From the NCBI GenBank assembly GCA_963664225.1, contig OY760937.1, positions 4,384,001 to 4,448,000 of the forward strand: 64,000 nucleotides of DNA. The letters run 5' to 3'. The stretch is from Verrucomicrobiia bacterium (GTDB lineage: Bacteria > Verrucomicrobiota > Verrucomicrobiia > Limisphaerales > UBA1319). Below the pieces are notes generated by a model, which was not told the DNA's origin, ran no database searches, and saw only the letters and a program-made list of their open reading frames with translations. Shown here piece by piece: positions 1 to 64,000 of the stretch (position 1 is the stretch's first letter; every line of letters begins with the position of its first letter). The position numbers and the translations under genes are program-made.

Positions 1-1
1 A

Positions 2-1129
2 CGCTTTCGCCGGGCGGTTGTGGACTCGCCGTTCCCCATTTTGTTGCATGCCGAGGACGGCGCGATCATTCAAGCCAGCCAGTCCTGGTATGAGATTACC
101 GGTTACACACGCGAGGAATTGACCACTATCGACGATTGGATGCGATGTGCTTACGGTGAACGGCGTCATCATATCAAAGCTTATATTGACCGGCTCTACG
201 CGCTGGATCGCAAAGTGTCCGATGGAGACTACGCGATTCGCGTCAAGGATGGCTCGACGCGTATCTGGGACTTCAGTTCCGCGCCGCTGGGCAGTCTGCC
301 GGATGGACGCCGGCTGGTCATCAGCATGGCCATGGACGTGACAGAGCGGCGCAAAGCCGAGTCGGATATTCGCAAACTGAATTCAGAACTGGAGCAGCGC
401 GTTCGCGAGCGAACCAACCAGCTCGAGGGGGCCAACAAGGAACTCGAAGCCTTCAGCTACTCGGTGTCCCACGACTTGCGCGCTCCTCTGCGCCACATCA
501 GCGGTTTCATGGATCTTCTGGAAAGGCATATGGGCCCGCAACTCGATGACCAGGGTCGCCAGTATATCCAGCATGTTTCAGGAGCCGCCAGGGACATGAC
601 GCGGCTGATCGAAAGCCTGCTCAACTTTTCACGCATGGGACGGGCGCATATTCAATGGACTGACGTGAATATGGACGCGCTGGTGCAAGCCGCAATCATC
701 ACACTTGGCCCTGCAATGGAGGGGCGAAAGATCGAATGGGAAATCAGCCCGCTTGCCCATGTGACGGGCGATCACGATTTGTTGCAGTTGGTTTGGGCTA
801 ATTTAATTGGCAATGCCATCAAGTACACACGAGGGCGGGACCCAGCCCAAATTGCCATCACCTGCAATGTTCGGGAGGCGGCCGATTCCTCCGGCGGAAC
901 CGGTGAGTGGATATTTTCGGTGCGCGACAATGGCGCTGGGTTTGACATGGCCTATGCGGACAAATTGTTTGGGGTTTTTCAGCGGTTGCATCGCCAGGAC
1001 GAGTTCGAGGGCATCGGCATCGGCCTTGCGAACGTCCTGCGCATCATCACGCGTCATGGCGGACGCGTATGGGCGGAGGCCAAAGTCAATGAGGGGGCCA
1101 CCTTCCATTTTAGTTTGCCGAAAAGATGA
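2..1129 (+). CDS. PAS-domain sensor histidine kinase (Cph1/bacteriophytochrome-like kinase core), 5'-truncated by the window edge
   Basis: PAS/PAC end (MDVTERR), H-box FSYSVSHDLRAPLRH, N-box NLIGNAIKY, G1 DNGAGF, F-box LFGVFQRLH, G2 GIGIGLA; frame is open back to position 2. Confidence 0.93.
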   Translation, partial: RFRRAVVDSPFPILLHAEDGAIIQASQSWYEITGYTREELTTIDDWMRCAYGERRHHIKAYIDRLYALDRKVSDGDYAIRVKDGSTRIWDFSSAPLGSLPDGRRLVISMAMDVTERRKAESDIRKLNSELEQRVRERTNQLEGANKELEAFSYSVSHDLRAPLRHISGFMDLLERHMGPQLDDQGRQYIQHVSGAARDMTRLIESLLNFSRMGRAHIQWTDVNMDALVQAAIITLGPAMEGRKIEWEISPLAHVTGDHDLLQLVWANLIGNAIKYTRGRDPAQIAITCNVREAADSSGGTGEWIFSVRDNGAGFDMAYADKLFGVFQRLHRQDEFEGIGIGLANVLRIITRHGGRVWAEAKVNEGATFHFSLPKR

Positions 1130-1142
1130 GACTGAGTTTTAA

Positions 1143-1589
1143 ATGACAGAACCAATGAAGCCCATGAAGCGCATCCTGCTTGCGGAAGACAGTCCCCGTG
1201 ATGTGGAACTCACCTTGAGCGCTCTGAACGAGCATCACCTCGCCAACCAGGTGGTGGTGGTGCGGGATGGCGTGGAAACCATGCAGTATTTGCGCCGCCA
1301 GGACGCGTTTGCGAATCGGCCTGAAGGCAATCCGGTAGTGATCCTACTGGATATCAAAATGCCGCGTTGGAACGGCCTGGATGTCCTGCGCGAGATTCGC
1401 TCCGATCCACAGCTCAAATTGATTCCCGTCGTGGTGCTCACCTCCTCGCGCGAAGAGCCGGATTTGGTCGAATGCTATCGCCTGGGGGTCAATGCCTACG
1501 TGGTCAAACCGGTCACGTTTACTGAGTTTGTTGACGCGGTGAAGGAATTGGGGCTTTTTTGGGCCGTCATTAACGAACCGCCGCCCTGA
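1143..1589 (+). CDS. Single-domain response regulator (Rcp1/CheY-like), cognate to the upstream kinase
   Basis: ILLAED, ILLDIKMP, VVVLTSS, NAYVVKP, terminal FWAVINEPP typical of Rcp1-type receivers. Confidence 0.93.
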   Translation: MTEPMKPMKRILLAEDSPRDVELTLSALNEHHLANQVVVVRDGVETMQYLRRQDAFANRPEGNPVVILLDIKMPRWNGLDVLREIRSDPQLKLIPVVVLTSSREEPDLVECYRLGVNAYVVKPVTFTEFVDAVKELGLFWAVINEPPP

Positions 1590-1660
1590 TCAGGGTGTTT
1601 GGTTTTGTGTTTTTGACAGACGTGTGTGACACGGCCAGGCCAGCCGCCCAAAATGATCAC

Positions 1661-2875
1661 ATGAAAACGGACATCCAAATCTCCAGGCCGATTGCGCTGC
1701 CGGGCATGAGTCGCAGGCGATTTCTTCGTGGTGTCGGTTTGGCCTCCGCAGCCGCGGTATTGGGCGGTCTGCCCAAGGCCATGGCGGAGCCGAATCCCGA
1801 AATTCTCGATACCCGCATCATAAGCCATCAACCGCAATATTACCATGGCTGGCCCACAGTGGCGCGACGGCGCAATGGTCAGTTGATGGTCGCGTATTCC
1901 GGCGGACGCGAAAGCCATGTCTGCCCTTTTGGCCGGGTGGAGCTGATGGTTTCGTCCGACAATGGCCAGACTTGGGGCTGGCCGCAGGTGCTGCTGGACA
2001 GCGCCATTGACGATCGGGATGCTGGTGTGATGGAAACCGCGCGTGGAACCATTCTGGTCACCACCTTTACTTCGCTGGCTTACGAGGCGCGTTTGAAAGA
2101 GGCGTTAAAGAAAAAACCAGGCGATCCCGGCGCCTGGCCGGCGGAGCAACTTAACGCGTGGCAGTCGGCTCATCAGCGGTTGACCGCAGAACAGCGACAG
2201 GCCGAATTGGGCCAGTGGATGATTCGTTCCACAGACGGCGGCGTGACCTGGTCCGCGCGTTATCCCACCATCATCAACAGCCCGCACGGACCAATTCAAT
2301 TGGCCGATGGACGATTGCTGTATGCGGGCAAGGAGCTTTGGACCAGGGCAGAGCGCGTCGGCGTGTGCGAATCCCTTGATGATGGTCAGACCTGGCGCTG
2401 GTTGGCGCCGATTCCCGCCCGGCCTGGGGACGACGTCAAAAATTATCACGAACTGCACGCCGTGGAGACTGGCGACGCGCGCATCCTGGTTCAAATTCGC
2501 AATCACAATACGGCCAATAATGACGAAACGCTCCAGACCGAATCCGCCGATGGAGGCAGGAACTGGTCGGTGCCGCACCCGGTGGGCGTCTGGGGCTTGC
2601 CATCCTTTCTGAACCGTCTGCGTAGTGGCCGGTTGCTCATGACGTATGGGCACCGCCGCCCGCCCTTCGGCAATCAGGCCCGGTTCAGCGACGATCACGG
2701 GCGGACTTGGTCGAAGCCGTTGATCATTTCAGGCGACGGCGCAGGCGGTGACTTGGGTTATCCCAGCACCGTCGAACTGGAGGATGGCTCGCTGCTCACG
2801 ATCTGGTATGAGTCGGTTAAAGGTTTGCCGCACGCGGTATTGCGCCAGGCATACTGGCGGTTGACAGCCGGTTGA
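1661..2875 (+). CDS. Tat-exported BNR/Asp-box (sialidase-like) beta-propeller protein
   Basis: Twin-arginine signal SRRRFLR plus hydrophobic stretch; five Asp boxes (SSDNGQTW, STDGGVTW, SLDDGQTW, SADGGRNW, SDDHGRTW); DLGYPS motif; ATG at 1661 chosen. Confidence 0.88.
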   Translation: MKTDIQISRPIALPGMSRRRFLRGVGLASAAAVLGGLPKAMAEPNPEILDTRIISHQPQYYHGWPTVARRRNGQLMVAYSGGRESHVCPFGRVELMVSSDNGQTWGWPQVLLDSAIDDRDAGVMETARGTILVTTFTSLAYEARLKEALKKKPGDPGAWPAEQLNAWQSAHQRLTAEQRQAELGQWMIRSTDGGVTWSARYPTIINSPHGPIQLADGRLLYAGKELWTRAERVGVCESLDDGQTWRWLAPIPARPGDDVKNYHELHAVETGDARILVQIRNHNTANNDETLQTESADGGRNWSVPHPVGVWGLPSFLNRLRSGRLLMTYGHRRPPFGNQARFSDDHGRTWSKPLIISGDGAGGDLGYPSTVELEDGSLLTIWYESVKGLPHAVLRQAYWRLTAG

Positions 2876-3281
2876 AGGAATCCATTTTTTCAACCATAAA
2901 CCACCGCTCATTCCTGGCTGATAAACCACCGGATTGCTTGGAATTGAACCTGGTTCCATGAAGAAAACCCATTTCGGCGGAGTTACAGGGTCGGCTTCAA
3001 GACGCTCATAGGGCTTTTTACGATATCGTAAAAGCGATCCATTTAATTTCTAAAGCACTGTGGTTCTTGTAATTAAAAGCGATCCACACGCATTTTTGTC
3101 TTGCATATCCTTAAAATATCTGGACGTCGGGTTTTGTTCCTGTAGCGTGGTGCGTTTGTGCCTCCGACGGGGAGGCTTGTTGCAACAGAAGCCCGGGCCT
3201 GAATGGCTGCAGGGCCGCTTGGTGCGCCTGAAAAGGGATACGAGGGTAGGCGCCCTGGCAAAATATTGAGAATCAAGAATC

Positions 3282-3491
3282 GTGAGAAAATTAGAGTTAA
3301 GAAATCGCATTTTGACCGAGTATCCACACGTCAAAGCCCGTTTGAAACGGGTGACGGAAGCCCCGGGCGCCTCCATGGCGCGCTGGCGCATCCGGATTGA
3401 TGGGGCCGCGAATGCCCAGGAGATCCAGAAAATCAATGGGTGGGCGCATGCGGCGAATATTCTGCCGCACACCGAGTCCCACGCTGAATAG
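3282..3491 (+). CDS. Possible small hypothetical protein (69 aa)
   Basis: GTG-start ORF in an otherwise empty 780-bp gap, followed by a hairpin and a U-tailed terminator; no recognisable motif. Confidence 0.35.
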   Translation: MRKLELRNRILTEYPHVKARLKRVTEAPGASMARWRIRIDGAANAQEIQKINGWAHAANILPHTESHAE

Positions 3492-3550
3492 CAGGAGCGA
3501 TTCCGGGAGCCTGCGTGTTTTTAACAGGCTCCGGACGTTCGAAATTATGG

Positions 3551-3578
3551 GGGCGGGTGTAAAACCGGCCCTTTTTTT
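3551..3578 (+). terminator. Putative intrinsic terminator
   Basis: GGGCGGGT-GTAAA-ACCGGCCC imperfect stem followed by a long T run. Confidence 0.55.
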
Positions 3579-3655
3579 GTTTTTGTAAAAGGTTGAATTG
3601 ACGCAGGCCCACTCTATATTGGTGGGTCTTGGCAGGTCAGGTGCCTTTGCCGGAT

Positions 3656-4018
3656 ATGCAGATTCATTTACTGAAGTCAAAGATACATCGTGCCCGCGTG
3701 ACGGGTGGCAATTTGGATTACGAAGGTAGTCTGACCATCGCTGCGGATTTGATGGAGAAAGCCGGGTTTCAAGCCTACGAGCGGATCCTGTGCAGCAACA
3801 TGGCCAATGGCGAGCGGTTTGAGACGTATGCCATTCCCGGACCTAAAGGCTCTGGAGCAATTGTGCTCAACGGAGCGGCGGCGCATTTGGGCAAGACCGG
3901 GGATCGGTTGACCATCATGAGTTTCGCAGAAGTGGATGCCGCGCAGGCGGGTGGATGGCAGCCACGCGTCATTGTTCTTGGAGAGAACAATGCGGTCATC
4001 AACGAGCGGGGCATATAG
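3656..4018 (+). CDS. panD: Aspartate 1-decarboxylase
   Basis: [12 protein letters not shown]...YEGSLTI (Gly-Ser self-cleavage site), [16 protein letters not shown]. Confidence 0.96.
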
Positions 4019-4067
4019 TCGGCAGCGGTGGCCGGTAAGATTTTAACTTTTAAAAACCAAAACCTTC

Positions 4068-5135
4068 ATGGCATTTACGGCGGGTGAAATTGCGGAGAAA
4101 TTGCAGGGCCAGGTCATCGGAGATGCCTCGGTCGTCCTGACCGGCTTTGCGCCTGCGAGCACGGCCAAGGCGGGCGATTTGACGTTCGCTGAGAATCCCA
4201 CCTATCTGGCGCGTGCGGAACAGACGCCGGCGGCGGCCATTCTGGTGGATGGTGAATATGTGTCCGATAAGAAGGTGATTGTGCGTGTGGCCAACGCCCG
4301 CATTGCTTTTGCAAGGGCGCTGGAACTATTTTTTCCCGAGCCGCCATGCAAACCGGGGATTCATCCCACAGCGGTTGTGGATGCAACGGCGGAGGTGGAT
4401 CCCAGCGCGCAAATTGGACCGCACTGCGTGATCGGCAGCCAGGTTCGCATTGGGCCGCAGGTGGTTTTGCAGGGTGGAAACCATGTGGGGGAGCAATGCC
4501 AGGTGGGCGAGGGGACGCATTTGTTTCCCAATGTCATCCTGTATGCGCGCACACAAATCGGGCGGAAGGTGCGGATACATGCCGGCACGGTGATTGGATC
4601 AGACGGCTTCGGTTACGTTTTTGACCAGGGCGCGCACCGGAAGGTGCCGCAGGCGGGCAATGTCATCATTCAGGATGATGTGGAGATTGGGGCCAATGTG
4701 ACGATTGACCGGGGTACGTTGGGGCCCACAGTGATCGGCAAGGGAACTAAGATCGACAACCTGGTAATGATCGGTCATAATGTGATTTTGGGTGAGAATT
4801 GTCTGCTGATCGCCCAGGTGGGCGTGGCGGGAAGCACCAAGCTGGGGAATTTTGTTATTTTGGCGGGCCAGGTGGGATTGGCGGGTCACCTCAAGATTGG
4901 TGATCGTGTAACCGTGGCGGCCCAATCGGGCGTGATGAACGATATCGGCGAAGGGGAGAAATGGATGGGATCGCCGGCCCGGCCTGATCGCCAGATGAAG
5001 CGCCAGTTGGTGGCCAGCCATCAGTTGCCTGAATTTATTCGACGGGTCCAGGAATTGGAACGCCGGGTGGCGGAGTTGAGTGGTGAGAGTGGAACGTTGG
5101 TGAAAAACATAGTTGAAACACAAAAACAGGATTGA
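4068..5135 (+). CDS. lpxD: UDP-3-O-(3-hydroxyacyl)glucosamine N-acyltransferase
   Basis: Hexapeptide repeats, [33 protein letters not shown]. Confidence 0.96.
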
Positions 5136-5183
5136 CGGGGAGCACCTATCTGATAGGTTTTCGCCTCTTTATTTGAGATTTAG

Positions 5184-5618
5184 ATGAAAACGTATTTGCC
5201 GAAAGTGAATTTGGAGCAGCGCAAATGGCATTTGATTGATGCCAACGGCGCGGTATTGGGCCGTTTGGCCGTGCAAGCTGCGAATATGCTGCGTGGTCGC
5301 AACACTCCCGCATACACCCCTTTTTGGGACACGGGCGGTTTTGTGGTGGTGATCAACGCTGAAAAAGTGATTGTCACGGGCAAGAAAGAGACCGATAAGG
5401 TTTACATGACCTACTCGGGATGGAAAGGCGGAGAGCATTTTTCGACTGTCGAGAAATTGCGCGAGACCAATCCCCGGCGCTTGATCATGCACGCGGTCGC
5501 GGGCATGATCCCAAAGAATCGCCTCGGCCGTCAGATGATGACCAAGCTCAAAGTCTATAAAGGCAGTGTGCATCCGCACAGCGCCCAATGCCCGGTTCCG
5601 ATGAGTGTTAACCAATAG
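5184..5618 (+). CDS. rplM: 50S ribosomal protein L13
   Basis: WHLIDA..VLGRLA, YTPFWDTG, GMIPKNRLGR, HPHSAQ. Confidence 0.98.
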   Translation: MKTYLPKVNLEQRKWHLIDANGAVLGRLAVQAANMLRGRNTPAYTPFWDTGGFVVVINAEKVIVTGKKETDKVYMTYSGWKGGEHFSTVEKLRETNPRRLIMHAVAGMIPKNRLGRQMMTKLKVYKGSVHPHSAQCPVPMSVNQ

Positions 5619-5627
5619 TTTTTCATT

Positions 5628-6029
5628 ATGTCAGAAGCAATCGCACAGGAATTTCTCGGCACGGGTCGTCGCAAAACCTCGGTCGCTCGTGTTCGCCTGG
5701 CCCCGGGAACGGGCAAGGTCACGATCAACGGCCGGACATTGGAGACTTATTTTGGTCTTGAGCAGCTTCGCTGGCAAGTGATTCAGCCGCTCCAGACCAT
5801 TGACATGCTCACCAAGTATGACGTGAAGGTAAACGTCAAGGGTGGTGGTCCCAGCGGTCAGGCTGGCGCCATTCGTCACGGAGTCGCCCGCGCTCTTCTG
5901 CGTCTCGATGTGAATTTCAGGCCGGCCCTCAAGGCTGAAGGCTACCTCACACGCGATCCGCGCATGAAGGAACGCAAGAAGTACGGCCAACCCGGCGCGC
6001 GCCGTCGCTTCCAGTTCAGCAAGCGTTAA
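5628..6029 (+). CDS. rpsI: 30S ribosomal protein S9
   Basis: [43 protein letters not shown]. Confidence 0.98.
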
Positions 6030-6048
6030 AATATTTTTCGGAACGTTT

Positions 6049-6080
6049 ACCCCGCCGGCCAATGTCCGGCGGGGTTTTTT
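6049..6080 (+). terminator. Intrinsic terminator after rplM-rpsI
   Basis: ACCCCGCCGG / CCGGCGGGGT stem followed by a T tract. Confidence 0.8.
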
Positions 6081-6098
6081 GTTATACAGAAGGAATTT

Positions 6099-7169
6099 AT
6101 GAAAACGGCTCAGAAAGTCACAGTGGCCATTGTGGGTGCCTCGGGTTATTCGGGCGAGGAATTGGTGCGCCTGCTCCTGTCGCATCCCCTGGTGGAATTG
6201 ACCGCGATCACATCCCGCCAGTATGCGGGGCAGACGCTGGCCCAGGTGTTTCCCAAATTTGCCCACCACACGCAGGCGCGGGCGCTACGGTTTTGCGAGC
6301 CGGACGCCGCTGTGGTGGCCCGGTTGGCCAAGTATGTGTTTCTCGCCTTGCCGCATGGTGTGGCGGCGGAGATCGCCGTGCCTTTGCTCCAGGCGGGTTG
6401 CCGGGTGATCGACCTGAGCGCGGATTTCCGGTTGCGCAGCGCCACGATCTATCACGAATACTACGGGAAGGAACATTCCGCCCCCGCGCTGCTGGCCAAG
6501 GCCGTCTATGGTCTGCCGGAGCTTTATCGCGAGCGGATCAAAAAGGCGGAGCTGATTGCATCGGCGGGGTGTTATCCCACGAGCATTCTGGTGCCGCTGA
6601 TTCCTTTGTTGCGGGCCCGTTTGATTTCGCCTGTGGGGATCATTGCCGATTCGTTGAGCGGTGTCAGCGGCGCTGGACGCAAGGCGGAGCTGGACTATTT
6701 GTTTTGCGAATGCAACGAGAGCGTTCGCCCATACGGCCTGCCCAAACACCGGCATTTGTCCGAGATTGAACAGGAATTGAGCCTTTCGGCGGGCCAGGCG
6801 GTGGTGATGCAGTTCACGCCGCATTTGATTCCCGTCAACAAAGGCATTCTGTCCACCCTCTATGTGAATCCTGTATTCAAAGTGATGAATGCGGCCACGG
6901 CGCAGGAATTTAACGACAAGGTTGCGGCGTGTTATCGCGAGGCTTACAACGAGGAACCGTTTGTGCGCGTTCTGGAAGGCAAGGCCCTGCCCGATACGAA
7001 GAATGTGGTCGGCACGAACGTCGTGGAGTTCGCCTGGCGGGTGGATTCGCGCACGGGTCGGCTCATCGTGATGAGCGCCGAGGATAATCTGGTCAAGGGC
7101 GCCAGCGGCCAGGCAGTGCAGAATCTCAATTTAATGGCCGGTTTCCCGGAGATCACCGGGCTGCTCTGA
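6099..7169 (+). CDS. argC: N-acetyl-gamma-glutamyl-phosphate reductase
   Basis: GASGYSG, LALPHG, VIDLSADFRL, GCYPT catalytic Cys, SGVSGAG, DNLVKGASGQAVQN. Confidence 0.97.
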   Translation: MKTAQKVTVAIVGASGYSGEELVRLLLSHPLVELTAITSRQYAGQTLAQVFPKFAHHTQARALRFCEPDAAVVARLAKYVFLALPHGVAAEIAVPLLQAGCRVIDLSADFRLRSATIYHEYYGKEHSAPALLAKAVYGLPELYRERIKKAELIASAGCYPTSILVPLIPLLRARLISPVGIIADSLSGVSGAGRKAELDYLFCECNESVRPYGLPKHRHLSEIEQELSLSAGQAVVMQFTPHLIPVNKGILSTLYVNPVFKVMNAATAQEFNDKVAACYREAYNEEPFVRVLEGKALPDTKNVVGTNVVEFAWRVDSRTGRLIVMSAEDNLVKGASGQAVQNLNLMAGFPEITGLL

Positions 7170-7253
7170 GATTTCTTAAGTGAAGTGGGTTTGATAAACG
7201 AAGCCGACCAGTTTGCCAAAACTGGCCGGCCACTTCGAAACAATTTCGAAAGC

Positions 7254-7841
7254 TTACGCCCTTGCGGCGGCGACTCCGGCGTCAAACGCCTTGATATTCA
7301 GGGCGACGAATTTTTCCTTCACGCACTCCCGGATGGCCTGGTACCACGCTTCGGTGGGCAATTGAATGCCCGTGGACAACGCACCAACGATGACCGTGTT
7401 GGAGGCGCGAATATTGCCGGCGTCGATGGCGATTTGGACGGCATCCAGAAATAACAGACGCCGGAATGTTTTCTTGAGGCGTACTTCCGCATCCTCAGGA
7501 TATTTGGCGCTGCCGCTGGAGACGGAGACGGGAATCACCTCCTGTTTTGAAACCACAGCGAGGCCGTCTGGAGCGAGGTATTCGGCAAGCCGCAAGGCTT
7601 CGATGCACTCCAGCGAGGCAAGCACCTGGGCGGTTCCGGCCTCGATGAGCGGACCGTGAACTTCCGGACCGAAGCGGATTTGGGCAATGACCGATCCGCC
7701 GCGCTGGGCCATTCCGTGGACTTCGTTGGTTTTAACTTCGTATCCCGCGGCCATGGCGGCGCGCGCGACAATTTCGCTGGCGAGCAGAATGCCCTGGCCG
7801 CCGACACCGGCCAGAACCACGTTTGTGATGTTGTTGTTCAT
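7254..7841 (-). CDS. iorB: Indolepyruvate:ferredoxin oxidoreductase beta subunit
   Basis: LAGVGGQGILLAS, EVHGMAQRGGSV; directly downstream of iorA; start 7841 or 7853. Confidence 0.93.
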   Translation of the reverse strand: MNNNITNVVLAGVGGQGILLASEIVARAAMAAGYEVKTNEVHGMAQRGGSVIAQIRFGPEVHGPLIEAGTAQVLASLECIEALRLAEYLAPDGLAVVSKQEVIPVSVSSGSAKYPEDAEVRLKKTFRRLLFLDAVQIAIDAGNIRASNTVIVGALSTGIQLPTEAWYQAIRECVKEKFVALNIKAFDAGVAAARA

Positions 7842-7867
7842 GGAGAAATTCATTTGGCCGCGCGCGT

Positions 7868-9631
7868 TCAGGCGAGTGCTTTGGTGCTGATGGCGGTGAA
7901 AGGGCAGATTTGCTCGCACAGGCCGCAGCCACCGCAAAGCTGTTCATTGATGTTCAAGCCGTGACCCTCGGATTTTTCGACTGCCGGGCATCCAAGGTCC
8001 AGACACTGACCGCATTGCTGGCAAACCTCCGCATCCATGACCTTGGGTGGACCCACGGGCTTGCCTTCGTGCAGCGGACATGGAGCGCGGGAGACAATGA
8101 CGGAGGTTTCGTTCGATTCGAGGGCGTGTTCAATGACCCGCGTGGTGGTTTCCACCTCGTATGGATTGACGGTGACGACGTTCTTGACGCCGCAGGCCCT
8201 GGCGATGGCCTCAATGGAAACCGAAGGCACGGCCTGGCCCATGAGGTTGAGTTCGGTGCCAGGGTTGTCTTGATGGCCGGTCATGGCCGTGGTGCGGTTA
8301 TCCACGACAATGATCGTGGCCGCACCGCGATTATGGACCAAATCCAATATTCCTGTGATGCCGCTATGAAAAAATGTGGAATCGCCGACCATGCCGACGA
8401 CTTTTTTCTTTTCTCCCGCCTTGATGAGTCCCTGCGTCATGGAAATACCAGCGCCCATGCACAGAATGGTGTCCATGCGGTTCAGAGGCGGAAATACTCC
8501 CAAGCTGTAGCAGCCGATATCGCCGGTAACGACAATGTCGAATTTCGTCAGTGCGAAAAAGACGCCGCGATGTGGGCATCCGGCGCAAAGCACAGGCGGG
8601 CGTGACGGAAGGTCCTTGGTTTCGGGCAGGGGCGTGGAGGCAGGCACGGGCTTGCCTTCCATGAGCGCGCGGGCGGCGCGGAGGCGGCCGGGGCTCAGTT
8701 CGCCAACGCCGGGAACAAATGCGCGGCCTTCGCACGCGATGCCCAGCGCCTTGATGTGTTCCTCCAGAAAATCATCGAGTTCCTCCACCACTAGCACGCG
8801 CTCCACCTGGCTGGCGAATTGCCGGATCAGCGTGTCGGGGAAAGGATAGGACCAGCCGAGTTTCAAGACCGAGGCTTCAGGAAAGATGTCCCGGACGTAT
8901 TGATAGGCGATGCTGGAGGTCACGATGCCGAGCTTGGGCGAACGCATTTCGATGCGGTTGGCCGGACTTCTGGCAGCCGCTTCGCGCAGGCGCGGGAGGC
9001 GATCCTCGACGTTGCGGCGCATGACCCGGCCCCAGACGGGAATCGGAACGAATCGGGGCGGGTCCTTGACGAAGCCGATGGGCTTGGTCGAGGGACTGCG
9101 TTTCCCCAAAGCGACCAGGCTGCGCGAATGGCTGACCCGCGTGGTGGAGCGCAGGATCACCGGGGTCTTGAATTCCTCCGAAATGTCCAAAGCGATGCGA
9201 ATGAAATCCCGGGCTTCGGCGGAGTCGGACGGCTCGAAAATGGGGATTTTGGCGAACCGGGCATAATGGCGGGTGTCCTGCTCGTTCTGCGAGGAGTGCA
9301 TGCCCGGATCGTCCGCCACGCAGAGGACGAGGCCGCCGACCGCGCCGATGTAGGCAAACGTCATGAGCGGGTCCGCTGCCACGTTCAGGCCCACGTGCTT
9401 CATGGTCACGATGGAGCGCGCCCCGGCCAGCGATGCGCCCACGGCGACTTCGAGCGCCACCTTTTCATTCGGCGCCCATTCACAGAAGATGTCCGGCTTG
9501 TAGGTGGCTACAGCTTCCAGGATTTCGGTGGAGGGGGTGCCGGGATAGCCGGTGGCAACCGTCACACCCGCTTCGTAGGCACCCCGCGCAATGGCTTCAT
9601 TGCCGGTCATCAATTCTCGCATAGCATTCAT
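7868..9631 (-). CDS. iorA: Indolepyruvate:ferredoxin oxidoreductase alpha subunit
   Basis: GNEAIARGA, YPGTPSTEI, MKHVGLNVAADP, DDPGMHSSQNEQD, CAGCPHR, GDIGCY, GDSTFFHSG (TPP), two C-terminal CxxCxxC ferredoxin motifs; start 9631 or 9622. Confidence 0.95.
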   Translation of the reverse strand: MNAMRELMTGNEAIARGAYEAGVTVATGYPGTPSTEILEAVATYKPDIFCEWAPNEKVALEVAVGASLAGARSIVTMKHVGLNVAADPLMTFAYIGAVGGLVLCVADDPGMHSSQNEQDTRHYARFAKIPIFEPSDSAEARDFIRIALDISEEFKTPVILRSTTRVSHSRSLVALGKRSPSTKPIGFVKDPPRFVPIPVWGRVMRRNVEDRLPRLREAAARSPANRIEMRSPKLGIVTSSIAYQYVRDIFPEASVLKLGWSYPFPDTLIRQFASQVERVLVVEELDDFLEEHIKALGIACEGRAFVPGVGELSPGRLRAARALMEGKPVPASTPLPETKDLPSRPPVLCAGCPHRGVFFALTKFDIVVTGDIGCYSLGVFPPLNRMDTILCMGAGISMTQGLIKAGEKKKVVGMVGDSTFFHSGITGILDLVHNRGAATIIVVDNRTTAMTGHQDNPGTELNLMGQAVPSVSIEAIARACGVKNVVTVNPYEVETTTRVIEHALESNETSVIVSRAPCPLHEGKPVGPPKVMDAEVCQQCGQCLDLGCPAVEKSEGHGLNINEQLCGGCGLCEQICPFTAISTKALA

Positions 9632-9860
9632 TTTGGCGACAGAGGGCAATTATGGACAGAGTCCGTGCTCAGGGCAAGCTTCAGAGAGGTTGAGGCTCCG
9701 TTCCCGAGTGCCACTGCAACTAAGGGAAGGCGTTCTGATGAGTGGTCGGAAATGCGCAATCGTCCATAATCCGAGAAACGCATTAACAACAAATTCCCCT
9801 TCAATGGCAAAGTTTAGCCCTATCGCGACTTGTCAGGAGCATGGATGTGGCGTAAGTGCC

Positions 9861-11294
9861 ATGGGTATGAACACGCGCATCATGAATCGGCCCTCCCGGC
9901 GCCAGTGGCGGGTCGCCGCAGGTCTGCTTTTCATTGCAGTAATCTTTATGGCACTCAACGGCGTGCGCGGGTTTGCGGATGGTGCTGATAATTCAATATC
10001 ACGGCTGGCCATAAGCGCGATGGCAGGTGAGAAACTGCAGCTCGCCTGGCCGGTATCCGCGGCCGCGTCTGATCTCGAGACAACCACGCAGCTCAAACCC
10101 TCCGGCGAGTGGGAACGTGTGGCCCAACTCCCCGCCCTGACCAATGAGGCTCTTTCGCTGGCCGTCACGAACGCAGCGACCAATGCATTCTACCGGTTGC
10201 AGGGCGGCAAGGCAGCGACGGTGAACATCTTGAAAACTCCAAAGGACAGTCTCGTTCCCGATGCGGTGGTGGATGCCAAAGGCGTTTTGCACCTGGTCTA
10301 TGGGCTGAACCACAACGCCTATTACATTCGATCCACAAACAACGGCGGCACCTTCACACCGCCGGTGAAAGTAAATTCCGCTGGCACGGTGGAGACGGAG
10401 ATGGGCGAGCGCGGCCCCAAATTGGCGGTGGGCGGCGATGGTGTCATTCATGTGGTCTGGGCGGACGATTGGGCCCCGGGAGTGAAAACATTCGTGCGCT
10501 ACTCACGCAGCCTGGACGGAGGGAAGACCTTTGAACCGCTTCAAACAGTGTCCTCCATGTCCGGGATCGATGGAGTGACGGTGACTGCCGACTGCAATGG
10601 CAACGTCATTGCGTTCTGGCATGTCATGGTTGATCCTGCGCCGCCGGTTCCACAGGCCACCTGGTTGTTTATGGCGCGTTCCACAAACAATTGGGCGGGC
10701 TTTGGACCCAGCGCGAAGGTCAACATCTCCAACCACGAAGGAATTGCCTGTTCCATGTGCATGATGCGCGCCCGTGCGGAAACCAATGGCACCGTGTATC
10801 TGGCCTTTCGAAGCGCGGTGCAGAACATTCGGGATTTTTTCGTGCTCAAAGGATCGGCGGACGGAAGCGCATTCACGGCGCTCCGTGTGAATCAGGATAA
10901 TTGGAATATCAATTACTGCCCCATGGCCGGGCCCGAACTTAGTTTTGATCCCTACGGTCGCGCGCTCTGCGCGTTCATGACCTCGAACAAGGTTTACTGG
11001 GCGGTCAGCGATTATCCCATCACTGGCTTTCGCCTGCATGTGGCCACGCCCGCCCATGAAGCCAATGAGATCTATCCCACGGTGACCGCCAACCGACGGG
11101 GCGAAGTGTTGTTTCTGTGGCAGATTGGCCCCATGTCCACGAGTGGCACGGCTACCGTGAAATGGGCGCGATACAACATCGATGGCACCTACATTGACCA
11201 GCAGGGCACCATTGGTACCTCGTTTTCGGGCACCAAGGCGACGGCGGTTGTTGGCAGCGACGACAACTTCTACATCATCACCACCGCACAATGA
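9861..11294 (+). CDS. Exported BNR-repeat protein with an N-terminal ~68-aa module ending FYRL
   Basis: Signal-like segment RRQWRVAAGLLFIAVIF...GFA; Asp boxes STNNGGTF, SLDGGKTF; CSMC and W.INYCPMAGP motifs; start uncertain (9861/9867/9882). Confidence 0.8.
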   Translation: MGMNTRIMNRPSRRQWRVAAGLLFIAVIFMALNGVRGFADGADNSISRLAISAMAGEKLQLAWPVSAAASDLETTTQLKPSGEWERVAQLPALTNEALSLAVTNAATNAFYRLQGGKAATVNILKTPKDSLVPDAVVDAKGVLHLVYGLNHNAYYIRSTNNGGTFTPPVKVNSAGTVETEMGERGPKLAVGGDGVIHVVWADDWAPGVKTFVRYSRSLDGGKTFEPLQTVSSMSGIDGVTVTADCNGNVIAFWHVMVDPAPPVPQATWLFMARSTNNWAGFGPSAKVNISNHEGIACSMCMMRARAETNGTVYLAFRSAVQNIRDFFVLKGSADGSAFTALRVNQDNWNINYCPMAGPELSFDPYGRALCAFMTSNKVYWAVSDYPITGFRLHVATPAHEANEIYPTVTANRRGEVLFLWQIGPMSTSGTATVKWARYNIDGTYIDQQGTIGTSFSGTKATAVVGSDDNFYIITTAQ

Positions 11295-11313
11295 AAATGG
11301 TGTAGGGTAGGGG

Positions 11314-11583
11314 ATGTGGAGTCATTACCGAAAATGGAAATCAAGCGTTGGCCTTTTGCTCTGTGGCATCGCTCTCGCACTGATGCGCGGCGAACCTGAT
11401 GCCTCCCTGCGCTGGATCATCGGCATTGGAATTTGTGGAATTGTTATTCTGGCGTATGTGGCCGAGGAGGTCGTCTGGATTGCGCGGAATCAAGGACGGC
11501 CTTGTTCCAAATGCGGTTGCGCCATTCGTATGAAGCCATTCCGCATTCAACAGTGCTGCCCGAACTGTGGTGAAATGCAGTAA
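11314..11583 (+). CDS. Small two-TM membrane protein with C-terminal zinc ribbon
   Basis: Two hydrophobic helices followed by CSKCG...CPNCG. Confidence 0.6.
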   Translation: MWSHYRKWKSSVGLLLCGIALALMRGEPDASLRWIIGIGICGIVILAYVAEEVVWIARNQGRPCSKCGCAIRMKPFRIQQCCPNCGEMQ

Positions 11584-11688
11584 GAATGTCTGGGCTTGAA
11601 TTTCTCGAAGCTGGGAAAGAGGTTTCACCCTGTATTTCTCCTTGCCATTGCCTGCTCCTATTCATATCTGTTTTTGGCAGGATCCAAA

Positions 11689-13791
11689 ATGAACAACCAA
11701 TCTCAAATTCACACTTCGACAGTGCCGGGCAACGTGGACCCTTTGGCACACACGACCCCCACTCCCGCGAACCGCAAGCTGATCGCGCTTTGCCTTGCCT
11801 TGTTACTCAGCATTGGCGCGGGGCTTCTGGTGGGTTGCGCCTGCTGTAAATCCGGCGCTTCCGCAGGTGCGCAAAGCGACGCTACCGCTGGCTCGTACTC
11901 CCTCAAATCACCCGATGGCGCCATCGCGATGACTGTTCAAAGCAGTGGTAATGTGACCTATTCCGTCAGCGTGGATGGCCAGGTGATCGTCAATCCGTCA
12001 AAGCTCGGGCTGCAATTTCGCGATGGGATGAACCTTGGGCAGGATGTCGTTGTGGTCAAAGCCGAAACCCGCAGCGCCGATTCCACCTGGGAGAATCCAT
12101 TGGGCAAGCGTCGAACGGTCCGCGACCATTACAATCAACTCCGACTCGTATTAAGCGAGAAATCGAGTGCATCCAGGACCTTCGAGATCCTCTTCCGGGC
12201 TTACAACGATGGCGTTGGTTTCCGTTATGTTCTGCCCACGCAGAACGGTCCGGAATCCTTCATCCTGGAGCGCGAGCAAACCGAGTTCGCCTTTGCTTCG
12301 AACGCGACTTGCTTTGCCGGTCAACAGGAGAAGGGATTTGCAGGATCGCAGGAATGGGAGTTCAAGCGTGGACACCTGGCCGATATTAAACCGCAGTCTG
12401 TGGTGGGACTGCCGCTGCTGGTTCAAACTCCCGCCGCCTGGGTGGCGGTGGCCGAGGCCGACTTGCGAGACTGGTCGGGGATGTGGCTCGGCGGTGCGAC
12501 TAATTCAAATAATGCCAAGGCGTCAGAAGGCGTCACACTGACCGCCAAACTCGCCCCGCGCCGCGACGGTCAGGGCCTGGTCAAGGCGGGCTCGGCGCAA
12601 CATTCCCCCTGGCGCGTGTTGATGATTGGACGCCAACCGGGCCGGTTGGTTGAGAGCGATTTGATCAGCAACCTCAGCGCCCCCAGCCAGCTTAAAGATA
12701 CCGCGTGGATTCGTCCCGGGATGATGGCCTGGGATCATTGGTGGTCCGGCGATGTCCAGATGGACACGGCCACGATGAAGGAATACATCCAACTGGCCGC
12801 CGACATGGGCTGGCCTTACCAACTCGTCGATTGGCAATGGTACGGGCCATTTAACACGCCCGGCTCTGACATTACAAAGGTCAATCCCGCGCTCGACATG
12901 GACGAACTCCGTCGCTTTGCCAAGGAAAAGGGTGTCCGGCTCTGGGTGTGGCTTTATTGGACCGATGCGGATCGCAATGACGCCTACAAAAAGGCCTTTG
13001 CACTCTACGAGAAATGGGGAATTGCGGGTGTCAAAATCGATTTCATGGATAGTGACCATCAGGAAATGGTGAATTGGTATGAGAAACTGACTCGCGCTGC
13101 CGCGGAGCATCATCTGATGATCAATTTCCACGGGGCGTTCAAGACCTCCGGCTTTAACCGGACCTTCCCGAACCAGATCACCCGTGAAGGCATTATGGGG
13201 AACGAATACAATCGCTGGAGCAACCGAGTGACACCGGAGCATAAGCTCACATTACCGTTTACGCGGTTTCTCGCCGGTCCGGCGGACTTCACCCCGGGCG
13301 GTTTCCTCAATCGCCAGCCCGGCCAGTTCAAGCCCGACGACAAGGCCGCGCAGGTCCAGGGCACCCGCAGTGCCGAACTCGCGCTGTTCGTCCTCTATGA
13401 CAGCCCCATTTGCTGCGTCTGCGATCATCCGAGCCATTACCGCAATCAGCCCGGGGCGGATTTCCTGAAGATCGTGCCCACCGTCTGGGACGACACCCGC
13501 GTTCTGGACGCCGCCGTCGGCGAACACATGGTCACCGTCCGCCGCAGCGGCAACCGCTGGTTCCTCGGCGCGCTCACAGATCAGACCTCGCGCGACATTC
13601 CTGTGAAACTGGATTTCCTCGGACGCGGCTCATGGACACTCAAGCTTTGGAAAGACGCCCCCGACAGCGATGCAAATGCCGAACATCTGGCCACTGAGCA
13701 GCGAATCGTGACCTCGGCGGACGTTCTAAACTTGCACCTGGCCAAATCAGGCGGCGCAGTCGCCAGTTTCGAACCGGCTCCGCGCCGATAA
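11689..13791 (+). CDS. Glycoside hydrolase family 97, probable lipoprotein, probably retaining subtype
   Basis: SPDG, FRAYNDGVGFRY, SPWRV, WIRPG, GVKIDF (Asp at the nucleophile position), RTFPN..TREG, PFTRFLAGPADFTPG, VPTVWDDT; lipobox LVGC. Confidence 0.92.
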   Translation: MNNQSQIHTSTVPGNVDPLAHTTPTPANRKLIALCLALLLSIGAGLLVGCACCKSGASAGAQSDATAGSYSLKSPDGAIAMTVQSSGNVTYSVSVDGQVIVNPSKLGLQFRDGMNLGQDVVVVKAETRSADSTWENPLGKRRTVRDHYNQLRLVLSEKSSASRTFEILFRAYNDGVGFRYVLPTQNGPESFILEREQTEFAFASNATCFAGQQEKGFAGSQEWEFKRGHLADIKPQSVVGLPLLVQTPAAWVAVAEADLRDWSGMWLGGATNSNNAKASEGVTLTAKLAPRRDGQGLVKAGSAQHSPWRVLMIGRQPGRLVESDLISNLSAPSQLKDTAWIRPGMMAWDHWWSGDVQMDTATMKEYIQLAADMGWPYQLVDWQWYGPFNTPGSDITKVNPALDMDELRRFAKEKGVRLWVWLYWTDADRNDAYKKAFALYEKWGIAGVKIDFMDSDHQEMVNWYEKLTRAAAEHHLMINFHGAFKTSGFNRTFPNQITREGIMGNEYNRWSNRVTPEHKLTLPFTRFLAGPADFTPGGFLNRQPGQFKPDDKAAQVQGTRSAELALFVLYDSPICCVCDHPSHYRNQPGADFLKIVPTVWDDTRVLDAAVGEHMVTVRRSGNRWFLGALTDQTSRDIPVKLDFLGRGSWTLKLWKDAPDSDANAEHLATEQRIVTSADVLNLHLAKSGGAVASFEPAPRR

Positions 13792-13865
13792 TAAGGACTT
13801 TCTGCCCGATCGCCGGGCCAACCCATGTGTAGGTCTTCCGCCATGGGTGCCCGTTTTGACATTGA

Positions 13866-14876
13866 TCAGCGTTTGATTGGGGTCGTCAAACGATTGACCA
13901 GAAAATCATGGTAGCCGGGCAGGTCCTTCCAGGCGGTGGCGGTTTCGATGCGTTTGGCTTTACCGTCGATCACCGTGAAGCCGTCATCCGTGACCCGCAG
14001 GCCGAGAGATTCCATGGTGCAAAGATCATGGCGAATGGCGAGATAAACGGCCACCGCGTCAAATAGAACGCTGGAGTGGTTTAGCGAGGCTTGATCGAAT
14101 TTGCTCCAGATGCGGTAGTTCTCCATGATGGCTGCGGCGATGGGATCCCTGGAATCGCGCACCTTGGCGAAGCGGTCTCCGTCCAGCACCACCAGCCCGC
14201 AGGTGTCGAGCGGGGTAATGGTCATTTCCCAGGGCGCGGTAAATACGCGCTGGCAGGCCTTCGGATCCGCTTTCACATTCCACTCGGCGGCTGGAGTTTT
14301 ATCGCCACTGTAGCCAAGACGGACGCTGCCGAACATGCCGTATAAATGCGCGCGCTGGGCGATGCGGGGTTCGCGTTGCAGTGCGGCGGCGACGTTAGGT
14401 GCCGGCCCAATGGCAATCAAGGCCACCGGTTCGGGCGAGCTCATGATGGTGTCCACAATGGCTTGGACACCGTCCTGGTAAACCTTCCCGGGATAGGACT
14501 TGAGGTCGTATTTTTCCACCCACGCGGCCTGTCCTCCATCTCCCTTGGGTTCAATATCCATTCCGATTCCGACCGCGACATCCGGACGTCCGGCGACCTG
14601 GAGAAACTTGGCCATAAGCTTGGCGCGATACTGGGCCTTGCCGTAATCGCCGACGACCAGTTTCAAATCCAGCTCAGGGCTTTTCAGGAGGAAGCCGAGA
14701 GCCCAGGTGTCATCGATGTCATCGCCGATGTCGCTCACCAGAATGGCCGGCACGGGTTTGGCCATCGGCGCGGTGTTTTGCGAAAAGCCGGTTTGCAGGG
14801 ACGAAAACAGAACAGTGGCGAAGGCCAGGCAAAGTGTCCTCACGCCGAACAGGGTCGCGGATGTTGGTAATTTCAT
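13866..14876 (-). CDS. Nucleoside hydrolase (IU-NH family) with predicted signal peptide
   Basis: Asp-rich SDIGDDIDD, IAIGPAPN, AEWNVKADP, TPLD, LFDAVAV; hydrophobic N-terminus. Confidence 0.85.
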   Translation of the reverse strand: MKLPTSATLFGVRTLCLAFATVLFSSLQTGFSQNTAPMAKPVPAILVSDIGDDIDDTWALGFLLKSPELDLKLVVGDYGKAQYRAKLMAKFLQVAGRPDVAVGIGMDIEPKGDGGQAAWVEKYDLKSYPGKVYQDGVQAIVDTIMSSPEPVALIAIGPAPNVAAALQREPRIAQRAHLYGMFGSVRLGYSGDKTPAAEWNVKADPKACQRVFTAPWEMTITPLDTCGLVVLDGDRFAKVRDSRDPIAAAIMENYRIWSKFDQASLNHSSVLFDAVAVYLAIRHDLCTMESLGLRVTDDGFTVIDGKAKRIETATAWKDLPGYHDFLVNRLTTPIKR

Positions 14877-14935
14877 GGAATGTATTGTTGCAAAATCAAA
14901 AGCAGATTCGAGCTAAAAATAACCGGAATGGATCT

Positions 14936-16351
14936 TCATTTTTCACCAGACACGCCTTGTGGATTGTAGAATCGGACGAACTGAATTTGCTCCGCCAGTT
15001 TCGTTCCTTTCAACTCCAGCACATGACGGCCTGCTGGGAGTCCTTCCGCAACGGTGACACAGGCTTCCGTTCCCAGTGAGGCGGCGGGGGATACGGCCGT
15101 ATCGGCGCCCCGGAGAATGGCCCGCCATGCGGCGGTATGGTTTTCGGGCAGGGCGCGTTTAAAGACGGCGACGCTGTAGGCGATGTTCCAGTCTTCCGGC
15201 TCAATGACCACGCGCCCTGATTTGGAAACGAAGCGGTTTGTGCTGCTGCCCTCACCATCCTCGCCGGCGACACTGCCCCTGAGAGTAAAATGGCAGACTT
15301 TGCCGTCCTGTGAGGCACGGTCAATCTTGAGCGACCATTCTTCCGCGACCAGTGGGGTCTTTGAACTGACTCTTAATAACAGCGGCCAGTCACTCGCGGG
15401 AAAGGCCGAAACGCGCGTAAAGGTGTAAAGCTCCGGGATCGTCGATGGAGATTTGCCATCGACTTGCACGGCAATGCCGCCCTTGGCAGCAGGCTTGAAA
15501 ATCAAATCCGCCCGTGTGCCGGTGAACTCAACGCGCAAGGTATTCGGATCGTTGGAGAGCGAGACGGGAACTGTGCGCACACGCGATTCGTTCATGGGAT
15601 CGTAACCGTCTTTGGGCGGCAACGGAGCCAGATAGGTTTTGAGCAATTCGGCCATGAGCCATTCGCCTTGCGCGTTGAGATGAACGCCGTCCTTCAGCAA
15701 ATCGGCCGCTTTCAAATGTTGATCCTTGAGGTAGGTCTTCCACAGTTCGTGGATATCGGCGCGGCAGGCACCGTATTTGGCGGCAGTTGTCGGCAGAAAC
15801 ACATGGTTCATCCAGGGATCCCACTTTGTCGGGGTCAGCTTTGCGGGATCGGTTTCTTCAGTCAGGCTGGCGTCGGTGGTGATGTGATCGGTTTGGAGCA
15901 GGATATCCGCGCAGGTGCGCTCGCGGACCCGGCGGATGATGTTTTCATATTCGATGTGGGAACCATAGACATGAAAGATCAGCAAATCGGGTTGGAACGG
16001 GTAAAGGTCGGCCTCGGCGGTTTTAACCAGGAGTTGCGAGGCATGTCCACCGATGGCCCGGTTTTCGATGATCAGATTGGCGTTGGTATAAGTGGTCCGC
16101 AGGTAACGCTCCACTTCCTTCCACCAGGATTGCTGGGTGATCGATTGCCCGTAGAACAGGACCCGCACGGTCTTACGATCTGTCGGCGTGCTCGAGTTGA
16201 GCAGCGTCAGTGACCGGCGCAGATGTTCGCGTTGCCCGGGATTGGGCTGCCATGGTGCGGGGGCAGGATAAGAATCGGCCGCGCGCAGTGGGCCATTACA
16301 TAGTAGCCCGGCGCAGATCAGACCGAGGGCAATGGTGGTGTTGAGTTTCAT
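14936..16351 (-). CDS. Exported SGNH/GDSL-family hydrolase
   Basis: Signal peptide; block I FYGQSIT, block II NRAIGG, block V DGVHLN. Confidence 0.82.
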   Translation of the reverse strand: MKLNTTIALGLICAGLLCNGPLRAADSYPAPAPWQPNPGQREHLRRSLTLLNSSTPTDRKTVRVLFYGQSITQQSWWKEVERYLRTTYTNANLIIENRAIGGHASQLLVKTAEADLYPFQPDLLIFHVYGSHIEYENIIRRVRERTCADILLQTDHITTDASLTEETDPAKLTPTKWDPWMNHVFLPTTAAKYGACRADIHELWKTYLKDQHLKAADLLKDGVHLNAQGEWLMAELLKTYLAPLPPKDGYDPMNESRVRTVPVSLSNDPNTLRVEFTGTRADLIFKPAAKGGIAVQVDGKSPSTIPELYTFTRVSAFPASDWPLLLRVSSKTPLVAEEWSLKIDRASQDGKVCHFTLRGSVAGEDGEGSSTNRFVSKSGRVVIEPEDWNIAYSVAVFKRALPENHTAAWRAILRGADTAVSPAASLGTEACVTVAEGLPAGRHVLELKGTKLAEQIQFVRFYNPQGVSGEK

Positions 16352-16548
16352 TCCGCTGAGTTTGAATGCGGAAAAGTTTGGCTGGCAAGTGCCATTGTGA
16401 AAACATCCGTGTGTTTGCATTGATAATCGGGATCTTGCCAGAATGAAATTAACTCGGGGGCAAATGTTCATCAAATGGGGGAGGCAGAACAATGCGCGAG
16501 CCAGAATAAGCTGGACCGGAATCAGCGCTGGTACAACAATCCGAACAA

Positions 16549-17529
16549 ATGAATATAACCACTAATAATCAACTCTTCGGCAGGTCAGGCCGCAACGAGG
16601 CCAATTCGCCTTGTGAAAAGGTCCTGAATGAAAAACCCTGTTTCCTTGCGGCTTTTGGACGCCGCTGGATGGGGATCGCGGCGTTGAGCCTGCTGTTTGC
16701 TGGCTCCCTTTCCGCAGCGACCATCAAGACTCTGATCGTCGATGGACAAACCAATCCCTCGCACGACCTCAAGACCGTGACTGCGGAAATGAAAACGATT
16801 CTGGAGAGTTCCGGACTCTTCACGGTCGATGTGGCCACTTCCCCGGCCAAGGGTCAGGACATGAGCCAGTTCAAACCCAACTTTTCCGACTACGCTCTGG
16901 TTGTCGTAAATTATGATGGGGATTCCTGGGCGCCGGATACTCAGGCGGCGTTCGTGAAATACATGCGGAACGGTGGTGGATTATTGGTAATGCATTCCGC
17001 TGACAACGCTTTCGGTAATTGGAATGAATTCAATGAAATGATCGGCGTGGGCGGATGGGGCGGTCGTAATGAAAAATCAGGCCCCTACCTCCGCTTCCGC
17101 GAAGGAAAATGGGTGCCTCTCCAGATGCCGGGACCGGGCGGCAGCCATGGCGCTCCACGGCCTTATGTGGTGACAACGCGCGAGCCAGCGCATCCGATCA
17201 TGCAGGGATTGCCTGCGGGATGGCTGCACGTATCCGATGAGCTTTATGATCGTCTGCGCGGTCCGGCAAAGAACGTAACCGTGCTGGCGTCGTCCATGAC
17301 CGATGCCACCAAGGGCGGTTCCGGCGAAGAGGAACCTGTGCTGATGGCGCTGACCTACGGCAAGGGCCGCGTGTTTCATACCACCATGGGACACAGCGCC
17401 AAAGAGATGAAATGCATCGGTTTCTCCGTGACTCTCCAGCGTGGCGCTGAATGGGCCGCCACCGGCAAGGTGACCCAGAAGGTTCCCGCCGTTTTCCCGA
17501 CTGCGACAGAAACGAAGACCCGTCCGTGA
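16549..17529 (+). CDS. Exported ThuA-like (class I glutamine amidotransferase-like) protein
   Basis: LIVDGQ..HD, GGGLLVMHSA, HPIMQGLP, DELY, YGKGRVFHTTMGH, RGAEWAATG. Confidence 0.88.
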   Translation: MNITTNNQLFGRSGRNEANSPCEKVLNEKPCFLAAFGRRWMGIAALSLLFAGSLSAATIKTLIVDGQTNPSHDLKTVTAEMKTILESSGLFTVDVATSPAKGQDMSQFKPNFSDYALVVVNYDGDSWAPDTQAAFVKYMRNGGGLLVMHSADNAFGNWNEFNEMIGVGGWGGRNEKSGPYLRFREGKWVPLQMPGPGGSHGAPRPYVVTTREPAHPIMQGLPAGWLHVSDELYDRLRGPAKNVTVLASSMTDATKGGSGEEEPVLMALTYGKGRVFHTTMGHSAKEMKCIGFSVTLQRGAEWAATGKVTQKVPAVFPTATETKTRP

Positions 17530-17843
17530 TCTCCGTTTTAGTGGGCGCATTCCAATGGGCTCAAGAAAGTCGGCCTGCGGGTTTTTACCAAACTTGCAGG
17601 CCGAAGCAACAAGCGGAGGTATCGTTCAGGGATCGGCAGAATGGTTCTGACTTCGGCGCGCGGCAGCAAAGCGAGGACTTTGCAGGCGGTGTCATGCCGG
17701 GGCTCTCTGATTAGCCGCTTGGAAAATGTCGTTTCTTGAAAAAGGGCTTATCTGGAGTATTCTGGACTTGCACCATTCTAAGGGAAATAGCGCTCTTGGA
17801 CAGGCGCGAAAATGAAATAACTAGTTGGAATCACAGGAACCTC

Positions 17844-18296
17844 ATGAAAAAATCGTTCAAATATCTTATCTTTGCATCGATAATGGCTGTTTCTCTCGTG
17901 ATGGGGCAGCCGATCTACGCTGCCGACTCGAAGTCGAAAGCCGCGGATAAGGCAGTGGGCGAGGCCAAAGACTCCACCGAAAAGACCAAGGCAAAACGCG
18001 ACTGGTATCCCTTTGGCGGGATCGTGGCTGCGGTGGACGTCCAGGCAAAGACCATCTCCCTGAAGAAGAAAGAGGGTGCGCGCGTGCTCAAGCTCGATGC
18101 CAAATCCACGCTCGAGATCAACGGCAAACCAACCATGTTGGGCAGTGTGAAAGTCGGCGATTACGCCCATGGCAAACTCCACAAGGACAGCGCCGGTAAC
18201 GAAGTGATCACGGCGGCGAAATTCGACAAGGAAGCGCCGAATAAGGACAAACCGGCAGTCAGTAAGCAGCCTTTAGCAACCCCTGCTTCGCGTTAG
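17844..18296 (+). CDS. Exported Lys-rich hypothetical protein (OB-fold-like)
   Basis: Signal peptide ending IYAA; PFGGIVAAVD..AKTISL...INGK...VKVGD pattern; AGGA upstream. Confidence 0.7.
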   Translation: MKKSFKYLIFASIMAVSLVMGQPIYAADSKSKAADKAVGEAKDSTEKTKAKRDWYPFGGIVAAVDVQAKTISLKKKEGARVLKLDAKSTLEINGKPTMLGSVKVGDYAHGKLHKDSAGNEVITAAKFDKEAPNKDKPAVSKQPLATPASR

Positions 18297-18449
18297 ACCA
18301 TCCCCACTTCATAAGCGCGGGGTATTAACCGGCCAAAGAATTTTAATATACCCCGCAATGGCTCGTGGTGGCGATGCACGAAGTGTCACGGACAGCATTG
18401 CCAATGCGATTGCCATCAAGTATGTCGTGCGCTACGGTTGCCACAACGA

Positions 18450-18980
18450 ATGAAAATCCAAAACCTGACCATCGGCCAACGCATAAGGCATCCGAAATAC
18501 GGGGTTGGCACCGTTAAGAGTCTTAATGAGTCGTCCGCGGAGATTCGCTTCGACGATGAAACGAGAACGATGGACCCGGTACTCAGCGAACTCTCCCCCG
18601 CGGAGGCAACTGCTGCGGTTAGCGGTTTGGACATTCCGCTAAAACAGTTCGTTGAAACCGCAATTGAAACGGTTCTGACCCGTCTCGGATACGAGAACCC
18701 CAATGCGGTTGTCGGTGGTCTTGGTGTGCGCTGGCACAAAGGAAAAATGGTCCTCCATCCGTCGGACCCAACGCTGCAGACCAAGGAGGTGCCGCTTGAA
18801 GTGTTCTTTCATAAACTCGTCGGCGTCAGAAATCAGTTGCGGGTTTTGGAACAGAAGATAAATGCCCACCCAAATCTGACGGATGGCGAGAAGGTGGAGA
18901 TGCAGGAATACATCACTCGTTCCTATGGTTCACTGACCACGTTTAACATCCTGTTTAAGGAAAAAGGGGACCAGTTTTAG
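18450..18980 (+). CDS. Hypothetical protein with N-terminal UvrD/PcrA C-terminal-like (Tudor) motif
   Basis: IGQRIRHPKYGVGTV...IRFD followed by a helical domain. Confidence 0.75.
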   Translation: MKIQNLTIGQRIRHPKYGVGTVKSLNESSAEIRFDDETRTMDPVLSELSPAEATAAVSGLDIPLKQFVETAIETVLTRLGYENPNAVVGGLGVRWHKGKMVLHPSDPTLQTKEVPLEVFFHKLVGVRNQLRVLEQKINAHPNLTDGEKVEMQEYITRSYGSLTTFNILFKEKGDQF

Positions 18981-19056
18981 CGTTTTCTCAGGGAAAAACG
19001 GTGCCGTGACGAGGGAGAACGAGCAGGCATTTAACGGCCAAGGCCACCGTATCGGG

Positions 19057-20022
19057 TCATGCCTGGGCGACGGTTATTGTGCTGTTTAAGCGGCGGATGG
19101 CGAAAACAAGCAAAGCCAAAATAATGCCGTCAACGAGGAGTGTTGCCAGTCCCAGACCGGGATTCTTCATGACCAGGCTTATAAGTAGCACCGCTTGAAT
19201 GACATTGTGCAGATACCAGCCAATGCCAAAATACAGGAATCCCGGCGGGGCCAGCATGTGGTAACGACGAAGTAACCATGCATACAGGCAGATGACGCCC
19301 GCCCAAATTGGGATGAAAGCCACCACTGGCGCCTTGGATGCCGCAACGAATGCGAGTCCCCAGAATGGCATCAGCACGCTAATTCCAAGAAGTATCGGTT
19401 TGAGTGCGGAAGCCGATGGCAGACTTTGAGGTTTCTCTTTGGAGAATGCGCCCAATGTGAATAACAGGAGCATCAGCGACAATAAGACCGCCAATTCCAA
19501 TTTCGTTCCCGTAACCCCTTTCTCAGAGGTTCCAAGGAAGGCAGCGCAGGCCAGCAACATCAGAAGGATCCCAAGACAAAGAGCGAATTTGCCATTCAGC
19601 CATGGCTCACTTTTTATCTTTGGAAAGAAATACTGGGTCAACTGGATTGGAACAAGGACTGAGGCGATCGCGTGCCAGGCGCTGATACCTGCGGCCCATG
19701 GAAAGCTGATGCCAATCCAGTAACCATAGTCGTTGTATTGAGACACGGGCAGGCCAGTTTGGAGGATCATTGTTTTGGCTAGTAAACCCTCGTTGAATAT
19801 GGCGTACCCCATTCCCATGAAGAACAATCCCAGAATGCCACTGTGAAAACGAACCGCCAATTCCCGCACCAGAAGAATGGCCACGCCGTATCCAAAGAAA
19901 AGAAAAACCACCATTCCTGGATTGAGGAATCCAGACAGAGGCGTGCTACCTGTAAATAATTCAGGCAGCACGGTACAAAGGATCAGAAGAGTAATGGCTG
20001 CCAGGGCTTTCACGGCTGCCAT
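19057..20022 (-). CDS. Polytopic membrane protein of unknown function
   Basis: About 9-10 hydrophobic segments; PELFTGSTP, YG...LLVRE, EGL motifs. Confidence 0.75.
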   Translation of the reverse strand: MAAVKALAAITLLILCTVLPELFTGSTPLSGFLNPGMVVFLFFGYGVAILLVRELAVRFHSGILGLFFMGMGYAIFNEGLLAKTMILQTGLPVSQYNDYGYWIGISFPWAAGISAWHAIASVLVPIQLTQYFFPKIKSEPWLNGKFALCLGILLMLLACAAFLGTSEKGVTGTKLELAVLLSLMLLLFTLGAFSKEKPQSLPSASALKPILLGISVLMPFWGLAFVAASKAPVVAFIPIWAGVICLYAWLLRRYHMLAPPGFLYFGIGWYLHNVIQAVLLISLVMKNPGLGLATLLVDGIILALLVFAIRRLNSTITVAQA

Positions 20023-20104
20023 CGTCGAGTTATTTGACTCTCGCCGCAATTGAATAATATGGCATGTATCCGATTTTCAAAAGAAGCGTGATCGAATCGC
20101 CCTA

Positions 20105-21250
20105 TTACAATAACGGCAGTGTTACCGTAAACCGTGTTCCGTCATGAACAGTCGAAATGAAACTGACATGGCCTTTGAGATATTTCTCTGTCAGCAGTTT
20201 AACGCTATAGGTGCCCAACCCACGGCCTTCTCCCTTGGTGCTGTAAGACCGCTCGAAGATCTGAAGTTGCACCTCGCGAGGCATGACACCCGTGTTTGCC
20301 ACCCAAAAATGAATCTCCTGGCCGTCAATATCGCAACCGGCTGTGATTGCGCTGCCCATTGGGGTGGCTTCCAGGGCGTTCTTAATGAGATTCTCAAGGA
20401 TACGTTTGAGCAGGGTGCCATCCGTGACGAAGGAGACAGAAGCGGAGCGCGGGTGGAGAATGAGATTTCGACCTTCAGCCACTGGATGATACTGCAAAGT
20501 CGCCAGCGAGCGTTCCACTAATTGTCGGCTACTGCAGGGCTGTAAGTGAACCTCCAGCTCGCTATTTTCGGCGGCAGCAAGGTCCTTTTGAGTCAGAATT
20601 TCCTCCATCATCGAGTGCAGGCCCGCTTTGAGCAAACTGAGATCTCCCCGCAATTCGTGAGGAGCGCTTTCCTCAAGCACTTCCGCCAAGCCCTCCAGTC
20701 CTCCAGCGGAATTGATGATGTCATGGAAGAATATGCGCTCCAAGGCTCTGCGCCTCTTTTGATGGCTGATATCCGTGGCGGAGAAAATCGAGTAAACCTC
20801 GTTGTTGTGCATGAACGGAGCGGCATACACCAACAGGTCGAGGGATTCCGAGTTACAGTGAATCAACCGTGTCAGGCGACACTCTTCAAAGGTGGCTGTC
20901 CCGGATAAACTCTTGAGAATGGCACGAATGGCTCCACATTCACGGCAGTGCTCGGCGGTGCCGCAGCCCGCCTCCTTTTCATGCGCATGAATACATTGCA
21001 ACGCTTCGCCTGGACGTTGTCCCAACAGGCAATTGCAATCCTTTACTCCAGTCAATTTTTCCCAATTCTGGCTGGCAAAAACAATCTGCCGCTGCTCGTT
21101 TAAAATGAAAACCAACTGCATTGTGGAATTGGCTGCCGCCGGTCGCAGGGGCGAATCCATGACCGCCGCTGCCTGCCGTTGGATGACTTCAATGGAAACT
21201 CGCTCCGCCGGAGCGAATTCCGTAATTGGAATTTGGATGCTCATACCCAT
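20105..21250 (-). CDS. Cytoplasmic histidine kinase with Cys-rich PAS-like sensor
   Basis: H-box FFHDIIN, NLIKNALEA, STKGEGRGLGTY; sensor GEALQCIHA..GCGTAEHCRECG. Confidence 0.88.
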   Translation of the reverse strand: MGMSIQIPITEFAPAERVSIEVIQRQAAAVMDSPLRPAAANSTMQLVFILNEQRQIVFASQNWEKLTGVKDCNCLLGQRPGEALQCIHAHEKEAGCGTAEHCRECGAIRAILKSLSGTATFEECRLTRLIHCNSESLDLLVYAAPFMHNNEVYSIFSATDISHQKRRRALERIFFHDIINSAGGLEGLAEVLEESAPHELRGDLSLLKAGLHSMMEEILTQKDLAAAENSELEVHLQPCSSRQLVERSLATLQYHPVAEGRNLILHPRSASVSFVTDGTLLKRILENLIKNALEATPMGSAITAGCDIDGQEIHFWVANTGVMPREVQLQIFERSYSTKGEGRGLGTYSVKLLTEKYLKGHVSFISTVHDGTRFTVTLPLL

Positions 21251-21636
21251 GCGATCGCACTTCTTTACCGAGGCAGCGCCTGCCAGAACCCCACATTGAA
21301 CATGGGATTCAACAATGGAAAGTAAAAAACCCGCCACGCCGCCCGCCACACCAATAAATCAGTCATTCAATCATTGGACAGCGATGGATTAACTATTATT
21401 CAAATATAAAACAAGTAAATCTTATGAAAGCTCTCGTCATTGCATCGTTCCAAGTCATTAAAAATCCCTTGTTGTGCCCATTTTACCACGGACGTTCCTC
21501 ATCAATCTAGAGTGACAAGGAAGCCATTCTGGCGGTTGGACTTTTGTCTGACGACTCGGTGAATTGATCACGACATGATGCGAAGGCTGCCGAGATTGTG
21601 CCGGGGTATGTGGACCGTATCGGGGAATGAATCTCC

Positions 21637-22710
21637 ATGCTTGTCTCGGGCACGACTCCTGCTTATTATAACGATGTGAGTCATGATCTTCATGAGGAAC
21701 GAAAATCCTTAAGGATGGTTCCATGCGGCGGCTGTGGCGCCAATAATTTCGTCGCCGCAGATATACCCCCATTGTCCGCTGTTCCCTGTACGCGTTGTGG
21801 CGCGGCAATCATGATGCCGATGCGATTGCGCCAGTTTGAGTTGCGTGGCATTATAGGTGAGGGCGGCATGGGCACGGTTTATCGTTCCTGGGATACGACT
21901 CTGGATCGGGAAGTCGCTGTCAAATTGATGAAAAAGGAGCTTGTAGGGGATGTGCAAGCCATTGCGAACTTTTCGCGCGAGGCCCGTGCTTGCGCGGCGC
22001 TCAATCATACGAACATCATTCACATCTACACCTTCGACGAGCACGACGGCCAGTGGTTCATCGTCATGGAAATTGCCGACCGCGGCAGTCTGGACAGCCG
22101 GATCGAAAACGATAAAGTCGTGCCGGAACTATTGGTGTTGGATGTCGGCATCAAAGTGGCTTCGGCTTTGGCCTCCGCCCTCAAGCACAACCTACTGCAT
22201 CGTGATATCAAACCCGGGAATATTCTCTTTAACTCCGAAGGGGAACCCAAATTGGTCGATTTTGGCCTCGCGCGCAATACCGAGGCCAATGCAGAGGACG
22301 ATGGTGTGGTGTGGGGCACGCCTTATTATATTGCTCCCGAAAAGATTCGCCGCGAGCGCGAGGATTTTTTGTCCGACATGTACAGCCTGGCGGGCACCCT
22401 CTATCATGCGTTGACTGGCCACGTGCCTTTCGAAGCGCCAACAGTGGACGAAGTGGTTGCGGCTCAAGTGCATACGCCTTTGACACCTCCCAACCTTGTG
22501 GTTCCCGAGATCACTCAGGCGACCAGCGATGCCTTGGTATGCGCCATGGCGAAGCGGCCCGAAGATCGCTATCAGAGTTACGATGAATTCATCATGGCGT
22601 TAACCGCGTCGCGCAGCCAACTTCTGGTCAACCATTACCGTAATCAGGAACGTTCCACCACTGCCAGCGCCGACACTACTCCCAGCGGCAAAAGCTGGTG
22701 GCGTCTTTAG
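21637..22710 (+). CDS. Hanks-type Ser/Thr protein kinase with N-terminal zinc ribbon
   Basis: GEGGMGTVY, VAVK, HRDIKPGN, DFG, GTPYYIAPE, SDMYSL; CGGC...CTRC; start uncertain (21637/21676/21715). Confidence 0.93.
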   Translation: MLVSGTTPAYYNDVSHDLHEERKSLRMVPCGGCGANNFVAADIPPLSAVPCTRCGAAIMMPMRLRQFELRGIIGEGGMGTVYRSWDTTLDREVAVKLMKKELVGDVQAIANFSREARACAALNHTNIIHIYTFDEHDGQWFIVMEIADRGSLDSRIENDKVVPELLVLDVGIKVASALASALKHNLLHRDIKPGNILFNSEGEPKLVDFGLARNTEANAEDDGVVWGTPYYIAPEKIRREREDFLSDMYSLAGTLYHALTGHVPFEAPTVDEVVAAQVHTPLTPPNLVVPEITQATSDALVCAMAKRPEDRYQSYDEFIMALTASRSQLLVNHYRNQERSTTASADTTPSGKSWWRL

Positions 22711-22711
22711 T

Positions 22712-23638
22712 TCAGGGTTTGCTGCTTTTCTCGATTCTGGTTTTGAGCGCGTCGATGCGCTCCTGAACGGCATCTGGTGAAGCAGAGACGGATTTCCAGA
22801 CATTCATATATTCAAGGGCCCTCTGAAGATTTCCCGCAGTCTCTTCGAGCAATGCCAGTCTGGAGACGATTCTATCCAATGAAAACCGGTCTGGTTCCGC
22901 TTTCCCTGTTTCAATCGATCGCCACTTGCGCAAGGCGGCTTCGTAGAAATTCCGGGCCCGGTCGGGTTCCTTATGGTATTCCTCCTCAATCGTTCCGAGT
23001 TCGAAAAGGATTTCGTAACTGTCTGGATTGGCTTTCCACCCTTCCCGTAGAAACTGTTCGGCCTCGGTGTCTTTACCCATGTTTCGTCTGAGCCAAAAAG
23101 CTGTCGTGATATAGAGTTGGACCCTGTGTGGATCCAGTTCTGCGGCAATGCGCAGCCAGGGGAGAATTTCACGGGCTTCGCCGACTTTTTCCAGATGCAC
23201 ATGGCTTGAGGGATGAAAATAACGATCCATTCGATCGATCCAATTGGCGGGCGCTTTCATGAAGTCCGGCAAGTCGTCGTGGTCGTGTTCTTTATGGGAC
23301 GTCTGGCCCTCCCCAGGGCCTGTGGAAGGCTCCTTTTGTGATTCGGTCATCTCGGATTTGCCGTTTTTTTCAGTCCGGTCAAAGATGCTGGGATAAAATC
23401 CCGAGTGAAAATAGACGTCGGCGCGTTCGAAGAAATAGCCTGCAAACATTTCGCGACTGTCTCCGACAAGCACGTTCAACACGCTCGCCGAGTCGGCGCG
23501 TCCGCCAGCCCATTGTTGGAACCACACTTGCAGGCAGGTGGCGAGGGTGAAGCAAAGACTCAGCAGCAGCGCGATGAACCAGCCGATGGAAATCGGGACC
23601 GCGCTCCGAGTTGAGGATGTCCTGAATGTTGCAGCCAT
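22712..23638 (-). CDS. Membrane-anchored TPR-like protein
   Basis: N-terminal TM; ADVYFHSG; His-rich linker; helical repeats (AAELDP, EAEQFLREG..ANP, LFELG). Confidence 0.75.
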   Translation of the reverse strand: MAATFRTSSTRSAVPISIGWFIALLLSLCFTLATCLQVWFQQWAGGRADSASVLNVLVGDSREMFAGYFFERADVYFHSGFYPSIFDRTEKNGKSEMTESQKEPSTGPGEGQTSHKEHDHDDLPDFMKAPANWIDRMDRYFHPSSHVHLEKVGEAREILPWLRIAAELDPHRVQLYITTAFWLRRNMGKDTEAEQFLREGWKANPDSYEILFELGTIEEEYHKEPDRARNFYEAALRKWRSIETGKAEPDRFSLDRIVSRLALLEETAGNLQRALEYMNVWKSVSASPDAVQERIDALKTRIEKSSKP

Positions 23639-23640
23639 GG

Positions 23641-24417
23641 TCAATTCAATGCCTGCCGACGAAATATCAGCCAAGTGAGCATGAGAAACAACGCGGAATA
23701 AACTGCGGCATAAAGAGTTGCAACGCCACATGCCCACCACGGAATGAGTCCCCAATTATGGATGATCAGGTCGCGCACGTCGAAAAACTCAAGATGAGGA
23801 ATCGCAAAATATAGGACGGCGAGGATGGTTTGGGAGGGTTCGGCCATGCGCATGGCTACTTTATGCAAATGCCTTCCCAACAACAGTATGCCTGTTACAA
23901 TGATAAAGGTGATGGTGATGTTGGCCGAGACGGCGGAGTAGGTCACCGAACCCAGGAGAGTGAGGGCGATCACCACGGCAAGCATCCACCAATGCATCCA
24001 CAGGGCTTGAAAATAATTGACCAGGGGCCAATTGTGCTCGCGCGCGCCGCTCAGTATTGCAAAAAAGACGTAGAAAACGAGAAGCGCCAATCCACACGCG
24101 ATCCAGCATCCAAGGAATTTACCCACAATGACTTGCGCACGGCTAACAGGCTTGGCCAGAAGCGGAAAAATGGTTCGGTTTTCCTTTTCCGTTGGAAGTT
24201 GACGGGCGGCGGTGGCCATGGCGATGACCAGTGCGGATATCCAGATTAACAGGAGGCAGATCTCTTTGAGATAGCGTACGATACGATCGTCATTGAAGAA
24301 GTTGATCGATCCCATTCCCAGAGTCATCAAAGCGGTCAGGACGAACAGGACATAAAAATCTTTTCTCCTGTACAGTTCCTTGATGACGACCATTGAAATT
24401 GCCAGAACCGTATTCAT
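23641..24417 (-). CDS. ABC-2 type transporter permease
   Basis: About six TM segments; EKENRTIFPLLAKPVSR...GKFLG. Confidence 0.9.
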   Translation of the reverse strand: MNTVLAISMVVIKELYRRKDFYVLFVLTALMTLGMGSINFFNDDRIVRYLKEICLLLIWISALVIAMATAARQLPTEKENRTIFPLLAKPVSRAQVIVGKFLGCWIACGLALLVFYVFFAILSGAREHNWPLVNYFQALWMHWWMLAVVIALTLLGSVTYSAVSANITITFIIVTGILLLGRHLHKVAMRMAEPSQTILAVLYFAIPHLEFFDVRDLIIHNWGLIPWWACGVATLYAAVYSALFLMLTWLIFRRQALN

Positions 24418-24423
24418 TGATGA

Positions 24424-25170
24424 TTAAGCCTTTACGTAACCGATTATTTTTAGGAAGGCCTGTTCCAGGTTGGTCTGGTATTGGGCCATCAACTCATCCA
24501 CCCGACCCGCAACCTTGAGTTGGCCATTGTGGAGAATGGCCACGCGGTCGCAGACGGTTTCCACTTCGCCAAGTTCGTGCGATGAGAAAAAGACGGTTTT
24601 GCCCTCGTCCTTCAATCGTTGGATAATTTCACGTACTTTCATGCGTCCCAAAGGATCGAGGCCGCTGGTGGGTTCATCCAGTATCAGCAGGTCGGGTTGG
24701 TTGATGAGGGCCTGGGCCAGGCCGACGCGTTGCTGCATGCCTTTGGAATAGGTCTTGATGGGGCGTTTTCGGGCGTGATCCAGTTCGACCAGTTTGAGGA
24801 CCTGCTCGATGCGGTTTTCAGCGTCCGAAGGGGGAATTTTAAAGATGCGCGCGTAAAATCGGAGCAGTTCCTCGGCTGTGAGGAATTTGTAGTAATAGGT
24901 CAATTCGGGCAGATAACCAATACGTTGGCGCGCAATGGGATCCCGGACGTTGACTCCAAAAAGATAGGCATTTCCACCAGAAGGATTTACAAATCCAAGA
25001 AGGACATTCATGGTGGTGGTTTTCCCGGCGCCATTCGGACCCAAAAAGCCGAAGACTTCCCCTTGGTTGACGGATAGGGAAAGGCCCGCCAGCGCTATTT
25101 TGTCGCCGCCGGCGCCATTGCGGGTTTTAAAAACCACGCGCAACTGATCCAGTTGAATTACTTCGTTCAT
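24424..25170 (-). CDS. ABC transporter ATP-binding protein
   Basis: GPNGAGKTT, signature YSKGMQQR, LILDEPTSGLD, SSH. Confidence 0.95.
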   Translation of the reverse strand: MNEVIQLDQLRVVFKTRNGAGGDKIALAGLSLSVNQGEVFGFLGPNGAGKTTTMNVLLGFVNPSGGNAYLFGVNVRDPIARQRIGYLPELTYYYKFLTAEELLRFYARIFKIPPSDAENRIEQVLKLVELDHARKRPIKTYSKGMQQRVGLAQALINQPDLLILDEPTSGLDPLGRMKVREIIQRLKDEGKTVFFSSHELGEVETVCDRVAILHNGQLKVAGRVDELMAQYQTNLEQAFLKIIGYVKA

Positions 25171-25483
25171 TTGTTCAAACCATGTTCAGTTGAGGCCTTC
25201 TTATAAGCAAACTACGGATTTAGGCAATCGAAAGAAGCGATTTCGGATGCAGTTTGCGAATAAACATACGGTGACCGGATTTGAAGGGAGGAGTAAAAGA
25301 GTCAATGCGTCGCTCATTGGATGAAATAGCCAGCAAAATGTTTATTTTTGGGGCTGGCCTAAAAATGTACACTGCAGGCTTGCATTTATTTTTAAAAACG
25401 CTAAATTTTGAGCTAACCTGTTCCTTCAATGTAGTTAAACAACCGATAAAAAGCTGACCTAATCCGAGACTAAGGAGAAATAT

Positions 25484-28400
25484 ATGATGAAAAAATGGAG
25501 TTATCGCGCAATGGTGCGAACGACTCTGAAAACATTGGGTGTTGCCATGCTGATGCCTGCCGCCGCTCTTCAAGCGCAGGTCTATCCGCTAGACTACGGG
25601 CAAACCGTCAATGGTTATCAGGAGCAGTTCGATGGTACCACGCTTAGCAGCGCCTGGCAGGTGGTGAATTCGGGCAATACTGCCAATGTCTATACCTTGA
25701 ATGGCAAGGGCGTGCTTCATGTCGGCACAGTGGCTGGGGATCCCAACCATCTTTTGCTTACGGGGCCAACATATGACCACAACAACCAGGAAGTGCTCGC
25801 GCGCTTTCGTGTGACCAATTTCGGCACTGGGGATGGTCCTCGTGGCGGTATTGGTGTGGCGGTTACGGCCGCCGCCGGCGGTGATTTCAGCCGCGGCATC
25901 GATTATCACTTCCGTGATTTCAATGAAAACGGTCTGACAGGAAAACACCTTCGATTCCTGGACGATTTGCGCTCCTGGGGTAATAATGGCGATTTCAAAT
26001 GGGAACAGGGCGCCTGGTACTGGATGCGCGTGGCGCACACCAACACCAGTGGCAGCACTGGCACCCCCACGGCTTATGGTAAAATCTGGGCTGCGGACGG
26101 TTTGACACCGGAACCCGCAGACTGGATGACGGTTTGGGCTTACACCTCGACTCCTCCGCGCACCGGTTTTGCCGGCCTTACGGCGGGCAGCGCCAGCGGG
26201 CAGGCGGAGTTCGAATGCGATTATTTCCTCTTGAAGTCCGCTGGTCTTCCTTCCCTTACAGTGGCTCCGACCGCCGCTCCGCCGGAAATCTCGGGAATGG
26301 TTCCTGACAACCGGGTTTCCTATGTGGCGACCAATGCGACGGTCACTTTCAATGCGAAGTCCACCGTGGGCATCGGCACTACAGGGATCAGCCTGACCGT
26401 CAACGGCGTCAGTCAGACGGCTGGTTTGGTGATTGGCGGTTCCGCCAGCCTGCGCACGGTTTCTGTGCCGCTTTCCCTCGAGTACAACAAGGTTTATACA
26501 ATCGTGGCGAGGGTGTTCAGCGTGGATGGCCAGGATTCAAGCCTTTCATGGTCCTTTGACACCATGAAACAGGACAACTTCAGCATCGAAGCCGAAGATT
26601 TCAATTATGAATCCGGAAAGTATGCTGATAATCCGCCCATTGGCACTTTGTCACCTTATATTAACAAGGTAGGCACACGCGGGATCGACGAGAACGATCC
26701 CACCGAAGGCGGTGCAAACCATGATTACCGCGCATACGACACCGCCACGCAAACAGGTGAAATCGTTGGAACAAAAACAATGGTATCTGAGATCGTTCGC
26801 CAGGTTTATGTGGATGCTCAAACCGCAGGCGATGCATTGGCCATTGATTACGCGGTGGGCTGGATTGACGACCAGGAATGGCTCAACTACACCCGCACGT
26901 TCCCCGCTGGAACATTCCAACCCTACGCCCGCATTTCCTCCAGCGCCGACAGTGTGACGCGCCTGGATTGGGTGACCAGCAGCGCCACCGCTGCCAACCA
27001 GACCACCTCTCCGGCGGGTCTCGTTTTAGTGCCCAATGTGGGTTCCAACGAGATCTTTGCCTTCAGGCCTCTTACGGATGCCTTTGGTAACATGATCATT
27101 CAGCGCCTTACCGCTGGTGTGAAAACGCTCCGTTTTACGAAACTCTCTGGTTCCGTTGACGTGAACTTCTTCTCGTTAGTGCCTGTCGCGGACCCCGGCA
27201 CATTGACTCCGTTTGTATCGCAAGTTTACCCGGCGCCGAACGCAACGGGTATCACGCCTATTGCGGATGTCGTTGCCACGATCACGGATCGTGACACCAA
27301 GGTCAACGCTTCCACGGTGCAGATGACATTCGACACCAACGATGTGACGTCCTTGTTGCAGAAGGCCACCGTCTCCGGCGCCCTGCAGGTCACCTATACA
27401 TCGACGAACATCTTTCCTGCGAGCAGCGTGCATACCGTGACGCTGATCTATGCGGATAACGCGGCCACGCCGAACAAGTTCACCAACACCTGGCAATTCA
27501 CGGTCACAGGGACCTACTCAATTCTCCCCGTTGCGGACGCCAAGGCGGTGGGAACCGGCCTGACCCCTGGATTCACGACCCGTCTGGTCCAGACCAGCAA
27601 CGGCAGCGCGAATACGACCCAATGGACAGAAGACACCCTGGCGGGTGTGTATCCGATCATCTACAGTTCTGCGGATTTCTCATCCCAGGTGATCAATTAT
27701 AACGGCAATGGCAGCTCGGGCAACTTCGGGAGCGATACGCTCTTCTCGACGGCGTTTGGCGCGGGCATTGTGGACGCGAGTGCGGCCAACCTGGCAACGG
27801 AAACCGTGACTTATCTCGCCCTCAAACGCGGGTTCTACCGCATGGGTGTGAACAGCGATGACGGCTTCCGGGTGACCGAAGGCTCACTGCCCGGGAATTC
27901 CGGTGAGAAGATCGGCACGGTTCTCGGAGAATTCAGCGGCGGTCGTGGTGCTACTGACACGACCTTCGACTTCGTGGCTCCGGTGGATGGTGTCTATCCG
28001 TTCCGTCTGACGTATGAACAGGGCGGTGGCGGTTTCGGCTTCGAGTGGTTCTCGGTGGATCCCGTGACCGGCGTTCGCACGCTGATCAACGATCCGGCCA
28101 ATGCGAACTCGATCAAGGCCTATCGCTTCAACTCCACCTTGACGGCTCCGGATTATGTGGTGAGTATTAGTGCGAATCTTCCTCCCACACTGACGGTGGT
28201 CGAAAATACCAAGCTTTCGCTTTCCGCGTCAGCCACGGCGACCATTTTAGGCAATGTCATCACGAACAACGTGTTGTTCGTCTATCACTGGACCAAGGAC
28301 GGCGCCGAGATCACGGGTGATACCGCCATCAAGGGAGTAACCGGCCCAGTCTTGAGCATCGACCTGGCTCAACTGTACCAGGGTGGCCTCTATCAGTGCG

Positions 28401-30703
28401 AAGTTTCGCTCCCTGGTTTCCCGTCCATCAAGAGCACGGCCTGCCAGGTGACCGTTGCGCCTGATAATGTGGTTCCTACTGTGACTTCAATCCACGGAAG
28501 TGCCACGTTGAATACCATCACGATCAACTTCTCGGAGCCTCTCAATGCCGCCACACTGGTGGCGTCGTCCTTCTCGGTCGATGGCGGGCTTACGATTACA
28601 GCGGTGACGCCGACTGTGGATCCCAACTTTGGCACCACAACGCAGGTGGTTCTGACCACCGTTCCCCAGACCGAAGGCAAGCTCTACACCGTGAACATCA
28701 ACAACGTGACCGACGCTGTTGGCAACCCGATGGTTAATGTGAAGGCCTCCTTCAACGCTTATGTGACGGATTCTGCGGTCAAGCTCGTCATTGAGTTCTA
28801 TGACAGCATTGGCAGTCTTAGTGCGTTGACGAATAGCGTCAAGTACCAGGCCAGCACACCGGACCGGGTAATCGCCGCTCCCGACTTCCAGACTCCGGGC
28901 TGGGAATTTGGTGACAACTACGGCGCGCGTCTCGCCAGTGTGGTGACCGCTCCCGTCTCCGGAAATTACCGGTTCTACATCGCTTCCGATGACAGCAGCC
29001 AGCTCTATGTGAGCTCGGACGATACTATCGGCAACTGGATTCCAAACGCCACGACAGGTGACGCGTTCGTTGCCTATGTGAATGGCGCGACAGGCCAACG
29101 CGAATGGGGTAATGCAGCTGCTCATCCTTCGGACTTGATTCCGCTGGTTGCGGGTCAGAAATATTACATCATGGCGATCTATCAAGAGGGCGGTGGTGGC
29201 GATGGTTGCGCCGTGGGTTGGGTTCTTCCAGGTGCAAACACGAACATCGTGGTCATTCCTGGCAGCGCCATGGGTTCACAACGGGTCGATCCCGGCTTGG
29301 CCAGCATCAAGATCGGTCAGCAGCCTGTGGCTGTGACGGTGACAGAAAACCGCCCGGCGAGTTTCTCGCTGACGGTGACGAACGCCACATCGCAGTTCAG
29401 TCAGACCGAGACGGTGACCTATCAATGGCAGCGTAATGGTGTGAATGTGGCCAGCAATGGCAACAGCGCCACCTACACGATTCCATTGGCTCAAATCGCC
29501 GACAGCGGCACCTTCCAAGCTGTGGTGCATGTTCCTGGTCTGAGCGTGACAAGCGCCCCGGCCGTTTTGACGGTGACTGCAGATTCAGCCGCCCCGGTGG
29601 TTGTTTCGGCGGGAACATTGACAAGCGCACCCACAACTGTCGGTGTGTTGTTTGACGAGTTGGTGGATCCTGCAAGCGCAGCGGTCGCCGCAAACTACAC
29701 GGTGTCGGGAGCGACTGTTACCAGTGCAACACTGCTGCCCAACCTCAAATCAGTGGCCCTGGCTTTGAACGCGGCTGTCGTGAGCGGCGCCACGGTTAAA
29801 GTGGATGGCGTGAAGGATCTTGTGGCCAATACGGCAGCGAATACCACAGGGACCATCATATTCAATGATCTCACGTCCAAGGATGTGGGCACAGTCAATC
29901 CGACCAACAGCGCGCTCTTCAGCGATCCCATATATGTGGGTTCGACGGTCGCGCTCGGTCAGGGCGTGTTCACGGTCAAAGCCGGCGGTTCCGACATTTG
30001 GGAAACGCATGATGGCTTCCACTTCACCTATAAAGAAGTGACTGGCGACTTCGAAGCGAAGGTTCGCGTTGAAAGCCTGCTGTTCACCTCCACATGGTCG
30101 AAGGCTGGCTTGATGATTCGCGAGTCCCTGGATATGGGTTCACGTAACTACAACACCGTGGTCGATCCGACCGCAGGTGCCAATGTCTGGGAGCCGAACT
30201 ACCGTGCCGAGACAAACGGTGCCAGCGCAAATGCCCCGGGTGAAATCGCCCGTGTCACTCCTGTGAGCTATCCCAACGCGTGGATCAAGCTGACCCGCGT
30301 CGGACAGGTGGTTACGTCCTTCAAGAGCACCAACGGTGTGGATTGGGTACAGTTGGCTTCTGTCACGATCAGCACAAACAACCCATATCCGGCGAAGATG
30401 CTGGTGGGTCTGTGCGCCACGGCTCATGACAATGGCGGCACGAACACGGTGGCTGAGTTCCGCGACTACTCGCTGACGACGGGCGGAACGGTGGAAACAC
30501 CGACGATGACGGCCAAACGGTCCACGACCAACCTGGTCATTACCTGGGATGCCACGCAGGGTGCTGGCTTCCAGCTCTACAGCTCAGCCACGATCCTTGG
30601 AACGTGGGCTGTTGAAGCAACCGCTCCTGTGACCGCCAACGGGGTGGTTACGGTGACATTACCGGCTACGAGCGGTAATAAGTACTTCCAACTGAGGAAG
30701 TAA
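25484..30703 (+). CDS. Large secreted/surface protein (1739 aa) with lectin-like, CBM-like, two PA14-like and Ig-like domains
   Basis: Signal peptide ending LQA; IEAEDF...GW....EWLNYT (CBM6/35-like); GVNSDDGF..EQGGG and IASDDSS..QEGGGGD (PA14-like); Ig motifs YHWTKDG, YQWQRNG..DSGTF; GSDIW..DGFHF..KAGLMIRE beta-sandwich; terminal module ending YFQLRK. Confidence 0.88.
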   Translation: MMKKWSYRAMVRTTLKTLGVAMLMPAAALQAQVYPLDYGQTVNGYQEQFDGTTLSSAWQVVNSGNTANVYTLNGKGVLHVGTVAGDPNHLLLTGPTYDHNNQEVLARFRVTNFGTGDGPRGGIGVAVTAAAGGDFSRGIDYHFRDFNENGLTGKHLRFLDDLRSWGNNGDFKWEQGAWYWMRVAHTNTSGSTGTPTAYGKIWAADGLTPEPADWMTVWAYTSTPPRTGFAGLTAGSASGQAEFECDYFLLKSAGLPSLTVAPTAAPPEISGMVPDNRVSYVATNATVTFNAKSTVGIGTTGISLTVNGVSQTAGLVIGGSASLRTVSVPLSLEYNKVYTIVARVFSVDGQDSSLSWSFDTMKQDNFSIEAEDFNYESGKYADNPPIGTLSPYINKVGTRGIDENDPTEGGANHDYRAYDTATQTGEIVGTKTMVSEIVRQVYVDAQTAGDALAIDYAVGWIDDQEWLNYTRTFPAGTFQPYARISSSADSVTRLDWVTSSATAANQTTSPAGLVLVPNVGSNEIFAFRPLTDAFGNMIIQRLTAGVKTLRFTKLSGSVDVNFFSLVPVADPGTLTPFVSQVYPAPNATGITPIADVVATITDRDTKVNASTVQMTFDTNDVTSLLQKATVSGALQVTYTSTNIFPASSVHTVTLIYADNAATPNKFTNTWQFTVTGTYSILPVADAKAVGTGLTPGFTTRLVQTSNGSANTTQWTEDTLAGVYPIIYSSADFSSQVINYNGNGSSGNFGSDTLFSTAFGAGIVDASAANLATETVTYLALKRGFYRMGVNSDDGFRVTEGSLPGNSGEKIGTVLGEFSGGRGATDTTFDFVAPVDGVYPFRLTYEQGGGGFGFEWFSVDPVTGVRTLINDPANANSIKAYRFNSTLTAPDYVVSISANLPPTLTVVENTKLSLSASATATILGNVITNNVLFVYHWTKDGAEITGDTAIKGVTGPVLSIDLAQLYQGGLYQCEVSLPGFPSIKSTACQVTVAPDNVVPTVTSIHGSATLNTITINFSEPLNAATLVASSFSVDGGLTITAVTPTVDPNFGTTTQVVLTTVPQTEGKLYTVNINNVTDAVGNPMVNVKASFNAYVTDSAVKLVIEFYDSIGSLSALTNSVKYQASTPDRVIAAPDFQTPGWEFGDNYGARLASVVTAPVSGNYRFYIASDDSSQLYVSSDDTIGNWIPNATTGDAFVAYVNGATGQREWGNAAAHPSDLIPLVAGQKYYIMAIYQEGGGGDGCAVGWVLPGANTNIVVIPGSAMGSQRVDPGLASIKIGQQPVAVTVTENRPASFSLTVTNATSQFSQTETVTYQWQRNGVNVASNGNSATYTIPLAQIADSGTFQAVVHVPGLSVTSAPAVLTVTADSAAPVVVSAGTLTSAPTTVGVLFDELVDPASAAVAANYTVSGATVTSATLLPNLKSVALALNAAVVSGATVKVDGVKDLVANTAANTTGTIIFNDLTSKDVGTVNPTNSALFSDPIYVGSTVALGQGVFTVKAGGSDIWETHDGFHFTYKEVTGDFEAKVRVESLLFTSTWSKAGLMIRESLDMGSRNYNTVVDPTAGANVWEPNYRAETNGASANAPGEIARVTPVSYPNAWIKLTRVGQVVTSFKSTNGVDWVQLASVTISTNNPYPAKMLVGLCATAHDNGGTNTVAEFRDYSLTTGGTVETPTMTAKRSTTNLVITWDATQGAGFQLYSSATILGTWAVEATAPVTANGVVTVTLPATSGNKYFQLRK

Positions 30704-30734
30704 ACCCGGGATAACCGGATTAACTTAAATCACG

Positions 30735-30767
30735 AGAGGCCGGACTTTCAAAAGTCCGGCCTCTTTT
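30735..30767 (+). terminator. Intrinsic terminator
   Basis: AGAGGCCGGACTTT-CA-AAAGTCCGGCCTCT perfect inverted repeat followed by TTT. Confidence 0.85.
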
Positions 30768-30880
30768 ATGTACGCGTGAATGTGCGGACATTTTAGTCGA
30801 AATCCATCTGGACGTTGTTGGTGAGTTGGATTAAACCAATGCTCACAACCATGGCGGGCCCATTGGAATTGCAGCTCTAT

Positions 30881-31663
30881 ATGAAAACCAAACTTCAGCA
30901 TCGCAGTGGAAGAATCATGAGCCTGTTCGGATTTTTCCTGTCAATATCGCTCATGGCCACGGGATTAACGCAGGCCGGGGATTTGACGAATAACCACGCG
31001 CGGGTTCTTTTGGTAACCGGCCAGGATTATCCAGGTCATCCCTGGAGGCTTACTGCGCCCGCGCTGGCGTCGGGGTTGAGGCAGGACGCGCGTCTTGAAG
31101 TCGTTTCCGTGGAGGACCCTCGCTTTTTGGATTCCGAGGCCCTGGCGCAATACGATGTTGTCGTATTGCATTTTATGAACTGGGAACAGGCGTCTCCGGG
31201 CGCAAAGGCGCGCGAGAATTTGCGCCGTTTTGTGGAGGGCGGCAAGGGGTTGGTGCTGGTTCATTTTGCATGCGGCGCCTGGCAGGACTGGCCGGGATTT
31301 GCGGATCTGGCTGGTCGGGCGTGGGACCCGAAGATGCGTCCGCACGATCCGCGCGGCATTTTCCAGGTCAAGATCACCGATGGCGATCATCCGATTACTC
31401 GCGGTATGGAGGTGTTTGACACGGATGACGAGCTCTACACCTGTCTGGCGGGATCGCGCGCAATCCATGTTCTGGCCAGCGCCCGCTCGAGCGTGGACGG
31501 CAAGGATTATCCGATGGCGTTTGTTTTGAATTATGGCAAAGGCCGGGTGTTCCACTCGGTGCTGGGCCATGATTTGAAGGCGATCACGGTGCCAGGGGTA
31601 GCGGCATTGTATAGGCGCGGGACCGCCTGGGCAGCAGGTTTGGAACCTATCCCCGGCCGATAA
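30881..31663 (+). CDS. Exported ThuA-like protein
   Basis: VLLVTG..PGHPW, GKGLVLVHFA, HPITRG, DELY, YGKGRVFHSVLGHD, RGTAWAAG. Confidence 0.88.
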   Translation: MKTKLQHRSGRIMSLFGFFLSISLMATGLTQAGDLTNNHARVLLVTGQDYPGHPWRLTAPALASGLRQDARLEVVSVEDPRFLDSEALAQYDVVVLHFMNWEQASPGAKARENLRRFVEGGKGLVLVHFACGAWQDWPGFADLAGRAWDPKMRPHDPRGIFQVKITDGDHPITRGMEVFDTDDELYTCLAGSRAIHVLASARSSVDGKDYPMAFVLNYGKGRVFHSVLGHDLKAITVPGVAALYRRGTAWAAGLEPIPGR

Positions 31664-31808
31664 AAAGCGGCATGAGGCGGAGCTGTCAATCCGGCAACAA
31701 GAATGGGTCCAATAGGAAATCAAATTGACAGAAGGACATAAATCTATTACGCTTGGTAAGCGTTCAAGACGGGCAGGATAGCAACCAAAGCAAAAAGGAT
31801 ACAATTTT

Positions 31809-34031
31809 ATGGCTCAGACTAATGGCGTTTCGAGTAATCATATCTGGCGCTTCTTTTCAGCGGGGGGGACCGATCAGGTCCGGCTCGATAATGCCGGGGA
31901 CATCCTTTCCCTCGATGCTTTGGATAAAAAACTGTGGGTGGCTCTGAGCTGTCCGGTCAAGGGCTTGGAGCTGGATACAAAGACACTGGCGCTGATCGAC
32001 ACAGACAAGGACGGACGGGTTCGCGCCCCTGAAATAGTTGCTGCTGTGAAGTGGATTGCCGCGCGTTTAAAGGATGTGTCTGAAATCAAGAACGGCGCTT
32101 CTGAATTGCCGCTCAAATCGATCAACGATCAATGTGATGAGGGAAAACGAGCGTTGGCCTCCGCGCGGCAGATTCTAACGAACCTGGGAAAGGCGGATGC
32201 TCCGACGATCAGCGTGGACGATACGATGGATACAGCGCGGATTTTTGCGCAAACAAAATTTAACGGAGATGGGATAGTTCCCGCAGATTCTTCGGAAGAC
32301 GCGGCAGTCCAGGGGGTGATTCAGAATATCATTGACTGCCTGGGTGGGGCGTTGGATCGAAGCGGCAAGACAGGCGTTACCCAGGACAAGTTGGACCAGT
32401 TTTTTACGGAATTGACGGCCTATGACAACTGGAAGCAAACGGCGGAAAAGGATGCGGCGAAGATTCTGCCATTGGGAGAGGGGACCGACGCTGCCTTGCA
32501 AGTGTTGCTGGCAGTCAAGCCCAAGGTGGACGATTATTTTGCGCGATGCAGACTGGCCGCATTCGACGAGCGGATGGTCGCTGCGATGAACCGTCAGGAG
32601 TCAGACTTTCTGGCGCTGACCACAAAGGACTTGAGCTTTAGCGCTTCCGAAGTTTCGGGTTTTCCGTTGGCGCGCGTCGCCATGGATAAGCCATTGCCGT
32701 TGAAAGAGGGCATCAATCCCGCCTGGGCCGATTCGATGGCGAAATTCCAGAAGGAGGTGGTTCGGCCCATACTCGGGGAGAAAACCTCGTTGCGTGTTGA
32801 GGAATGGATCGACCTTGGCGCGCGATTTGCCGCTTACCAGGCCTGGACAACGGCCAAAGCAGGGGGCGCGGTTGAGAAGTTGGGGTTGGCACGTGTGCGC
32901 GAAATACTCTCGAGCAAGACCCGGAAGACCATTGGGGAACTGATCGCCCGGGACAAGGCGTTGGAAGCAGAGGCGGGAGCCATCACTGAGGTGGATCAAT
33001 TGGTCCGCTATTACCGGGATCTGTATCAGCTTTTGAACAACTTCGTGTCGTTTGCCGATTTTTACAGCCGCAAGCGCAAAGCCGTGTTCCAGGCAGGAAC
33101 GCTCTATTTGGACGGGCGCGCCTGCGAATTGTGCGTCAGGGTGGACGACATGGCCAGGCACGGTACCCTGGCTTCGCTGTCCAAAACTTATCTGGCTTAT
33201 TGCGATTGCGTGAAGCGCGGAGGCAGCGAAAAAATGACCATCGCGGCCGCGTTTACTGGAGGGGATTCCGACCAGCTTCTGGTGGGCCGCAACGGTGTCT
33301 TTTTTGACCGCGCGGGCAACGATTGGGATGCCACGATCGTCAAAATTATAGAGCATCCCATCAGTGTCCGGCAGGCCTTTTGGGCGCCCTACAAAAAGGT
33401 GGCCAAAATGATCGAGGACCAGTTGGAAAAGAGCGCGGCGGCTCGCGATAAGGCCATGCAGGAAAAAGCTCAGGCAGGCATGGCGGCTACGGCCCAGGGC
33501 GTGCAGGAAGGTAAGCCCACAGTGGCGCAGCAGGCGTTCGATGTGGGCAAAACGGTCGGTATTTTTGCCGCCATCGGCCTGGCCTTGGGAGCCATTGGAA
33601 CAGCCGCTGCGGCGATTCTGGGCGCGTTCATGACATTGCCCCTGTGGCAAAAACCGGTGGCTCTGGTCGCGATCATGCTCTTGATTTCCGGGCCTTCGAT
33701 CTTGATTGCCTGGCTTAAGCTTCGCCAGCGCAACCTGGGGCCGATTCTGGATGCGAATGGCTGGGCGGTGAACGGTCGGGTGAAAATCAACATCCCATTT
33801 GGCGGGGCGTTGACCAGCGTGGCCAAGCTGCCTCCCAACGCGGAACGCACGCTGGACGATCCTTATGCGGAGAAAAGTCACGCCAAAGGGTGGATCACGC
33901 TTGCAGTTGTCATCATTCTAGCCGCCTGCGCAGCTTGGTACTGGCATTCGACCACTAAAAAACCTGAAACGGCTCCCCGGCAACTCGAGGTGACACCGGG
34001 CAACGCAACCAATGCCGTTCCGGCCAAATGA
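31809..34031 (+). CDS. EF-hand-containing membrane protein of unknown function (740 aa)
   Basis: EF-hand loop DTDKDGRVRAPE; large helical soluble region; three C-terminal hydrophobic segments; no signal peptide. Confidence 0.78.
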   Translation: MAQTNGVSSNHIWRFFSAGGTDQVRLDNAGDILSLDALDKKLWVALSCPVKGLELDTKTLALIDTDKDGRVRAPEIVAAVKWIAARLKDVSEIKNGASELPLKSINDQCDEGKRALASARQILTNLGKADAPTISVDDTMDTARIFAQTKFNGDGIVPADSSEDAAVQGVIQNIIDCLGGALDRSGKTGVTQDKLDQFFTELTAYDNWKQTAEKDAAKILPLGEGTDAALQVLLAVKPKVDDYFARCRLAAFDERMVAAMNRQESDFLALTTKDLSFSASEVSGFPLARVAMDKPLPLKEGINPAWADSMAKFQKEVVRPILGEKTSLRVEEWIDLGARFAAYQAWTTAKAGGAVEKLGLARVREILSSKTRKTIGELIARDKALEAEAGAITEVDQLVRYYRDLYQLLNNFVSFADFYSRKRKAVFQAGTLYLDGRACELCVRVDDMARHGTLASLSKTYLAYCDCVKRGGSEKMTIAAAFTGGDSDQLLVGRNGVFFDRAGNDWDATIVKIIEHPISVRQAFWAPYKKVAKMIEDQLEKSAAARDKAMQEKAQAGMAATAQGVQEGKPTVAQQAFDVGKTVGIFAAIGLALGAIGTAAAAILGAFMTLPLWQKPVALVAIMLLISGPSILIAWLKLRQRNLGPILDANGWAVNGRVKINIPFGGALTSVAKLPPNAERTLDDPYAEKSHAKGWITLAVVIILAACAAWYWHSTTKKPETAPRQLEVTPGNATNAVPAK

Positions 34032-34334
34032 ATCAAAACAACGGTTGCGATTTTTGAGCAATGCATCGTCTCGATCAAATCAGCGAGCGTCGCAAAATCG
34101 TTGTTAATGTGTTAATTGCGCTTGACTTAAAAACAATCGTCGGGCAATTTAAGCGTCATAAGAGATTTGACATGTTTTTCGTTCGCAATCGAAAAATATT
34201 TTAAAAAAAGAATAAAAAGAAGTGTTATGCGCTTGACTTGGAACCCGAAATACAATAAATAGGAGTTCAAAAGCTGGATGGGTGTTTGAGGTCGGTTTGG
34301 GTTTCGAATGTAATTTGTTAAACAAGAAAGAGTT

Positions 34335-34982
34335 ATGAATAAAAATATGCAGCCCTACACAAAGGTTCTAGCGATTCTCTCAGCAGCGGTGGCTTTTTGC
34401 GTCACCACACAGGCGAGTATCGTTTATAACAACTCTACCACTTATTTGGGTCAGGATTATTTATCCACCAATGAGTTTGGTGATCAAATCAAGCTGGATG
34501 CGGCTTCCACGGACCGTTATGTAACGGAGTTCAATTTTGAGTATTATCTTGCACATAACGCCAGTGGAAATGAAAAGGCGGAGTTGCGTATTTATAATAA
34601 CGCGACAGCCAGCTCGATCGGAACGTTAATTTATGACAGCGGCATGCAGTCCATTGCCACCGGTTACAATCAGTTTGACGTCACCGGATTGGGACTGAAT
34701 GTCACGACCGATTTATCGTGGACAGTCCAATTCAGCGGGGTTGAATCCGGTGAATCAGCGGGTTTACTTTGGTACAATCCTCCCACGGTCGGATCCAGCT
34801 TTGATGATTTCTGGGAAAAACAGAATGGCGTTTGGACTTTGAAGCGTCTCTCGCTGCCAGGCAGCCCCATTGCCAACTTTGGCGCTCAAGTTACCGCCAT
34901 TCCCGAGCCTACAACGGTTCAATTGGCGATCATGTCTGGTATGGCTTGGCTCGGTATGGCCACCTATCGCCGCCGCAAGTAA
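34335..34982 (+). CDS. PEP-CTERM sorting-domain protein
   Basis: Signal peptide ending TQA; C-terminus IPEP + hydrophobic helix + YRRRK. Confidence 0.92.
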   Translation: MNKNMQPYTKVLAILSAAVAFCVTTQASIVYNNSTTYLGQDYLSTNEFGDQIKLDAASTDRYVTEFNFEYYLAHNASGNEKAELRIYNNATASSIGTLIYDSGMQSIATGYNQFDVTGLGLNVTTDLSWTVQFSGVESGESAGLLWYNPPTVGSSFDDFWEKQNGVWTLKRLSLPGSPIANFGAQVTAIPEPTTVQLAIMSGMAWLGMATYRRRK

Positions 34983-35009
34983 GCCAGCAATTCAATTAAC
35001 TCTTTCGTT

Positions 35010-35036
35010 AAGGGCGCGGACTGTTCCGCGCCTTTT
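35010..35036 (+). terminator. Intrinsic terminator
   Basis: GGCGCGGA-CTGT-TCCGCGCC stem followed by TTTT. Confidence 0.75.
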
Positions 35037-35180
35037 GTATGTACGCAGAATCTGGTTCAGAGGTTTTTGAGTTTACTCCCATCTGGCATTTGCTGCGAGA
35101 TTAGGCTCAGGGTGGACCAAGAATGGAGGGAAAGATGTTATGGGTTGCATAGCGGCAAACTCCAGCCACATTGCAAACAT

Positions 35181-35810
35181 AGTCATCAACCTCCGGCAAA
35201 GCCGGAGGCTTGAAATTGTGAACCGCTCAAAGCGGGTTAATCTTGGAGCCGCTCGAAGCGGCTTTCGCTCCCGAACAATCCCAGTTGATCGAGGCGCTGG
35301 TCTGCCTTTTCCTGTTCTTGAATGTATAGCCGCACGGCAGCCTCGTTGCGTCCGACGGTCGACACCCAAAAGCCCCGTGCCCAAAAATGCTCTCCCACAA
35401 AGTTCCGCCGTTTCCCTCCGTATGTCCGGGCAATGTGAATGGCGCTCTTGCCCTTCAAATACCCCATGACTTGCGACACCGAGTATTTCGGAGGTATCGA
35501 CAGCAGCATGTGCACACGATCGACCATCAGGTGCCCCTCCCCAACCTCACTTTCCTTATGCCGCGCCAACTCCCGGAACAGGCTGCCCGGGTGCTTGCGC
35601 AGCGATGCGTATAGCGTTTTGCGCCGGTATTTCGGTATGAATACCACATGGTATTTGCATTCCCACTTCGTATGGTTAAGACTCTCATATTCGTTCATCA
35701 CTTGAGTTTCCTGTTGTTGACCTTGAGCGGTTCACAACTCGGATTCTCAAGTCACTCCCGGAGTTGTCAAACTCCGGGAGCCTCCCCGGCAAAGCCGGGG
35801 GAACTCCCAT
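35181..35810 (-). mobile_element. IS200/IS605-family element (tnpA only)
   Basis: tnpA flanked by matching subterminal hairpins CCTCCGGC-AAA-GCCGGAGG (35190-35208) and CCCCGGC-AAA-GCCGGGG (35784-35800); extra hairpin CTCCCGGAGTT/AACTCCGGGAG (35754-35780); exact ends approximate. Confidence 0.85.
35237..35698 (-). CDS. tnpA: IS200-family Y1 transposase, probably inactive (HUH motif reads DRVH)
   Basis: CKYHVVFIPKYRR, IPPKYSVS.VMGYLKGKS, FWARG..VSTVG, YIQEQ. Confidence 0.9.
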   Translation of the reverse strand: MNEYESLNHTKWECKYHVVFIPKYRRKTLYASLRKHPGSLFRELARHKESEVGEGHLMVDRVHMLLSIPPKYSVSQVMGYLKGKSAIHIARTYGGKRRNFVGEHFWARGFWVSTVGRNEAAVRLYIQEQEKADQRLDQLGLFGSESRFERLQD

Positions 35811-35915
35811 GGGATTAGCAATTGAGACCTCGACGACAAAGCTACCAAAGAACGACAGCATTTACGATGGCGCGGCAGGCGGAAACAGATGAATTGATGC
35901 CATTAATCAAGTGCC

Positions 35916-36128
35916 TCAGCGCAGATCTGGATTGGGAAACGGTTCGTGCGCCTTCCGCCCATACACCCGTTCATACGCCCGGCAGCAAGGACATAAATGC
36001 CTTTCCACCCGGCTGGTTAGCTCGAAGGCCAGGCCTTTTTGCTTCATTCGAGCCTGCCGACATATCGGACAGTTCAGGCAAGCTTTCGCCAAAGTTCGAT
36101 CGAGACTGCTTGGAGAGTTTTGATTCAT
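35916..36128 (-). CDS. Small Cys-rich hypothetical protein (70 aa)
   Basis: CLNCPIC...CPCC.AYERVYGRKAHEP; ATG start. Confidence 0.65.
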   Translation of the reverse strand: MNQNSPSSLDRTLAKACLNCPICRQARMKQKGLAFELTSRVERHLCPCCRAYERVYGRKAHEPFPNPDLR

Positions 36129-36476
36129 CTTATTATTCCGCCTCGTCGATTTCTAATGCGATCCGGCTTTCAGTGAAACAATAAAAGCATTTCCCGGGGG
36201 AGGCATCCGCAGGCGCGGCTCAATTAAGAGTCGGTCGGCATGGGATTCATCAAGACCTGGCTGCAGAATGGAGGGCAGAGGGTTACTTAACGGCGATGTC
36301 CATGCTGAAGTAATTCCTCAATTGGCAATTAGCATTCAAGAGTCCTCCTTGCATAACAAGCTCCCCAGGTTGAGAATTGGGTGCATGGATTTAGTGTCTA
36401 TAGTGAGGACTAACTCAAAAGACGAGGTGACACTTACTGGTTTCATACACAGATTGGGCTTGGCTTTCAGTTTTCC

Positions 36477-37250
36477 ATGAGCACGAACAAAATGAAAACA
36501 CTCCTGACATTGTTGGTTGGATTATTGATGACGGTAAACCTGCGTGCCGCGCAAGTGACCGTCTTCGCGGCGGCAAGTCTTGCGGATGCGCTCAAGCAGA
36601 TTGCCGCGCATTATGAAAGGCAATCGGGTGATAAAATCATTTTCAATTTCGCCGCCTCCGGCACTCTTGCGCGCCAGATCGAGGAAGGCGCGCCAGCCGA
36701 CGTTTTCATTTCCGCCGACGAGGCCAGGATGGACCCCCTCGCAATGAAACAACTGCTTGTGGACGCGTCGCGCAAAAGCCTTCTCGGCAATACGCTTGTC
36801 ATTGTTGGCCCGCCCGATGGTTCGACGGTTCATTCGGCCATCGATTTGACCAATGCCGCGGTCCACAGGCTCGCGATTGGCGAAGTGAAGCTTGTTCCCG
36901 CCGGGACTTACGCAAAGCAATACCTGGATAAACTCGGTTTGTGGCAGGCGGTTGAACCGAAGATTGTCCCGTGCGAAAATGTCCGCGCCGTTCTGGCCGC
37001 CGTGGAATCAGGCAATGTCGAGGCGGGCATTGTCTATAAGACCGACGCCGGGATTTCCAAAAAAGTGAAGGTGGTTTTTGAAGTGCCAGCAGGGGACGGC
37101 CCGGAAATAAGATACCCGCTGGCACTCATCAAAGATTCGCCGCAGCCGGAAGCGGCCAAAAGATTCTACAAATACCTTGCTCTATCGGATGCTGCCGCGG
37201 TGTTTCAGAAGTTCGGATTCATCGTGCTCGAAACGGCGCGCAGCAAATGA
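36477..37250 (+). CDS. modA: Molybdate ABC transporter substrate-binding protein
   Basis: VFAAASL, FAASGTLARQIEEGAPADVFISA, VPAGTYA, GIVYKTDA; start 36477 or 36492. Confidence 0.95.
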   Translation: MSTNKMKTLLTLLVGLLMTVNLRAAQVTVFAAASLADALKQIAAHYERQSGDKIIFNFAASGTLARQIEEGAPADVFISADEARMDPLAMKQLLVDASRKSLLGNTLVIVGPPDGSTVHSAIDLTNAAVHRLAIGEVKLVPAGTYAKQYLDKLGLWQAVEPKIVPCENVRAVLAAVESGNVEAGIVYKTDAGISKKVKVVFEVPAGDGPEIRYPLALIKDSPQPEAAKRFYKYLALSDAAAVFQKFGFIVLETARSK

Positions 37251-37912
37251 GCAGCGGGGAGTGGCAATTTGTCGGGTTCACATTGCGAATGGCGCTGGGC
37301 AGCATGGCGCTGATCCTGCCGGTTGGCCTGGCGCTGGCCTGGTTGCTGGCGAAATATCAATGGCGTGGAAAAGTCATTGTGGAGACACTGGTTTCGCTGC
37401 CGCTTGTTCTGCCGCCTGTTGTCACGGGGCTGGTGTTATTGAAGTTATTTGGACGTCGCGGACCTTTCGGCCACTGGTTGCACGAGCAATTTGGACTCGA
37501 CGTGGTGTTCACCTGGCGCGCGGTGATTCTGGCGCTTGCGGTCATGTCCCTGCCGCTGTTTGTCCGTGCGGCGCGGACCGCGTTCGAGGAGGTGAATCCC
37601 ATTTTCGAGCAACTGGCCCGCACACTCGGCGCGGGCGAGTGGAGAATCTTTTTTACGATCACGCTTCCCCTGGCGCGGCGCGGCGTAACGGCTGGCGCGT
37701 TGCTGGCGTTTGCCCGCGCATTGGGCGAATTTGGCGCGACGATCATGGTCGCGGGCAACATACCCGGGCAGACCACCACACTCCCCGTGGCGATCTATCA
37801 AGCCGTCCAACTAGGTGACGACGGGCACGCCTGGCTGCTGGCGGGTGTTTCAACGGTCATCGCATTCTTCGCCGTTTTGATGAGCGAAAAACTTTTGCGG
37901 AGCAAAACATGA
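37247..37912 (+). CDS. modB: Molybdate ABC transporter permease
   Basis: LPLVLPPVVTG, FARALGEFGATIMVAGNIPG.T.TLP. Confidence 0.95.
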   Translation: MSSGEWQFVGFTLRMALGSMALILPVGLALAWLLAKYQWRGKVIVETLVSLPLVLPPVVTGLVLLKLFGRRGPFGHWLHEQFGLDVVFTWRAVILALAVMSLPLFVRAARTAFEEVNPIFEQLARTLGAGEWRIFFTITLPLARRGVTAGALLAFARALGEFGATIMVAGNIPGQTTTLPVAIYQAVQLGDDGHAWLLAGVSTVIAFFAVLMSEKLLRSKT

Positions 37913-39006
37913 GCGAAGAACTGCACGCCAGTTTTACCAGAAAATATTCAGGTGGTCCGGCGATTTGCGCGGATCATCTGAGCATTGGCAACGGCATCAC
38001 CGTGCTGTTCGGAGCTTCGGGTTCTGGAAAAACAACCGTGCTTCGATGCCTGGCGGGACTGGAGCGGCCGGATGAAGGGACGATTCGTTTTGGCAAAACA
38101 ACCTGGTTTGACGCCACGCAAAACTTCGTCCTGGCAACACGCATGCGGAATATCGGTTTTGTGCCGCAGGATTACGCCCTGTTTTCGCATCTGACCGTTG
38201 AGTCGAACATCGCCTATGGTCTGAGCGCGCTGCCAAAGCCGGAACAAAAACAACGCGTGGCGCAAGCGGTGAACTGGCTCGGGCTGGACGGTTTGGAGCA
38301 ACGTCGTCCAAGTGAATTGTCAGGAGGGCAACAACAACGTGTGGCCCTGGCGCGGGCCGTTGTGCGGCAGCCCGGTTTGCTGCTGCTCGACGAACCGCTG
38401 GCCGCGCTCGATTCACCCACACGCCTGCGCTTGCGCGGTGAGCTTCGCATCCTGCTGCTCAAGCTCGGCATTCCAACCATTCTCGTCACGCATGACCGGA
38501 TCGAAGCGCTCGCGCTGGGGGATCGGATTGTGGTCCTTGCGGATGGACATATTTTGCAGAGCGGATCGGTGGGTGAAGTGTTCAATCATCCGGCCAGCGT
38601 GGCGGTGGCTGGCATTGTGGGCACTGAAACAGTTTTGGCCGGTCGCGTGTTACAGGTTTCCGACAGTCTGGCGACTGTGGTGGTGGGCGATGTTCAATTG
38701 ACTGCCCTCTCGGAATCATTGCCTTCCGGCACAACGACTGTTTACGTGTGCATCCGCGCCGAAGACATTATTTTGTCGAAGGACGAGGCAGGTCATTCCA
38801 GTCCACGCAACCGCCTGGCCGCAGTGGTGCGAAGCATCACTCCCGAAGGTCCGCTTGTGCGGATCGAATTGGATTGTGGTTTTCCATTGTCCGCATTGCT
38901 CACAAAACAAGCATGCGAAGAATTGGCGCTGCAGGAGCACACGCGCCTTCTGGCTTTGATCAAGGCGCCTCAAATTCATTTAATACCCTCCTTGGGGCGG
39001 TCTTGA
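37909..39006 (+). CDS. modC: Molybdate ABC transporter ATPase with C-terminal TOBE domains
   Basis: GASGSGKT, LSGGQQQRVALARA, LLLDEP, C-terminal SPRNRL...ALIKA. Confidence 0.92.
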   Translation: MSEELHASFTRKYSGGPAICADHLSIGNGITVLFGASGSGKTTVLRCLAGLERPDEGTIRFGKTTWFDATQNFVLATRMRNIGFVPQDYALFSHLTVESNIAYGLSALPKPEQKQRVAQAVNWLGLDGLEQRRPSELSGGQQQRVALARAVVRQPGLLLLDEPLAALDSPTRLRLRGELRILLLKLGIPTILVTHDRIEALALGDRIVVLADGHILQSGSVGEVFNHPASVAVAGIVGTETVLAGRVLQVSDSLATVVVGDVQLTALSESLPSGTTTVYVCIRAEDIILSKDEAGHSSPRNRLAAVVRSITPEGPLVRIELDCGFPLSALLTKQACEELALQEHTRLLALIKAPQIHLIPSLGRS

Positions 39007-39147
39007 ACGTCTTCAAACGACAATGGCAAAATGACTAATGCGAACTGCTTTCGGGGTTGCCAATTACCACCGAACCGGCTCATCATTGCGCATCCCGTTA
39101 ACGATGGTTTTACGCCATCGGTTTCTGTGAATAATTGTTGAATTGCC

Positions 39148-40248
39148 ATGAAAACCATTGGAATTGCCCTGATCGGTTGCGGAGGGATTGCCCTGGCCAA
39201 CCACGTTCCCGGATTGGCGTTGTGCCCCGGGGCGCGAATTGTGGCGTTGTGCGACAGCAATCCGCAGGCGCTGGCAAACGCAGCGCAAAAAACCGGGGTT
39301 ACCACGACCACGACGCAATACCAGGAGGTGCTTCGGCGTGAGGACGTGGATGCGGTGATCATTGCCACGCCCAATTTGACGCATGGGCCCATCACGCTGG
39401 AGGCGGTGGCAGCGGGGAAGCATGTTTTTTGCGAAAAGCCGATCGCGATGAATTTCGATGAGGCTGCGAAAATGTATGAGGCCGCGGAAAAGGCGGGAGT
39501 GCGCCACATGACGGCCTTCACATATCGATTTGTTCCCGCCATGCGGTATATGGCGCATCTGGTGAGGGCGGGGCACATTGGCCAGCCGGTGCATTTTCGG
39601 GTGCAGCGTTTTCAAGACTGGGGTGCGCGTCCATTGGGCTGGAGGCAATCCGCGGCGATGGCCGGGACGGGGGAGTTGGGGGACATGCTTTCGCACCGGA
39701 TCGATTACGGGCATTTTCTGGTGGGTCCGATTGCGCGTGTTTCAGCGAGTTTGAAACGGTTTATCGACACGCGGGGCGGGCAAAAATCCGATCTGGACGA
39801 TTGGGTGGCAGCACTGGCGGAGTTTGAGAATGGGACGACGGGTGTGATGGAGAGCAGCAAGCTGTGCACTGGACGAGGGGAGGGGGGCCGCAGCCTGGAT
39901 TATTGCGAGGTCAACGGCACTGAAGGCACGCTTGTTTACAGCCTTGGAAAACCATTGGAACTGGAGATCGGACGCCGCAACGGCACCCATTTGGATACGG
40001 TGGCCGTGCCAGGGGAATTTCTGGTCTGGCCAGGTTCGCCCCGGCAACCGCGCGAGGGCGATCCATTGGTGACATTTCGTTACGATCAGGACTTTGAATT
40101 CATCGATGCGATCCGCAATCAGCGGCCGTGCGTTCCCTCCCTGTTGGAAGGGGCGCGCGCGCAGGCGGTCATGGATGCCATGGTGCAATCCAGCGCACAG
40201 CGGAAATGGGTGGAAGTGGCGCAGACACCCAAAGGAAATGTTTTATGA
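39148..40248 (+). CDS. Gfo/Idh/MocA family oxidoreductase
   Basis: IGCGGIA, ATPN..H, GKHVFCEKP, G.LGDMLSHRID. Confidence 0.92.
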   Translation: MKTIGIALIGCGGIALANHVPGLALCPGARIVALCDSNPQALANAAQKTGVTTTTTQYQEVLRREDVDAVIIATPNLTHGPITLEAVAAGKHVFCEKPIAMNFDEAAKMYEAAEKAGVRHMTAFTYRFVPAMRYMAHLVRAGHIGQPVHFRVQRFQDWGARPLGWRQSAAMAGTGELGDMLSHRIDYGHFLVGPIARVSASLKRFIDTRGGQKSDLDDWVAALAEFENGTTGVMESSKLCTGRGEGGRSLDYCEVNGTEGTLVYSLGKPLELEIGRRNGTHLDTVAVPGEFLVWPGSPRQPREGDPLVTFRYDQDFEFIDAIRNQRPCVPSLLEGARAQAVMDAMVQSSAQRKWVEVAQTPKGNVL

Positions 40249-40955
40249 ACAAAACCGCAGTCATCACCGGGGCGGGCAGCGGCGTGGGCCGGGCCATCGC
40301 GCTCGGACTTGTGCGACAAGGCTGGCATGTGGCCATTCTTGGCCGTCACGCCAACAAGCTGGAGGAAACCCGGCGGTTGGCATTAACGCACGCGCCGCTC
40401 ATGGAAATTTTTCCGTGCGACATTACCGACGCCGTCCAGGTGAGTGCCATGGCGCAACGGGTGTTGTCGGCATTGGGAAGTGTGGAGGTGCTGGTGAATT
40501 CCGCCGGTACGAACACGCCCAAGCGTTGCCTGGCTGATTTGAGTTATGCGAATTACCGGCTGCTGGTGGAGACGAATATGACCGGCGCATATTTGTGCGC
40601 ACAGGCATTTCTGCCGGGGATGCGCGCGCGGCAATCCGGTACCATCGTGAATATTGTCTCCGACGCCGCCAAGCAAGCCAGCGCCAAGGCCGGTCCCGCC
40701 TATGTGATGTCCAAATGCGGCATGGCCGGTTTGACGCAGTCGATCAATGCGGAAGAGCGGGGGATCGGGATTCGCGCCTGCTCGATTTTTCCCGGGGACA
40801 TCGATACGCCGCTGCTGGAATTGCGGCCCGCGCCGCCGACTGCCGAAGCCCGTGAAAAAATGCTCCAGCCCGACGATGTGGCGCAGTGCGCGCTCATGGT
40901 GATTCAAATGCCCGCCCGGGTTATTGTGGAGGAAATACTGATGCGTCCCCGTTAA
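40245..40955 (+). CDS. Short-chain dehydrogenase/reductase
   Basis: TGAGSGVG, LVNSAG, YVMSK (YxxxK), PGDIDT; ATGA overlap with upstream gene. Confidence 0.93.
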   Translation: MNKTAVITGAGSGVGRAIALGLVRQGWHVAILGRHANKLEETRRLALTHAPLMEIFPCDITDAVQVSAMAQRVLSALGSVEVLVNSAGTNTPKRCLADLSYANYRLLVETNMTGAYLCAQAFLPGMRARQSGTIVNIVSDAAKQASAKAGPAYVMSKCGMAGLTQSINAEERGIGIRACSIFPGDIDTPLLELRPAPPTAEAREKMLQPDDVAQCALMVIQMPARVIVEEILMRPR

Positions 40956-40957
40956 AT

Positions 40958-41278
40958 ATGAAAGATCCGGTGGCACATTTTAAGGCCGTTCTCGAACAAT
41001 GTCCGGAGGACGAACTGGCCATGTTCAGCCTGGGCAAGGCTTGTTACGAGGCGGGCGATTACGCGGAGGCGCAGGCGAACCTGACCCGCGCGGTGGCCCT
41101 GAAAAAAGAGTGGATGGCCGCGTGGATATTGCTGGGCCAATGCGAAATAGCCATGGGACATCGCGATATTGCGCGGGAAATCTTACAAAAGGCGCACCAA
41201 CTGGCCAAGGTCCAGAATCATCGCGGACCATTGGCGGAAACCGAGCGAATGTTAACTGAGTTGGATCATGGGGCGTAG
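40958..41278 (+). CDS. Small TPR protein
   Basis: AMFSLGKACYEAGDYAEA, AAWILLGQC helical repeats. Confidence 0.8.
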   Translation: MKDPVAHFKAVLEQCPEDELAMFSLGKACYEAGDYAEAQANLTRAVALKKEWMAAWILLGQCEIAMGHRDIAREILQKAHQLAKVQNHRGPLAETERMLTELDHGA

Positions 41279-41284
41279 TCGGTT

Positions 41285-42355
41285 TTAACAAATGCGCGGC
41301 AGTTGTTCGCCGCTGAGGCGATCGATAATACGCCGGGTTCCAATGGCGCTGACGAGGGTGACGAGACCGTCCTGCTCTGTATCCACACCGCCAATCACTG
41401 TTGCCTTTGTTCCTGCCGAGTGGGCCTGAAGAATCTTTACCGCGCGGTCGGCGTCTTTAGCCGGAACGAAGGCGGTAAAACGGCCTTCATTGGCCACGTA
41501 GAGGGGATCGAGGCCGAGCATTTCACACGCGCCGCGAACCTGTTCCTCCACGGGAATGGCCCGGCTATCGATCCGCAGGCGGCAACCGGAGGATTCGGCA
41601 ATTTCGACCAGGGTTGTGGCGAGGCCGCCCCGTGTCAAATCCCGCAGGCAATGCACTTCGATGCCCGCGGCAAAGAGCGCCTCGACCATCCCATTCAAGG
41701 GCGCGCAATCGCTCACGATGCTGCTTTCAAACTGCAAGCCTTCACGTTCCGCCATGATCGCGATTCCGTGACGGCCCACATCCCCGCTGAGCACAATGGC
41801 ATCCCCGGGACGCACCCCGCCGGGGCTGATTTCGCGACCGGGCGCGACCAGTCCCACGCCGGCCGTATTAATGAAAACTCCATCCCCCTTGCCTTTGTCC
41901 ACGACCTTGGTGTCACCGGTCACCAATTGGACGCCGGCGGTTACCGCGGCGGATTTCATGGATTGCACGATCCGCCAGAGGGTTTCCATGGGCAATCCCT
42001 CCTCAAGGATGAATCCCGCGCTCAGATAAAGCGGTTTGGCGCCACACATGGCCAGGTCGTTGACCGTGCCATAAACCGCCAGTTCACCGATATTGCCACC
42101 GGGGAAAAACAATGGCTTTACCACGTAAGAATCCGTGGTGAATGCCAGGCGCATGTCCTGGATGGACAGGATTGCCCCGTCGTGACGCGATTCGAGCATG
42201 GGGTTGCTGAACGCGGGCAGGAATATTTTCTCGATCAACTGATTGGTCAATTTGCCGCCGCCACCGTGCGCCATCAAAATGTGCGGGTATTCGCTGGTGG
42301 GTATGGGACAGGCAGGGCCGGAGTCCGGAAAAAACGCGGCTGTCTTCGAATTCAT
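41285..42355 (-). CDS. hypE: Hydrogenase maturation carbamoyl dehydratase
   Basis: [42 protein letters not shown], terminal GEQLPRIC. Confidence 0.96.
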
Positions 42356-42419
42356 AGGTGCTTCATAAACAATCAAAATCGCAAATACACAACCATCAAA
42401 AGGGCGGAATAGCCGGGAG

Positions 42420-43529
42420 TCAAGCAGCGGATGGGGCGTCGCGTTTGACCTGCCTGTAGCGGAAATAGGCGGCGCAGGCGCCTTCCGAGGAAACCATGGG
42501 CGCACCCAGGGGATGTTCGGGCGTGCAGCGTGTTCCGAAGGCGCCGCAATCATGGGGTTTTATGATTCCGCGCAAGACCTGGCCAGCCATGCATTCGGGC
42601 GATTCCTCGACCTGCATGTCCGCAAGCCCGAATTTTTTCTCGGCATCAAATCCTTCATAGGGCTGTCTTAAGCCGAGGCCGCTTTGGGGAATCATACCCA
42701 CGCCCCGCCACCGGCGGTCCACCACTTCAAAGACCTCAGTAATCAATTTTTGGGCGGGAATGTTGCCTTCGCGCCGGACGAAGCGGGCATATTGGTTCTC
42801 CACCTCCACGCGCCCCTCTTCAAGCTGCTTCAGGCACAGATAAATGCCCTGCAACAAATCCAGCGGTTCGAATCCTGTCACCACGATGGGCACATGATAA
42901 TTCCGGGCAATGGGTTCATATTCTGTGAAACCCATGATGGTGCATACATGCCCGGCAGCCAGAAATCCCTGAATGCGGTTGTTTGACGAACTCAAAATAG
43001 CGTTCATGGCCGGAGGCACCAATACGTGGGAGACCAGGAGGGAGAAATTCTTCAAGCCAAGGCTATTGGCTTGGGCCACAGCCATGGCGTTGGGTGGGGC
43101 CGTGGTTTCAAAACCGACCGCAAAAAAGACCACTTCTTTGGATGGCTCCTCGCGGGCAATTTTCACCGCGTCCAATGGGGAATACACGATGCGCACATCG
43201 CCTCCGGCGGCCTTGGCACTGAGCAGATCGAGGTGTGAACCCGGCACGCGGAGCATGTCGCCGAAGGAACAGAGCACCACCTCGGGCCGCGCGGCCAGCA
43301 GAAGCGCTTTATCGATCAATTCGATGGGAGTCACGCACACTGGACAACCCGGACCATGCACCAGCGTCACACTGGCGGGCAGCAATTCATCCAATCCGTA
43401 ACGGACGATTGAATGCGTTTGACCGCCGCAGATTTCCATGATGGTCCACGGCTTGGTCACCAGCTTGCCAATGGCCTGACTGTATTTGCGGGCGCTTTCG
43501 GGATCCCGGTATTCTTCCAAATATTTCAT
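42420..43529 (-). CDS. hypD: Hydrogenase maturation protein HypD
   Basis: [27 protein letters not shown]-terminal Cys cluster, [12 protein letters not shown]. Confidence 0.96.
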
Positions 43530-43723
43530 GCGGCGGTATTTATTTCGCAATGTCTTGCGATTCGTTTGGAACCGGACTCGAATTTAGTATCCATGCCATC
43601 CCATAAACTAATCATCCACGGTGAATCCGCAAATGGAAACGACAATGGAACGACACTGCAAATTTGCCAATGGATTCAAATTCGATACTGCCAGGCAAAG
43701 AAACGGCAAGTAAGCGATTAAGG

Positions 43724-44611
43724 CTAAAAAGCGGTGAGGGTATCCAAAACCGCCTTGATCCTGGGCACCTCGTGAGTGCGAAAGACATCGGTTTTCCCCA
43801 GCGCGGCGAGCACCGCAAAAAACGGTTCCGCACACCGGACTTCCTCGCCAAAGTTCTCAAAGGCATGCGGCAGGGCTTGGCAGACAGGCCAGCCCAAGCT
43901 TCGCAAACGGAAGCTGCTGGCGAAAGTCCGCATTTGATGTCGCACCCGCGCGGCGCCGTCCTGAAGGTTGCGATAATAGAATCCCAGACCGGGATCGATC
44001 ATGATTTTGGTGACGCCCATCTTTGCGGCCAGATCAATCCGTCGCACAAAATATTCGTGCATCAGGCCCACGGGATCCTCCCCCAACTCCAGATCGCCCA
44101 CGGCGCGTACATGCTCGCCCTGCACAAAGCACAATACCACCGCCGCGTTGTGTTCAGCCACCATTTTAAGAATGGCTTCCAGATTCTCGCCGCGGGTTAA
44201 ATTCAATACGGACGCGCCCGCATTGAGGCAGTCCCGGGCCACCTCCAATTCGTAAGTCTCCACTGAGATGGGAATTCCCGCCGCGTGCAATCCCCTCACC
44301 ACAGGCAGCAATTGACCGTTTTGTTCGGTGGAGTTCTTGCGTGCGGCGTGCGCCAAAGTCGATTCCGCGCCCACATCCACAATATCGGCGCCCTGCGCGG
44401 CGAGAACCTGACCACGGCGAATTGCTGAATCCGTGGAGAGGCACACGCTCTCGCGATACCAGGAATCAGCGGAGAGATTGACCACGCCCATGATGGCGGG
44501 CTTGGAATTGAAGGCGAGAATGCGCCCGCCCACATCGAACTCACGCACCTTTGCGCCGAGAGCCTCCCGATGCGTTTGCGCCAATTCCGCGAGCCATTCC
44601 AAAGTCAACAT
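43724..44611 (-). CDS. Divergent dihydropteroate synthase-like (pterin-binding) protein
   Basis: IMGVVNLSADS, DIVDVGAEST, IDPGLGF, RTHEV; canonical SRK motif absent. Confidence 0.82.
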   Translation of the reverse strand: MLTLEWLAELAQTHREALGAKVREFDVGGRILAFNSKPAIMGVVNLSADSWYRESVCLSTDSAIRRGQVLAAQGADIVDVGAESTLAHAARKNSTEQNGQLLPVVRGLHAAGIPISVETYELEVARDCLNAGASVLNLTRGENLEAILKMVAEHNAAVVLCFVQGEHVRAVGDLELGEDPVGLMHEYFVRRIDLAAKMGVTKIMIDPGLGFYYRNLQDGAARVRHQMRTFASSFRLRSLGWPVCQALPHAFENFGEEVRCAEPFFAVLAALGKTDVFRTHEVPRIKAVLDTLTAF

Positions 44612-44672
44612 GCGCCCTCCAATTCAACATTGATTGCACGGCATTGCCATGAAGGTTACCGTGCATGAATCC

Positions 44673-45491
44673 CTATTTCTGGTACACTCGCACGAAATCG
44701 ATTTCCATGCGCTGGGGAAAGATGCTGTCGTCGATCCCCTTCTGACCGCCCCAGGCACCACCCACGGCGATGTTCAGGATCAGGTATTCGGGCATTTTAA
44801 AAGGCCAGGCGTCCTCACCGGTGCCTTCGTCCTTACAGGTGAAATATTGTTTGGAATCGACAAAGAAATCCAAACGATCGGCATGCCACTCCAGAACGTA
44901 GTCATGAAAACCTTCGTACGGTGCGGACACCTTGAGCGTGGAACCACGGCCATTGCCGCGCATGTGATTATACTTCTTCGTGTGGACGTTTGCGTGAATC
45001 GTTTCCGGTACGAATCCCACATACTCCATGATGTCGATCTCACCGCAGGCAGGCCAGCCCGCATGTTTTACATCGTTGCCCAGCATCCAGATGGCCGGCC
45101 ACATGCCGTTGCCCCGGGGGAGTTTGGCACGGACCTCGACACGTCCGGTCGTCCAACTCGCCTTGCCCCGTGTGGTCAGGCTCGCCGACGTGTAATGGCC
45201 GTTGTTAAATTCCTCCTTGCGCGCCTCAATGATCAATTTGCCATTCTCCACCCGGGCATTTTCCGAACGTGCGCGCGTGTAATACTGCTTCTCATTGTTG
45301 CGGACAAATCCCTCCTCGTAGCCCCATTTTGAAGAATCAGGCAATCCGGGTTTGTCGAATTCATCAGACCAGACCAATTTCCAGCCATTGGTCAAGACCG
45401 GTTCAGCGGCCTGCGTTGGGGTCAGAAACGCACAAGCCAGGATGGCACAACCCGCCCACTTACGAAAACAGGGAACGATGGGATTAATCAT
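44673..45491 (-). CDS. Glycoside hydrolase family 16 (laminarinase-like), exported
   Basis: WSDEF, YTSASL, WPAIWMLG, catalytic GEIDIME, NIAVGG.WGG, DFVRVYQ. Confidence 0.94.
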   Translation of the reverse strand: MINPIVPCFRKWAGCAILACAFLTPTQAAEPVLTNGWKLVWSDEFDKPGLPDSSKWGYEEGFVRNNEKQYYTRARSENARVENGKLIIEARKEEFNNGHYTSASLTTRGKASWTTGRVEVRAKLPRGNGMWPAIWMLGNDVKHAGWPACGEIDIMEYVGFVPETIHANVHTKKYNHMRGNGRGSTLKVSAPYEGFHDYVLEWHADRLDFFVDSKQYFTCKDEGTGEDAWPFKMPEYLILNIAVGGAWGGQKGIDDSIFPQRMEIDFVRVYQK

Positions 45492-45621
45492 GGCGTTGAC
45501 TTTCGGGGAATCCGGCGGCAATGCCAATCCTATTTTGCTCACTTTTTTACTTCACGCTTTGAATTGGTCTGACATATTTGCCAACTCTGACACCATGGCG
45601 GAATTAATTTTTTAAAATACA

Positions 45622-48477
45622 ATGCGCCGCACCTTTACTTGCATGCTCGTTGTCCTGATCCTTATTGTTTCAGGATGGCATTGCTCACTGTTGGCGGATA
45701 TCGCTTGCGATACCAATGCCGCTACGCACTATTTCGCAGGCAAGGAATTACGACGCTATCTTTATTTAACCACGGGCAAATTTCACACCATTACAGGAAA
45801 GTCGAATTCCGGACCCGGCGACCATTTTTACTTGGAAGTCGATAAACGGCTCGCAACGGAGGAATACGCAATTGAGACCTCGGGTAAAACAAGCGCCTTG
45901 TCGGTGCGCATTGCGGGTGGTTCAGATCGTGCGTTGTTGTATGGTGCATACAATTATGCTGAAAAACTCGGTGTGTGGTTTTCGTTATCGGGAGATGACA
46001 TCCCTTTTGAACTGGTGGAGCAATTGCCCAAGGTTAATTTGCGCGAGAAGCCTGCTTTTGCAGTGCGCGGCGTTCAATTGTTCCCTGACTTTCCGGAAGG
46101 TCCTGATTGGTGGGGAGAAACCGAATATCTGGCCTACATTGCCCAATTGCCGAAATTGCGGCTCAATTTCCTCGGGATTCATTCCTATGGCGAGAATAAC
46201 CCGACCGCTGAACCAACAGTCTGGACAGGAAAGCGCGAATCTGCGATGCAGGATGGACGTGTCAAAGCCAGTTATCCTGCTAGTTTTCATGGCACCCTGC
46301 GGGGTAAATGGGGTTACAAGCCAATGCGGACAAGCGATTACCATTGCGGCGCGGCACAATTGTTTGAAAGCGACGATTATAAAATTTGGTCGGCATCCTC
46401 TGACAACGACTTGTTCGACCAGGTGGGGCTGCAATTACGCAGGAATTTCACTCTCGCCCGGTGGTTGGGTATACAAACCTCAGTGGGCACGGATGCCCCA
46501 TTAACCATTCCGCAGACAGTAAAGGAACATTATGGAGAGGGCGTTTCCAGGGAGGAATTATATGATGGGATGTTTTATCGCATCTCCAAAGCCTACCCCA
46601 TCGATTTCTATTCGCTATGGAGTTGGGAGGCGTGGACCTGGACAAACGTGGATTCCAGCCAGGTTGCGGATACGGTTGCGGATATCAAGGCGGCAGAGCG
46701 AGCACTCGATAAGGGAGGCCACCCTTTTCAATTGTCTGTAATGGGTTGGTGCGTGGGCGCACTGCAAGACCCATTGATTTTGGATCGTGAAATCAAGGCC
46801 GAGACCGGGATTGGCAGTTTAAACCGCAATATGGGACTGATGACTGTGGATCCCATTTTTGGAAATCTCAGACACTTGAACCGCTGGGCCATAACTTGGC
46901 TTCAAGACGATGATGTTCTGACAATGCCAATGCTTTGGGCCGGACGCGCCCGCATGGATGTCGCGGAGGGGTACCAGCGCAAGTTGGAAGGCATGCTCGG
47001 AATTCACTGGCACACGAAGTGGATCAGTCCTGCAGCGAATTCTTTTGCGCGAACCCTGTGGGATTTGCCTTATCTCCAGGAACGCCACGAGGGGGCCATC
47101 GGAGGCAGTGTGTTTAAATTCAAGGACGCCATTATTAACAGTCCCCACTCCCCGGTCTATCAAAACCAGCGGCTTAACACCTACGGCTACCGGATAAAAG
47201 TGCCTTCAGGCACTTATAAAGTCACATTGCAGTTTTGCGAAATGCAGGTCAACGGACCTGATCAACGCGTCTTTGGAATCCAACTTCAAGGCCAGACCGT
47301 GGCGGATCGATTCGACATTTTCAAGGAGGCCGGACGCGCAGCCGCATTGGATCGGACTTTTACCAGCATTGTGGCAACCAACGAAGAAGTGAGCATTCGC
47401 TTCAGCCCTTTTCTGGGATTCCCATGCATTTCTGGCATCGTCGTATCGAACACCACCTCCAAATTCAGCAGAAAAATCAACTGCGGTGGTCCTCAATATT
47501 TGGATTATGAGGCCGATCAGGACAATTACGCTCCAGTGACCGACTTTTACAGGCAGTGGGCGCGGGCGGAGTTTGGGCCCGCTGAGTCCGAGAACATTGC
47601 CACCATCTTTGGCTTTGTCGACGGCTTCCAGCCGCGCATTGCGCGTTGGATCGACGGTCCGGGCAGCCTTAATCCTGACTACGAGAATTGGGAACAAAAA
47701 CGCCCGATGTATGATTTTATTGACAGCCTTGGGCAAATCAAAAATCAGCTCAAGGAGCCGTATGCCGCCCGGTTGGGATATTGGTGCGAAGTATTCAAGT
47801 ATTTTCGCAATTCGGCCCGGCTCCGATGCCTCTGGGGCGCATACAATACCTCCCTCGTCGATTACAGGAAAAACGCCGACCTGCAGACCCTTCAGGTGGC
47901 AATCCAGCTGCGTCGGCAAATGGCCCAACAAATTCAGGAAATCTACTCAAACCTCATCAGCCTTTTATCCACCACAGGCGAATTGGGCACGATATCCAAT
48001 TGGGAGCAAAACGTGCTGCCACGAGTTTGGACCGAAACCGGGGACGAGTTGGCACGATTGACAAAATCACCCCTACCGCCTCAACTCGAACTTCCCAAGG
48101 AGTATAAGGGGTCCACACGAATGATCGTACCCACGAAGCCGACAATTGCCTTCGAAGGTGTTCCTTTAAAGCTGAAGATTTGGATTTTCTCTGAAAAACC
48201 CGTTGAAACACTCGATCTATACTGGAAACCGCTCGGCCAAAAAGGATATCGCAAGGAATCTGGTCTCCATTTAAACAGGGGTGTATGGCAGGTTGTCTTT
48301 CCAAATCAGGGAGTGATGGGAGATTTGGAGTATTATCTCAAACTCAAGGTTGCGGGTGAAACACCGCAGTATGATCCACCGGATACCAAAGCCAGAGTAA
48401 TGGGGGATATTATTGTCAGGCAGAATCACTCCATCGTCAGCGTTCCCGGCGTTGCTTTCCACGAAACCACGAACTGA
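45622..48477 (+). CDS. Exported putative glycoside hydrolase with internal malectin-like domain
   Basis: Signal peptide; GH20/GH67-like N-terminal domain (ELRRYL, IAGG...LLYGAY...EKLGV, PAFAVRG); malectin-like GTYKVTLQFCE...RVFGI..QG...FDIFKEAG. Confidence 0.72.
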   Translation: MRRTFTCMLVVLILIVSGWHCSLLADIACDTNAATHYFAGKELRRYLYLTTGKFHTITGKSNSGPGDHFYLEVDKRLATEEYAIETSGKTSALSVRIAGGSDRALLYGAYNYAEKLGVWFSLSGDDIPFELVEQLPKVNLREKPAFAVRGVQLFPDFPEGPDWWGETEYLAYIAQLPKLRLNFLGIHSYGENNPTAEPTVWTGKRESAMQDGRVKASYPASFHGTLRGKWGYKPMRTSDYHCGAAQLFESDDYKIWSASSDNDLFDQVGLQLRRNFTLARWLGIQTSVGTDAPLTIPQTVKEHYGEGVSREELYDGMFYRISKAYPIDFYSLWSWEAWTWTNVDSSQVADTVADIKAAERALDKGGHPFQLSVMGWCVGALQDPLILDREIKAETGIGSLNRNMGLMTVDPIFGNLRHLNRWAITWLQDDDVLTMPMLWAGRARMDVAEGYQRKLEGMLGIHWHTKWISPAANSFARTLWDLPYLQERHEGAIGGSVFKFKDAIINSPHSPVYQNQRLNTYGYRIKVPSGTYKVTLQFCEMQVNGPDQRVFGIQLQGQTVADRFDIFKEAGRAAALDRTFTSIVATNEEVSIRFSPFLGFPCISGIVVSNTTSKFSRKINCGGPQYLDYEADQDNYAPVTDFYRQWARAEFGPAESENIATIFGFVDGFQPRIARWIDGPGSLNPDYENWEQKRPMYDFIDSLGQIKNQLKEPYAARLGYWCEVFKYFRNSARLRCLWGAYNTSLVDYRKNADLQTLQVAIQLRRQMAQQIQEIYSNLISLLSTTGELGTISNWEQNVLPRVWTETGDELARLTKSPLPPQLELPKEYKGSTRMIVPTKPTIAFEGVPLKLKIWIFSEKPVETLDLYWKPLGQKGYRKESGLHLNRGVWQVVFPNQGVMGDLEYYLKLKVAGETPQYDPPDTKARVMGDIIVRQNHSIVSVPGVAFHETTN

Positions 48478-48590
48478 GGTCCTTTATTGTTTGAAAATCT
48501 GTGGCATTTTACAGGTGCCTGCGGCGGGCGCGCCATCGTTGGATGGCCGGGTAGCAGGCGCAGAATATCAAAGTTCAATATGCGGCTGGG

Positions 48591-48830
48591 ATGAAGATAT
48601 TATTGTTTGCACAACTGAAGGATGTTTTGGGATGTTCCCAAATCGAATGTCCCCTCCAGGGACCGGTCACGCTGGACGCTTTCTGGGACCGTTTGCTCGA
48701 GGATTACCCCGCCCTGCGAGCACACCGACATACCTTGCGCGTATCGCGAAATCTCGAGTTTGTCACTTCGGACACACTCCTTTGCGAGGGGGACGAAGTC
48801 GCCTTGATTCCCCCCGTATCGGGCGGCTAG
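48591..48830 (+). CDS. moaD: Molybdopterin synthase sulfur-carrier subunit
   Basis: MKILLFAQLKD...GDEVALIPPVSGG (C-terminal Gly-Gly). Confidence 0.93.
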   Translation: MKILLFAQLKDVLGCSQIECPLQGPVTLDAFWDRLLEDYPALRAHRHTLRVSRNLEFVTSDTLLCEGDEVALIPPVSGG

Positions 48831-48832
48831 CC

Positions 48833-49294
48833 ATGAAAATTCACATTGAACTCACGCAAAATCGCATTCCAGCCGATTTTGGAGCTTCAGAGGAATGGCG
48901 CGGCAAGGCGGGCGCGTTGGTTGAGTTTTCCGGAATGGTGCGCGAGGAGGAAGACGGCCAAACAATTGCCAGTCTGGATTACGAGGCGTATTCGGCCATG
49001 GCCCTCAAATCCATGCGCGGCATTCTCGAGTCGCTTGCAAAATCTCATCACTGCCTGGAAGCGCGCGTCATGCATCGCGTCGGCACGGTGCCGACCTCCG
49101 AAGCCGCCATAAAAATCGTCCTCTGGGCACGTCACCGGACGGAAGCCTTCAGTTTGCTCGCCGCGTTCATGGACCGGCTCAAGAGCGAAGTTCCGATCTG
49201 GAAACGGGGTCCAACCGCCCTACCTCCGCAATCCCTGGAACACGAAACGTCCGGGCTAGTTTCCAACGTCACATCCCCCAGGGAACGCGCATGA
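48833..49294 (+). CDS. moaE: Molybdopterin synthase catalytic subunit
   Basis: GALVEFSGMVR, LDYEAY..MA, HRVG, HRTEAF, DRLKSEVPIWK. Confidence 0.93.
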   Translation: MKIHIELTQNRIPADFGASEEWRGKAGALVEFSGMVREEEDGQTIASLDYEAYSAMALKSMRGILESLAKSHHCLEARVMHRVGTVPTSEAAIKIVLWARHRTEAFSLLAAFMDRLKSEVPIWKRGPTALPPQSLEHETSGLVSNVTSPRERA

Positions 49295-50535
49295 GTGGCA
49301 CGCTCTCCACATTGGCTGCGGTGACGCTCGACGAAGCGCTGCAAATCATCCGGTCCAAATGCGCCGTGATTGACGTGCGGCGCGTCGTTCTTAAAGATGC
49401 ACACCGTCGCATCTTGCGGGAAAACGTTACGGCGCGCGAGGATGCCCCTCCATTCGATCGTTCAGCCGTGGATGGCTTTGCGATACGGATGAATGATCCA
49501 TCCACGCAATTTGAAGTGGTGGATGAAATACGCGCAGGCGCATGGAAACCGAGGTCTCTGGAGTTTGGACAGGCGGTGCGGATTTACACGGGCGCTCCAA
49601 TGCCCTGTCCTGAACTTACGGTTATGATGCAGGAGGAAGTGGAGGTGGAAGGAGCATCGATGCGACGGCGCGCGCATTCCGAATCTGATGAACGCCTTAT
49701 CCGCTTTCAAGGGGAGGACGCCCGGCGCGGGGCGTTATTGGTCCCCGCAGGCCTCAGGTTGGAGGCCGGTGAACTCGCCATCCTCGCCTCCGCCGGATAC
49801 GCGCATCCGCTGGTTTCACGCACACCGCTCATTCTTCATTATGTGACCGGGGATGAACTCGCCGCACCGGACAGCGCGCTGGCACCCGGCCAGATTCGCG
49901 ATTGCAACTCCGTCATGTTGCGCGCGCTCCTGGCTCAGGACGGCCTCGATGTCGCCACGGCGCGACTGCCGGAAGATTACGAGCGCTCGCTGGGCTGCCT
50001 GCGGGCGGATCTGGCAAGCGCCGCAGACGTGCTCTTGATTTCCGGAGGAGCCAGCGTGGGCACGCATGATTACACACGCCGACTACTGGAAGCGTTGGGA
50101 TTTGAAATTCATTTCGCTCAAGTCAGGGTCCGTCCAGGAAAACCAATGATCTTTGCCACGCGCGGTGCTCAAGTGGCTTTTGGCATTCCGGGCAATCCTC
50201 TCGCCCACTTTGTCTGCCATCCCCTTTTCATCCGCACCGCGCTGAATCGCATGCAGGGACTGGACGTAGTCCCGGAGTTTTGCGCCGGATTTCTGGCGAA
50301 CGCGTTGGACATCGAGCCCGGTCCGCGGGAAACTTTCTGGCCCGCGGGTCTGGAACTGACGCGGCGAGGTTTCACACTGTATCCCTTGCGCTGGCAAAGT
50401 TCCGGGGACGTTACCGTTTTAAATGGCGCGCAGGCCTTGATGCGTATTCCTTCGAACACTGGTTCGCAGCCAGAGGGGGCGGAAATTACTTTTCTACCGC
50501 TGCGCTGGCCTGGTGATTTACCGCAAGATCGATGA
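49291..50535 (+). CDS. moeA: Molybdopterin molybdenumtransferase
   Basis: PPFDRSAVDGFA, RIYTGAP, TGDEL, SGGASVG, RPGKP, PGNP. Confidence 0.94.
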   Translation: MSGTLSTLAAVTLDEALQIIRSKCAVIDVRRVVLKDAHRRILRENVTAREDAPPFDRSAVDGFAIRMNDPSTQFEVVDEIRAGAWKPRSLEFGQAVRIYTGAPMPCPELTVMMQEEVEVEGASMRRRAHSESDERLIRFQGEDARRGALLVPAGLRLEAGELAILASAGYAHPLVSRTPLILHYVTGDELAAPDSALAPGQIRDCNSVMLRALLAQDGLDVATARLPEDYERSLGCLRADLASAADVLLISGGASVGTHDYTRRLLEALGFEIHFAQVRVRPGKPMIFATRGAQVAFGIPGNPLAHFVCHPLFIRTALNRMQGLDVVPEFCAGFLANALDIEPGPRETFWPAGLELTRRGFTLYPLRWQSSGDVTVLNGAQALMRIPSNTGSQPEGAEITFLPLRWPGDLPQDR

Positions 50536-50541
50536 TTTCTC

Positions 50542-51027
50542 ATGAAAAAAGCTCAAAAAAAACCGTCATCAATAAAAGGACCCGACGCGTTTTCGCATCT
50601 GGATGAAAAAGGCGCGGCGCGCATGGTCGATGTCAGCGCCAAACCCGTGCTGTTCCGCCGGGCTGTCGCGCAAGGCAGCCTTTTATGCCAACCTGCAACC
50701 ATCCGTGCCCTGCGTGTCCAGGCCCTGCCCAAGGGCGACGTGCTCGGAGTGGCGCGCATTGCAGGGATACAGGCCGCCAAGCAAACTGCGGAACTCATCC
50801 CGCTTTGCCATATGCTTCCTCTGCGCCATGTTTCCGTCGATTTCACCATTCACCGCCGGGTGATCGGAATCACTTGCGCCGCGCAGACCGAGGCGACCAC
50901 CGGCGTGGAAATGGAGGCCCTGACCGGGGTCGCGGTGGCCGCGTTGACGCTTTATGACATGTGCAAAGCTGTGGATAAAACCATGCGCATTGAAGGCATT
51001 CACGTCGTGGAAAAAATCAAAAAATGA
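50542..51027 (+). CDS. moaC: Cyclic pyranopterin monophosphate synthase
   Basis: SHLDEKG.ARMVDVS, KGDVL, LIPLCH, TGVEMEAL, YDMCKAVD. Confidence 0.96.
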   Translation: MKKAQKKPSSIKGPDAFSHLDEKGAARMVDVSAKPVLFRRAVAQGSLLCQPATIRALRVQALPKGDVLGVARIAGIQAAKQTAELIPLCHMLPLRHVSVDFTIHRRVIGITCAAQTEATTGVEMEALTGVAVAALTLYDMCKAVDKTMRIEGIHVVEKIKK

Positions 51028-51539
51028 AAATCGGCCGCATCACCATCAGCGACCGGGCCTCGGCTGGAATCTACCAGGATCTCGGCGGTCCCGAAATCGA
51101 GCGCGTCCTGTCCCTTTTACTGGAGGGACCGCTGGAATTTCAGTCCGGGATGGTATCCGACGATCAGGAATTGATCTCCCAAACGCTCGTTGAATTCGCA
51201 GATCGCCACCAATGCGCGTTGATCGTCACCACGGGGGGAACGGGTCCCGCCCCGCGCGATGTCACGCCGGAAGCCACACGCGCGATTCTGAAAAAAGAGC
51301 TGCCGGGTTTTGGCGAATTGATGCGCATGAATGCCTGGCCGCGTGTGAAGACCGCGATTTTGTCCCGAGCCACCGCCGGAATTCGCGGCCGCTCGCTAAT
51401 CGTTAACCTGCCCGGAAATCCCAGGGCCATTGCCGAATGCCTGGAATGGCTGGCCCCGGCCATCCGGGAAATACTTGCCATGCTGCAAGGGGTGAATCCT
51501 CACGAAAAGCCCGGTTGCACGATCCCGTCTGGTGGTTGA
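51024..51539 (+). CDS. mogA: Molybdopterin adenylyltransferase
   Basis: ISDRAS.G.YQDLGGP, TTGGTGPAPRDVTPEAT, AILSR, NLPGNP. Confidence 0.93.
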   Translation: MKIGRITISDRASAGIYQDLGGPEIERVLSLLLEGPLEFQSGMVSDDQELISQTLVEFADRHQCALIVTTGGTGPAPRDVTPEATRAILKKELPGFGELMRMNAWPRVKTAILSRATAGIRGRSLIVNLPGNPRAIAECLEWLAPAIREILAMLQGVNPHEKPGCTIPSGG

Positions 51540-51551
51540 AAGTATCGCCGT

Positions 51552-52526
51552 ATGGATCCGTTTGGACGCAACGTGGATTATCTGCGAATTTCGATCACCG
51601 ATCGGTGCAACGAGCGATGTTTGTATTGCCTGCCCGAGGGATTCAAGAACTGGCAACTGCGTCCGGATTTGCTCACGCATGAGGAAATCGTGCGCATTGT
51701 TCGAGTGGCCACGCAGATAGGTTTTCGCAAGTTCCGGTTGACCGGTGGTGAACCGCTGGTGCGACCCGGCGTTCCTGAACTGGTCCGGGATCTTTCGGCC
51801 ATTCCTGAAGTGAAAGCCCTGGGTCTCTCGACGAACGGAACTCTGCTGGCCCCTCTGGCCCAACAACTTCGCAATGCCGGTCTGCGCACCGTTAACATCA
51901 GCCTGGACGCTCTTTCCCCGGAAATTTACCAGCGCATCACCGGAGGGCCATTGAGCAAGGTTCTCGAAGGCATCGAAGCCGCCCGGGACGCTGGTTTCGA
52001 GTGCATCAAGCTCAATTGCGTGCTCATGCGGCACATCAACGAACCGGAGATTTGGCCGTTGGTTCACTTTGCGGCAGAACGCGATATAACTTTACGCTTC
52101 ATCGAACTGATGCCGGTTACGCGCACGGATGTGTTGAGTGATGAAAATTTTCTGCCTGTTGGAAAAATCATGGACCTGCTGCGGGAAAGCGATGAATTGA
52201 TTCCGCAGGAACACGCTGTAATTGGTTACGGGCCAGCGCGTTACTACCGGCTTAAGCATGCCGGGGCGCTGGTTGGGTTTATCGGGGCCATCACCAACCT
52301 GCATTTCTGCGAATCCTGCAACCGCATGCGCGTGACTGCGGATGGCAAAATTCGTCCCTGTCTGGGCAATCACGGTGAAATATCCCTTAAGTCGGCTCTT
52401 CGGGAAGGTCTTCCAGATGAAGTGCTTGGGCAGGTCATTTTCCAGGCGCTCGATCAAAAGCCGAAGGAACACCAGTTCCGCAACCAATACGAACCGTGCC
52501 GCCACATGACGGCCATTGGCGGTTGA
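51552..52526 (+). CDS. moaA: GTP 3',8-cyclase (radical SAM)
   Basis: YLRISITDRCNERCLYC, TGGEPL, FCESCNR, terminal MTAIGG. Confidence 0.97.
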   Translation: MDPFGRNVDYLRISITDRCNERCLYCLPEGFKNWQLRPDLLTHEEIVRIVRVATQIGFRKFRLTGGEPLVRPGVPELVRDLSAIPEVKALGLSTNGTLLAPLAQQLRNAGLRTVNISLDALSPEIYQRITGGPLSKVLEGIEAARDAGFECIKLNCVLMRHINEPEIWPLVHFAAERDITLRFIELMPVTRTDVLSDENFLPVGKIMDLLRESDELIPQEHAVIGYGPARYYRLKHAGALVGFIGAITNLHFCESCNRMRVTADGKIRPCLGNHGEISLKSALREGLPDEVLGQVIFQALDQKPKEHQFRNQYEPCRHMTAIGG

Positions 52527-52585
52527 CCACGGGTTGACGACGGGTTCGGTCAACGGGTTGACCACGGGTTGACTGCTGGTCAACC
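52521..52585. repeat. Short degenerate tandem repeat of GGTTGAC 11-mers with inverted GGTCAAC copies
   Basis: GGTTGACCACG GGTTGACGACG GGTTCGGTCAACG GGTTGACCACG GGTTGACTGCT GGTCAACC. Confidence 0.8.
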
Positions 52586-52705
52586 GGATTGATTTTTGGA
52601 ACCTTTGGCGGGGGAGCAGAGGATTTTTTGTCCCGCATCTCCCGGCGCGATTCTGTTTCAAAGGGGATTGTCATTTCGGCGGGCTGATCTTAGAGTTTAT
52701 GAATC

Positions 52706-53392
52706 ATGTGGAAGACATTTGCGGAACAGGGCTATCCGGGCCGGTTGATTGCGGTCGAGGGTCTCGATGGCTCGGGAAAGTCAACCCAGATTCATTTGCT
52801 GAAACGGTGGCTTGAACTCCAGGGTTTGAAGGTGTTTTTTTCCGAGTGGAATTCCTCAACGCTGGTCAAGGCGGCCACGAGCAAGGCGAAGAAACGGGAA
52901 TTGCTGACGCCGACCACTTTCAGCCTGATTCACGCGACGGATTTCGCGGACCGCTATGAGCGCCAGATTGTTCCCCTGATCCGCGCCGGTTACATCGCGC
53001 TGTGCGACCGGTATATCTTCACCGCATTCGCCCGGGATACCGTGCGGGGCTGCCCGCCGGATTGGGTGCGCGGCAATTATAATTTCGCGCTGCTGCCCGA
53101 TCTGACGTTCTTTTTCAAGTCGCGTCTCGATGTTTCGCTGCAGCGCATTTTGGACAACCGTCCGCAGTTAAAGTACTTTGAGGCTGGAATGGATTTAGGC
53201 CTGTCAACAGATCCTTATGAGAGTTTCAAGTTGTTCCAGGGCAAAATTCTCGACCAATACCTGCACATGAGCGGCGAGTTCAAGTTCCTGGTCATCGATG
53301 CCAATCAGCCGATCGAGACCCAACAAAACCTGGTGCGTGAACTGGTTACGGCGCGGCTGGATCTTTCGGGGTTTGAATTGCAAAAAAGTTAA
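52706..53392 (+). CDS. Thymidylate kinase-like protein 1
   Basis: IAVEGLDGSGKSTQ P-loop, CDRY, PDLTFF. Confidence 0.88.
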   Translation: MWKTFAEQGYPGRLIAVEGLDGSGKSTQIHLLKRWLELQGLKVFFSEWNSSTLVKAATSKAKKRELLTPTTFSLIHATDFADRYERQIVPLIRAGYIALCDRYIFTAFARDTVRGCPPDWVRGNYNFALLPDLTFFFKSRLDVSLQRILDNRPQLKYFEAGMDLGLSTDPYESFKLFQGKILDQYLHMSGEFKFLVIDANQPIETQQNLVRELVTARLDLSGFELQKS

Positions 53393-53403
53393 TCTTTTCT
53401 CAC

Positions 53404-54213
53404 ATGGACGACACTCCCTACACTCCTTATACTCCGACGGCGCAGACGGTTCCACCACCGTCCTCGACGCCGCTCCTGCGGTTCCGGCACAACGAAAAGC
53501 TCCACGTCAAGGTTCCCAAACACACGCCCAAGCGCTTTTACGGCCACGGCATTCCCGGCGTCGATCTGGACAAGCTTGTGGGCAAGCTCATTGTGGTGGA
53601 AGGCGCGGATTGTTCGGGGCGCAGCACGCAGATCGAGCGGCTGGTGGAATGGCTCGAGGGGAGCGGCCACGCCACGGTGCGCGTGGGCCTGAAACTCTCG
53701 AACCTTGTGAGCGAGGAACTGGAACTGGCCAAGCAGGGCAATGTGCTCAGCCGCATCACGCTGAGCCTTTTCTACGCCACCGATTTCGCCGATCAGCTCG
53801 AGAACATGATCATTCCCGCGTTGCGAGCCGGCGCCATGGTGCTGGCGGATCGCTATATTTATACGCTGATGGCGCGCGACATGGTGCGCGGGATGGACGA
53901 GGCCTGGCTTACCAATCTCTACGGAATGGCCCTGGTGCCCGATGCGGTCTTTTATTTGAACGTCGCGCCGGAAGACCTGGTTCAGCGCAATTTTGCAAAG
54001 AACGCCGCTTTGGATTATTGGGAGAGCGGCATCGACCTTGGTTTGAGCCGGGATTGGTTTGACAGTTTTCTGACGTATCAGGGTCTGCTCCAGAAGCAGT
54101 TTCAGCGGTTGCAAACGACTTATGGTTTCACCATCGTCAGCGGGCACAGGCCCATTGAAACGGTGAATTCCGAACTGCGGCATAAAATTGAAGCGGTGCT
54201 CAACGGCAAATAA
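53404..54213 (+). CDS. Thymidylate kinase-like protein 2 with degenerate P-loop
   Basis: IVVEGADCSGRSTQ, ADRY, PDAVFY; start uncertain (Pro/Thr-rich N-terminus). Confidence 0.85.
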   Translation: MDDTPYTPYTPTAQTVPPPSSTPLLRFRHNEKLHVKVPKHTPKRFYGHGIPGVDLDKLVGKLIVVEGADCSGRSTQIERLVEWLEGSGHATVRVGLKLSNLVSEELELAKQGNVLSRITLSLFYATDFADQLENMIIPALRAGAMVLADRYIYTLMARDMVRGMDEAWLTNLYGMALVPDAVFYLNVAPEDLVQRNFAKNAALDYWESGIDLGLSRDWFDSFLTYQGLLQKQFQRLQTTYGFTIVSGHRPIETVNSELRHKIEAVLNGK

Positions 54214-54243
54214 ATCAAGAATAATAATTTTCAATAATTGCAT

Positions 54244-55239
54244 ATGGCTGAAGCGAGCGAAAAGAAGGAATATTTCATCGGGGTGGACCTGGGCGGAACA
54301 AAGATTCTGGCGGGCGTGTTCAAGCCCCAGATCGAGTGCGTGGGCCGCTTTAAGATGAGCACCAAGCCCCAACGGGGGGCGAAGGGGGTCATCGAGCGTA
54401 TTGCCCGGTGTGTCGAGGATGCCATCGATGAATGCGACTTGAGCCTCAAGCAGGTGCGCGCCATCGGTGTCGGCGCTCCCGGCGCGGTGGATCCCGATTC
54501 CGGCCGGGTCATTTTCGCGCCCAATCTGGGATGGGAAAATGTGGATTTGAAGGCCGCCCTCGAGGATCAATTGAAGCTGCCGGTCTTCATTGAGAACGAC
54601 TGCAACGCCTGCACGCTGGGCGTGGTGGAGACCGAGTTGGATGCCAAGGTGAAAAATGTCATCGGCATTTTCCTGGGCACGGGCATCGGCGGCGGCATCA
54701 TCATCGACGGAAAGTTGTATTACGGTTTCAACCGCACCGCAGGGGAGATCGGGCACATGGTGATCGAGGTCGGTGGTCCGAAATGCGGTTGCGGCAATCG
54801 CGGCTGCTTTGAAGCCCTCGCAAGCCGCACCGCCATCTTCCGAAAAATCCAAAGCGCTGTCAAAGACGGGCAAAAAACCGTGCTTACCGACATGCTCGGC
54901 CCTTCCCTCGACGACATGCGCAGTGGGGATTTGCGCAAGGCCATTCGCCAGGGGGATAAATTTGTCGAGAAAGTCGTGGAGGAAGCGGCCGAATACACCG
55001 GCATTGCCGTGGCCAATTTGATCAACATCTTCAATCCCGAGGTGGTCATCCTCGGCGGAGGCGTCATTGCCGCCCTGGCGGATGAAATGATGGCGGTCAT
55101 TGTGGAAACCGCCAAGGACTACACCTTTCCGGGCACATTCAAAGGCATCAACATCATCGCCACCAAACTCGGTGACGACGCCGGGATATTCGGCGGCGCG
55201 GCATTGGCCCGGATAAAAGCGCGCAAATTGGAGCAGTGA
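54244..55239 (+). CDS. ROK family sugar kinase (glucokinase-like)
   Basis: GVDLGGTKI, ENDCN, GTGIGGG, GEIGH...CGCGNRGCFE. Confidence 0.93.
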   Translation: MAEASEKKEYFIGVDLGGTKILAGVFKPQIECVGRFKMSTKPQRGAKGVIERIARCVEDAIDECDLSLKQVRAIGVGAPGAVDPDSGRVIFAPNLGWENVDLKAALEDQLKLPVFIENDCNACTLGVVETELDAKVKNVIGIFLGTGIGGGIIIDGKLYYGFNRTAGEIGHMVIEVGGPKCGCGNRGCFEALASRTAIFRKIQSAVKDGQKTVLTDMLGPSLDDMRSGDLRKAIRQGDKFVEKVVEEAAEYTGIAVANLINIFNPEVVILGGGVIAALADEMMAVIVETAKDYTFPGTFKGINIIATKLGDDAGIFGGAALARIKARKLEQ

Positions 55240-55279
55240 ATCTGGGGGGGGCGCGATTCATTAGGCATAGGACTGAGGT

Positions 55280-55735
55280 GCAAACGCAATATTCCCGTTC
55301 GGGCGATATCACCACGGAGGGGAAAAAGTCACCGCTAATGTGCGCTAATGGACGCTAATAATTGGAGATAAAACTCATAGGAGGAAAACACAGGGCTGTG
55401 AAAGGGGAAATATTAACATGGATGGACAGGATTAACAGGATGGGGAAAAGGGCGGAATGGATAAGGACAGAATGGAAAAAGGCGGAATGGATAATTGACA
55501 ATTGACCCCGGGTGGGGTTGGTTGAGGAGGAAAATATCAGTTGGAAGGAAAAAAAGGCACGCCCTCATCCCGGCCTTCTCCCCCAGGAGAAGGAGGAGTA
55601 TTGCGAGCCTTGGGTTTATTGGACGGTTTGGAGGATGCCGCCGCATGGGATTACATGCCCCACACCGCAGACTGGAGTCCTGGCTGGGTTCGTACGGTTC
55701 AGGCTTTTACCAGCTTTCTGAGTTTTGTCGTGCGC
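55280..55735. repeat. Repeat block X, copy 1 (~455 bp)
   Basis: Near-identical to 55989-56443 (offset 708-709), about ten differences by eye. Confidence 0.92.
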
Positions 55736-55745
55736 CCAGCGGATG

Positions 55746-56012
55746 GATTTGAAGCGAGGCGGGAGATGGAGTTGATTCAACGCCTACAGCGTTGGGGATT
55801 CTGAGGGACGAGGACCCCGGGTAGTCCCCGGCGGACAACCCGGGGCTGAATGATTTAATCCCTTCGGGATAAAGAGATGTGGGAGGCAACCCCGTATAGC
55901 AGAGTGATGCAACCCGTTCCGGGTTGAGGTGCGCAAATTGGAGTAGTGAACCTGAGGCCTGGGATGCATCAGGCAAAGGCTTGGGGACGCAAACGTAATA
56001 TTCCCGCTCGGG
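55746..56012. repeat. Repeat block Y, copy 1 (267 bp), contains REP-like hairpins
   Basis: Near-identical to 60493-60759 (offset 4747). Confidence 0.92.
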
Positions 56013-56443
56013 CGACATCACCACGGAGGGGAAAAGTCACCGCTAATGTGCGCTAATGGACGCTAATAATTGGAGATAAAACTCATAGGAGGAAAAGACA
56101 GGGCTGTGAAAGGGGAAATATTAACATGGATGGACAGGATTAACAGGATGGGGAAAAGGGCGGAAAGGATAAGGACAGAATGGATAAAGGCGGAATGGAT
56201 AATTGACAATTGACCCCGGGTGGGGTTGGTTGAGGAGGAAAATATCAGTTGGAAGGAAAAAAAGGCACGCCCTCATCCCGGCCTTCTCCCCCAGGAGAAG
56301 GAGGAGTATTGCGAGCCTTGGGTTTATTGGACGGTTTGGAGGATGCCGCCGGGTGGGATTACATGCCCCACGCCGCAGACTGGAGTCCTGGCTGGGTTCG
56401 TACGGTTCAGGCTTTTACCAGCTTTCTGAGTTTTGTCCTGCGC
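55989..56443. repeat. Repeat block X, copy 2
   Basis: Direct repeat of 55280-55735; its first 24 bp overlap the end of Y1. Confidence 0.92.
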
Positions 56444-56509
56444 TCCGCATATTCCTGTGTTGCATTTTCCTGCTGACCAATCGGCTTCGCTATGATTTGC
56501 TTGTGCCTC

Positions 56510-59500
56510 ATGAGCAACAAAGTCCAGGGCGAACCGCAATCCGTGCCAGCGACGGAGGCATTTGAGCAGGCATTCAGCGTGGTTCAATCGCTGGCCCGGG
56601 ATTTTGAGGCGAACAAGGCCCATTTTCTTTCGCCATCGTACCAGGAAAGCGAAGTCCGAAAGGATTACATCGACAAGTTTCTGATGGCGCTGGGATGGGA
56701 CGTCAATCACGACCGGCAAAAGAACCCATTTGAGCAGGAGGTCAAGGTGGAACGGGGCGTGAACATGCAAGGCTCCCAACGCCGCGCGGATTACGCTTTT
56801 TACGCCGCCCCCAATTTCCGGGACGTGCGGTTCTTCGCGGAGGCCAAGAAACCGTTTGGGGACATCGCGACCCAGCAGAATTATTTTCAGACCATCCGCT
56901 ACGGGTGGAACGCCAAAACGCCCATTGCCATTCTCACGGACTTTGAGCAATTCCAGATTCTGGATTGCAGGAATAAGCCGAACATCGATGCGGCGCTGAC
57001 GCATTGCATCCGCAAGTTTCATTTTTCCGAGTATGCCGACAAGGACGCCTTCGCATTCATCTACTACCTGTTTTCGCGCGAAGCGGTTGCGAATGGATCG
57101 CTTGATAAATTCGCCGAAACCCTCCCCAAAAAGCGTGGCAAAGCGGCTCAGCGTGGGTTGTTCAAGGAGGGGCAGAGCATTGACGATGCGTTCCTGGAGG
57201 AACTGGACGAATACCGTGACACGCTTGCCCGCGCCTTCAAAAACAATAATCCAGATTTGGACGGCGACACGCTCACGGAGATGACGCAGCGGACGATTGA
57301 CCGCCTGGTTTTCATGCGGTTTATCGAGGACAAGCAGATTCAAGCCGAGGAGTATGTGTCCAATTTCGGGCGCAAGAGCACCGCGTGGCAGGACTTCATT
57401 ACCACGTCACGCCGGTTGGATGGCATCTACAACGGCATTGTTTTTAAGCGGCATGACATTCTGGACGCCCCCGCCTTCAAGGTGGACGACGAGGCTTTTG
57501 CGGATATTTGCAGGAAGCTCGCGCATGACAACTCGCCCTACGATTTTAACAGCATCCCGATCCACATCCTTGGCAGCATCTACGAGCGCTTTCTGGGCAA
57601 GGTCATCGTCACCACGGACAAACGCGCCCGACTTGAGGAAAAGCCCGAAGTCCGAAAAGCGGGGGGCGTATATTACACGCCTGAGTATATCGTCCGTTAC
57701 ATTGTGGAGAATACGGTCGGCAAGGTGATCGAGGACAAGACACCGGCACAGATCGAGACCCTGCGCTTTGCGGACATTGCGTGCGGCAGCGGGTCTTTCC
57801 TGCTGGGCGTCTATGACCTGCTGCTCCGTTATCATGTCAAATGGTTCAACGAGAATCCCGAGAAAGCCAAAAAGGCGGGGTGCATCGCCAATGACGACGG
57901 GGGGTGGAGCCTGTCCCTGCACCAGCGCAGGCGCATTCTGGTGAACAATATTTACGGCGTGGACATCGATCATCAGGCCGTGGAAGTGGCGCAACTTTCG
58001 CTCTACCTGAAACTGTTGCAGGATGAAACGACCGCCTCGGCGCGCCAGCATCAACTGGAGTTTCAAGAAACGATCCTGCCCTCGCTCAATAAAAACATCG
58101 TGTGCGGCAATTCGCTCATCGGCATGGATATATTGACGGGTCAACTCCTGGCGAGCGATGAGGAACGCAAATTGAATCCGATGGATTACGAACAGCGTTT
58201 TCCCGAAGTCATGAAGAAAGGCGGGTTCGATGCGATTGTGGGGAATCCGCCGTATGTGCGGCAAGAAACCCTGTCCAATATCAAAGGATATCTTGAAACA
58301 CATTACCAATCGTTTAATGGCATTGCAGACCTCTACACTTACTTCATGGAGAAGTCGCTGAGTCTCCTAAGAAACGGCGGTTTATTCAGTTACATCGTAT
58401 CCAGCAGTTTTCTGCGTGCCACGTATGGTGAGCCGTTGCGCCGTCACTTAAAATCAGTGGGCACTATTTTGCAGATGGTGGATTTTGGCGGTTTGGCAGT
58501 CTTTGCGAGTGCAAAAGATACCTATGTGTGTATTCCACTGATTGAAAAGGGCACCACTGAGCCACTGCCACGTATTCAGATCTGCAAAATCCCATCCCTG
58601 AAAATCACGAACCTGATGGCGTATGTTGCTGAACATTTTTTCACAATACCGGCGGAACGATTTTCAGCGGCGGCATGGCCGTTGAAGTCCGATGCAGAGG
58701 CGGCAGTTTTTGAAAAAGTGACGAAAGGCGGAATGCCGCTTGGGGATTACGTCCAACGGAAAATATTCTATGGCCTAAAAACAGGTTTAAATGATGCTTT
58801 TGTCATTACGTCAGAGCAGCGACAGAAGATAATTGAGCAGTCGCCAGGGAGTGCGTCGCTGATAAAACCATTTCTTGGCGGCGAAGACATTCGGCGCTAC
58901 CGCATTGAAGATGATGGAAAATTGATGATCGTTATTCCGTGCGGGTGGACACGAGCAGAAATCAACAAGACCAAGCAAGGAAACGCTTCTGAAAAGCAAG
59001 CATGGGAATGGTTAAATGAGAACCATGCTGCCATCGCCAAGCATCTTGAACAATATGAGGAATCGCTCCGAAAACGCCAAGACCAGGGAGATTTCTTCTG
59101 GGAATTGAGACCCTGCGATTATTACTCCCACCTCGACGCACCGAAAATCATTTTCCCGGACATCTGCAAAGCGCCACGTTTCTATGTTGACCGTGAAGGG
59201 ATTTATTTAACAAATACCGCATATTGTCTCGGTTCCGAGAGTCTTTATCTGCTTGGGCTGCTCAATGGCCGGTTGTTTTGGTTTGCGATCAGCAACATCA
59301 GCATTCCTTTTGGCGTCCGGGCTGGCGAATACCGCTACCGCCTGATTTATCAATACATGGAGCAAGTGCCCATTCACCCGATTGATGCCAAGAAACCGGC
59401 AGAAAAAGCAAAGCACGACAAAATTGTTTCGTTGGTGGAGCAGAACCTGTTAGTCCAAAAGCAGGCGGCCTCCGCCCAGTCCGACAAGGACAAGGATTTT

Positions 59501-59617
59501 TACGGGAACAAATGCGCGGCCATTGACAGCCAGATCGATGCGCTCGTTTACGAGTTGTATGATCTGACAGCGGAGGAAATCAGCATTGTGGAAGGCGCCT
59601 CGGAGGGCAAAGGCTGA
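56510..59617 (+). CDS. Type IIG (Eco57I-like) fused restriction endonuclease / N6-adenine methyltransferase
   Basis: Nuclease ADY...FAEAKKP, ILTDFE; LGSIYERFLG, RKAGGVYYTP; motif I DIACGSGSFL; IYGVDID; motif IV GNPPY; TaqI-C-like KIIFPDI...YLLGLLN. Confidence 0.93.
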   Translation: MSNKVQGEPQSVPATEAFEQAFSVVQSLARDFEANKAHFLSPSYQESEVRKDYIDKFLMALGWDVNHDRQKNPFEQEVKVERGVNMQGSQRRADYAFYAAPNFRDVRFFAEAKKPFGDIATQQNYFQTIRYGWNAKTPIAILTDFEQFQILDCRNKPNIDAALTHCIRKFHFSEYADKDAFAFIYYLFSREAVANGSLDKFAETLPKKRGKAAQRGLFKEGQSIDDAFLEELDEYRDTLARAFKNNNPDLDGDTLTEMTQRTIDRLVFMRFIEDKQIQAEEYVSNFGRKSTAWQDFITTSRRLDGIYNGIVFKRHDILDAPAFKVDDEAFADICRKLAHDNSPYDFNSIPIHILGSIYERFLGKVIVTTDKRARLEEKPEVRKAGGVYYTPEYIVRYIVENTVGKVIEDKTPAQIETLRFADIACGSGSFLLGVYDLLLRYHVKWFNENPEKAKKAGCIANDDGGWSLSLHQRRRILVNNIYGVDIDHQAVEVAQLSLYLKLLQDETTASARQHQLEFQETILPSLNKNIVCGNSLIGMDILTGQLLASDEERKLNPMDYEQRFPEVMKKGGFDAIVGNPPYVRQETLSNIKGYLETHYQSFNGIADLYTYFMEKSLSLLRNGGLFSYIVSSSFLRATYGEPLRRHLKSVGTILQMVDFGGLAVFASAKDTYVCIPLIEKGTTEPLPRIQICKIPSLKITNLMAYVAEHFFTIPAERFSAAAWPLKSDAEAAVFEKVTKGGMPLGDYVQRKIFYGLKTGLNDAFVITSEQRQKIIEQSPGSASLIKPFLGGEDIRRYRIEDDGKLMIVIPCGWTRAEINKTKQGNASEKQAWEWLNENHAAIAKHLEQYEESLRKRQDQGDFFWELRPCDYYSHLDAPKIIFPDICKAPRFYVDREGIYLTNTAYCLGSESLYLLGLLNGRLFWFAISNISIPFGVRAGEYRYRLIYQYMEQVPIHPIDAKKPAEKAKHDKIVSLVEQNLLVQKQAASAQSDKDKDFYGNKCAAIDSQIDALVYELYDLTAEEISIVEGASEGKG

Positions 59618-59711
59618 ATCAAACCACCGGCCATGGCATCGCAGGGGCCTTGGAAGTCGGTCATCCCTCCGGGATAAATAATTGTGTGAGGTGTAATCCC
59701 AGAGTAGTCCG

Positions 59712-60640
59712 TTCCTCGCAATCCCGGGGGTGCGTGGGATGGGTGGGCAGCGCGGCCTAATGCGAACTACGATGCGTAGGGGATCGATTTGAAGCGAGGC
59801 GGAAGATGGATTTGATTCAACGCCTACAGCGTTGGGGATTCTGAGGGACGAGGACCCCGGGTAGTCCCCGGCGGACAACCCGGGGCTGAGTGATTTAATC
59901 CCTTCGGGATAAAGACGTTTGGGAGGCGAACCCTGGGCAGTTTGTTTCCTCGCAATCCCGGGGGTGCGTGGGATGGGTGGGCCGCGCGGCCTAATGCGAA
60001 CTGCGATGCGTATAGGGGATCGATTTGAAGCGAGGCGGGAGATGGAGTTGATTCAACGCCTACAGCGTTGGGGATTCTGAGGGACGAGGACCCCGGGTAG
60101 TCCCCGGCGGACAACCCGGGGCTGAATGATTTAATTCCTTCGGGATAAAGAGATGTGGGAGGCAACCCCGTGGGTAGTTTGTTTCCTCGCAATCCCGGGG
60201 GTGCGTGGGATGGGTGGGCAGCGCGGCCTAATGCGAACTGCGATGCGTATAGGGGATCGATTTGAAGCGAGGCGGAAGATGGATTTGATTCAACGCCTAC
60301 AGCGTTGGGGATTCTGAGGGACGAGGACCCCGGGTAGTCCCCGGCGGACAACCCGGGGCTGAGTGATTTAATCCCTTCGGGATAAAGACATTTGGGAGGC
60401 GAACCCTGGGCAGTTTGTTTCCTCGCAATCCCGGGGGTGCGTGGGATGGGTGGGCAGCGCGGCCTAATGCGAACTGCGATGCGTAGGGGATCGATTTGAA
60501 GCGAGGCGGGAGATGGAGTTGATTCAACGCCTACAGCGTTGGGGATTCTGAGGGACGAGGACCCCGGGTAGTCCCCGGCGGACAACCCGGGGCTGAATGA
60601 TTTAATCCCTTCGGGATAAAGAGATGTGGGAGGCAACCCC
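59712..60640. repeat. Tandem array of four ~236-bp palindrome-rich (REP-like) units, alternating A/B variants
   Basis: TTCCTCGCAATCCC anchors at 59712, 59946, 60183 and 60419; each unit has CAACGC/GCGTTG, CCCCGGGT..ACCCGGGG and ATCCC/GGGAT hairpins (the last with one mismatch in unit 2). Confidence 0.95.
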
Positions 60641-60759
60641 GTATAGCTAAGTGATGCAACCCGTTCCGGGTTGAGGTGCGCAAATTGGAGCAGTGAACAT
60701 GAGACCTGGGATGCATCAGGCAAAGGCTTGGGGACGCAAACGCAATATTCCCGTTCGGG
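60493..60759. repeat. Repeat block Y, copy 2
   Basis: Direct repeat of 55746-56012; overlaps the fourth array unit and ends inside the first hipBA palindrome. Confidence 0.92.
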
Positions 60760-60865
60760 AATAAAACAGAGGTAAATGAGGCCGCCACACTGAATTATTC
60801 CCGCTCGGGAATATATGGCTTGATTTGCCCGCGAATGCGAGTAATGTTACCGCACGGTAACATTA
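60746..60865 (+). promoter_or_regulatory. Three palindromic putative HipB operators and candidate hipBA promoter
   Basis: TATTCCCG-TT-CGGGAATA (60746-60763), TATTCCCG-CT-CGGGAATA (60796-60813), TAATGTTACCG-CA-CGGTAACATTA (60842-60865); TTGATT-N16-TAATGT at 60820-60847. Confidence 0.75.
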
Positions 60866-60876
60866 GGGCATTTGCC

Positions 60877-61107
60877 ATGAAACAGACTTCTCAAAGTATA
60901 GGCGCGTTGGTCAGAATGACCCGCAAAAGCATGGGTGTGACCCAAAAGGATCTGGCCATGACATCCGGCACAGGTTTGCGATTCATCATTGAAATGGAGA
61001 AAGGGAAGCCGACCTGTCAGTTTGGCAAGGTGCTCACGGTGCTGCATACCCTGGGAATCAAAACCGAATTCATCGCGCCTGTTGGGAACGGGAGGAAAGG
61101 AGGTTAA
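60877..61107 (+). CDS. hipB: HipB-like XRE HTH antitoxin
   Basis: RKSMGVTQKDLAMTSGTGLRFIIEMEKGKPT; immediately upstream of hipA. Confidence 0.9.
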   Translation: MKQTSQSIGALVRMTRKSMGVTQKDLAMTSGTGLRFIIEMEKGKPTCQFGKVLTVLHTLGIKTEFIAPVGNGRKGG

Positions 61108-61110
61108 TCC

Positions 61111-62355
61111 ATGGTCAGGACACTCGATGTTTATTTGCACCGGGACCTGGTCGGCCGACTCATTCAGGACGAGCATGGCCAGATGTCCTTCCAATATGCT
61201 GAAAGCTGGTTGAACAGTGCCGGAGCGGTTCCACTCTCCCATTCCCTGTTGCTCAGGAAAGAAGAATTCAACCGAAACGAGTGCCGGGGTTTTTTCGCGG
61301 GAATTTTGCCGGATGAAGGCAAACGCGAAATAATCGCAAAGAATCTCGGGATCAGCGCCAGAAACGATTTTGCCATGCTGGAGCAAATTGGGGGTGAATG
61401 CGCCGGAGCGGTGACGTTTATACCAGCGGGTGAAAAACTGCCCGAACGCAATTACCGTTACCGGCAATTGGCCGGAAAGGAACTGGCCGAAATTCTAAGG
61501 ATGTTGCCGCGCCGTCCGCTGATGGCGGGAGAGGATGGCATCCGGCTTTCATTGGCGGGCGCCCAGGATAAAATTGCCGTGCGCGTTCACAACAATGAAA
61601 TCTCGATGCCACTTGGTGGAGCCCCCAGCACGCATATTCTAAAACCGGCGATTGAGCACTTTGAAGGGATCGTGTTCAACGAAGCGTTTTGCATGAAACT
61701 GGCACGCGCGATTGGCCTGCAAACCGCAAAAACGGAGATTGGCAGGGTGGAGACCATCGATTACCTGCTTGTGGAGCGTTATGACCGCGTGGTGTCGAAG
61801 GATTCTGCGAGCGGCGCGGAATACCTGGAGCGGGAGCATCAGGAGGATTTTTGTCAGGCTCTTGGAATCATTCCTGACAACAAATATCAAAACGAAGGCG
61901 GTCCATCGATCCAGCAGTGCTTTGGCCTCTTGCGCGAATTATCCACCACCCCGGTGATCGATCTCCAACGCCTGCTGGATGCCGTCATATTCAATTTTCT
62001 TATTGGAAACCACGATGCCCACGGAAAGAATTTTTCATTGCTTTACGGTGGCACAACACGGCTTGCACCGCTCTATGATGTTCTGAGCACCGCCTATTAT
62101 CCGGATCTGACCAGGAAAATGGCGATGAAGATTGGCGGTGAATATGCCTCCGACAAGGTGTTGCCAAAGCATTTTGACCAGTTCGCCGATGAAGCGGGAC
62201 TCGCCAAGCCAATGGTAAAACGGCGTGTGCGGGAACTGGCGGAAAGCGTCGTGGCAAAAGCGCCTGCATTGATCACGGAGCAGCCAACGACACGGGCCGT
62301 CGCCCAACTCATTCAAGGCCGCTGCGCAAAAACATTGGAGAAATTTAAAGATTAG
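61111..62355 (+). CDS. hipA: HipA family kinase toxin
   Basis: N-terminal LSHSL..FFAGILPD; SLAGAQDK, HILKP, HQEDFCQALG, GNHDAHGKNFS, LAPLYD; GGAGG RBS. Confidence 0.96.
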   Translation: MVRTLDVYLHRDLVGRLIQDEHGQMSFQYAESWLNSAGAVPLSHSLLLRKEEFNRNECRGFFAGILPDEGKREIIAKNLGISARNDFAMLEQIGGECAGAVTFIPAGEKLPERNYRYRQLAGKELAEILRMLPRRPLMAGEDGIRLSLAGAQDKIAVRVHNNEISMPLGGAPSTHILKPAIEHFEGIVFNEAFCMKLARAIGLQTAKTEIGRVETIDYLLVERYDRVVSKDSASGAEYLEREHQEDFCQALGIIPDNKYQNEGGPSIQQCFGLLRELSTTPVIDLQRLLDAVIFNFLIGNHDAHGKNFSLLYGGTTRLAPLYDVLSTAYYPDLTRKMAMKIGGEYASDKVLPKHFDQFADEAGLAKPMVKRRVRELAESVVAKAPALITEQPTTRAVAQLIQGRCAKTLEKFKD

Positions 62356-62447
62356 GCGCATGCGTCGGCCCATGGGCAGATGTTTCGGGAGGTGGATTTT
62401 TGCGTTTTTGGGATTCGATGGTAGTTTTGAGTGTTGTTTTTTAAGTT

Positions 62448-62951
62448 ATGAAAATTGCAAAATATATCACAAGTGTTCTCGGGATTTGCGCCCTCTGCGG
62501 CGCGGGCGTCGTGGCCAATGCGGCCGATGAAATGACGGAAACCAAGCCGGATGCAAAAGTGGATGCAAAAGCGGAAGCCACGCCGTATCCGTTGAGCAAG
62601 TGCGTCGTTTCCGGGCAGGCCTTCGGCAAGATGGGCAAGCCGGTGACGGAGGTTTACAAAGGGCGCGAAATCAAATTCTGTTGCAAGGATTGCAAGGCGT
62701 CGTTCGATAAGTCGCCGGATGGTTTTATCGAGAAGATTGACGCCGCCGCCAAGGAAGCTGCAGCCAAGAATCCCTATACATTGACGACTTGCCTGGTATC
62801 CGACGAGAAGCTCGGCGGGAGCATGGGCACGCCCTACACGTTTGTGTATGCGGATAAAGAGGTCAAACTCTGCTGCAAGTCCTGCCTGAAAGACTTCACC
62901 AAGGAACCGGCCAAGTATATGAAGAAAATGGCCCAGGCCTCGGCAAAGTAA
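62448..62951 (+). CDS. Exported protein with two YHS/TRASH-like Cys-rich repeats (putative metal binding)
   Basis: Signal peptide; YPLSKCVVSG..MG.P..FCCKDC and YTLTTCLVSD..MG.P..LCCKSC. Confidence 0.82.
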   Translation: MKIAKYITSVLGICALCGAGVVANAADEMTETKPDAKVDAKAEATPYPLSKCVVSGQAFGKMGKPVTEVYKGREIKFCCKDCKASFDKSPDGFIEKIDAAAKEAAAKNPYTLTTCLVSDEKLGGSMGTPYTFVYADKEVKLCCKSCLKDFTKEPAKYMKKMAQASAK

Positions 62952-62981
62952 GCCGCAGGCTGCGTGCAGGTTTTCCTCCCG

Positions 62982-63998
62982 TTAAAGCAGTCTGGATATT
63001 TGGGGAGTGGTGGCGGCGCCCGTGGTGCCCAGTTGGTGAATGACCACGGACGCGGCGGCACTCGCGATTTCCAGGGTTTCGGTTAATGACGCCCCGGAGG
63101 CGAGCGCCAGGGTCAGGTTGGCCGTCACCGCATCTCCCGCACCGACGATATCAATGGGTCCCCGCAAGGGCAGGGCGTGGACATGAGCGGTCTCTCCCGA
63201 AGCGGATGCCCCGACGATTCCATTCTCCGCCAGCGTGATGAACACGGTGTGATTCTGGCGTTTGGCCAGTTGCGCCGCTTTTTCCTGGACTTCTTGCAGA
63301 TTGAACCGGTTTTCCACATTTAAAAGCCGGGCGAGTTCCGCCGCATTCATTTTGAAAATGAAAGGTGGAAAATCGCGCAACCCGCGCCGGCTGTCGGCCA
63401 TTACAATCACTTCATTGTTTCGGGAACGGGTCTGCGTGAGTTCGTGGATCTGAGCGAGCACTTTCCTGGTTAAAACACCTGTTTGCGCGGCATCGACCTG
63501 TTCCAGCAGGATGATGGCATCGATTTGTTTCTCGTTTATCAGGGAGCGGATGGATTCGCAGAGTTGGTTTTCGAGGGAAGGGGGCGTCGGGGTCCAATTC
63601 TTGAAATCGAGTCGGCTTAATTCCACCGGCGGCTTGTCTGGGGAGCATTCGATGGGTTTGGTATAGGTGAACGTCTGGCGCAGAGGAGTGGAAATGAAAT
63701 GCTCCATGCGAACGCCGGGCCGATTTTGCAGGGCGCGTTGGAGCTCCCAACCTTCGCCATCCTCACCGGCGATGCCCACCACGTTGATTTCACCCGCACC
63801 CAGCGCGCAGAGGTTGTTGACGATGGTGCCCGCGCCACCGGGTTGGGGACGCACCCGCAGCACGTTGTGAACGGCCAGGCCGGTTTCGATGGAGATTTCG
63901 GTTTTCGCGGGATCGATCTCCAAATATCGGTCGAGGCAGAAGTCCCCGATCACCGCCAAGCGCAGACTGGCATAATGATCGCTGATGGATTTAAAACG
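62982..63998 (-). CDS. PfkB family kinase (HldE/RfaE domain I-like), 5'-truncated by the window edge
   Basis: VIGDFCLDRY, PGGAG, anion-hole motif DIVGAGD; frame open to the window end. Confidence 0.88.
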   Translation of the reverse strand, partial: RFKSISDHYASLRLAVIGDFCLDRYLEIDPAKTEISIETGLAVHNVLRVRPQPGGAGTIVNNLCALGAGEINVVGIAGEDGEGWELQRALQNRPGVRMEHFISTPLRQTFTYTKPIECSPDKPPVELSRLDFKNWTPTPPSLENQLCESIRSLINEKQIDAIILLEQVDAAQTGVLTRKVLAQIHELTQTRSRNNEVIVMADSRRGLRDFPPFIFKMNAAELARLLNVENRFNLQEVQEKAAQLAKRQNHTVFITLAENGIVGASASGETAHVHALPLRGPIDIVGAGDAVTANLTLALASGASLTETLEIASAAASVVIHQLGTTGAATTPQISRLL

Positions 63999-64000
63999 GG

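Follow-up and report, generated by a model that had tools for sequence, protein, structure and literature searches.

The locus described here, which lies directly behind a glucokinase gene in a Verrucomicrobiia bacterium, raises the question of how a restriction-modification (RM) gene came to sit between long direct repeats, in tandem with a similar unit that carries no gene. The DNA analyzed (the window) is a 64,000-nucleotide stretch of contig OY760937.1. A sequence-only reading of it had described two repeated blocks, X and Y, as the borders of an empty and a filled slot in a cassette array for defence genes. Both repeat pairs were recovered where that reading had placed them and are far beyond chance: when the region was compared with the whole window, blastn aligned X1 with X2 (55221-55735 and 55931-56443; 94.6% of 516 nt, E = 0) and Y1 with Y2 (55738-56012 and 60485-60759; 96.7% of 275 nt, E = 2e-129), and a repeat search returned the identical families at spacings of 708-710 and 4747 bp. 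The blocks of the second X-Y pair are 4,041 bp apart, in agreement with the earlier figure of about 4 kb. However, X and Y do not stand apart: the end of X1 at 55735 is followed by the start of Y1 at 55738-55741, and X2 (from 55989) starts within Y1 (which runs to 56012). The locus therefore repeats a single unit in tandem, with periods of 709 and 4747 bp. It is thus described more simply as a head-to-tail tandem of two units, E1 and then E2, between like boundaries (Table 1), and the earlier geometry of an RM-less and an RM-bearing unit side by side is retained.

Table 1. Coordinates of the features discussed in the text (position 1 is the first letter of the window)
Feature	Position	Strand	Description
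ROK-family glucokinase gene	54244..55239	+	Pfam ROK, E = 1.1e-70; conserved target gene
A1	55209..55303	+	Native copy of block A
O1	55221-55240		Identity block in A1, spans the ROK stop codon
O2	55280-55303		24-nt identity block in A1
Whole insertion	55304-60759		5,456 bp; lineage-specific, directly 3' of the glucokinase gene
E1	55304..56012	+	709-bp unit without a gene
A2	55919..56012	+	Internal copy of block A, running straight into X2
E2	56013..60759	+	4,747-bp unit
X2 and leader	56013..56491	+	Purine-rich non-coding stretch upstream of the RM gene
Type IIG RM enzyme (predicted)	56492..59617	+	1,041 aa, one chain
Tandem array	59663..60642	+	4.1 units of 234-237 bp; unit types alternate b,a,b,a
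A3	60666..60759	+	Right-hand copy of block A, then native sequence
pal1	60747-60762	.	Perfect 16-nt palindrome, form ATTCCCGYTCGGGAAT
pal2	60797-60812	.	Perfect 16-nt palindrome, form ATTCCCGYTCGGGAAT; 50 nt past pal1
hipB	60877-61107	+	Pfam HTH_19/HTH_3; after Y2
hipA	61111-62355	+	Pfam HipA_C 5e-58, Couple_hipA 2.2e-25

E1 consists of X1 (55304-55735), a 5-nt junction, one copy of a motif called M here (55766-55892), a tail and A2, and its small ORFs had no Pfam match. E2 consists of X2 (56013-56443), a 48-nt leader, the full-length RM gene, an array of 237-bp units, a tail and A3. Y is the last partial unit of this array plus the tail, and blastn found no copy of the locus repeats elsewhere in the window. 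X1 and X2 are identical at 423 of 432 positions, so that 9 differ, as do 3 of 178 in the Y core and 5 of 94 in A; overall, E1 and E2 diverge by 2-5% in their unique parts. The junction of E1 (55736-55740) has 5 nt of its own, and these and the neighbouring bases match neither parent; this junction is no clean deletion of present-day E2. The stretch formed by X2 and the leader is strongly skewed to G and A on the plus strand and contains a 15-nt repeat (3.4 copies at 56152-56202) and a hairpin at about 56264-56300. It presumably holds the promoter and 5' UTR of the RM gene, and it had no Rfam match. No sigma-70-like promoter was found in the locus, this stretch included. X was considered as a stable RNA and rejected, as its folding energy was not below that of shuffled sequences.

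The gene calls of the sequence-only reading, a Type IIG RM enzyme and hipBA behind Y2, were right according to Pfam and PADLOC. The RM chain is predicted to combine an N-terminal nuclease, a gamma-type N6-adenine methyltransferase and a TaqI-like C-terminal specificity domain, the composition that defines Type IIG. It matched Eco57I (1.9e-43), MmeI_Mtase, N6_Mtase, TaqI_C and HSDR_N in Pfam and the PADLOC profile REase_MTase_IIG (1.5e-185; residues 31-1032, 994 of 1,011 profile positions), and it has full-length homologs of up to 83% identity; PDB matches covered the methyltransferase part only. Since the cargo appears to be an intact Type IIG enzyme, E2 would be a small defence module. In hipBA, a small HTH gene lies directly 5' of, and 3 nt from, a HipA kinase gene with an N-terminal coupling domain and a C-terminal kinase domain, which is the layout of a toxin-antitoxin pair. 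A 24-nt palindrome read from the sequence ahead of hipB (60842-60865) is a putative hipBA operator. A 41-nt repeat behind hipA was considered as a displaced ROK fragment and attributed to chance (tblastn E = 0.76).

The boundaries of both units are formed by block A, about 95 nt that comprise the last ~30 nt of the ROK gene and ~65 nt downstream of it and that occur in three copies in direct order. The sequence-only reading had missed the third copy of this junction block, at 60666-60759, as well as the fact that the first copy is the ROK 3' end. A2 and A3 are identical at 89 of 94 positions (94.7%), whereas A1 matches A2 at only 73 of 97 and A3 at 74 of 97 (about 76%). The identity of A1 and A3 is concentrated in two blocks, with 44 of 44 positions identical inside O1 and O2 and 30 of 53 outside them (Fisher p = 6.6e-8), and their similarity stops 3 nt past the centre of pal1. 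The left junctions of E1 and E2 have only the left part of a palindrome of this type (truncated copies at 55291 and 56000), and a pattern search of the window returned only these two and pal1 and pal2; related TCCC..GGGA hairpins are, within the window, likewise confined to this locus. A2 encodes a ROK-like ...RVEVRKLE tail with stop codons ahead of it. Since the unit-borne type of the block, A', thus has about nine ROK-like codons behind stop codons, it appears to be a carried-along piece of the ROK 3' end of a related host. The 4-residue C-terminal extension of ROK in this lineage is shared by only 1 of 120 homologs (97% identical, protein sequence only), and because that homolog has an A1-type rather than an A'-type end, A1 can be taken as the native arm. 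Alternatively, O1 and O2 could have been conserved because the ROK C-terminus and a regulatory palindrome of hipBA are under selection.

Homologs of the ROK gene at 71-97% identity are named glucokinase or ROK, the upstream order here is Tmk-Tmk-ROK, and Tmk homologs precede ROK in 64 of 80 related glucokinase loci. Synteny with these 80 loci ends exactly at the ROK stop codon. Downstream of ROK, blastn found X and A in none of the 80, and no RM gene, hipBA or integrase was present there; the 377 downstream ORFs of 79 loci had no match to 55240-64000 of the window, and 100 representatives of them had no integrase, transposase or RM domain in Pfam. At the best related locus, ROK is only 84% identical and the downstream DNA is unrelated. 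Of the 79 analysable loci, 45 have a housekeeping gene, Ppx/GppA, no more than 7 kb downstream. The genes between ROK and Ppx in relatives were considered as mobile cargo and rejected, being polyphosphate-related (Ppk, CHAD, histidine phosphatase). The ROK 3' end was also rejected as a general integration hot spot, since the 80 relatives had only unrelated local repeats there and no duplicated ROK 3' end. Plasmid or phage origin was rejected as well, as X, the array and the whole locus had no match among 72,556 plasmids and 50,697 phages (blastn, distant mode).

These data suggest a model of tandem integration. Each boundary repeats the insertion target, the ROK 3' end, which argues for tandem integration rather than for slots in a fixed array. 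The layout A1-E1-A2-E2-A3 is that of attL - E1 - attP-like junction - E2 - attR: the three A copies are in direct order and the internal A2 runs straight into X2, as expected of the attP-like junction inside a tandem integration. Irrespective of the enzyme involved, the locus is probably a repeat-flanked, RM-carrying insert that is non-autonomous and present as a tandem pair. In the proposed mechanism, the unit would comprise X as a non-coding leader, an optional cargo, an M-containing repeat, a tail and A' as a diverged copy of the insertion target. It would enter as a circle by a single crossover inside O2, a block that shares sequence with the left half and the centre of a perfect palindrome a short way 3' of ROK. 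The native A1 would then remain at the left end, and the A' brought in by the unit would lie at the right. The position of the crossover in O2 is suggested by the likeness of the unit-borne parts to each other and the distance of A1 from them. A second, related unit would then have joined at the identical site by tandem accretion. We infer that the two arrived separately, because a divergence of 2-5% would be hard to keep in a tandem duplicate made in situ; E1 may be a cargo-less relative or a deletion derivative. As a diverged copy of the insertion site is part of the unit, the unit presumably came from a related genome in which it sat at the equivalent place.

The units encode no recombinase, so the crossover would have required an enzyme acting in trans, most probably a site-specific recombinase at the CCCG-YT-CGGG palindrome; host homologous recombination through the short identity block is less likely. 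No integrase or transposase domain was found in 55240-64000, in line with the sequence-only reading. Pfam searches of the 60 ORFs of the window revealed no recombinase for the locus, only an unrelated IS200-like Y1 transposase 20 kb away (35237-35701), which was rejected as a helper because its flanking hairpins are unrelated to the locus palindromes. No tRNA or tmRNA target is present in the window. Possibly the locus belongs to a larger island whose integrase and fourth copy of A lie on the far side, beyond the window, which stops 3.2 kb after A3. Tandem integration is favoured by the end of A1-A3 similarity at the palindrome centre, the complete identity of O1 and O2 and the end of synteny at the ROK stop codon. 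Counted against it are the low A1-A3 identity, the E1 junction, the lack of a recombinase in the window and the fact that the 80 related loci revealed no empty site, related autonomous element or second type of cargo. The whole chain, trans-acting site-specific enzyme included, is put forward tentatively and at somewhat less than an even chance.

The arrangement of the repeats has consequences for restriction in this organism. Recombination between Y1/A2 and Y2/A3 (275 nt, 97%) would delete E2 exactly, and restriction with it, and recombination between X1 and X2 would delete E1. The layout therefore predicts precise deletions of 4,747 and 709 bp, each with release of a circle that has one A'-X junction of known sequence, and such deletions would turn restriction off in a fraction of the population. 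The sequence-only reading had already derived a 4,747-bp excision including the RM gene from Y1 and Y2, and its arithmetic is correct. It had also called the gain and loss of restriction reversible, which is only half right: loss would be easy by homologous recombination, but regain requires that a non-replicating circle re-integrate, as it could at an A site.

The strongest competing explanation is RM mobility by homology, without any dedicated recombinase. Here, a repeat-flanked RM unit of a related strain would have been looped out by recombination between its repeats and then inserted through one crossover of the RecA type (Campbell-type insertion) within the identity blocks of A, 20-24 nt long, and unequal crossing-over between A copies would have made the tandem. 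This follows a documented pattern in which RM genes have direct repeats of more than 30 bp and no mobility genes (PMC2853133). Three testable features of that pattern, namely both R and M functions inside the insert, a length below 20 kb and a repeat above 30 bp, are seen here, and the explanation agrees with the missing recombinase. It also gives the identical pattern of A1 versus A2-A3 divergence as integration by a trans-acting enzyme. However, it requires at least two crossovers in a 24-nt block, and an identity block of 24 nt is at the lower limit for RecA recombination. The end of similarity at the palindrome centre is left unexplained, and the published repeats are near-identical rather than 76% identical (PMC2853133). 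We consider this explanation unlikely, though a serious contender.

An explanation without mobility, which the sequence-only reading had offered as a plain tandem duplication followed by deletion, is improbable. X, the RM gene and the array would have evolved or arrived once, followed by a 4.7-kb tandem duplication, a 4-kb internal deletion in the left copy and drift. The block order is indeed reproduced in this way, 4 nt of microhomology (TGCG) are present at both deletion end points, and tandem duplication of dimers is clearly seen in the 237-bp array. The fit to the divergence is poor, as tandem copies of 275-430 nt at 97-98% identity would be expected to collapse or homogenise before diverging by 2-5%, and a first event is still needed to place a ROK 3' end diverged by 24% to the right of the array. 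The 5 nt of the E1 junction and their neighbours, which match neither parent, also disagree with it.

The array itself may offer another explanation. TRF reported a period of 237 with 3.9 copies and 95% matches, and self-alignment was better at an offset of 471 (95.3%) than at 235 (93.3%), so that dimers have clearly been duplicated in tandem. Each full unit has one G-quadruplex motif (59726, 59960, 60197 and 60433; all on the plus strand and the only four in the window) and one copy of M (59806-59932, 60042-60168, 60279-60405 and 60513-60639). M is a 127-nt three-hairpin motif that was found again, with compensatory changes, in one other species, where a single intergenic copy (locus L033) lies exactly at the stop codon of the adjoining housekeeping gene Ppx, beside an antitoxin-like gene. 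Only the M core had a folding energy below that of shuffles, and this held for either strand (z = -2.5 to -4.0), whereas the whole 237-nt unit or X as a stable RNA was rejected (z = -0.65 to +1.4). Rfam gave nothing at E <= 1 in the 6.4 kb from 54800 to 61200. A resemblance of M to Acido-Lenti-1 RNA was at chance level (18.3 bits against a threshold of 37, one window copy only), and the L033 copy had no such match. The array was also rejected as a protein gene, since its 299-aa minus-strand ORF had no Pfam match above cut-off and no PADLOC match, the unit spacings of 234, 237 and 236 break the frame, and M is intergenic in L033. The first half of the unit is not a decayed A' either, its local alignment score being reached by 152 of 500 shuffles.

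One could propose that the 237-bp unit, with its G-quadruplex and M, and the boundary CCCG-YT-CGGG palindromes are the working part of an undescribed integrase-less gene carrier of Verrucomicrobia. The hairpins would be sites of a hairpin-specific recombinase encoded elsewhere, or M would be a new structured RNA that guides or controls exchange; the G-quadruplexes would promote breakage and recombination, and defence and toxin-antitoxin genes would be moved to the 3' ends of housekeeping genes. The position of the L033 copy at the Ppx stop codon, beside the antitoxin-like gene, would make it a second insertion of this family. All these parts taken together are a long shot. The conserved hairpin motif and the G-quadruplex array are nevertheless leads toward a new structured element tied to such units.

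The cassette array of the sequence-only reading, in which X and Y are fixed slot boundaries and a recombinase encoded elsewhere swaps defence genes as in an integron, is very unlikely. An empty and a filled unit do stand side by side, the boundary hairpins are of one family, and hipBA adjoins. However, the array has neither an integron integrase nor attI beside it, no attC core was seen by eye at the junctions, E2 carries a leader of 476 nt instead of a promoterless ORF, and the locus has one cargo type only; the 80 related loci have no such slots, nor the other cargo that the idea predicted downstream of ROK. An assembly artefact can be dismissed. Tandem repeats are notorious for assembly errors, but the copies here diverge by 2-5% (the sequence-only reading had likewise pointed to differences between them), E1 has its own junction sequence and the source contig is 5.78 Mb long.

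How, then, does tandem integration compare with known systems? Like integron cassette arrays, the locus has gene-sized units in series, imperfect-palindrome boundaries and no recombinase inside the units. Unlike them, it has no IntI or attI by the array (no integrase domain among the 60 window ORFs) and lacks a core of the attC type, the leader of E2 is long, and the units are bounded by copies of the chromosomal target. IMEX-type elements, which insert at dif, borrow host recombinases. They share with this locus the lack of a recombinase gene of their own, tandem arrays and crossover at a palindromic site, but the palindrome here, which appears to be unlike a dif site, lies beside a glucokinase gene and not at the terminus, and has no link to Xer.

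Tandem units that lack an integrase and lie at a gene's 3' end have been described (PMC5704250, PMC3146451). They include cis-mobilizable elements (CIMEs) and tandem accretion at a gene 3' end in ICESt1-type elements of Streptococcus (PMC5704250) and, in Dehalococcoides, ssrA islands, 15 of which lack an integration module (PMC3146451). Such systems resemble the locus in having a housekeeping gene whose 3' end is followed by the order attL - element - internal att - element - attR, in the lack of integration and transfer genes, in the retention of both boundary repeats and in adaptive cargo (PMC5704250, PMC3146451). In contrast to these systems, neither a related autonomous element nor a cognate integrase was found for this locus, its units are very small (0.7 and 4.7 kb) with a ~95-nt repeat that has two short perfect blocks, and its target is a protein gene in Verrucomicrobia, a site used by none of the 80 relatives. 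Measured against the definition of a CIME, the locus has direct att repeats that include the target 3' end and an internal att (A spans the ROK stop codon), and its units contain no integration or transfer genes; no related integrase-bearing element with matching att specificity was found in the window or, with Pfam applied to 100 of the 377 downstream ORFs, at the 80 related loci.

RM units inserted with long target duplication were reportedly first described in a Helicobacter pylori paper of 2000. The insertion here has both R and M functions in a single enzyme, contains no other mobile-element genes in the 5,456 bp from A1 to the end of A3, and has a direct repeat of ~95 nt (A1 versus A3), yet with only 74 of 97 columns identical. 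RM genes of Types I-IV, Type IIG among them, have been described that lack mobility genes and are flanked by long direct repeats (Furuta, Abe and Kobayashi 2010, PMC2853133), and the long target duplications in Table 2 of that paper are identical at 43-47 of 46-47 positions. As in those units, an RM gene lies in an insert below 20 kb without transposase or integrase, the direct repeats are far longer than a transposon target duplication, and one repeat is the target itself (PMC2853133). The differences from that account are the repeats of 76% rather than near identity and the presence of two tandem units, one without an RM gene, a 237-bp array and a 430-nt leader. The locus thus fits a recognised mode of restriction-gene mobility, to which it adds some unusual features, and it gives a well-delimited example, in a little-studied phylum, of how a restriction gene may move or be lost without a mobility gene of its own.

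The locus behind the ROK glucokinase gene is probably a tandem accretion of a repeat-flanked restriction-modification (RM) unit free of mobility genes, which is a known style of RM mobility. The sequence-only reading had described two repeat pairs, X and Y, and both are real. They were aligned by blastn (query 55150-60900 against the whole window) and found again by a repeat search. The X copies lie at 55221-55735 and 55931-56443 (94.6% of 516 nt) and the Y copies at 55738-56012 and 60485-60759 (96.7% of 275 nt). In the repeat search these families reappeared at spacings of 708-710 and 4747 bp, and blastn found no further copies of the locus repeats in the rest of the 64-kb window. X2 starts inside Y1, such that X and Y are contiguous and overlapping and the locus consists of two tandem units, E1 and E2. 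The block order is ROK/A1 - X1 - M - tail - A2 - X2 - RM - array - tail - A3 - pal1 - pal2 - hipBA, where A is a boundary block, M a hairpin motif, pal1 and pal2 are palindromes and hipBA is a toxin-antitoxin pair. This order has the layout attL - E1 - attP-like junction - E2 - attR. E1 and E2 are 2-5% diverged, and X1 and X2 are identical at 423 of 432 positions. A purine-rich 15-nt repeat (3.2-3.4 copies) is present within X (55444-55491 and 56152-56202) and contains two of the nine X1/X2 differences.

Features of the locus and of the related motif in another assembly
Feature	Position	Strand	Description
ROK kinase	54244-55239		glucokinase (Pfam)
A1	55209-55303		last ~30 nt of ROK gene, stop codon, ~65 nt downstream
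E1	55304-56012		709 bp; cargo-less unit, one type-a half-unit of array
A2	55919-56012		internal copy, then X2
E2	56013-60759		4,747 bp; unit carrying RM gene and array
RM gene	56492-59617		Eco57I/MmeI-type enzyme, 1,041 aa (Pfam)
G-quadruplex motifs	59726-59747, 59960-59981, 60197-60218, 60433-60454	+	one per array unit
A3	60666-60759		right-hand copy, then non-X sequence
O1			20 nt across ROK stop codon, identical in A1 and A3
O2			24 nt, right end of A, identical in A1 and A3
pal1	60747-60762		perfect 16-nt palindrome
pal2	60797-60812		second copy of pal1 palindrome
hipB	60877-61107		Pfam
hipA	61111-62355		Pfam
M in L033	11987-12107	-	127-nt motif of three to five helices, about 73% identity to window

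The gene calls made from the sequence alone (ROK kinase, Type IIG RM, hipBA) were upheld by Pfam, and PADLOC placed the 1,041-aa protein, at full length, among the Type IIG restriction-modification enzymes (E = 1.5e-185, residues 31-1032). The absence of an integrase or transposase from the locus was also borne out, as Pfam found no such domain in 55240-64000. The RM enzyme and hipBA are ordinary representatives of their families. Towards its 3' end, the last third of the RM gene (58000-59400, the specificity-domain region) has a G+C content of 0.47-0.50, below that of the rest of the gene and of the window (0.55), which would fit recognition-domain exchange. A 24-nt palindrome at 60842-60865, 12 nt upstream of the hipB start codon, is a likely operator, and pal1 and pal2 could be additional hipBA operators instead of recombination sites. 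Elsewhere in the window, two adjacent thymidylate-kinase-like paralogs with about 40% mutual identity lie upstream of ROK (52706-54213), and this pair and its order are kept in most of 80 relatives. An IS200-like Y1 transposase gene is found at 35237-35701 on the minus strand (Pfam Y1_Tnp, 2e-33), and hairpins of its own and an inverted repeat, perfect over 15 nt, lie in its flanks (about 35190-35810). These features are unrelated to the locus repeats.

The overlap of X and Y is part of block A, which is ~95 nt long and present in three copies. A2 and A3, the type borne by the units (A'), are identical at 89 of 94 positions, and either matches A1 at 73-74 of 97. The differences between A1 and A3 are unevenly spread, with 44 of 44 identical columns in O1 and O2 and 30 of 53 in the other columns (Fisher p = 6.6e-8). 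The sequence 3' of A1 and of A2 is X, but that 3' of A3 is different. The switch from A similarity to different sequence falls 3 nt beyond the centre of pal1, and apart from pal1 and pal2 the window matches this palindrome only in truncated form, once at the A1-X1 junction and once at the A2-X2 junction. Hairpins of a related type are present at the left edge of A' and at every M. Glucokinase homologs are 327 aa long in 76 of the 120 matches listed, and most of those 120 end in a short basic tail. A four-residue C-terminal extension was found in the window glucokinase and in one homolog (P0125, 97% identical), the sole one of the 120 matches listed, and the ending of P0125 is of the A1 type. 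The ending encoded by A2 and A3 is related but not the same, with about 9 ROK-like codons that follow stop codons. A1 is thus the resident arm, and A' is a piece of the ROK 3' end of a related host that is carried by the unit.

An intact defence gene is enclosed in a direct-repeat-bounded unit in tandem with a cargo-less copy, and the flanks are 275-516 nt long with 95-98% identity. Recombination between Y1/A2 and Y2/A3 would therefore delete precisely E2 and the RM gene with it, an exchange of X1 with X2 would delete E1, and either deletion would release a circle with one A'-X junction. Because A1 is native, A2 is close to A3 and X1 is close to X2, O2 would be the most economical crossover point. 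A circle carrying A' would have integrated first via a single crossover in O2, and a second unit, 2-5% diverged, would then have accreted at the same site. The main rival is insertion driven by homology, of the type known from RM genes with long target duplications. We favour crossovers made by a recombinase acting in trans, given that similarity ends at the palindrome centre, that related hairpins are found at the left edge of A' and at every M, and that RecA seems unlikely to have brought in two units separately through an identity block of 24 nt. Of the whole proposal this step is the weakest, as no such enzyme was found; the locus may belong to a larger island whose integrase is distant, past the window end 3.2 kb after A3. 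Local duplication alone, with a later deletion, is less likely, since it needs an unexplained second ROK end, 24% diverged, and near-identical tandem repeats would have to survive long.

Y is the final part of a tandem array at 59663-60642, which has 4.1 units of 234-237 bp (TRF, 95% matches). The units are of two types in the order b,a,b,a, and alignment at offset 471 (95.3%) was better than at offset 235 (93.3%). Canonical G-quadruplex motifs (at least three G in each of four runs, loops of 1-7; regular-expression scan) occur only four times on both strands of the whole 64-kb window, all in the array, and the half-unit in E1 has none. M is found at 55766-55892 and four times in the array. 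The array was also the source of the only outside match, in which a 105-nt stretch of each unit aligned with 11997-12100 of the related glucokinase locus L033 at 72-73% identity. The M copy of L033 is on the opposite strand, abutting the Ppx stop codon, 115 nt before an MqsA/HTH antitoxin-like gene. Alignment of M from the two lineages (127 columns) supported five helices with 97.8% paired cells. Seven of 35 pairs were changed on both sides (compensatory), a count that none of 500 shuffles reached and that no slid control came close to. The structure was itself built on this alignment, whose sequences amount to two independent ones. Searched against 1.28 Mb, a covariance model of M found only the five window copies and L033. 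The M core folded better than shuffles on both strands, so that M may form hairpins as RNA or as DNA, on either strand. No Rfam family was found for M, the best being a sub-threshold Acido-Lenti-1 match of one window copy. Both M and the array of G-quadruplex motifs are extras for which the proposed origin of the locus does not account.

A genome scan with the glucokinase protein gave 80 Verrucomicrobia loci (61-84% identity), among which the window's own genome is absent. Tmk homologs precede ROK in 64 of the 80, and of the 79 analysable loci (one was too short) 45 have a Ppx/GppA gene at most 7 kb downstream of ROK, as the first downstream ORF (at least 80 aa) in 38. The genes that lie between ROK and Ppx in some relatives have polyphosphate-related functions (Ppk, CHAD, histidine phosphatase). 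Ppx is missing from the window, and the 377 downstream ORFs of the 79 loci gave no match to 55240-64000. Shared gene order therefore stops exactly at the ROK stop codon; the sequence beyond it is specific to the window's lineage, and insertion at this site is not common across the phylum. RM, HipB, HipA and the next two window genes had no match over 60 aa in any of the 80 loci, X and A had none by blastn except a 41-nt hairpin in L059, and a second copy of a locus's own ROK 3' end was found in none. Pfam detected no integrase, transposase or RM domain in 100 of the 377 ORFs (representatives of 40 clusters with at least two members, and the 60 singletons closest to ROK). Other loci have arrangements of their own. 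L080 carries an insertion of about 6 kb (4000-10000) that separates its second Tmk gene from ROK, where other loci have <100 nt. Three relatives have local repeats just after ROK or Ppx. In L018 they form an array of about 101-bp period (11939-12274), and inverted copies, dispersed and about 90 nt long, are present in L039 (10977-11075, 13767-13859, 6642-6729) and L031 (11030-11109 and about 19211-19316). The local repeats of L018, L039 and L031 have no sequence relation to X, A or M.

The locus had been proposed to be a cassette array of defence genes with an empty and a filled slot. This reading is partly supported, in its geometry, but a general system of this kind is not, given the lack of X/A, RM and hipBA matches in the 80 related loci. 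An integron array was rejected as the identity of the locus. Compared with RM units with long target duplication, the repeats here are far more diverged and the locus is without empty-site proof. In its workings the locus is like cis-mobilizable elements in tandem accretion (PMC5704250, PMC3146451), but no related integrase-bearing element was found in the window or among the ORFs examined in the related loci.
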